DNA of 32,000 bases from Candidatus Electrothrix sp. GW3-4 (GCF_037902255.1 NZ_CP147990.1:2400001-2432000), one strand, 5' to 3'; numbered from the stretch's first letter, positions 1 through 32,000 are shown. Made by a program: numbers and translations. The notes: generated by a model from the letters alone, not told the origin.

Positions 1-372
1 TATCAGTAAGGTCAGGTTCACCCCAAAGGCAAAGCCAGTACAGGTGGTCTTGGTCAAAATCCGGGCCTTCACCAAGGGCCAGTTATTTATCCGAACCGTA
101 ACGTCCTTGGAAGCAACAGGGTACGGCACCAATTCTCCATCCGCAGCAAAAAACGTTTTCCCGGCCAGATGCTCCTGAAGGGACTTTTCCCCGATAAAAA
201 TCTGAAAGGTATTCCCGGTTTCTTTAAGGGACAGCGGCATCTCCGTATGGGTCCAGTAGATTCCTTTTTCCCCGGAGAAAACCTGCATGAGATCTGCAAC
301 AAGGCTGCTTCCCAGGGTAAGAACACCTATCATGCCGATAAGTAACAAGACGTTAGTTGATTTCTGGGTCAT
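1..372 (-). CDS. hypothetical membrane-anchored protein; the gene continues past the window start
   Basis: My own minus-strand translation gives ATG at 372-370, then an open frame down to position 1 (124 codons; MTQKSTNVLLLIGMIGVLTLGSSLVADLMQVF...). It has an N-terminal hydrophobic helix. It starts 14 nt after the stop of the 386-829 gene. It is missing from the ORF track because there is no stop inside the window. Confidence 0.5.
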   Translation of the reverse strand, partial: MTQKSTNVLLLIGMIGVLTLGSSLVADLMQVFSGEKGIYWTHTEMPLSLKETGNTFQIFIGEKSLQEHLAGKTFFAADGELVPYPVASKDVTVRINNWPLVKARILTKTTCTGFAFGVNLTLLI

Positions 373-385
373 TCTTCTGTACCTG

Positions 386-829
386 TTATCTCTCAGTCGG
401 AGTGGATATTTGCCTGATCATCTCCGGGGTGATTTCTTTCAACCCGGTCAAAGACTCAAGCACTCCCTCCATTTTTCTGACATTTCTTTTTATTATCTCC
501 GTAATATCATCACCAAATTCTGCCTGCACAGACTCTGCTGCCGACAAGATAATCATACTGTTCATTAAATCGCGCAATAACTGATTTACCGCTCGCATAG
601 TAGCGTTATATGTAGCGACTTTCTCCTGTTCTTTTTTATTGTTGATCCTGATAACTATATAATCTATCACCAGACCCGTTAGGATAAAAAATACGAAGGG
701 AACGCATTTGTCCAGCACCTTGCTGTGCAAGGTATAAATAAACTGAATAAAGCTGAAATCAAGGGCAACCTCACCTACAACTGTCACACAGGATAAGGCA
801 AAAAACAGAAGAGTAAATCTGAATTTCAT
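386..829 (-). CDS. hypothetical small membrane protein (two predicted hydrophobic segments)
   Basis: This is the 386..844 ORF from the track. The first codons are TTG/GTG, and the first ATG (MKFRFTLLFFALSC...) is at 829. I recognise no family motif. Confidence 0.5.
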   Translation of the reverse strand: MKFRFTLLFFALSCVTVVGEVALDFSFIQFIYTLHSKVLDKCVPFVFFILTGLVIDYIVIRINNKKEQEKVATYNATMRAVNQLLRDLMNSMIILSAAESVQAEFGDDITEIIKRNVRKMEGVLESLTGLKEITPEMIRQISTPTER

Positions 830-877
830 TTTTTTTCGCACCAAAGATCATTGATTTTCCGACTTGTCAGAATGAGA

Positions 878-1489
878 TCAACCAAGCCGTGCATTATAGA
901 CAAGGCCGCCGCTGGCAGAGAATTCTTTGAACACCTCAACCGCTTCTTGTTGCAGAATATTTTCCTGTAACCCTATGTCACGTTGCGCCAGTTCAGATCG
1001 CCAAGCAGGATGGAGTGGCCCTTCATCAAAACCGGTAATTGCTTCCTGCTCCGGCCCGGCGCCAGCAATCATCAAAGAACGAACCCCTGACCAAAGGACA
1101 GCGCCAAAACACATACTGCAAGGTCGCCAGTTCACGACAAGCTGATAGGCCGGAAGCCCTGCTGCACCGAGGTCATAAAGACCCAGTTGCTTCTGGGCCA
1201 GGGAAAGTGCTGTTATTTCTGCATGCGCTGAAGAACAGGTGCAGGGCAAGACACGATTGACACCAATCACCACCAACCTGCCGGAATCCCGCTCAAAGAC
1301 CCCGGCAGCAAAGGGTCCACCCGTCTTGTGTCGGAAATTCATCCGGGCAAATGTGAGCACCGCGCTCATCCGCTCTTCAGCGCTCGCCAGGTATTCCGGC
1401 AAGTCATTGAGAGCGGCAATGGCCCAGGCAGGCAGATCAAGAATAACAGAGGTATTTTCCTTGCAAAAACGTTGTTCATTCCCCATCAT
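878..1489 (-). CDS. CMP/dCMP-type zinc deaminase family protein (nucleoside, guanine or tRNA-adenosine deaminase-like)
   Basis: It carries the HAE motif (SSAHAEITAL) and the PCxxC motif (RPCSMCFGAV), with the spacing typical of the cytidine-deaminase-like fold. Its start overlaps the upstream gene's stop (ATGA at 1486-1489). Confidence 0.8.
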   Translation of the reverse strand: MMGNEQRFCKENTSVILDLPAWAIAALNDLPEYLASAEERMSAVLTFARMNFRHKTGGPFAAGVFERDSGRLVVIGVNRVLPCTCSSAHAEITALSLAQKQLGLYDLGAAGLPAYQLVVNWRPCSMCFGAVLWSGVRSLMIAGAGPEQEAITGFDEGPLHPAWRSELAQRDIGLQENILQQEAVEVFKEFSASGGLVYNARLG

Positions 1490-2712
1490 CTTCCCTTTCC
1501 TGAATCATCGTCTCTCTCACGATCTTTAATAATCACAAAGGCCTTACCCAGCTTAGGCGAAACAGACCATTTCTTTCCTGTCGTCCCCAAGGGAGCGATG
1601 AGGTCCTCCTTATGAAAAACTCCAGCCTCAAGAAGGATCTGGAGCAGCTGTCCCTGCTGGTCGCCCGTGTTAATACAGCCGTGAGTGGGATGAAATAAAG
1701 AACCGCTCCGGTCGGATTGCAGGCTCGGGTTCTGTTGTGCTTCAAAATCACCGGGTGCAATACGCAGGGCAATACGACCGAGACTATAGGCCAGTGGCCA
1801 TTCATTGATCCAGTAATCATCCAGGGCCTCTGCCGGGACAATCCGGGAGAGGAGAAAGGAGTTGAGAGGATACGGCTGCGCGTTTATCGGTGGCAAGGCC
1901 GCATCAAGATCAATCCGGGCCGTCTGGAACCAGGAAGAATCACCCCCGCCGATCATGGTTCCCCAGATTGTGTAGATACCCTGGGGCGTATCATGGTTGA
2001 TCCGAATCCTCCGGCTCCCCCTGCTCGGCCTGCCGTCTCGAACAGAGCGGGCCAGGACAGACAGATGAAACTTCCTGCCGGTTTTCTGATCCAGCAGCCA
2101 GCGGTTATGCTGTTTTATCGTCAAATCGCAAGGGCTGCTCCGGTCTGGCGGACAAAAGATATAGATCAGGACCAGATCAGGGGCTCCTGGCACCTTGAGC
2201 AGGTCAGCTGTTGTGACGTCCTGCCTTCTTCTGGTCCGGCGCAGACGCCGGAGGACCTGTTCGCCAAGCAGTCCGTACTGTTTTGCCTTGGTTTTCTGGA
2301 CAAAGAAGACCACAGGGAAAAAAGTTTTCTTTGATATCCGTTCCTGCCTGGCAGAGGATACAGAGGCCGAGGAGACAGCCACCGGCGTGAGCCGCATTCT
2401 CTCCTGAAGATTCACCAAGACACAATCGCCCGGCTCCATCCGGGTCCTATGAAAGAGGGCATCCCCTTCCCTTGTGCTGAAGAGGATCTCCCCTTGCTGC
2501 AGGCTGCTATTCCTTTGCAGGGCTGCCTGTTGTGCGTCAACATTGGAAGCAAGAAAAAGCTGAAGCGGTTCCCCCTGCATCCCTTCTGGAGCACAGTATT
2601 GCCGTATCATGGCAGCAGAGGCTGGAGCGTTGCCAAGCAGGATAACTGAAAGACAGAGGCCGAAGATTTTTATCACCACCATATCCAGATAACCTCTCAG
2701 CATGTCCTTCAC
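1486..2712 (-). CDS. secreted hypothetical protein, possibly YkuD (L,D-transpeptidase)-like
   Basis: There is an N-terminal signal-like segment (IFGLCLSVILLGNAPASAA). Near the C-terminus, the motif HPTHGCINTG resembles the SHGC[IV]R catalytic motif of YkuD domains. The functional call is weak. Confidence 0.5.
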   Translation of the reverse strand: MKDMLRGYLDMVVIKIFGLCLSVILLGNAPASAAMIRQYCAPEGMQGEPLQLFLASNVDAQQAALQRNSSLQQGEILFSTREGDALFHRTRMEPGDCVLVNLQERMRLTPVAVSSASVSSARQERISKKTFFPVVFFVQKTKAKQYGLLGEQVLRRLRRTRRRQDVTTADLLKVPGAPDLVLIYIFCPPDRSSPCDLTIKQHNRWLLDQKTGRKFHLSVLARSVRDGRPSRGSRRIRINHDTPQGIYTIWGTMIGGGDSSWFQTARIDLDAALPPINAQPYPLNSFLLSRIVPAEALDDYWINEWPLAYSLGRIALRIAPGDFEAQQNPSLQSDRSGSLFHPTHGCINTGDQQGQLLQILLEAGVFHKEDLIAPLGTTGKKWSVSPKLGKAFVIIKDRERDDDSGKGR

Positions 2713-2792
2713 AAACCTCTTATCCGTTGTCCATCCGACCTGTATCTGTTATGCGGGAGAAGACAGGTCGGATACGCAAACTCCCTGTTCGC

Positions 2793-3992
2793 TTACAGCG
2801 CAGCCGCCTTGGCCAGGGCCGCCAGCATGGTCTCTCGTTGCGCATCACTCAGGTTGATCGGGACCTGATAGACCAAGGTCCGGCTCATCAAGTCAACCGA
2901 AGCAGGCAGGGCTTCAGGATCGTAGACAAAACGGCGCTTGCCATGGGCAGCAAAAGGCCAATCGTTTTGCGCTAAGGTCTTGCCACCGAGCAGGTGTTCC
3001 CAGGAGGGATAAAAATGCCAGCTGTTCTCGCCAAAGTTAATTGCCCCGGCATTATTATCCCGCAGGACCTGATTGACCTTGGCAGCCTGTTCCTTATCCG
3101 GCAGCATAAAGGCAAAGAAGGTGGCGGAATCGCCCTGCTCATCCAGGATCTCGCGGAAGCTGACTCCGACGATCTTTGCGGCCGCCTCTTTGAGGATAGC
3201 CTTGTTTCGCTGCTGGGAAACGATCATATTGTCCAGCTTGGCCAGCTGCGCCAGACCGATAGCCCCTTGCAGTTCCATCATCCGAAAGTTAAAGCCGATA
3301 AAGCGTCGCCCCTCACCACCGCGACCGCCAGGGTTGACGGCATGGTCATGGCCGTGATCGTGATATTCAGAACAGTTGCGCCAGAGTCCCTCGTCATTGG
3401 TGATGACCATTCCACCCTCACCAGTGGTCATGGTCTTGACAGAGTCAAAGGAAAAGGTGCCAAATTGACCAAAGGTGCCGAGATGCTGGCCGCCCAAACG
3501 AGCCCCAGCCGCCTGGGCAGTATCTTCCAGGACCGGAATACCGTACTTATCAGCAATGGCCTTGATCTCGACAATCCGGGCCGGAGCGCCGAGCATATGG
3601 ACCGGAATGATGGCCTTGGTCTTGTCCGTAATCTTCTTCTCCAGATCATAGGGATCCATGTTCAGGGTCTGATCCACCTCAGTGAAGACCGGCACAGCGC
3701 CAACATCGAAAATTGCCTCCCAAGTGGCAACAAAGGTAAAGCCCTGGGTGATAACCTCATCACCGATACCAACGCCCAGGGCCGCCAAGGCTACTTTCAG
3801 GGCGGCAGTGCCTGAGGTCACGGCCTGGGCATGGGCAGCTCCGGTATATTGGGCAAAGGCCTGCTCAAACTCGCGGACCTTGTACACGCCCTTGCGCTGC
3901 TCACCGAACTCGTAGCGAAACAGGACACCGGTGTCAAAGACTTCCAGGGCCTGCTGCTTTTCCTCTTCTCCGAATACTTCAAAACCCGGCAT
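2793..3992 (-). CDS. DegT/DnrJ/EryC1/StrS-family PLP-dependent aminotransferase
   Basis: The 399-aa protein has the typical family layout. This includes the FSFDSVKTMTTGEGG lysine motif and AVTSGTAAL near the N-terminus. Confidence 0.85.
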   Translation of the reverse strand: MPGFEVFGEEEKQQALEVFDTGVLFRYEFGEQRKGVYKVREFEQAFAQYTGAAHAQAVTSGTAALKVALAALGVGIGDEVITQGFTFVATWEAIFDVGAVPVFTEVDQTLNMDPYDLEKKITDKTKAIIPVHMLGAPARIVEIKAIADKYGIPVLEDTAQAAGARLGGQHLGTFGQFGTFSFDSVKTMTTGEGGMVITNDEGLWRNCSEYHDHGHDHAVNPGGRGGEGRRFIGFNFRMMELQGAIGLAQLAKLDNMIVSQQRNKAILKEAAAKIVGVSFREILDEQGDSATFFAFMLPDKEQAAKVNQVLRDNNAGAINFGENSWHFYPSWEHLLGGKTLAQNDWPFAAHGKRRFVYDPEALPASVDLMSRTLVYQVPINLSDAQRETMLAALAKAAAL

Positions 3993-4022
3993 GATCCTTC
4001 CTCTTTTTGTCTTATTATTGTT

Positions 4023-4385
4023 CTATTTATCGATTAGTTTGCGAATCCCGTTCTTTTCATCACAAAGGATAATCGTTGGCGCAAAATCGCCCAACTCGCT
4101 CTCATCGTACTGAGCATAGGTGACGATGATAATCAGATCACCCGTATGCCCTTTCCGGGCTGCAGCCCCATTCAGGCCAATAACGCCGGATCCCCGCTCG
4201 CCCTGGATGGCATAGGTATCAAAGCGTTCACCGTTATTAATATTATAGACCTTGACCCGTTCAAAAGGGACAATCCCGGCGGCATCCAGAAGATCTTGGT
4301 CAATAGTCAGGCTACCGTCATAATTGAGATCCGCCTCAGTAATAGTTGCACGGTGGATCTTGGATTTAAGCATTGTTCGCTGCAT
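4023..4385 (-). CDS. panD: aspartate 1-decarboxylase
   Basis: [34 protein letters not shown]... is colinear with PanD. It includes the self-processing Gly-Ser site (YDGS). Confidence 0.95.
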
Positions 4386-4488
4386 GGTACTCTACTGGTA
4401 TAAAATAATTTTTCGACTGTGCAGAAAAAAAAGATATGGGCATTTCCGGTTCAACCGGTCTGCCGAGATGAACCCATCTCTCGTTCGC

Positions 4489-4716
4489 TCACCCTCTGAA
4501 AAAATATGGCACAGCCATCAGGAGGAAGCCAACAAAAAGCAGCAGGTATATATTAGAGATGAGGTACGGAAGAATACATAAAACCGCCCCTACACCGAGT
4601 GGGACAAAGGCATTCTGTTTTTTTCCGTAGATGAAAAAGCCGGAGCCGATTGCTCCGAACATTATACCCCAGAAGAGCTGCGCCGGTGTCCCCATAATAA
4701 CCTTTCCTTGTTGCAC
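4489..4716 (-). CDS. small hypothetical membrane protein
   Basis: The 75-aa ORF has two or three hydrophobic helices and sits between the cupin gene and panD on the same strand. Confidence 0.45.
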   Translation of the reverse strand: MQQGKVIMGTPAQLFWGIMFGAIGSGFFIYGKKQNAFVPLGVGAVLCILPYLISNIYLLLFVGFLLMAVPYFFRG

Positions 4717-4749
4717 TGTTTCTTCACTGCTTGCGCAAGATCACATCTT

Positions 4750-5091
4750 TTACTCGCATGCGGTGATATCTTCAACAGAATAATGCACGGCCAACCAGAG
4801 CGTAAGTTCTTCCGGTTCCGTCCAGACAACCTTATGCCTGGCATGCGCCGGGATGTGGAGGTAATCACCTTTTCGCAGGGTCACTTGCCGATTATCCTCG
4901 GCAAATAAAAGAGTTCCAGCACCTTCCAGCACCAGCACCCACTCATGCTCTTCCTGATCGTACCAACCTGTCTCCGGTGAGGTATGTCCCTTGGAGACAA
5001 TCCGCTCAATGCGGATATTTTTTGCTCGCAGAAGTTCATCAAACTGTTCGTTTTCCAGATCAGCCGGAAGGCAGGCAAAGAGATTTTTCAT
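4750..5091 (-). CDS. cupin-domain protein
   Basis: Cupin-like motifs are present (HEWVLVLEGAG...GDYLHIPAHARH). The likely start is the internal ATG (MKNLFACLP) at 5091, not the track start at 5145. Confidence 0.7.
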   Translation of the reverse strand: MKNLFACLPADLENEQFDELLRAKNIRIERIVSKGHTSPETGWYDQEEHEWVLVLEGAGTLLFAEDNRQVTLRKGDYLHIPAHARHKVVWTEPEELTLWLAVHYSVEDITACE

Positions 5092-5154
5092 GATTGAAGA
5101 TGACAAACACCCGTCCCTCCCTCTTGGGGAGAGACAACAACGCATGAAAGTACA

Positions 5155-6018
5155 TCACCTTTCATGTAACGGCATCACAAACCCATTATCAATCAGGCGC
5201 ACCTTACCGTTGATTTTCACCGCCAGGGCCAGCACCGTATCTTTATCGACCTCAGCTACTGGCTGAAGGGTGAACTGATCGACAAAGCTGATATAATCCA
5301 CTACCGTACCGGCAAAGGAGAGGATAAATTCCTCCAAGACAGCTCTAAGTCGTTCGGTGTGTAGCTCGCCCTCAGCAACCATCTTCCGAGCCCTAGCTAA
5401 GGCTCGAGAGAGACTGAGGGCAGCCTCCCGCTCCTCTGCCCGCAAATAGGTATTGCGGGAGCTCATGGCCAGTCCATCTTGTTCGCGAATAATGGGATGG
5501 CCAATGATCTCTACCCCAAGGTTCAGGTCCTCGGTCATACGGCGAATCACCGCCAGTTGCTGAAAATCCTTTTCTCCGAACACCGCCAGATCAGGGCGAA
5601 CGATATTAAAGAGCTTGGTAACCACTGTGGCAACCCCGACAAAATGGCCGGGACGGGAGGCCCCACAGAGTTGACGGGTCAACTCTTCCCCTACAGTTAC
5701 AGTAGAACTGAAACCTGCCGGGTACATATCTTCTGGCTCAGGGGCAAAAATCACATCCACCCCAACGCTCTCTGCCAAGGCCTGGTCCTGCTCGAAATCC
5801 CTGGGATAGGCCGTCAGGTCCTCCTTGGGTCCGAACTGGATGGGATTGACAAAGAGACTCACCACCACCTGATCAGCCAATTCCCCGGCCCGCCGCATCA
5901 AGGCGAGATGGCCTTCATGAAAAAAGCCCATGGTCGGGACAAAACCGATTGCCCTGCCCGCAACCACCTGCTCTTTTGACCAGGCCGTCATTTCCTGGGG
6001 GGATCGAAGAATCTTCAT
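5155..6018 (-). CDS. panC: pantoate--beta-alanine ligase
   Basis: The protein has VPTMGFFHEGHLALM (a HIGH-like motif) and is colinear with PanC over 287 aa. Confidence 0.95.
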   Translation of the reverse strand: MKILRSPQEMTAWSKEQVVAGRAIGFVPTMGFFHEGHLALMRRAGELADQVVVSLFVNPIQFGPKEDLTAYPRDFEQDQALAESVGVDVIFAPEPEDMYPAGFSSTVTVGEELTRQLCGASRPGHFVGVATVVTKLFNIVRPDLAVFGEKDFQQLAVIRRMTEDLNLGVEIIGHPIIREQDGLAMSSRNTYLRAEEREAALSLSRALARARKMVAEGELHTERLRAVLEEFILSFAGTVVDYISFVDQFTLQPVAEVDKDTVLALAVKINGKVRLIDNGFVMPLHER

Positions 6019-6063
6019 AGGGAAAACGCCTACCCAGCTCTTGCAGAATACTCTTGCAGAAGA

Positions 6064-6777
6064 TTATTGCAGGAGACGATTCAGGCTCGCCTGCACCATA
6101 TCACGGGCCAAAGAATTTTGCGGAGCAGGCCCCTCCTCGCCTTTCTTCTCGGTCAGACTCATATAGCGCTGATACATAGCCACCGCCTGTTCTTTCTTGC
6201 CCATACTCTCATAAATCCGCCCCAGACTGCTCAAGACCATGCCTTCAAAGCCCTCTTTCTTTTGCAGTTTTTCATAGACAGCAACTGCCTTTTCCAACTC
6301 TTTATTCTGTTCATACAAGGCACCGAGATTCGCCTGCACCAGGGGTTTGAGCAGATCCTCTTCCCCAAGCTCGCTCTCCAGGGCCTCTAAACGACGAAGA
6401 GCCTCCTTGTACTTCCCGGCCTCTTGCTCAAGATGGGCAAGTTGAATCCGACTCCAAACAGCAGAGGGGGTGGAACTGTACTCCGCGTTCACCTTATCCA
6501 GCGCAGCTATTCGTTGTTCCCCTTCAAGAAGCAAGGCCGCATCATAGGCCTTAGCAGCCTTGCTCAAGCTATAGGTTTGATAGGAGTCATAAAGCGCAGC
6601 AATAATGACCACTGCGGCAATAATAACAACCACGGTCCAGATCTTACGCTGATTCTTCTGCAAAAATCCAATCAGGCCCGGGGGAAGATCCAGCTGATCC
6701 AGCATACCATTATGCTGCTCGACATGGGCATTTCCCCGCAAATCGTCTAAGTGAAAGGAGCTTTGTTGTTTTGACAT
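6064..6777 (-). CDS. membrane-anchored tetratricopeptide-repeat protein
   Basis: It has one TM helix (IWTVVVIIAAVVIIAALY), followed by TPR-like A/Y/L-periodic repeats (KAAKAYDAAL, GKYKEALRRLE, LEKAVAVYEKL, KEQAVAMYQRY). Confidence 0.7.
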   Translation of the reverse strand: MSKQQSSFHLDDLRGNAHVEQHNGMLDQLDLPPGLIGFLQKNQRKIWTVVVIIAAVVIIAALYDSYQTYSLSKAAKAYDAALLLEGEQRIAALDKVNAEYSSTPSAVWSRIQLAHLEQEAGKYKEALRRLEALESELGEEDLLKPLVQANLGALYEQNKELEKAVAVYEKLQKKEGFEGMVLSSLGRIYESMGKKEQAVAMYQRYMSLTEKKGEEGPAPQNSLARDMVQASLNRLLQ

Positions 6778-7016
6778 GAAGTGTTCTCCGATTTATGGTA
6801 ATTCATCCAATCTTTTTTGTTGTTGGTATGCAACAGATGCAACAAATGCGGTCTCTCGTCACAGAACAAAAGGCTACAAACAAAGGTCGAACAAGTTCCC
6901 GCGCAGTCGCGGCTGTAACTATAGCGTGAATCCTGAAAAATGCATTAATCTTTTCCCCCTTTTCAGGAGCAATTCCACTGCTGCGGAGATATTCTTTTGT
7001 TTTTGGGTAAAAAGCA

Positions 7017-7808
7017 ATGAAAGAGAAGAAAAAACAGAGAGGTCGGACCGGCACAGTCGGTTTCTGCCAGAGCTGCGGACAGGAACATAGCCTGCCTGCG
7101 GCCCAGGCCCAGGAAGCGGCTTTTCAGCTTATAAAAAACCTGGAGCGCAGCAACCGCATCGACTTGAGCATCCCTGCGCTCCAGGCCAATCCCCGTTGCT
7201 CTCTGGATTACCTCTGGGGACCGGCCCGGGGCAAGATGTTTGGTGTCCTGGTTGGACAGGCCCCGAACGGAGAACAGGTCCATCTCCGGGCCTTTTCCGG
7301 TCAGTACAACGGACTCTGGCAGGTACCGGGCTGGGTTGGACCGGTCTTTGACCTCAACACCTTTCATCAGGTGCATGATCAGGAAGAAAGGGAAATCAAG
7401 AAGCTGACACATGAGATCGCTGAACTCCCTGCTGATGCGCAGGAGCGGCAGGAACTTCTTCAGGCACGAAAAAAAAAATCGCAACAACTCATGCGGGAAA
7501 TCCATAACCTTTACCAGTTATGCAACTTCCACGGCCAGAGGGCAAGCCTGCAAGAGATCTTGGGCTTGAAAAAAGGTGTGCCCACCGGCACCGGGGATTG
7601 CTGCGCCCCGAAGCTGCTCCAACACGCAGCCTTGCACGGGTTGACGCCCTTGGGTCTGTCTGAATTCTACCTCGGCAAGGAAAACGCCTCAGGCGCTCGC
7701 CAGCATGGCTGCTTTTACCCCTCCTGCCAAACAAAATGTTACCCGATTCTCGGCTTTATGCTCTGCGGGGTTGGGCACCCAGAAAAAACGCCTGGAGAAA
7801 CAAGGTAA
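7017..7808 (+). CDS. Cys-rich hypothetical protein, translationally coupled to the pseudouridine synthase gene
   Basis: The 263-aa ORF has CQSC near the N-terminus, then GTGDCCAPKLLQHA and FYPSCQTKCYPILGFML near the C-terminus. Its stop overlaps the next start (TAATG at 7806-7810). Confidence 0.7.
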   Translation: MKEKKKQRGRTGTVGFCQSCGQEHSLPAAQAQEAAFQLIKNLERSNRIDLSIPALQANPRCSLDYLWGPARGKMFGVLVGQAPNGEQVHLRAFSGQYNGLWQVPGWVGPVFDLNTFHQVHDQEEREIKKLTHEIAELPADAQERQELLQARKKKSQQLMREIHNLYQLCNFHGQRASLQEILGLKKGVPTGTGDCCAPKLLQHAALHGLTPLGLSEFYLGKENASGARQHGCFYPSCQTKCYPILGFMLCGVGHPEKTPGETR

Positions 7809-8458
7809 TGAAAGAGGAGCTGGACATCATTTTTGCCGATCAACAGCTGGTAGTGGTCAACAAACCTGGCGGGCTCCTGGCTGTTCCCGGACGAGGGCCG
7901 GATAAACAGGACTCTGTGGTCAGCCGTTTCAAAAAGCAGTTTCCCAGGGCCATTGAGCAACCAGCGGTTCATCGTCTGGACATGGCCACCTCTGGCCTGA
8001 TGGCCTTGGCCCGGACCACAGAAGCACATCGTCATCTCAGCGGCCAGTTTTCTCAACGTCAGGTAGAGAAGATCTATATTGCCCTGCTGGCTGGGGCTGT
8101 GGCTGAAGAAAGGGGAAAAATCGAGCTGCGCTTCCGGCTGGACCCGGACAACCGCCCGTACCAGGTGTACGACCCTGTCCAGGGAAAAGTCGGGATCACC
8201 TACTGGCGGCGCCTTGCCCTCTGCGGCAGCGAGGTGCATCCACAGACCCGAATAGAGTTTCTCCCCCTGACCGGCAGAACCCACCAGCTCCGTCTCCATG
8301 CCGCCCATTCTCTGGGGCTGGGTTGCCCTATCATCGGTGACAGCCTGTACGGAACAGGGCAAAGGGGAGACCCCATGTACCTCCATGCAACCTACCTGGC
8401 CCTTAACCACCCACGCAGCAACCAACGACTGGAATTCTATTCTCCTGCCTCCTTTTGA
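7808..8458 (+). CDS. RluA-family pseudouridine synthase
   Basis: The catalytic motif HRLDMATSGLM is present, along with LVVVNKPGGL and GRTHQLRLH. The start is the ATG at 7808 (MKEELDIIFAD), not the track start at 7736. Confidence 0.9.
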   Translation: MKEELDIIFADQQLVVVNKPGGLLAVPGRGPDKQDSVVSRFKKQFPRAIEQPAVHRLDMATSGLMALARTTEAHRHLSGQFSQRQVEKIYIALLAGAVAEERGKIELRFRLDPDNRPYQVYDPVQGKVGITYWRRLALCGSEVHPQTRIEFLPLTGRTHQLRLHAAHSLGLGCPIIGDSLYGTGQRGDPMYLHATYLALNHPRSNQRLEFYSPASF

Positions 8459-8790
8459 GGAGCAGCCTTTAAAAAAGGTGGTGAACAGAAGACGCTAGCA
8501 CAGGCCGGTATAGCGGCTCGTTCCGGGCTAAGGTAGCGAGTCATCCCGATACCGAGACAAAAAAGGGTGAAGCTGAAGATCAGGAGGAGAAAAATAATGA
8601 TCGGGATCTGATCATAGCGTTTCTGCTTTGGCCTCCTTTGTCTCGTATTTCGTCTCTTGGCACCAGCAGGTTTAACAGCAGCTCCTTGAGCAGATCCTTG
8701 AGCAGGCTTTTCCGTTATCTTATCCGCAGACCTTCCACTGGCCTGCTCAGGGGGTTTCTCTTGTGTTTCTTTTTCTGTGGTCAAAACCAA
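8437..8790 (-). CDS. hypothetical single-pass membrane protein with a basic, Pro/Ala-rich N-terminus
   Basis: The 117-aa ORF begins 3 nt after the stop of the 8794-9411 gene. It has one TM segment (IIIFLLLIFSFTLFCLGIG). Its 3' end overlaps the convergent rluA-like gene by 22 nt. Confidence 0.45.
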   Translation of the reverse strand: MVLTTEKETQEKPPEQASGRSADKITEKPAQGSAQGAAVKPAGAKRRNTRQRRPKQKRYDQIPIIIFLLLIFSFTLFCLGIGMTRYLSPERAAIPACASVFCSPPFLKAAPQKEAGE

Positions 8791-8793
8791 TTA

Positions 8794-9411
8794 TTATTCT
8801 CCGCTCCCGAGGTCATCCTGCTGCGGAGGCGGCGGAGCTGTCCTGGACCCGCTGAGTTGGCGGCGCCGCTTCTCTTCATAAACAGAGAGGATAAAGAGGC
8901 AGGAATAGGGATGGGTCAACAAGGCACCGATTCCGATGGAGCTGCCAATGGAATCCAGAATAATAAGCACGGCCACCACTGCAACATGCTCGCTGACAGG
9001 TTGCTCCAGGGCCATGCGGGCAGATTCTTTCACAGCCTCAGTTAAGCCGAGTTGCTGATCGGTCATCAGGGGCAGCAGATAGACAAAGAAAAAGGTTCCG
9101 GCCAGAATAACCGCTATACCGGGTAAAATCAGCATGGCCATCCCGAGCAGGATAAGCAGCACAAAGACAATGGTAAAGCCCAACAGAGGGAAAAACAGGT
9201 CCATATGGGCAAAGAGATCCTTTACATCCGGTTTTCTGTCTTCGCGCAGGGCCAACAGCAGGGACTGCATATAGCCAGCAGAGACCACGGGCGCCAGAAA
9301 ACCAAGACTGACAACCGACACCACAATCATGACCAGGGTATTGACCAGCACCAGGGCAAAATGATGCATAAAGGCCTGCCAGGCGCGTTCAAAATGCTTT
9401 TTAAAATCCAT
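8794..9411 (-). CDS. multi-pass membrane protein of unknown function
   Basis: It has several hydrophobic helices. The likely start is MDFKKHFERAW at 9411. The C-terminal tail is Pro/Gln-rich. Confidence 0.6.
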   Translation of the reverse strand: MDFKKHFERAWQAFMHHFALVLVNTLVMIVVSVVSLGFLAPVVSAGYMQSLLLALREDRKPDVKDLFAHMDLFFPLLGFTIVFVLLILLGMAMLILPGIAVILAGTFFFVYLLPLMTDQQLGLTEAVKESARMALEQPVSEHVAVVAVLIILDSIGSSIGIGALLTHPYSCLFILSVYEEKRRRQLSGSRTAPPPPQQDDLGSGE

Positions 9412-9764
9412 ATCTCCTCCTTCTGCATGAACCAGGTTCTTTTCCCAAAGGGATCTTCTGTTACAGGAGAAGAGTAACAGCATGCAAGCCAGCTTGACAA
9501 GGAGTTAATGCGGTCTTTGGGGAAAAGGAGGGCAGAAAAGGTCAGTGACCTGTATTTCAGGAAGAATGCAGGCAGCATTCCGGATAAACAAGGAAGAGGA
9601 ACCAGCTCAGCAGGAGCTGATCATACGGTGTGTTTTACTGAAGGAAGGGTGTATGTTTTTCAGAACACAACCTTCCGACTGATTGCATCCCTCGGGGAGG
9701 GATCTTACGGATGAATTCCAGCAAGGCCGGGAAGAAGCAAGGTTCCCTCATCAGACAGATGCCC

Positions 9765-10178
9765 TTAGATCTCATCCCATGTCATAACCGGGGGTTTCTG
9801 CTTCCCGGCCCAATGACAAAGAAACTCACGGAACCGAATAATCTTACCATCCTTTACATCAAAAACATGGGTCCAGCGGTTTTCAAAAAATATCTCCGAG
9901 CCCATATCTCTTCCTGCTTCTTCGCCAAGCACAACAACGGTGTTGTCCTGATGGACAAAGTTCTTGGCATGAAAAGAGCTGAAATGCCAGGTGGAGCCCA
10001 GAATATCTAACAAATGGCGGACACCGTCTTTTCCTCGAAAGGCCTGACATTTTTCCAGGGCATCAGGCCCATTCACGACCCATTCTATCTTTTCATCACA
10101 TAACTCCAGAAAACCTTCAAAGTCCCCTGCAGTAAACTTCTTATAAACATCTTGCACAATATGAAGTGGGGATGTCAT
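9765..10178 (-). CDS. NTF2/SnoaL-like (ketosteroid-isomerase-like) family protein
   Basis: The 137-aa protein follows the pattern VYKKFTAGDFEGFLELCDEKIEW...VVVLGEE...THVFDVKDGKIIRFREF, which is typical of SnoaL_2/NTF2-like proteins. Confidence 0.7.
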   Translation of the reverse strand: MTSPLHIVQDVYKKFTAGDFEGFLELCDEKIEWVVNGPDALEKCQAFRGKDGVRHLLDILGSTWHFSSFHAKNFVHQDNTVVVLGEEAGRDMGSEIFFENRWTHVFDVKDGKIIRFREFLCHWAGKQKPPVMTWDEI

Positions 10179-10356
10179 TTTTTTCTCCAGTATACTCTAT
10201 TAGTTCACTCATCCTGAAAAACTTCACGTACAATGCGTTATCCGGCGTGCGGCTTGGTGCATACTCATCGATGGCCTGAACAGGGAGTAGTATTTTACAA
10301 TTTAATCGGCTGACAGACAAGGTCATATCAGAGGGGAGGGGGGGGCAAAAAGGGGA

Positions 10357-10518
10357 CTACTCGCCTGTGGGGAGATCCTCTTCTTCATGTTTTTCATCTG
10401 CTGGTTCTTCAAGTTGGCCTTTCTTTCGCTCCAACTTACGCAGTCTTTTTTCTTCTTTCTTTTTTTTCTTTGCGAGTTCTTTTTGGCGCTTATCAAATGA
10501 ATAGTAGTTTTTTGCCAA
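10357..10518 (-). CDS. candidate small, highly charged protein (53 aa, TTG start)
   Basis: My own translation gives AGGAG, 6 nt, then TTG at 10518, followed by AKNYYSFDKRQKELAKKKKKEEKRLRKLERKKGQLEEPADEKHEEEDLPTGE and a stop at 10357-10359. It is in a different frame from the 95-aa track ORF at 10323..10610. The sequence is low-complexity, so this call is uncertain. Confidence 0.3.
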   Translation of the reverse strand: MAKNYYSFDKRQKELAKKKKKEEKRLRKLERKKGQLEEPADEKHEEEDLPTGE

Positions 10519-10749
10519 GATATTCTCCTGAATATGAATAAAAAAGGCCCGTCACCACGGGAATTCTCGAAGCAATCTCTTGTCTTGCGACATATCGTCA
10601 CTGTTTTCAATCACAAAAACAAGAGATCTAGCCTGCCCAGAAAACGACAACCCTTTGAACAGGAAGACGACTTTTGCCCAAAGGGTTGACTTCGTTACTT
10701 TTCCTCTGCTTTCTCTTGAGAAAGGCCGGGACAGGTCAAGGCAGGAAAA

Positions 10750-10950
10750 TTACAGACCAATGACATGATCCGCAGCTGGTCCCTTGGGGCCATCAACGAT
10801 ATCAAAGCTTACTCGCTGTCCTTCCTGCAGGCTTTTGAATCCCTGGGCTTGAATAGCTGAGTGGTGAACAAAAACATCTTTGCCGCCATCCTGCTCAATA
10901 AAACCAAAGCCTTTGGAATCGTTAAACCATTTTACTGTTCCTTCTACCAT
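10750..10950 (-). CDS. cold-shock protein, CspA family
   Basis: [12 protein letters not shown] (RNP1) and VFVHHSAI (RNP2) are present. The 66-aa length is canonical. Confidence 0.95.
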
Positions 10951-11167
10951 TTTCTCATACTCCTGTATAACTTGATTTCTCTATGAAATCTTGATGTAAA
11001 GACGGTTTGCAACCTTTGCAAGCCGTTGTGCAGATCGACCATGCGTTCTGCGGATTTTCTCTTTTTTATGGACAGACCAAGACGATTCCAGGCTGTCCTT
11101 ATTTTTTGAGCACGCGCCTGTCTTTTCGTAAAAAAAACGCTGCTTTTCTTCATGAAATGGGCCTGGC

Positions 11168-11434
11168 CTATCGGCGACGAAACTTTTTCTTCTTCGTCGG
11201 TTTGGACTCGTTACAGACAAGATCCCGGTGCTTATATCTCTTTCCGTTCAGATCTTCCATTGCCTTGTGTCCTTCGCTGCGGGTTGACATCTCCACAAAG
11301 GCAAACCCCTTTGAATGGCCTGTAAACTGATCTTTCACGAGATTTGTGCTAACAACACTCCCGTATTGGCCAAAGAGGTCGGTTAATTCATTTTCCGTAA
11401 TATTATAGGGAAGGCTGCCGACAAAAAGTTTCAT
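11168..11434 (-). CDS. RRM-type RNA-binding protein
   Basis: MKLFVGSLPY (RNP2) and KGFAFVEM (RNP1) are present, followed by a short basic tail. Confidence 0.9.
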   Translation of the reverse strand: MKLFVGSLPYNITENELTDLFGQYGSVVSTNLVKDQFTGHSKGFAFVEMSTRSEGHKAMEDLNGKRYKHRDLVCNESKPTKKKKFRRR

Positions 11435-11651
11435 ATTGCTTCTCCTGAAAAGATGATCTTATTAAAAACAACCTGATCTTTACGAAGAGGGTTGCGAGAG
11501 AGGGTAAGTATGCCCCAGGCAATACTTACGAAGGCCATCTATAGATATAGTTAAAGCAGAAACTTTAAAGGCACCAGGAATGGGCTGGTGTCACCATGAT
11601 AACGGCGACGAAAAGAAAATGCTAAAATTTATCGATTTATAGTTGGGCAGT

Positions 11652-11679
11652 ATAATACTCTAGTTAGAATTAATTGCAA
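11652..11679 (-). promoter_or_regulatory. candidate sigma70-type promoter for the RRM gene (TTGCAA-N16-TATTAT)
   Basis: On the minus strand, TTGCAA lies at 11679-11674 and TATTAT at 11657-11652. This would give a 5' leader of about 210 nt. Confidence 0.3.
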
Positions 11680-11741
11680 CAAATAAATACAAGCACGGCT
11701 GCTTCAGCGCAATTTTCCATCATTTTGGCGCGACCCCCTCT

Positions 11742-11800
11742 TTACTTCCGGCAGCTCATGTCGTCGCCTTGTTTGAGAAAATGGATATCAGAGACGGTTG
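11742..11800 (-). pseudogene. 3'-terminal remnant of a paralogue of the 13091-13693 gene
   Basis: The minus strand encodes ...VSDIHFLKQGDDMSCRK*. Compare ...VADMHFLKQGDDMSCQE* at the end of the 13091 gene. The two copies share 47 of 54 nt. The remnant's frame has an upstream stop and no ATG. Confidence 0.55.
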
Positions 11801-11900
11801 AGGTTGTTGAGGTTTTGAACAGTACATATAATAGCGAAAAGGACATAACAGCATTGAGTAATAGCATAATAACTCTTTTCCCTTCTTCATAAAAAATTTT

Positions 11901-12476
11901 TTACTCTTCAGGGTTGTGGTTACTCCCCTGCGGCCAATGACGGCACTCCAGTCCGTAACAGACATGGGCAATGAACCGGCCGTGCAGACATTCGGCATGG
12001 GTGATGATGCCTTCCTTACGCAGGCCCAGGCGTTGACAGACGGCCCGGCTTTGATGATTTTCCTCTGCAACCCGGATCTCGATCTTTTCCAGGCCAAGCT
12101 GGGCAAAGGCGAAGTTAATGAGGTAACGGCAGGTCCGGGTCATAATCCCCTTGCCCTGCTGCTGCTCTGCCAGCCAATAGCCGATCTCTGCCTTTTGCAG
12201 GAAGAGATCAATGGAGTTAAAGGCAGCAGAGCCCACCAGCTCTCCCTGATAGAGGATGAAACAGACCATGCCCTTCATGTCCGCATAGCGATGCAGGGAG
12301 GTGGTGACAAAATGGAGATAGTCCTCAAGCTGGGTGGTCTTCTCCGGCCAGGAGAGCCATTGGGAGAGATAGGCCCGATGTTTATCGACCAGGGCGTAGA
12401 CCTGCGGGGCCTGGATGTGATTGCAGAGCGAGAGCTGGATCTCCTGGTCAACGGTCAGGATAAACACCGTGCTCAC
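11901..12476 (-). CDS. GNAT-family N-acetyltransferase (RimJ/RimL-like)
   Basis: The protein has IGYWLAEQQQGKGIMTRTCRYLINFAF (acetyl-CoA motif A, Q/RxxGxG/A) and LEKIEIRVAEENHQSRAVCQRLGLRKEG. Confidence 0.85.
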   Translation of the reverse strand: MSTVFILTVDQEIQLSLCNHIQAPQVYALVDKHRAYLSQWLSWPEKTTQLEDYLHFVTTSLHRYADMKGMVCFILYQGELVGSAAFNSIDLFLQKAEIGYWLAEQQQGKGIMTRTCRYLINFAFAQLGLEKIEIRVAEENHQSRAVCQRLGLRKEGIITHAECLHGRFIAHVCYGLECRHWPQGSNHNPEE

Positions 12477-12503
12477 AAGAAAAGAAAGAAGATGAGGTCT
12501 TCA

Positions 12504-13001
12504 TCAGGCTTTTGCCTTCATGACCGGCTTTTGAATTATCAGGTTGTTGGGATAAAAGACCTCATTCCCCTCTGCATCCTTGATTTGAATATGGAACAAG
12601 GTCATATCGATAATCTCACCGGAGACGGAGCTATCGCCATCTATTATCTTAACTTTATGCCCTATCCGGTAGGGGAACGAAAAGAAGATAATGATCCCGG
12701 AGGTGATATTGCTCAGCACGGACCAGGAGGCGAAGAGGGCGACACCAACAACGGCAAAAAAGGAGGAGGTAAAGATTAATACGCCTCGTATGTCGAATCC
12801 CCAGATAAGGGCAATAACGACAAATAAGACTGAAAAGAGCAGAAAAACAAAGAACTTCTTAATATAGATGATTCTTTTTTCAAGAAATCTCTGCCGGGCC
12901 CCATACCTTGCTATAATGGGGGCAATCATTGCCATAATGACAAAGTAAGAGACCAGCGACAGGACGGAGAGCAGGACTTGCAATGAGAGCAGGGTATTCA
13001 T
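12504..13001 (-). CDS. small mechanosensitive-channel (MscS) family protein
   Basis: Three TM helices are followed by SNITSGIIIFFSFPYRIGHKVKI...GEIIDMTLFHIQIKD..G..VFYPNN, which is typical of the MscS beta domain. The gene is visibly more AT-rich than its neighbours. Confidence 0.8.
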   Translation of the reverse strand: MNTLLSLQVLLSVLSLVSYFVIMAMIAPIIARYGARQRFLEKRIIYIKKFFVFLLFSVLFVVIALIWGFDIRGVLIFTSSFFAVVGVALFASWSVLSNITSGIIIFFSFPYRIGHKVKIIDGDSSVSGEIIDMTLFHIQIKDAEGNEVFYPNNLIIQKPVMKAKA

Positions 13002-13090
13002 AATTTCACTTTATTCTCGCGGGATAAGAACATCACTCATCGTTATCCCCTGCATTGTATATCCCAGGTGTTTGCTTGCCTGCATCTTTT

Positions 13091-13693
13091 TTACTCCTGG
13101 CAGCTCATGTCGTCGCCCTGCTTGAGAAAATGCATATCAGCCACAGCTACTTGAAAAAGAGGATAGGGCCAATGCTCAAAGGCCTGCTTGCGGGCCGGGA
13201 CCGGGCAGCTTGATGTCTTGTAGAGGTCTTCCTTGCCCAGGGGCGTGATGGCCAGGTGATAGCGCAGATCCCTGGAAAAAGGGTTATGGACGTTGAGCAA
13301 CATGCCCGGGCTGATCTATGCATCATCGGGCTGGCTGAACTTGAAAACAAGGGTTCGTTCCGGGTGGATGTTTTGCGGGACATGCCTGAGGTCCTGCGGG
13401 GCGTCTTTGCCTTCGCTTGCCTCGATAAAGACCTCTTCGCCGGGAAAGATAAGGAGGAAGGCTGGCTGGACCACGGGTGGGTCCAGTTCGGAGCTATAGT
13501 TGAAGAAGGTACCGTCTTTTTGCTTGAGTCGGAAGCTGTGGTTCTTTCTGCATGGAGCGGTTTTGCAGTATTCTTCGAGGGATTTTGGTGGGTTGTTGTC
13601 AGGTTGGTCAGGGGAAACGGCAAAGGCGGGAAGAGTTAAAAAGGAAAAGATCAGGCTGGCTGATATTGCGATGATTCGTTTCTTTGTTTTCAT
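13091..13693 (-). pseudogene. secreted hypothetical protein gene interrupted by an in-frame TAG
   Basis: The track ORFs 13316..13693 (signal peptide MKTKKRIIAISASLIFSFLTLPAFA) and 13091..13303 are in the same frame. They are separated only by ...PDDA-TAG-ISPG-M... The TAG is at 13318-13316. Confidence 0.5.
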
Positions 13694-13755
13694 CGTGAAG
13701 TTAATTCCTTATATTATTTCTCATGCCCAGGCTTTGCCGAGGCACAAGTAAAACT

Positions 13756-14793
13756 TTATTTTTTCCATTCAGATGTAACTTCTTCAAGTTTTACTCCTCG
13801 CCATTTATCTTGCCATATATCAAAGTATGGAATATCGCTTGAGGATGGCTCAGGAGCACAAGGAGTTACATACACAACAGATGGCATAACCGTAGCTTCT
13901 CCAATGAGCAAAGCTTCTCCTGCTTCAAGCGAAGGTAGTCCTTCTGTTATATTGCCAAGAGTATCAGGTAACAATCTTCTGACATAATTCTGATCATCGG
14001 GGTTTGTCAGTCTCATTGCCAGGAAGTTACTGCATTGTGAAAAGATTGTTTCAGAAATTTCTGATGGACGTTGGCTAGCGATAAGTAAACTCACACCATA
14101 TTTCCTTCCTTCCTTAGCAATTCTTTCAATGGCCGATAACGAAGCTTTATAACGAGCAAGCCCGCTTCTTGGAGCATACTTATGAGCTTCTTCGTAGACC
14201 AAAAGGAAAGGTGTATCGCATGTTTTCTTTGAACGTCTAAAGTAATATCCATAGTCAAACAATAGCCGGGTAATCAAAGAAACTGTGATACTCAATACTT
14301 CAAAAGGGATACCACTGAGATCAAGTATTGTTATATTAGACTCTTTATCACGTTTGAACCCCATTAATTGATTCATCACGTCTTCAAGTGATAAATCTGA
14401 CGACTCTTCTCCGAAAATAAACTGAAGGCGTGGATTCTTAATTTTAGTTTCTAACCTTCGCACAAATTTATCTATACTTCCATCAGCATATGACCCTTTA
14501 TTTATTCCAATTTTGTTTTTTGTAGGGGCAGCCTTTTGTCCAGGAGCAAAATTAAATGATGATTTGCAGTAATGTTTGAGTTTGTCTTCTTCACTTTCAA
14601 AAGTAAAATCTTTTTGCTCAGTATCAATTATATGCAACGAATTATCCGTATCTCTTGTTTCCCTTGTTAGATTACTAAGACAATTAATAAAATCTTGAAT
14701 ATTATATTTCAGAGGACTATCAAAATAAATTCTATCAGCATCTGGATTATCCTTTTTCTTACATAGCGTGACGATAGTCCTTAGCAACTATAA
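13756..14793 (-). pseudogene. herA: HerA/DUF87-type ATPase, C-terminal half, separated from the N-terminal half by an IS insertion
   Basis: It has a Walker B-like motif (PFLLVYEEAHKYAP), EGRKYGVSLLIASQRPSEISETI and FLAMRLTNPDDQ, all typical of HerA/FtsK-like DUF87 ATPases. The open frame runs directly up to the IS end at 14794. Confidence 0.8.
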
Positions 14794-14911
14794 TGGACCC
14801 CTATTCTTGGACAGCTATTTAAGGTAGATTTTTTTCTAAAAATGCTGAATGTATTTTGGTGCGCTTGGCACGAGTCCGAAATTCATACAGCCACTACCGG
14901 AGAATCTACGC

Positions 14912-15190
14912 ATGTCACGTAAAAGAAGAGTCCACTCAGCTGCATTTAAAGGAAAAGTTGCACTTGAAGCACTGAAAGAACTAAAGCCGATTAATGTACT
15001 GGCCTCCCAGTATGAGATTCAGCCAAACCAGATTAGCACCTGGAAAAAGCAGCTAAAAGAAGGAGTAACCGAAATATTCAGCCGAAAACGCGGTAAAGCA
15101 AAAGATGATTCCCGCAAGGCTGAAAAACGCTTATACGAAGAAATCGGTCGTCTGAAAATGGAGCTGGACTGGCTTAAAAAAAAAGTCTGA
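14912..15190 (+). CDS. IS3-family transposase OrfA (HTH plus leucine zipper)
   Basis: MSRKRRVHSAAFKGKVALEALKE...NQISTWKKQLKEG...EIGRLKMELDWLKKK is the typical IS3 OrfA pattern. It ends in the A9 run (15176-15184). Confidence 0.85.
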   Translation: MSRKRRVHSAAFKGKVALEALKELKPINVLASQYEIQPNQISTWKKQLKEGVTEIFSRKRGKAKDDSRKAEKRLYEEIGRLKMELDWLKKKV

Positions 15191-16019
15191 GCCCTACTCG
15201 GATCCCCTTGATTTAATTGATTCTCAGCATAGGTCGATCAGCATCCAGAGGCAATGTGAGCTGCTTGGCATCAGTCGATCCCGCTATTACTACAAGCCAG
15301 CGGTTGAGAGCGAACTGAACCTCAAATTGATGCGAATTATCGATGAGATCTACACCGACTGTCCTTTTTACGGAAGCAGACGGATGGTCATCGAGCTGGA
15401 ACGGCGTGCTTTTCATGTTAACAGAAAACGGGTTCAACGGTTGATGCGCCTAATGGGGCTTGAGGCTATTTACCCGAAACCGAAACTAACTCATCGGAAT
15501 ATTGAACACAAAGTTTATCCATACCTTTTGAGGAACATCTTGATTGATCGTCCCAATCAGGTTTGGAGCACTGATATCACGTATATTCCGATGCAGAGCG
15601 GTTTCATGTATCTGACGGTAATTATTGACTGGTACAGCCGATACATCCTCAGTTGGCGTATATCCAATACGATGGATAACGATTTTTGTGTCGAAGCTCT
15701 TGATGAAGCATTAACTCATGGATTACCCGATATTTTTAATACAGATCAGGGAGTGCAATTCACAAGCAAGCAGTTTACACAACGCCTGACAGATGTTGAT
15801 GTAAAAATCAGCATGGACGGCAAGGGCCGAGCACTGGATAATATTTTTGTCGAGCGTCTTTGGCGTACAGTAAAGTACGAAAATATCTACCTGAAAGACT
15901 ATCGAAATGGCAATGAGTTATACCACGGTCTGGAAGAGTATTTTTCGTTTTATAACACTCGACGTCCTCATCAGTCTTTGGGGTACAGATCTCCTGAAGA
16001 TATTCATTATTGCTCATGA
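15183..16019 (+). CDS. IS3-family transposase OrfB (DDE/rve domain), with no independent start expected
   Basis: The frame is open from 15156. It encodes ...SISIQRQCELLGISRSRYYYKP...PFYGSRRM...WSTDITYI...NTDQGVQFTS...ERLWRTVKYE (the D, D, E regions). This frame is +1 relative to orfA. Confidence 0.85.
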   Translation, partial: KSEPYSDPLDLIDSQHRSISIQRQCELLGISRSRYYYKPAVESELNLKLMRIIDEIYTDCPFYGSRRMVIELERRAFHVNRKRVQRLMRLMGLEAIYPKPKLTHRNIEHKVYPYLLRNILIDRPNQVWSTDITYIPMQSGFMYLTVIIDWYSRYILSWRISNTMDNDFCVEALDEALTHGLPDIFNTDQGVQFTSKQFTQRLTDVDVKISMDGKGRALDNIFVERLWRTVKYENIYLKDYRNGNELYHGLEEYFSFYNTRRPHQSLGYRSPEDIHYCS

Positions 16020-16125
16020 GATACAGTCAAACAAATATAGGAGGAAATCACCAGATAAGAGAGTTTGTTGTTAGCCCGAAATCTATCTTAAATTATGCTA
16101 AATTTTGTGTTGACTATGGGGTCCA

Positions 16126-16858
16126 CTTTAAACGATTCCTGATTATAATTATTCCTGTCACCTGACTCTAAAAAGATCTCTTCCATTTCCTCTTCATTCA
16201 GAAGCCAATACGGAAGCACTAAATCATCTACCCCAAGAACATTTGCATCAGGGAATGCTGATTGATATTCTGAGTGAATGTCAAATATCACAATGTGTGA
16301 ATTATTCAGGCCATCATAATCGCCATTCTTTGCAGCAATTGCCTCCTGCAGAATTGTAGCAACTGTATGTGATTTTCCTGATCCTGTCGCTCCAACTATC
16401 GCAATATGTTTATTGAAAAATCTATCCCCATGAACAGGTACCTTTATTTCTCTTTGCCGACTTAACACGGAGAAACAAAATCTTTTATCTTCTTCAAACG
16501 CATTGCTGTAAATAGCCTTTACTTCATCTTCAGTAGCAGGCAAAACCTTTTTGGGTGGTATAGCTAATTCATCACCACCTCTTTTAAACTCCCCGCCCTG
16601 AAGCGTCCCTAGTGGGTATGCCTCAATGATATAAACCCGCTTAAAATTGCCATCAGGTTTTTCTTTTACCTCAATTGCAAAACTCTCAATAATACAGATC
16701 AAAGAGACATTCTCATTGTCAGAAATTTTCAAATACGAACCAACACGAAGGCTTTCTTCAGCAAGCTTAAAAGTAGTAAGATCGTCGACCGATATTTTAA
16801 CACGGTTAGGATAAACAGCGATTACTTCGGCATTTACTTTTTGTTCATCTGCTTCCAC
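16126..16858 (-). pseudogene. herA: HerA/DUF87-type ATPase, N-terminal half (barrel domain plus Walker A)
   Basis: The N-terminal beta-barrel-like region (VIAVYPNRVKISV...VGSYLKISD) is followed by Walker A (HIAIVGATGSGKSHTV). After ...NNYNQESFK the frame runs into the IS inverted repeat, and the last 7-8 track residues are IS-encoded. Confidence 0.8.
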
Positions 16859-16869
16859 TATTCAGCCCT

Positions 16870-18108
16870 CTATACTATATCATTAATCATTGTAGGAGAT
16901 GTTACAGGAATACAAACCTGCTTTATCTCCTCTTCTATAACCAAGGGTTTATCAATAAAAAACTGGTAAACCGACCGTGGTTGCTTTAGCGAAGTGATAC
17001 AGTTACGTAACTCATCTTCACTATTAAGAAATCTTATTGATAATTTATTATTCCTAGTCTGTTGCTTATTAATTGTAGAAAAACAAAACCTTGCTCCCTG
17101 AAAAGGGTATCCATCACAAAAACAGCAACCTTCTCTATGTAAATCCTCTTTAATTTTCACTAGTCTTTCCTGATTTATTTTATTAAGAAAAATATACGGA
17201 GCATAACGTTCTTCATCTGGTTTACGTGTAAATTTATGACTACTCCACTTATCACGGATTCTATTCAAGGTTTGCATAACATCTACATCAGAAGAAATTT
17301 CAGGAACGTCAATAATAAAAAATCTTGCTTTAGGATCAACATTTCTTTTACTGAAATATTTTAACCTCATATCTTTACAATAGGCCTTCTGATTTTTTTC
17401 CCGAAGAAGCCATGCATTATATACTGCATGCTTCGGTTTTATTTTCTGTAAAAAATCATTCTTCGTAATTGTTCGATCTTCAATTTTCTTATTGCTGGCA
17501 AGCCTTGAAATCAAAGTAAGAGATGAAGGATATATGTATTCTTCAGCTTCGAGTTGCGTCACGCTTAACGTTGAAGCTAACTTTTCTATCACTATTCTTT
17601 TATGTTCTTTATATTCAGAGCATAATTCCAAAGAGAATTGAGAAGCGAATCCTTTCAAATCATCATCTGTTGCTCCAACCTCATCTTGTATATTGATATG
17701 CCTGAAAGACTCTTTTTCCGAATTATCCTTAACTTTTTCTTTTCGTACCAATATAGATTTGATAACCTCAAGAGTTATGCTATCGTCCGAATAATTGGTT
17801 TCCTTAAAATAACCATAAAGAAAATATCGCTTATTCACCCTCTCCTCTAGCTTCAACCCAATATAATTTTTAATCATTGGCAAAATTGCATCTCTCAAAA
17901 CAGAGCCTGTCAACTTCTTTCCTGCATAGTATTTACATTGAAAATATAAAGACAAATCAGCTAAGTGCAGATCAAAGTCTTCAGTGCCTTCTACTTTACA
18001 TAATGACGTACAATCTGATCCCAATATTTTATTTATAGTCGCATCAAATTGAAAAATATAACCACGAATAGTCGCTGAAGCTTCTCTGTCTTTATTTGTT
18101 TTTGTCAT
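16870..18108 (-). CDS. Cap4-like / DUF4297-like nuclease-domain protein, the HerA partner
   Basis: The N-terminus has the GYIFQ ... VEGTEDFD ... FQCKYY pattern. This matches the G-[FY]-x-[FY]-Q / ExxED / QxK PD-(D/E)xK signature of DUF4297/Cap4-type nucleases. It lies 11 nt upstream of herA on the same strand. I do not recognise the C-terminal part of about 270 aa. Confidence 0.65.
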   Translation of the reverse strand: MTKTNKDREASATIRGYIFQFDATINKILGSDCTSLCKVEGTEDFDLHLADLSLYFQCKYYAGKKLTGSVLRDAILPMIKNYIGLKLEERVNKRYFLYGYFKETNYSDDSITLEVIKSILVRKEKVKDNSEKESFRHINIQDEVGATDDDLKGFASQFSLELCSEYKEHKRIVIEKLASTLSVTQLEAEEYIYPSSLTLISRLASNKKIEDRTITKNDFLQKIKPKHAVYNAWLLREKNQKAYCKDMRLKYFSKRNVDPKARFFIIDVPEISSDVDVMQTLNRIRDKWSSHKFTRKPDEERYAPYIFLNKINQERLVKIKEDLHREGCCFCDGYPFQGARFCFSTINKQQTRNNKLSIRFLNSEDELRNCITSLKQPRSVYQFFIDKPLVIEEEIKQVCIPVTSPTMINDIV

Positions 18109-18139
18109 TTCTTGAAATAATTTTTTAATTATCCAAAAC

Positions 18140-18168
18140 TTGATACTAAGTTAACCGAAATATCTCAA
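18140..18168 (-). promoter_or_regulatory. candidate promoter of the nuclease-herA operon (TTGAGA-N17-TATCAA)
   Basis: On the minus strand the -35-like element is at 18168-18163 and the -10-like element at 18145-18140, about 30 nt upstream of the ATG at 18108. The background is AT-rich, so chance matches are likely. Confidence 0.25.
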
Positions 18169-18278
18169 AGTTATTTTTTTTGTCGTCTAACAAATATATC
18201 AAGACAAGGAGCACGAAGAAAACCAACGCCTCTCCACACTCCCCATCTCACCGGGCACGCGATTGCCACGCACCCGGT

Positions 18279-18309
18279 AAAAAAATACCTCCTGCTCCCC
18301 CAGGAGCAG
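18279..18309 (-). terminator. candidate intrinsic terminator after the 18316-18714 gene
   Basis: On the minus strand the stem is CTGCTCC-tggg-GGAGCAG (18309-18292), followed by gaggta and T7 (18285-18279). The 6-nt spacer before the T-run is not ideal. Confidence 0.4.
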
Positions 18310-18315
18310 ACTCAC

Positions 18316-18714
18316 TCACGCCTCTTCATCCTCCTTCCTCTTCCCCTTCTTCCGCTCACTGGCCCGCGTCCCGCCGACCATATCATACTCCGTGGAGTCC
18401 GCGCCAAAAACACCCTTCACCGTTGACCGCGATCGGACAATATAGTCACTCAGATCTTCAGCCAGTTCACCCTTCTCGTTCACCAACCGGGTCTTATCGG
18501 CATTCACGGAATCAATTTCACGGACCTTTGCCTCCAGCGCATTAATTTTTGTTGCCATCACGTCGGCGGAAATGGCATCCGGCAGCCCGTCTCCTATTTT
18601 CTCCAATGCCTCTTTCACCTGATGAGCCTCTTTAAGCAATTTGGGCACACTTCCTGTCAACCTGATGACCTTCTTTGATTCTGCGCACAGGCCCGAACAA
18701 AAAAAAGAGGCCAT
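18316..18714 (-). CDS. hypothetical coiled-coil protein with a basic/acidic tail
   Basis: The 132-aa ORF has heptad-like content (LLKEAHQVKEALEKI..., KINALEAKVREIDSVNADKTRLVNEKGELAEDL). The start is uncertain because the first codons overlap a repeat unit. Confidence 0.5.
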   Translation of the reverse strand: MASFFCSGLCAESKKVIRLTGSVPKLLKEAHQVKEALEKIGDGLPDAISADVMATKINALEAKVREIDSVNADKTRLVNEKGELAEDLSDYIVRSRSTVKGVFGADSTEYDMVGGTRASERKKGKRKEDEEA

Positions 18715-18927
18715 ATTTTTTAAAATAGTCGTTGTCCTTTTCTTTAAAGAGGCCCTTCTTTTAAAAAAAGCCCCCTCTATTTTTAAAGAGAAGCCCTCCT
18801 CTTTAAAAAAGAAGACCTACATTTTAAAAAGAGGCCACTCATTTTTTAAATTGGACCGCCCCTCTCGAAAAAGAAAGGCGTCTTTTTTTCAATTAGAGCT
18901 CTCTATTTTTAAAAAGATCGTCTTCTC
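18699..18927. repeat. array of about 11 degenerate 16-26-bp units (T-run, A-run, then a G/C-rich core ending CTC)
   Basis: Reading the plus strand, the units are ...AAAAAAAAGAGGCCAT / ATTTTTTAAAATAGTCGTTGTCC / TTTTCTTTAAAGAGGCCCTTC / TTTTAAAAAAAGCCCCCTC / TATTTTTAAAGAGAAGCCCTCCTC / TTTAAAAAAGAAGACCTAC / ATTTTAAAAAGAGGCCACTC / ATTTTTTAAATTGGACCGCCCCTCTC / GAAAAAGAAAGGCGTC / TTTTTTTCAATTAGAGCTCTC / TATTTTTAAAAAGATCGTCTTCTC. Confidence 0.8.
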
Positions 18928-18995
18928 TGATTGCTCGCTATAGCCCTTGGCAAGAAATACCCTTGTGTTACCATAGAAATATCCTCTGCGCAACG

Positions 18996-19035
18996 AGGTA
19001 CATATACCTAATTTTTCCTAGGTATATATACCTAG
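18996..19035. promoter_or_regulatory. two adjacent palindromic operator-like sites (AGGTAyATATACCT)
   Basis: AGGTACATATACCT lies at 18996-19009. A perfect 18-bp palindrome, CTAGGTATATATACCTAG, lies at 19018-19035. The centres are about 24 bp apart. Confidence 0.5.
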
Positions 19036-19280
19036 ACCAAGAAATCTCCTTGCCGGAGAAGAGGATTGCGGCCTCGGCCCCTTTGGGCCAGGAAAAAGAG
19101 GCAGGAATGGAGGCCAAAAAAATCACCAAGGATTCTATCGAAAAAGAGAAAAGAACCGCTGTGGGCAACCAGGGGGAGAAAAAGAAGACTTGCCCAGAGC
19201 TTTGTTAGCGGGTATTGCTTTAACAAGATCGCCAAGTCCCGGGCCAATAAGAAGAAGACAGAAGAGAGAGATAAGCAAGC

Positions 19281-19811
19281 ATGCAAGCAATGATAAACAC
19301 CCCACCATATACCTGCGGCATCCTGACCCTGAGCGATAAAGGCGCCAAGGGCGAACGGGAAGACACCTCCGGCCCCCTGCTCAAGCAGCTCCTGACCGCA
19401 CAGGGCTTCCAGGTAAAGGCCTATCAAATCATTCCTGATCAGCAACTCCTGATAGAGGCCTTCCTGATCAAGTGGGTGGATGAAAAGGGGATCGATTTGA
19501 TCGTCACCACCGGCGGAACCGGGGTTTCACCGAGCGATCGGACCCCGGAGGCCACCCGTCAGATCATTGACCTGGAAATCCCCGGCATTGCCGAGGCCAT
19601 GCGTCAAGCAAGCCTGGCCAAGACACCGCAGGCCATCTGGTCACGGGGTATTGCTGGCATTCGGAAGAAATCCCTGATTATTAATCTGCCAGGGAGTGAG
19701 CGGGGGGCAAAAGAGAATATCGAGGCGGTTCTGCCCGCCCTTGCGCACGGTTTGTACAAGATCAAGGGCGGGACAGCGGATTGCGGGGAGAAAAGGGAGG
19801 GAAAGGATTAA
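19281..19811 (+). CDS. moaB: molybdenum cofactor biosynthesis protein, MoaB/MogA family
   Basis: GILTLSDKG...DLIVTTGGTGVSPSDRTPEAT...INLPGSERGAKE is the canonical MoaB/Mog pattern. Confidence 0.85.
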   Translation: MQAMINTPPYTCGILTLSDKGAKGEREDTSGPLLKQLLTAQGFQVKAYQIIPDQQLLIEAFLIKWVDEKGIDLIVTTGGTGVSPSDRTPEATRQIIDLEIPGIAEAMRQASLAKTPQAIWSRGIAGIRKKSLIINLPGSERGAKENIEAVLPALAHGLYKIKGGTADCGEKREGKD

Positions 19812-20878
19812 TTGTCCCCGAGTCCGTTAATCACAACCTGGGGTTCTCCTTCCTTGGCTGCCAGCACCTCACCGATCAGGAAGGGTTCTTCCCCCAGGGC
19901 CCTGAAATGCTGCATCACCGAGTCAGCATCGTCAGCTTTCACCACGGCCATCATCCCGATCCCCATATTAAAGGTCCGGTACATCTCGGCCTCCGGGATA
20001 GCCCCCTTTTCCTGGAGAAAGGCAAAGATCAGCGGCTTGTCCCAACTGTCTTTCTCAATCACGGCCCGGCAGCCCTTGGGCAGGACCCGGGGGATGTTAT
20101 CAATAAAGCCGCCACCGGTGTTATGGACTAAGCTGTGGACAGGATAACGATGCAAGACCCCCAGCACACTCTGGACGTAGATCCGGGTCGGCTTAATCAG
20201 CTCCTCGCCAATGGTGCAGCCCAGCTCCGCCACCTGATCATCCACGCTCAGGCCCAGGTCCTCAAAGATAATCTTGCGGACCAGGGAAAAGCCATTGGAA
20301 TGGAGGCCGGATGAGGCAAGACCGATAATCTTATTGCCCACCCGCACATCACTGCCATCAACAATCTTGTCGCGCTCAGCAATACCCACGGAAAAGCCTG
20401 CCAGATCATAATCACCGGGTTGATAGAGCCCTGGCATCTCGGCTGTCTCACCCCCGATCAGGGAACACTTGGCCTGCTTACAGCCCTCGGCGATCCCCTT
20501 GACCACGTCGGTGGCCTCATCAAGATCAAGGGAGGAGCAGGAAAAATAATCAAGAAAGAACAGAGGCTTTGCCCCGCTGACAATGATATCGTTGACACAC
20601 ATGGCCACCAAATCAATACCGATGGTGTCGTGTTTGTTGCAAAGTTGGGCAATTTTTAGTTTAGTGCCAACACCGTCTGTCGAGGCGATGAGTACAGGAT
20701 CTTGACAGTTGGCATTACCAATGCTGAACAGGCCGGAAAATCCACCGATATCATCAATAACAGTACGACTATGGGTGGCAGAGACGATATCTTTAATACG
20801 AGAGACAAAGGCGTTGCCCTTATCGATATCAACCCCGGCCTCACTATATTTTGATGCTGCTGTTTCGGATGCTGTCAT
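19808..20878 (-). CDS. purM: phosphoribosylformylglycinamidine cyclo-ligase (AIR synthetase)
   Basis: YSEAGVDIDKGN...IGGFSGLF...STDGVGTKLKIA...GGETAEMPG is colinear with PurM. Its stop overlaps the convergent moaB stop. Confidence 0.95.
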   Translation of the reverse strand: MTASETAASKYSEAGVDIDKGNAFVSRIKDIVSATHSRTVIDDIGGFSGLFSIGNANCQDPVLIASTDGVGTKLKIAQLCNKHDTIGIDLVAMCVNDIIVSGAKPLFFLDYFSCSSLDLDEATDVVKGIAEGCKQAKCSLIGGETAEMPGLYQPGDYDLAGFSVGIAERDKIVDGSDVRVGNKIIGLASSGLHSNGFSLVRKIIFEDLGLSVDDQVAELGCTIGEELIKPTRIYVQSVLGVLHRYPVHSLVHNTGGGFIDNIPRVLPKGCRAVIEKDSWDKPLIFAFLQEKGAIPEAEMYRTFNMGIGMMAVVKADDADSVMQHFRALGEEPFLIGEVLAAKEGEPQVVINGLGDN

Positions 20879-21068
20879 TGTTTTATCTATGCATGAAGTT
20901 GAAAGTAGTCCCGGAACAATATCTGGTTGTCAGATCAGAAACTTCTTCAGTTGTTCAGCAGTCCGGGCTGCCGGATGTTTCGAGTATATTACTTTTTTCA
21001 TGTTGCTTGTCAATATCTTTGTATGATGATTGCAACAGTGGATTCCATTTGGTATAGGTGAGTTGCCC

Positions 21069-21269
21069 ATGAAGACACTTGTTAGCCTGATCGGTCTGGT
21101 TCTGATCCTTGAAGGACTGCCCTATGTCGTTTCTCCAGAGGCCATGCAGCGCTGGCTTAAACAGCTCACAGAGATGCCTCCAGGGGCCCTGCGGGTGGCG
21201 GGCGTCATGGCCTTGCTCCTTGGTTTTTTGCTCTGCTATATCGGCCAGCGGAGCGGCCTGCTGGACTGA
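21069..21269 (+). CDS. DUF2065-like small membrane protein
   Basis: MKTLVSLIGLVLILEGLPYVVSPEAMQRWL...LRVAGVMALLLGFLL. The start is taken at the internal ATG at 21069. Confidence 0.6.
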   Translation: MKTLVSLIGLVLILEGLPYVVSPEAMQRWLKQLTEMPPGALRVAGVMALLLGFLLCYIGQRSGLLD

Positions 21270-21350
21270 AGACAGACGGATCTTTTTATGAATTGACGAT
21301 AACTCCACACGCGGATAAAAGGGTCCTGGCCCTCCAGCTGAGGTGAATGT

Positions 21351-22733
21351 ATGGAAAGAACAGCAAAACGGGAAATGATCGGCTTTGAAGGCAAGGTGCT
21401 GCTTGACACCCTCCGCCGTCTCCACCGCAAAGGGGCCACGGAGAACCTGCTTAAGCTGATCCTGAAAACCCATCCTGCCGACCTGGCCTGGGTCTTCCGT
21501 TCCCTCCCTCCAGCTGACCGCAAAAAGCTCTTTGAAATCATTGCCAACACCGAGCTGGTGGCCGACTTCTTCAGTGAGCTGGACGATGCCATCATTGTGG
21601 AACTGGCAGAAGACCTTACCCCGATCTTTCTTGCCGATGTTATCAGCAAGATGGCCCCTGATGATGCGGCTGACCTGTTGGACATCATCGCCGATGAGCT
21701 GGCTACCGATGTGCGAACATACATGGAACGGCATGACCGCGACGAACTTGAAGAACTGCTCAAGTATGATCCGGAAACAGCCGGTGGCATCATGTCCCCG
21801 GACTTCATGTACCTGGATGAAGAGCTGACCGTGGAAGAGGCCATCAAAAAGGTCCAGAAGCGGAGTGAAGATAAGGAGATGGTCTTTTATCTCTATATCA
21901 CCCACGGTGATGGGCACCTGACCGGGGTCCTCTCCCTCAGAGAGCTGCTCCTCCATCCCATGCACCGCCAGCTGAAAAATATCATGAATCATCCGGTGAT
22001 CTCGGTGACCACGGATATGGATCAGGGCGAGGTCGCCCATATCGTCTCCCAATATAACCTATTGGCGATCCCGGTGGTGGATGCCACCTTTAAGCTCATC
22101 GGTATTATCACTGTGGATGATGTTATTGACGTTATCCGGGAAGAGGCCACAGAAGACTTTCTCCAGATGGCCGGAGCAGGCAAGGACAATGAGATCCTGC
22201 TCAAGCCCCTGCACCAGAAGATCATCCTCCGCGCGCCCTGGCTCTTTGCCTCCTGGATCGGCGGGATAACAGCCATGTTCATCATTAACGGCTTCCAGCA
22301 TGAGTTGCAGAAGGTCCTGGCCCTGGCCTCCTTTATCCCCATCATCGCCGGTATGGGCGGCAATATCGCCACCCAATCCAGTACCATTGTGGTGCGGGGA
22401 ATGGCCACCGGTCGGGTCAATATGCCCCAGTTCTTTCAGATTGTCGGGCGGGAAACCCTGGTCGGGATTGTTCTCGGTTTTATCTTCGGTATCCTCCTGG
22501 GCGTGACCGCCTCGTTCAAATATTCCGCCTCTGCCTATCTCGGTGTGGTGGTGGGGATCTCGGTCTGCTCTGTTATGATCATGGCGGCCAGCCTGGGCAC
22601 GATCATCCCCATGTTGCTTAAACGCTTTCATATTGATGCGGCCATTGCCACTGGCCCCTTTATCACCACCTCCATCGATGTTCTCGGTATCAGTCTCTAC
22701 TTTTCCGTTGCAAAATATATGCTGAAGATCTGA
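21351..22733 (+). CDS. mgtE: magnesium transporter MgtE
   Basis: The protein has an MgtE N-domain, a CBS pair (VISVTTDMDQGEVAHIVSQYNLLAIPVVD) and a TM domain with the PIIAGMGGNIATQSSTIVVRG signature. Confidence 0.92.
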   Translation: MERTAKREMIGFEGKVLLDTLRRLHRKGATENLLKLILKTHPADLAWVFRSLPPADRKKLFEIIANTELVADFFSELDDAIIVELAEDLTPIFLADVISKMAPDDAADLLDIIADELATDVRTYMERHDRDELEELLKYDPETAGGIMSPDFMYLDEELTVEEAIKKVQKRSEDKEMVFYLYITHGDGHLTGVLSLRELLLHPMHRQLKNIMNHPVISVTTDMDQGEVAHIVSQYNLLAIPVVDATFKLIGIITVDDVIDVIREEATEDFLQMAGAGKDNEILLKPLHQKIILRAPWLFASWIGGITAMFIINGFQHELQKVLALASFIPIIAGMGGNIATQSSTIVVRGMATGRVNMPQFFQIVGRETLVGIVLGFIFGILLGVTASFKYSASAYLGVVVGISVCSVMIMAASLGTIIPMLLKRFHIDAAIATGPFITTSIDVLGISLYFSVAKYMLKI

Positions 22734-22735
22734 CC

Positions 22736-23854
22736 ATGCGCTCTTTTCGTTCTTCTTTCCAGGGCAAGAACCCCTTTGTCCTGTCCCTGCTTGTTGTTGC
22801 GGTTCTCTATCTCCTCTTTCACACCCTGTATCCGGAACTCGGTCGGCATGATCATAATGCCGAACCCAAACCGATCACAGCCCGGGGGGATCTGGCAGAT
22901 GACGAAAAGAACACCATTGCCGTATTCCGGGAGGTCTCGCCCTCAGTGGTCTACATCACCACCATTGAGCTGCAACGCAATCTTTTCACCCTCAACGTCT
23001 ACGAGATCCCCAAGGGCACCGGCTCCGGTTTTATCTGGGATAAAGAAGGCCGGATTGTGACGAATTACCATGTTATTGCCGATGCCAGTCGCATTGAGGT
23101 GACCCTGGCTGATCATAGCACCTGGAAAGCGGCCCTGGTCGGGGCTGCGCCGGACCGTGATCTGGCCGTGCTCCAGATCACTGCCCCCAGGGACAAACTG
23201 CGCCCCATCATGGTCGGTGAATCCCAAGACCTCTTAGTGGGCCAGAAGGTCTTTGCCATCGGCAATCCCTTTGGCCTGGATCAGACCCTGACCACCGGGG
23301 TGGTCAGCGCCCTGGGCCGGGAAATCAAATCCGTGACCAACCGCATCATCCACAATGTCATCCAGACCGATGCGGCCATTAACCCGGGCAACTCCGGCGG
23401 CCCCCTCTTAGACAGCGCCGGTCGCCTGATCGGGGTCAACACCATGATCTACAGCCCCTCCGGGGCAAACTCCGGGGTCGGCTTTGCCGTGCCGGTCCAT
23501 GAGGTCAATCGAGTAGTGCCCCAGATTATCCGCCACGGTAAGATGTTCCGGCCCGGCCTGGGAATCAGCGTTGCCCCGCAAAGCGTGGTCCGGGAGCTGA
23601 ATCTGGAAGGCATTCTGATCCTCAACGTGGCAGCAGGGTCCTCAGCAGAAAAAGCTGGCCTGCGGGGCACCAAACAGGTCTGGGGCGGCCTGATCCTGGG
23701 AGATATCATCCTGGGGATCAACGGGGTTCGGCTCAAAGACTATAACCAGTTACGGGATGAGGTGGAGAAACACCAGGTCGGAGAGACAGTGACCCTGACC
23801 CTGCTGCGGGATAATCACCAGATTGAGATTTCAGTCCCCCTTGAAGCAATCTGA
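22736..23854 (+). CDS. HtrA/DegP-like S1C serine protease with one PDZ domain
   Basis: There is an N-terminal TM/signal segment. The catalytic regions are TNYHVI (His), DLAVLQI (Asp) and GNSGGPLLD (Ser). A PDZ-like C-terminus follows (GDIILGINGVRL). Confidence 0.88.
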   Translation: MRSFRSSFQGKNPFVLSLLVVAVLYLLFHTLYPELGRHDHNAEPKPITARGDLADDEKNTIAVFREVSPSVVYITTIELQRNLFTLNVYEIPKGTGSGFIWDKEGRIVTNYHVIADASRIEVTLADHSTWKAALVGAAPDRDLAVLQITAPRDKLRPIMVGESQDLLVGQKVFAIGNPFGLDQTLTTGVVSALGREIKSVTNRIIHNVIQTDAAINPGNSGGPLLDSAGRLIGVNTMIYSPSGANSGVGFAVPVHEVNRVVPQIIRHGKMFRPGLGISVAPQSVVRELNLEGILILNVAAGSSAEKAGLRGTKQVWGGLILGDIILGINGVRLKDYNQLRDEVEKHQVGETVTLTLLRDNHQIEISVPLEAI

Positions 23855-23878
23855 GGAAACCACACCGGCACAATCATC

Positions 23879-26122
23879 ATGAAAATACAGAACAAGGCCT
23901 CGGTAATCATGATTTTGTTCGGCGCAACACTTGTTGTGCTCTTTTCGGTGAGTTATGAAATCCTGAGCCGTCGCACAATTATCGATGGCGAATTAACGAA
24001 TCTCAAGAACATCTCAAAAGAGATCGCTCAGCACATCAACTCTCATCTCAATGAAAAAATAAATATAGCGCTCACGCTCTCCTCTGCCCCCTTGATCAAG
24101 GAGAGCCTACGAACAAGCAATGCTGCCTTCTCTGTCCTGCCGGAATCGGCACGAACGCAAATAATTGCCGAGCGCAATGAGCGCTGGAAAAAAACAAAGA
24201 ATCCTGCTGATTCCTTTATTCGGGCCCACATGACCACCCCGGTAGCCGAGTATTTCAAAAAACAGCAGGAACTCCTCCCGGAAAATTATGGCGAAATCTT
24301 TCTCACCAATGCCTATGGTGTCATGATTGCTACCACAGGTAAACTGACCACCCTTGCTCATGCTCATAAGTATTGGTGGAAGGCCAGTTACCATAACGGG
24401 CAAGGGAAAATTTTTCTTGACGACAGAGGTTTTGACACCAGTGTGAAGGGGTATGTGCTGGGCATAGTTGTACCGATTAAGGAAGGCGAGGACATAATCG
24501 GCATCCTGAAATGCAATGTCAATATTTTAGGACCATTAACAGATGTCATTCAAAGCTTTTCAGAGCGTAACCGAGGGCAAATCATGGTGGTGCGGACCGG
24601 AGGGCTCATTGTCCGAGAAGAAGGTGCAACACCGCTTTCAACCAAGGTGCCGAATCAGGTTGCCTCTTTGTTGCCGTCCCGGACAAGCAACGGGGCAATT
24701 ATTAGAGAAAAAAACAAAAAACTGCTCACAGCCTTCTCTCCTGTAACAATAACTCAGGGCACGAAAAAAATCGGCTTCGGCGGAAGTAAGGCATCCATTG
24801 ACCACCTCAAGGGAAATAAAGGCGAATCCTGGCACATTGTCATTTCTCTCAGTAAAAAGCAAGCATTGTTGGCAGCGCATAAGGCTACCCTCATCATTTT
24901 CTCCTGCGGTGTTCTCTTTACGTTGTTAACCGCCCTTGTTGCGCTTATTCTGGGCAGGTTAGTTGCACAACCTATCATTCATCTGGCCGTTACTGCTGAA
25001 CGCATTGGTGCTGGCAACCTTGATGCCAGGACCGATGTAGGGTTAAACGATGAAATCGGTTCGCTGGCCCTGTCGCTGAATACAATGGCTGAACGTCTCG
25101 CACGTATTACTGTCTCCCGCGATAAGCTCACTGAGGAAATCGAACATCGCAAGGAGATTGAGAAAAAGCTGCATCAGTTTAAGCTCACCCTTGATCAAAC
25201 CCTTGATAGTGTTTTTATGTTCACCCCGGATACCCTGCATTTTTTTTATGTTAACCAGGGGGCGATCAACCAACTAGGGTTTACGCGAGAAGAATTTTTC
25301 ACCATGACCCCTCTGGATATCAAGCCGGAATTTATTGAGGAGGATTTTCAAAGCATGCTTGCGCCTCTGCTTGACGGCAGAAAAGAATCACTCCTGTTCC
25401 AGACGACCCATCAACATAAAAACGGCTCCCGGCTCCCTGTTGAAATTTTCCTCCAATTTATAAAGCAGCCTACTGAAGAAAGAGGCCGTTTCTTAGCAAT
25501 TGTGCGTGATATCACGGAACGAAAAGAAGCTCATCGACGCTTGCAAAAGGTGTTGGATACTGTGGACGCCATGATTTATGTAGCAGACATAAACACCTAC
25601 GAGATACTCCATATTAATAAATATATAAAAAAAATCTTCGGCGATATTACCGGAAAAAAATGTTGGGAAGCCATTCAGGGACAAACGGCCCCCTGCTCTT
25701 TCTGTGAGTATATATACCCTTACGGTAACGATACAATTCATCCAGAAGCACATGTCTGGCAAGTACACAATCACAAGAACGCTGAATGGTATGAATGCCG
25801 CGACCAAGGCATACAATGGATTGACGGACGGGCTGCGCGAATACAGGTTGCGACCAATATAACCGAGCGAAAAAATATTGAAAAGGAACGAGAGAAACTG
25901 ATTAGCGAACTGCAATCGGCTCTTTCGGAAATCAAGATATTACGTGGGATCCTCCCTATCTGTTCGTTTTGTAAAAAAATCAGAAATGATGACGGCTATT
26001 ATGAACAGATTGAAAGCTATATTCACAAACACTCCGGTGTTGATTTCAGTCATACAATCTGCCCGAGCTGCATAAAGGAACATTACCCGGAAGAATACCA
26101 AAAGATGTTTCAAGAAAAATGA
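23879..26122 (+). CDS. membrane sensor protein (periplasmic Cache-like domain, HAMP, two PAS-like domains) with a C-terminal Cys/His-rich motif and no recognisable enzymatic output domain
   Basis: A TM helix is followed by a periplasmic region of about 300 aa, then a second TM helix and a HAMP domain (AERIGAGNLDARTDVGLNDEIGSLALSLNTMAERL). PAS-like blocks follow (...RFLAIVRDITERKEA; ...IQVATNITERKNIE). The C-terminus reads ICSFCKKIRNDDGYYEQIESYIHKHSGVDFSHTICPSC. I saw no HisKA/HATPase, GGDEF, EAL or HD motifs. Confidence 0.8.
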   Translation: MKIQNKASVIMILFGATLVVLFSVSYEILSRRTIIDGELTNLKNISKEIAQHINSHLNEKINIALTLSSAPLIKESLRTSNAAFSVLPESARTQIIAERNERWKKTKNPADSFIRAHMTTPVAEYFKKQQELLPENYGEIFLTNAYGVMIATTGKLTTLAHAHKYWWKASYHNGQGKIFLDDRGFDTSVKGYVLGIVVPIKEGEDIIGILKCNVNILGPLTDVIQSFSERNRGQIMVVRTGGLIVREEGATPLSTKVPNQVASLLPSRTSNGAIIREKNKKLLTAFSPVTITQGTKKIGFGGSKASIDHLKGNKGESWHIVISLSKKQALLAAHKATLIIFSCGVLFTLLTALVALILGRLVAQPIIHLAVTAERIGAGNLDARTDVGLNDEIGSLALSLNTMAERLARITVSRDKLTEEIEHRKEIEKKLHQFKLTLDQTLDSVFMFTPDTLHFFYVNQGAINQLGFTREEFFTMTPLDIKPEFIEEDFQSMLAPLLDGRKESLLFQTTHQHKNGSRLPVEIFLQFIKQPTEERGRFLAIVRDITERKEAHRRLQKVLDTVDAMIYVADINTYEILHINKYIKKIFGDITGKKCWEAIQGQTAPCSFCEYIYPYGNDTIHPEAHVWQVHNHKNAEWYECRDQGIQWIDGRAARIQVATNITERKNIEKEREKLISELQSALSEIKILRGILPICSFCKKIRNDDGYYEQIESYIHKHSGVDFSHTICPSCIKEHYPEEYQKMFQEK

Positions 26123-28266
26123 TTAATGACGCCACCTTTGGCATAGCGGTCCTCCTTGGAACCGGGCTTGCTATTGCCAAATTTGCTCAAATGCTGCGCC
26201 TCCCTTCGGTGACCGGCTTCATCCTGGCAGGCCTGCTCCTGGGAGAATCCGGCCTCGGCATTATCACCGTTGACCTGCTGGGCTACCAGCTGGATCATTT
26301 CACCAGTATTGCCCTGATGCTGATTGCCTTTGGTATCGGCGAACATGTGGAGCTGCGCCGTCTTGACGGCATGGGCCGGGACGTGGCCTATATTGCGGTC
26401 TTTCAGGCCCTGTTAGGCTTTACCCTGGTCACGCTTTTCATCCTGCAAATAACCTGGCTCATCGCCGGAACAGAATCCATCACCCGGCACCAGGTCATCC
26501 TTTCCCTCCTCCTGGGGGCTATCTCCGTAGCCACCGCACCTGCCACCACTCTACACGTAGTTCGCGAACTCGGCTCCCGAGGCCCCATGACCTCCACCCT
26601 CATGGCCGTGGTGGCAGCAACCGATGCCCTGGCCATTATGATCTTCGGTATAACGGTCTCCACAGCCCATAATCTCATCGGCATGGAGGGTTTTTCCATC
26701 GCCTCCCTTCTTTTTTGTTGTTACGAAATCGCAGCTTCTTTGCTCGTCGGCATTCTCACCGGCCTGCTTATCGACAAGGCCCTGGATAAGCTCCATAATA
26801 ATGGGGAAATGTTAACAGCTGGCCTGGCCCTGCTCCTCCTCTGCGGAGAACTGACCCGCCAACTTCACCTCTCCCCACTCTTGGCAGGAATGATGGCCGG
26901 TTTTGTGATGATCAACCGGGCAGAACGGGATGTCCGCCTTTTTCGTATCATTAACGGCTTTGAGCCACCCATCTATGTCCTGTTTTTTACCCTGGCCGGG
27001 GTCCATCTGGACCTCTCTGCCCTCAAACTGGCGGGCTGGGTAGGCATAGCCTATTTTTTCGCCCGCATCATCGGCAAGTACTGCGGGAGCTGGCTCGGGG
27101 CCTACCTCTCCGGTGCCAACAAACATCTTCGTAATTTTATTGGACTGGCCCTTATCCCCCAGGCTGGGGTGGCCATCGGCTTTGTCTTCATGGTCAGCAC
27201 AGATCCCCAGCTTGCGGATTGGTCCAGCACCATTACCCCGGTGGTGCTGGCTGGCGTTGTCCTGTCCGAGCTCTGCGGTCCCCTGCTCGTCCGTATTACC
27301 ATGAAAAAGGCCGGGGAGATCAACCAGGAGCTGGTCCGCAAACAGCCTGGATCCGCCCTCTCTCGCCTTTTCAGTCTAGAGGCTTCTCATGGCAAGAGTC
27401 CTGCTCTGGAACCGTGGACCAAGGGAGAAATACAACCACCAGCCTCGCCCATTGGGATGGTGGTGGTGGGAATCTATCATTTTGCGACTGCTCGGGCCCT
27501 GACCCGGGTGGCAACCATCCTGGCCCATCATTTTGATGCCCTTCCCCTGGCTGTACGGGCACATAAAAGAAAAGAAGAAAACAAGCTAAGCCCGGAAGAA
27601 CGCCAGGACCTTTTCTTTCCAGAAACCGATGAGGCCGCTACCCTGGGCTATCCCATGCAGACAGAGATCATTTATGAGCAACGGGCCTCGGCCCTGATTG
27701 CAGCAACCAGAGAACATAAGGCCAAGGCCCTGGTTCTTGGCTATCCCATCAGCAGAGATCCGCTCAAATTCCAAAAAATCCTTGATCCGGTGACCGCCAA
27801 CGTCCGCTGTCCAGTAGTTGCAGTTCGCTTTGTTGGGACAATGACCTGGGGACGCATCCTGATTCCCTTTATCCAACCGGAAGAGCTGGATGTCTTGCTG
27901 CCGATTATCGAGGCCATGATCACCTCCTGTCATCCCCAACTGACCTTTCAGCATCTCCTCTTTGCCGACAGCACCCTGGATGAAAGCCGGGCCCAGGAAA
28001 AAAAATTGGAGAACTGGGCCAGTTCAACGGTCTATGATGCCGATTCAATACGCTGTCTTGCCGAGGCCTCGGAATCCCGCTTAGAATCCATCCTCAGAGA
28101 AGCCCGCTATCATGACCTGATCATTATGAGCGCCTCTCAGTTCAAAGGGACGAAACGAAGGATCTTTGGTTCGCTGGCCAATGTGGTGGTGGAAAACTGT
28201 AAGAACCCGGTCTTTGTTGTCTATCCTGGTCAGGACCAAGCCGCCCCTTCTGGAGCTGACAGATGA
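26119..28266 (+). CDS. CPA2-type cation:proton antiporter fused to C-terminal USP-like domains
   Basis: The N-terminal part of about 400 aa is a multi-TM Na+/H+-exchanger-like region (LPSVTGFILAGLLLGESGLG...). The C-terminal half has two alpha/beta USP-like modules (...LIIMSASQFKGTKRRIFGSLANVVVENCKNPVFVV). The start overlaps the sensor stop (ATGA). Confidence 0.8.
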   Translation: MINDATFGIAVLLGTGLAIAKFAQMLRLPSVTGFILAGLLLGESGLGIITVDLLGYQLDHFTSIALMLIAFGIGEHVELRRLDGMGRDVAYIAVFQALLGFTLVTLFILQITWLIAGTESITRHQVILSLLLGAISVATAPATTLHVVRELGSRGPMTSTLMAVVAATDALAIMIFGITVSTAHNLIGMEGFSIASLLFCCYEIAASLLVGILTGLLIDKALDKLHNNGEMLTAGLALLLLCGELTRQLHLSPLLAGMMAGFVMINRAERDVRLFRIINGFEPPIYVLFFTLAGVHLDLSALKLAGWVGIAYFFARIIGKYCGSWLGAYLSGANKHLRNFIGLALIPQAGVAIGFVFMVSTDPQLADWSSTITPVVLAGVVLSELCGPLLVRITMKKAGEINQELVRKQPGSALSRLFSLEASHGKSPALEPWTKGEIQPPASPIGMVVVGIYHFATARALTRVATILAHHFDALPLAVRAHKRKEENKLSPEERQDLFFPETDEAATLGYPMQTEIIYEQRASALIAATREHKAKALVLGYPISRDPLKFQKILDPVTANVRCPVVAVRFVGTMTWGRILIPFIQPEELDVLLPIIEAMITSCHPQLTFQHLLFADSTLDESRAQEKKLENWASSTVYDADSIRCLAEASESRLESILREARYHDLIIMSASQFKGTKRRIFGSLANVVVENCKNPVFVVYPGQDQAAPSGADR

Positions 28267-29552
28267 ACAGGATACTTGTTATAGGAGGTGGGGCCGCAGG
28301 TATGATGGCTGCTGGGCAGGCCGCAGCCCATGGGGCCGAGGTGGTCCTGCTGGAAAAAATGCCACGCCCTGGCAAGAAAATTGCCATCTCAGGCAAGGGA
28401 CGCTGTAACCTAAGCAATAGTGCAGATCTCCCGGAGTTCATCAATCATTTTGGCCGCAATGGACGATTTCTCCGTCAGGCTTTTCAAGATTTCTTCAACA
28501 AGGATCTGATCCGGTTCTTTCAGGAACAGGGCCTGGAACTGATTACAGAGCGAGGGGGACGGATCTTTCCAGCGCAAGGCAGGGCCCCGGATGTGGTCAA
28601 AACGCTGCGACAATGGCTGGAGGGCCTATCGGTTTCTCTGCGCCCTGACTCGCCTGTGGAAAGACTTCTTCTCCAGGACGGAAAGATAACAGGTGCCCTC
28701 TGCAACGGTAATCCGGTGTACGGTAAGGCCGTCATCCTGGCTACTGGCGGAGCCTCCTATCCGGCAACCGGCTCAAGCGGTGATGGCTACCGACTGGCAG
28801 AGTCTATCGGCCACAGCATCGTACCGATCCGCCCCGGCCTGGTGCCTGTTATCACCCAAGGGAATCTTGCCGCGAGATTATCCGGGCTCCACCTCCGCAA
28901 TGTCGGCGTCCGACTCACTATCAGCGATCCAGCGGGCGGCAAGAAAAAACAAAAGAAGCAGAAAAAGCTCAGCGCCTTTGGCGAACTCCAGTTCATGAAG
29001 TACGGCCTCTCCGGTCCCGTCATCCTGACCCTGAGCAACGAGATCGTTGATGGCCTGCGGGCGGATAAACAGGTTCACCTGGTGCTGGATCTCAAACCGG
29101 CCCTTGATGACCAGAAACTGGATGCGCGCCTGCAACGCGATTTTCTGCAACGGCATAAGGAGCCCATGCAGTCGGTGCTGCGCGGTCTTATGCCGGAGAA
29201 ACTGGTACGAGTCTGCCTAGATGAAACTGGCCTTGCTCCTGACCGCCTTGCCGGAGAAATACGGGCAGAGGAACGCAAGCGCCTGCGCTTCTGGCTGAAA
29301 AACATCCCCTTGACCATCACTGGCTATCGTGGTTTCAAGGAGGCCATTATCACCTGCGGCGGCGTGTCGTTAAAAGAGGTTGATCCCCGCACCATGGGCT
29401 CAAAATGCTGTCCTGGTCTTTATCTGGCTGGAGAACTCCTTGACCTCCAGGCCGATACCGGGGGCTATAACCTCCAGGCCGCCTTTTCCACGGGTTGGTT
29501 GGCAGGGCGTTCTGCTGCAGAATACTGCAATAAGGGCCTCGTCAACCGCTAA
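28263..29552 (+). CDS. HI0933/YhiN (BaiN-like) family NAD(P)/FAD-dependent flavoprotein
   Basis: It has an N-terminal dinucleotide-binding motif (ILVIGGGAAGMMAAGQAA), ISGKGRCNLSN and a C-terminal LYLAGELLDLQADTGGYNLQAAFSTG. The start overlaps the antiporter stop (ATGA). Confidence 0.85.
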   Translation: MNRILVIGGGAAGMMAAGQAAAHGAEVVLLEKMPRPGKKIAISGKGRCNLSNSADLPEFINHFGRNGRFLRQAFQDFFNKDLIRFFQEQGLELITERGGRIFPAQGRAPDVVKTLRQWLEGLSVSLRPDSPVERLLLQDGKITGALCNGNPVYGKAVILATGGASYPATGSSGDGYRLAESIGHSIVPIRPGLVPVITQGNLAARLSGLHLRNVGVRLTISDPAGGKKKQKKQKKLSAFGELQFMKYGLSGPVILTLSNEIVDGLRADKQVHLVLDLKPALDDQKLDARLQRDFLQRHKEPMQSVLRGLMPEKLVRVCLDETGLAPDRLAGEIRAEERKRLRFWLKNIPLTITGYRGFKEAIITCGGVSLKEVDPRTMGSKCCPGLYLAGELLDLQADTGGYNLQAAFSTGWLAGRSAAEYCNKGLVNR

Positions 29553-29754
29553 GCCATGCATACAACGGGATACCGCCTCTGCCGTATCTCATATTCCCTG
29601 TGTTTCCTCCATCGTGCGGAGCTCTCGCTCGTCCGGCTGAAAATGCTTCTTTCCCCATCCGTCTCCCGCATAAAACCGCCCCCCTGCTTGTCCTGCTTGC
29701 GGGCAGCATTTTCTCAATTCCAAATACGTTCCCCTATCGAACCAGAACTGTTCA

Positions 29755-29984
29755 GAATCGTATCGAGTATCATGACTGAATCGCATCGAGTATCACGGCA
29801 GATTCGTATCGAGTATCACGGCAGAACCGTATCGAGTATCACGGCAGAATCGCATCGAGTATCACGACAGAATCGCATCAAGTATCACGGCAGAATCGTA
29901 TCGAGTATCATGAAAAAATCACATAGGGTGTTACGACGAATTCGCATTGCGTAGCAAGAAAAAATCGTATAGAGCATCCTTTTT
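29755..29984. repeat. 23-bp head-to-tail tandem repeat array (7 well-conserved units plus about 3 decayed units)
   Basis: Units start at 29755, 29778, 29801, 29824, 29847, 29870 and 29893. The consensus is GAATCGYATCGAGTATCACGGCA. Decayed units follow at 29916, 29939 and 29962. There are no spacers between units. Confidence 0.9.
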
Positions 29985-30021
29985 CCTGCCTGATCAACAT
30001 CCCGCCGCCTTGTAAAACATC

Positions 30022-30050
30022 TTGACAAGGAAACATCCCGGAATTACTCT
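30022..30050 (+). promoter_or_regulatory. candidate sigma70-type promoter (TTGACA-N17-TACTCT) for the 30110 gene
   Basis: A perfect -35 hexamer lies at 30022-30027 and a -10-like TACTCT at 30045-30050. This is about 40 nt downstream of the repeat array and about 60 nt upstream of the ATG. Confidence 0.4.
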
Positions 30051-30109
30051 GCGGAAAATTGACACCCACCTATCGGCGCAGCATCCCCCCTCAACTATTG
30101 GAGCATCTC

Positions 30110-31189
30110 ATGGCAAAGATCCAATGGCGGCCCGAAGTAAACGTTCTCACTGTTCCCCAATCCTATAAAATTCGCTTCGTACCCCGCGACTCAGCCGGAA
30201 CAGATGACCTGGCCGTTGCGATGAACGAGGAAAATTCCAACTACAGCGTCGAAGACGTTAAGACCATGCTGGCCCTTCAGGAACGGGTTGCTCAGAAGAA
30301 GCTGCTCAGTGGCGATCAGGTGACCATTGACGGTATGCTCACCATCGGTTTTTCTTTCACCGGCAGATTGGATTCACCGGATGACCCATTACCACCGGTG
30401 GATGAGTCACTGCATGTCAATGTGCGGGTGCTTCAGCCCTTTCTCAGGGAGATCAGGCAGCAGGCCCGTTTTGAGAAGCTGCCCATGATCGAGAAAGGCC
30501 CGGTGATCGACAGTGTTGAGGATACTCGCCTCCATCTGGCCGATGTGCTCTACAGCAAGGGTGTGCTTGATCTCGGGGGCACCAACCTGTCCTTTGATCC
30601 GGAGGAGGAAGGCAACGAATGCGTACTCGAAGGCGTGGGCAGCGGCCGGAAAGTTCAGGCGCAGTTCGGGCCGATTACCGATTCCGGTGTTGTCCTTGTG
30701 CCGGATATCCCGAATCAGAACGAGCCGTGGAAGAATGAGTACACCCTCTCTATCTCCACCCGGCCCACCGGCCACGGCAGTCCGCATACCGGCACCTACC
30801 GCAGGCGGCTGCGTTCGGTTCTGAAGATCACAGATCTGTCAGGCGAAACCGGGGCGGGCATCCTGAGCAACAGCGCGGCGGATGCACCCTATGTGACCCT
30901 GAACGGCGGAGAGGTCGGCGCGGATGAGATGCTACGAGTTCAGGCGGTCTTTGATATCAGGAATGATTGGCTCCTCCTCAGTCTGCTCGGCATGACCGAG
31001 GACGGACCTGCGGGCGAGACCGTGACCGTCACGGCGGACGGTGAATACACCCTGCTGGGCTTTGCCGGATCGGCGATGAGCAGTCTTACCGTCAATGTGG
31101 CCGACTATGCCGCTCTGCTTGATCTGGTGCGGGATCAGTATTATGGGCGGATTGTGGATGTGCTGGATGTGAGGGTGGGGGGCGAGTAA
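30110..31189 (+). CDS. HU-like DNA-binding N-terminal domain protein with a DUF4469-like (Ig-like) region
   Basis: The start is taken at ATG 30110, with GGAG 6 nt upstream. The N-terminal pattern is NVLTVPQSYKIRFVPRDSAGTDDLAVAM...SVEDVKTMLALQERVAQKKLLSGDQVTIDGMLTIGFSFTGRLDSPDD. It is followed by HVNVRV...KGPVIDSVEDT...LDLGGTNLSF. From memory this matches the HU-fold plus DUF4469 architecture that is common in Bacteroidota. I did not verify it by search. Confidence 0.5.
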   Translation: MAKIQWRPEVNVLTVPQSYKIRFVPRDSAGTDDLAVAMNEENSNYSVEDVKTMLALQERVAQKKLLSGDQVTIDGMLTIGFSFTGRLDSPDDPLPPVDESLHVNVRVLQPFLREIRQQARFEKLPMIEKGPVIDSVEDTRLHLADVLYSKGVLDLGGTNLSFDPEEEGNECVLEGVGSGRKVQAQFGPITDSGVVLVPDIPNQNEPWKNEYTLSISTRPTGHGSPHTGTYRRRLRSVLKITDLSGETGAGILSNSAADAPYVTLNGGEVGADEMLRVQAVFDIRNDWLLLSLLGMTEDGPAGETVTVTADGEYTLLGFAGSAMSSLTVNVADYAALLDLVRDQYYGRIVDVLDVRVGGE

Positions 31190-31219
31190 GGAGGACAATT
31201 TATCTTCGAGAGAAAAGGG

Positions 31220-32000
31220 ATGACAAATAATGCTTTACAAAACAACTTGTTGCTATATGTTATTTTATTAATATCGTTAACAACGAATTCTGTCGATATT
31301 TTTGCTCAAACCAGTAATCCTGCCATTATATCAAACATCGGAGAATTACCTGAAAGCGTCGGGTATGTAACTTACAACGGTTCAACCAGCATCAATGCAG
31401 AGGTTGGTCGTTGGGATACTCCATATACTGGTGGTGGTTACCCAATGTTTGATGTTGAACCTGAAGGGAAAAGTCTTTTGTACATTGAGATTGATGTGAA
31501 TGATGGGGGAATAGCTACATTTCGATACAGTCTGTCAACCTATGATGTGGGAGCTTATGATTGGCTTGATATTTATGTTATAGATCCAGGTAGTCAATCT
31601 ATAAATATTATTACTAATCATAGTCGGCCAGGCCAATGGGACGGTACATTATGGGAGAGTCCTGAACAGTCACAAAGTATAAATCTCAGCAGATGGCGTG
31701 ACCAACGAATCAGGATAATATTTTCCGTTAATCAAGATGGATATGGCGACCAAACACGTTCTAATATTTCAAGTTTCACTCTTTCTACCTGTCAGGTTTC
31801 TCCATTAACGCCTTTGACTGACCCTGTTGCTCTTGATTTTGAAGCGGGTAACTTTATTAATACTGATCCTCAATATTTTAATTTAACAACAGAATTATCC
31901 TGTTTGCGTAATGCGGTAACGGCTCAGGGAGGTTCACATAACCTCAGATCAGCTTATCGCCCTGCTCCTTATCAGAGGCATTTACGGGAGGTGTGGGACG
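31220..32000 (+). CDS. secreted hypothetical protein; the 3' end runs off the window end
   Basis: My own translation gives AAGGGA, then ATG at 31220, then MTNNALQNNLLLYVILLISLTTNSVDIFAQTSNP... This is signal-peptide-like with an AQ cleavage context. The frame stays open for 260 codons to the window end. The gene is visibly AT-rich. It is missing from the track because there is no stop. Confidence 0.6.
   Translation, partial: MTNNALQNNLLLYVILLISLTTNSVDIFAQTSNPAIISNIGELPESVGYVTYNGSTSINAEVGRWDTPYTGGGYPMFDVEPEGKSLLYIEIDVNDGGIATFRYSLSTYDVGAYDWLDIYVIDPGSQSINIITNHSRPGQWDGTLWESPEQSQSINLSRWRDQRIRIIFSVNQDGYGDQTRSNISSFTLSTCQVSPLTPLTDPVALDFEAGNFINTDPQYFNLTTELSCLRNAVTAQGGSHNLRSAYRPAPYQRHLREVWD

Follow-up and report, generated by a model that had tools for sequence, protein, structure and literature searches.

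The AT-rich islet at about 13750-18285 of the window (the 32,000-nucleotide stretch of DNA analyzed here) is very probably a horizontally acquired DUF4297-HerA cassette in a cable-bacterium host, predicted to have lost its defence function through insertion of an IS3-family element into herA. As such it is an unremarkable example of DUF4297-HerA, a two-gene anti-phage system that has been characterised before. A first-pass annotation, made by a model from the sequence, had proposed an anti-phage module inactivated by an insertion sequence (IS). The family matches and the confirmed insertion support this proposal, the loss of function being predicted. Coordinates of all features are listed in Table 1.

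Table 1 Features of the DUF4297-HerA cassette and its insertion sequence, in window positions.
Feature	Position	Strand	Basis
herA 3' fragment, codons 243-585 plus one target-duplication base (14788)	13756-14788	-	
Target-site duplication AAC, left copy	14786-14788		junction analysis
IS3-family insertion sequence, 1342 bp	14789-16130	+	NF033516, Pfam, inverted repeats
IS orfA	14849-15190	+	HTH (Pfam HTH_Tnp_1 among IS matches)
A9 run in IS	15176-15184		
IS orfB ORF, rve DDE integrase core	15327-16019	+	
Target-site duplication AAC, right copy	16131-16133		junction analysis
herA 5' fragment, codons 1-242 plus two target-duplication bases (16131-16132)	16131-16858	-	
Spacer from DUF4297 stop to herA GTG start, 11 nt	16859-16869	-	sequence
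DUF4297 effector gene, intact, 412 aa	16870-18108	-	NF042945, PADLOC, PDB, fold
Codons 44-59 of DUF4297 gene, including predicted catalytic D44/Q57/K59	17932-17979	-	alignment to 8xav_G
AT-rich leader and probable promoter region of cassette	18109-18285	-	sequence
Promoter-like site in cassette leader	18202-18173	-	consensus match only
Terminator-like hairpin of neighbouring 132-aa gene, upstream bound of leader	18310-18291	-	consensus match only

The two genes of the cassette

The 412-aa product of the first gene scored 349.8 bits against NCBIfam NF042945 ('DUF4297 family anti-phage-associated protein', a curated equivalog with a cut-off of 300), covering model positions 1-400 of 400. It also matched PADLOC PDLC02187 (DUF4297) at 3.6e-92 over model positions 2-404 of 404 and, with residues 7-411, PDB chain 8xav_G at 9e-39. 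No Pfam-A family was matched at E <= 0.1, and the precomputed Pfam entry was '-' for 65 of 65 homologues of the protein; it is thus the NCBIfam, PADLOC and PDB profiles, together with the fold, that justify the name DUF4297. The initial call of a Cap4/DUF4297-like nuclease was correct, and the HMM searches it had suggested gave, for this protein, matches to the NCBIfam and PADLOC models, but not to a Pfam-A model.

When an AF2 model of the protein (pLDDT 88.5) was searched with Foldseek, solved DUF4297 structures ranked first, followed at greater distance by the nuclease domains of Avs3, HamA, LmuA and Cap4. The N-terminal Cap4-like PD-(D/E)xK nuclease domain comprises approximately residues 1-230, and its fold matched 8dgc_A (Avs3) at 1.3e-5 and 6vm6 and 6wan (Cap4) at 3e-4 to 1e-3. 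TM-scores to Avs3 and Cap4 are low in these whole-chain alignments because only one domain matches. Approximately residues 230-412 (~180 aa) form the C-terminal CTD/UFO domain for oligomerisation and, by likeness to homologues, HerA docking; in the AF2 model it can be superposed on 8xav_M (rmsd 2.0 A; TM-score 0.91, by target length). This C-terminal part, previously thought to be perhaps a novel HerA-docking or sensor domain, is thus a known one, whose roles in oligomerisation and HerA docking were derived from cryo-EM (PMC11291478; bioRxiv 10.1101/2024.10.24.620088). The CTD motifs KWS, RYxP and DG are invariant in the homologue alignment. A Cys cluster that had been singled out as of possible interest is lineage-specific and not conserved among the homologues.

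Alignments show the predicted catalytic residues to be conserved in both proteins. In the nuclease, E40, E43, D44, D46, Q57 and K59 are invariant across 31 homologues, and D44/Q57/K59 align with D40/Q53/K55 of the solved E. coli protein (8xav_G), mutants of which lost nuclease activity and defence (PMC11291478). A Cap4 CBASS effector was considered and rejected, with no SAVED/CARF Pfam match and a CTD of the DUF4297 type. Cap4 differs in its SAVED domain and CD-NTase partner, neither of which is present here; the only neighbouring gene partner of DUF4297 is HerA, with no CD-NTase gene adjacent. At the sequence level, no match to Cap4, Avs3, HamA or LmuA was obtained, Pfam being empty and the PDB profile search giving only DUF4297 chains. 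DUF4297 is also set apart from these four by its activation through HerA-driven assembly instead of a nucleotide signal.

As had been noted from the sequence, two minus-strand genes lie 11 nt apart, an operon arrangement, the second ORF being that at 16088-16858. The two ATPase fragments are halves of one herA of the DUF4297-associated type. As encoded, the 5' ORF starts with GTG, carries GATGSGKS and specifies 256 aa, running 14 codons into the IS up to a stop at 16088, and the 3' ORF (13756-14787, minus strand) specifies 343 aa with VYEEAH and SQRPSEIS. The 5' fragment holds the HAS barrel and Walker A (residues 156-163); the 3' fragment holds the helix-bundle insertion, Walker B (439-444), the arginine finger R470/K471 and the C-terminal hook. 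Against PADLOC PDLC02188, the two fragments scored 2.5e-115 (model positions 3-243 of 578) and 1.8e-138 (positions 237-578 of 578), and the 5' fragment matched Pfam DUF87 at 2.4e-26. The halves likewise cover positions 1-236 and 230-576 of NF042944, the equivalog for DUF4297-associated HerA (cut-off 850), where they separately reach 386.3 and 463.1 bits, both under the cut-off. Removal in silico of the IS and one copy of the target duplication yielded an in-frame 585-aa HerA with 866.1 bits, so that the cut-off is passed only after this repair. The repaired protein matched 8xau_A over its full length at 4.9e-187. The HerA/DUF87 ATPase of the first-pass annotation is thereby identified as one gene, split, as proposed, by the IS, which lies after codon 242.

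The aligned counterparts of HerA K162, E441/E442 and R470/K471 in the solved protein are K157, E426/E427 and R455/K456, with residue roles taken from PMC11291478. An uninterrupted chain carrying Walker A, Walker B and the arginine finger is absent from this locus, although the motifs themselves are conserved in the interrupted gene. Unlike in the solved HerA, the DNA-contacting R284 and K287 are not kept at the same positions; they align to T and T here, with arginines adjacent.

The solved complex 8XAU-8XAY, 8ZGI (An et al., Cell Res 2024, PMC11291478; E. coli-expressed) is built from the same pair of genes, identically ordered, and both proteins align with it over their full length. Shared features are a Cap4-like nuclease and CTD in one protein, a HerA with HAS barrel, RecA-like core, helix bundle with insertion and C-terminal hook, and the nuclease D/Q/K residues, Walker A/B and arginine finger. 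Over aligned residues, HerA is 55% identical, but DUF4297 only 28%. The present locus differs in its IS-interrupted herA and its cable-bacterium (Desulfobulbaceae) host. The structures 9C1M/9C1N/9C5X (Rish et al.) and 8ZIQ/8ZIR/8ZIT ('abortosome') represent the same system type, with full-length HerA matches of 2e-130 and 2.7e-124, respectively. Their nuclease proteins are more distant than the 8XAV pair, DUF4297 matching at 6e-14 and 1.9e-8 with a single sequence and at 6.7e-32 and 1.1e-27 with a profile.

That the pair belongs to another HerA-coupled system, namely SIR2-HerA defence or HerA-NurA DNA-end resection, has a probability close to nil: the DUF87 core is shared, and PDB chains of the SIR2-HerA type and of archaeal HerA are matched at much weaker scores, but the partner is DUF4297, neither SIR2 nor NurA. 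SIR2-HerA was rejected with a score of the repaired HerA of 168.1 bits on NF042943 (cut-off 800) versus 866 on NF042944, together with the DUF4297 partner. HerA-NurA was rejected with 131.3 bits on NF040937 (cut-off 800) and 99.4 bits on NF040819 (cut-off 970), and no NurA partner is present at the locus.

The insertion sequence in herA

The element resembles the IS3 family in its combination of an orfA HTH with an orfB DDE domain, imperfect inverted repeats, a 3-bp target duplication (the family criterion being a short one of 3-5 bp) and a length of ~1.3 kb. OrfB scored 257.9 bits against NF033516 transpos_IS3 (cut-off 160) over positions 137-368 of 369, OrfA covers positions 2-81 of the same model, and Pfam matches within the IS were rve, HTH_21 and HTH_Tnp_1. 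The terminal inverted repeats are 13 nt long and imperfect (TATAATGGACCCC and its imperfect complement).

Alignments to two further copies, located in other assemblies with different flanks, begin exactly at 14789 and independently confirm the left boundary. Contigs assembled from short reads of the same strain stop 29 bp within the right end. The element had initially been placed at 14794-16125, which is off by 5 nt at each end, and excision of that interval leaves herA frameshifted; only removal of 14789-16130 plus one AAC restores the frame. An intact herA junction would read ...CCTTAGCAAC followed directly by GATTCCTG....

Within the element, the reading frame of orfB is +1 with respect to that of orfA, at the A9 run. 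Read in silico, an IS transcript with A8 gives a 389-aa OrfAB, and one with A10 runs into a stop. The classical -1 ribosomal frameshift of the IS3 family is not predicted to fuse OrfAB here; loss of one A is. Loss of a single A is as in transcriptional slippage, and the A9 run is kept in the two other IS copies.

The insertion looks recent, because the target duplication is perfect, the herA halves carry no other lesions and the nuclease gene is intact.

Predicted loss of defence

For homologues, a 12:6 assembly, dsDNA nuclease and ATPase activities and phage protection are known (PMC11291478; bioRxiv 10.1101/2024.10.24.620088), and we infer the same stoichiometry, activities and abortive-infection outcome for an intact copy of the present system. 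By analogy, a HerA hexamer would carry 12 copies of DUF4297, arranged in two stacked rings, with the DUF4297 C-terminal domain touching the N-terminal barrel of HerA. On assembly, HerA would be flattened and become active as an ATPase and DNA translocase, and the Cap4-like PD-(D/E)xK N-termini would dimerise into an active, sequence-nonspecific dsDNA nuclease, degrading both phage and host DNA in abortive infection. DUF4297 alone has ~300-fold less nuclease activity, and defence depends on both activities (PMC11291478); alone, it merely nicks plasmid DNA (bioRxiv 10.1101/2024.10.24.620088). With the 1342-bp element in place, Walker A lies on one side of the insertion and Walker B, the arginine finger and the hook on the other, so that no functional HerA hexamer is expected. 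Since the two enzyme activities depend on assembly of the 12:6 complex, defence is predicted to be lost.

We consider it very unlikely that the locus is still functional, either through HerA fragments reassembling as a split ATPase or through a subpopulation that keeps an intact allele, the IS acting as a reversible or heterogeneous off-switch. Such a reading would be consistent with herA halves devoid of stops or frameshifts, a 3' fragment whose first codon, TTG, coincides with codon 243, a nuclease gene with every invariant residue, and the perfect target duplication of a recent insertion. However, the break lies within a single RecA-like core, between residues 156-163 and 439-471, and no obvious ribosome-binding site precedes the TTG. 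Three sequencing runs of the same strain match the window across the locus, and none has an intact herA junction; the contigs of two independent runs terminate within the IS, and that of the third stops short of the IS junction. Moreover, the comparison suggested earlier, a search for an uninterrupted copy, gave no intact allele at >=90% identity among 5.8 billion protein clusters or the JGI metagenomes. An off-switch of this kind would act on a self-toxic abortive-infection module.

Retention of DUF4297 for a HerA-independent role, as a low-activity nickase or as a toxin checked by the HerA barrel fragment, is extremely improbable. It would fit the undamaged DUF4297 ORF, the oligomerisation and weak nicking/nuclease activity of DUF4297 alone in vitro, and the 256-aa N-fragment, which retains the HAS barrel contacted by the DUF4297 CTD in the solved complex. 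Yet a recent insertion equally predicts an undamaged nuclease gene, and no solo DUF4297 was seen, HerA being directly downstream in every homologous locus that extends far enough. Predicted loss of the defence function by IS insertion is the reading we retain.

Composition, setting and homologous loci

The base composition of the cassette is foreign. Without the IS (42.2% G+C), its computed G+C content is 35.3%, compared to 50.4% in the left flank (1-13755) and 51.8% in the right flank (18109-32000), close to the earlier estimate by eye of one-third against more than half. This difference, together with the closest homologous cassette being likewise AT-rich, argues for horizontal acquisition. 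The genome is that of a cable bacterium (Desulfobulbaceae) of the Candidatus Electrothrix type. In agreement with the first reading, no tRNA genes were found in the window and no long direct repeat borders the islet. The cassette stands isolated amid housekeeping genes (Pfam-assignable neighbours), and PADLOC found no further defence proteins among nine flanking ORFs, placing it outside any defence island here.

Four other loci keep the order of DUF4297 followed by HerA, spaced 10-12 nt apart. In this sample of homologous loci, two are set in defence islands, a third adjoins an integrase and the fourth stands alone; type III R-M, Zorya or Hachiman genes adjoin two of the four. The closest database pair (P0129 and P0001, on JGI metagenome contigs L083-L086) likewise encodes 412-aa and 585-aa proteins with an 11-nt spacer, in a cassette that is AT-rich relative to its own flanks. 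The two cassettes share 74% nucleotide identity, with DUF4297 61% and HerA 84% identical. In contrast to the copy described here, that cassette is intact and lies within a defence island containing type III R-M, an SbcCD-like pair and Zorya.

The DUF4297 nuclease and its partner

The first-pass annotation had read the AT-rich minus-strand segment as an anti-phage module of the DUF4297-HerA type, and profile as well as structure matches show this recognition to be correct. All ORFs that it described were recovered. The AT-rich islet, judged by eye at the time, is a real contrast in the computed G+C, with 35.3% for the cassette without the IS and 42.2% for the IS against 50.4% and 51.8% in the flanks. 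Likewise, no tRNA gene was found in the window, no integrase around the islet and no long direct repeat bracketing it; an Rfam scan of the window returned no family at the gathering score.

Features of the interrupted cassette (window positions)
Feature	Position	Strand	Remark
DUF4297 ORF, 412 aa	16870-18108	minus	
herA 5' ORF, 256 aa	16088-16858	minus	start 11 nt downstream of the 412-aa ORF
Transposase ORFs (two)	14849-15190 and 15327-16019	plus	between the two herA ORFs
herA 3' ORF, 343 aa	13756-14787	minus	
IS terminal inverted repeats	14789-14801 and 16118-16130		imperfect, TATAATGGACCCC and GGGGTCCACTTTA
AAC target duplication	14786-14788 and 16131-16133		directly outside both IS ends

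The call of a DUF4297/Cap4-like nuclease is borne out by profiles, structure alignment and fold. The 412-aa protein covers the whole of NCBIfam NF042945 ('DUF4297 family anti-phage-associated protein', an equivalog model with a cut-off of 300) at 349.8 bits and positions 2-404 of 404 of the PADLOC DUF4297 model (3.6e-92). The DUF4297 subunit 8xav_G of the solved defence complex aligns to residues 7-411 (9e-39). As Pfam-A gave no match for this protein at E <= 0.1, it is the NCBIfam, PADLOC and PDB matches that justify the name DUF4297, and annotation pipelines using only Pfam would overlook the gene. A Foldseek search with the AlphaFold model (pLDDT 88.5) recovered, after DUF4297 structures, Avs3 (8dgc, 1.3e-5), and also Hachiman HamA (8zue), LmuA (9ux7, 9nxx) and Acinetobacter Cap4 (6vm6, 6wan and 6wam, from 3e-4 to 2e-3). 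For the solved DUF4297, D40A/Q53A/K55A has been published as a nuclease-dead mutant (PMC11291478). The 8xav_G alignment puts D44, Q57 and K59 of the 412-aa protein at these three positions, and all three, together with E40, E43 and D46, are invariant in an alignment of 31 homologues.

The C-terminal part of about 270 aa had been proposed to be a novel domain carrying a Cys cluster, a proposal that was not upheld. This domain can be aligned to solved DUF4297 proteins, and its model superimposes on 8xav_M, a chain made up of the CTD alone (TM-score 0.91, normalised to target length; rmsd 2.0 Å), which rules out novelty. In the published structures the CTD forms two stacked hexameric DUF4297 layers and touches the HerA HAS barrel; it has been named the UFO oligomerisation domain by Rish et al. 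(bioRxiv 10.1101/2024.10.24.620088). Invariant C-terminal positions among the 31 homologues are K287-W288-S289, R301-Y302-x-P304, D332-G333, F341, Q350, R359 and P401. A metal-binding cluster of C328, C329, C331 and C342 was rejected, as homologues have V, I, L, S or yet other residues in their place; the sole invariant cysteine is C244.

The insertion and the repaired herA gene

That a HerA ATPase gene is split by an IS was confirmed, since both ATPase ORFs match complementary halves of the same HerA models. They cover positions 3-243 and 237-578 of 578 in PADLOC PDLC02188, and positions 1-236 and 230-576 of 576 in NCBIfam NF042944 ('HerA_antiphage_2'). The in-silico repair depends on the exact IS boundaries. 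Excision of 14794-16125, the limits assigned in the first-pass annotation, leaves herA frameshifted. The true limits are 14789-16130, and only excision of this stretch plus one AAC restores the frame, yielding a continuous ORF of 585 aa (...NYNQES/LLRTIV...; at the nucleotide level ...GTCCTTAGCAAC/GATTCCTGATT...). The repaired protein scored 866.1 bits against NF042944 (cut-off 850) and stayed far short of the cut-offs set for SIR2-type HerA and for archaeal repair HerA. It aligns end-to-end with 8xau_A, the HerA chain of the solved complex (4.9e-187, 55% identity over aligned residues). The functional residues described for the 8XAU HerA (PMC11291478) all have aligned counterparts here: K157 of Walker A corresponds to K162, E426/E427 of Walker B to E441/E442, and R455/K456, which act in trans, to R470/K471. 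In contrast, the DNA-contacting R284 and K287 in the insertion subdomain of the solved HerA show no position-for-position conservation here.

The transposase scored 257.9 bits against NF033516 (cut-off 160) and also matched Pfam rve, HTH_21 and HTH_Tnp_1, and by these profiles the inserted element is assigned to the IS3 family. Two further IS copies from unrelated assemblies, 95.7% and 99.2% identical, have alignments starting exactly at 14789 in differing flanking DNA, which independently confirms the left boundary. In two independent Logan runs, contigs 100% identical to the window both end 29 bp inside the right end of the IS; the insertion is thus not confined to one assembly. Short-read assemblers stop at repeats in this way.

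Within the IS, the orfA/orfB junction carries an A9 run at 15176-15184, and orfB is shifted by +1 against orfA instead of by the classical -1. With one A fewer, both frames join into a 389-aa OrfAB fusion; with one A more, a stop follows. The A9 run is kept in both other IS copies. The +1 frame of orfB, the A8-type fusion and the conserved A9 suggest that OrfAB may be produced by transcriptional slippage rather than by -1 ribosomal frameshifting.

Expected loss of function and the search for an intact allele

The intact homologous system is a complex of ~1 MDa with 12 DUF4297 and 6 HerA subunits (PMC11291478). Upon assembly, the split spiral of HerA becomes a planar ring with ATPase activity through which dsDNA is threaded, and the upper-layer nuclease domains dimerise into a promiscuous dsDNA nuclease (PMC11291478). 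Both activities are needed for defence, and infected cells lose host and phage DNA, i.e., undergo abortive infection (PMC11291478). In the absence of HerA, DUF4297 is ~300-fold less active (PMC11291478) or does no more than nick plasmid DNA (bioRxiv 10.1101/2024.10.24.620088). The working mode of the cassette, when intact, would be that of these homologues. In this locus the IS leaves the HAS barrel and Walker A on one side (residues 1-242) and the helix bundle, Walker B, arginine finger and hook on the other (243-585). With HerA broken at 242/243, a competent hexamer is not expected, so that the defence function should be lost at this locus. We consider it very improbable either that the IS, instead of marking simple decay, was selected as an off-switch, perhaps a reversible one, for an abortive-infection nuclease that is toxic to its own cell, or that both HerA fragments and the intact DUF4297 form a working split system. 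The off-switch reading refers to the multicellular filament of cable bacteria, in which the suicide of one cell would sever the electron-conducting chain.

An uninterrupted copy, which the first-pass annotation had proposed to look for in related strains, was not found in the protein collection, JGI metagenomes or exact-protein look-ups. The nearest HerA in the collection of 5.8 billion protein clusters is 84% identical; the nearest DUF4297 relatives are 64% identical, setting aside one 98%-identical fragment that comes from this very strain and differs by four indels. Only relatives of 60-62% turned up in the JGI metagenomes, and the exact-protein look-ups returned the same strain only, with contigs ending in the IS. 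Aligned to window 16352-19706, the Logan contig SRR28154590 has four single gaps and no mismatches and is otherwise identical. These gaps cut the DUF4297 ORF into pieces of 246 aa and 180 aa, and most likely reflect assembly indel errors rather than a second, decayed allele.

Homologous loci and genomic neighbourhood

The locus adds a divergent, IS-inactivated copy to the DUF4297-HerA family. Nothing in it deviates from the architecture described for this system, the structure and mechanism of which are already known. Its closest homologous pair, on JGI metagenome contigs (DUF4297 61%, HerA 84%, nucleotide identity 74%), shares the 11-nt spacer and the AT-richness. Of the four homologous loci sampled for their surroundings, two are in defence islands: the closest pair has a type III R-M system, SbcCD-like genes and Zorya genes around it, and a second pair adjoins Hachiman genes. 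Of the others, one pair is solitary, and one DUF4297 gene adjoins a tyrosine integrase on a contig that ends directly after the gene, leaving HerA out of view. These four loci, a sample rather than an enrichment statistic, fit the picture of a mobile defence cassette. The interrupted copy shows that cable bacteria related to Candidatus Electrothrix take up standard mobile defence cassettes and have them knocked out by insertion sequences of their own.

The dense defence island around the closest intact pair (locus 1-21758) comprises SNF2/DUF4391, type III R-M methylase and Res, DUF4297-HerA, a Metallophos+AAA_23 (SbcCD-like) pair, and ZorA-like, EH_Signature and SNF2 (Zorya) genes.

Phage or prophage carriage found no support, with no relatives in IMG/VR or GenBank phage records. 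Twenty plasmids carry distant homologues (<60% identity), labelled 'DUF4297 family anti-phage-associated protein' in RefSeq.

HerA evolves much slower than its nuclease partner, with identities of 84% vs 61% to the closest pair and 55% vs 28% to the solved E. coli-expressed pair. Homologues number thousands for HerA at E <= 1e-50 and 65 for DUF4297 (word-seeded search).

In this genome region the cassette is solitary. It is flanked by housekeeping genes (panC, panD, aminotransferase, pseudouridine synthase, GNAT, mogA, purM, mgtE, and genes for a small MscS-like protein and for cold-shock and RRM proteins), and PADLOC gave no match on nine flanking ORFs. A literature search on transposases in cable bacteria returned no matching paper within the library searched. 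The purM gene beside the islet has its best match, at 90% identity, in Candidatus Electrothrix laxa, followed by Electronema and Desulfobulbaceae, and the window is on this ground assigned to a cable bacterium. With E. laxa, the closest genome, synteny covers only window 29066 to 19177 and breaks off just upstream of mogA; the E. laxa locus (OW818652.1) showed no similarity to window 1-19300, tblastx included. All window DNA left of 19177, also beyond the cassette, is missing from that locus. Compared with the window, E. laxa has 1.7 kb extra at the point matching ~23800-23821; the OW818652.1 coordinates given for these differences are 5259-7015 and 11700.

An intergenic sequence of ~51-55 nt (TTTACTYCYGGCAGCTCATGTCGTCGCC...GAGAAAATGSATATCAG) occurs twice with 90% identity (11741-11791 and 13090-13140), one copy downstream of the GNAT gene and the other between the lipoprotein-like and MscS-like genes; possible identities are a small repeat element and a regulatory or terminator motif common to both sites. 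A degenerate tandem array at 18746-18850 (more loosely 18700-18920) has ~4-5 units of 20-22 nt with the consensus AAAGAGGCCCTTCTTTTAAA, shows inverted symmetry internally and is placed directly upstream of a coiled-coil-like ORF of 132 aa (18316-18714, minus) with no Pfam or PADLOC match. A well conserved tandem repeat at 29753-29947, described by a 23-nt unit in 6.9 copies (88% matches) or a 69-nt unit in 2.8 copies, sits within another 132-aa ORF (29556-29954).
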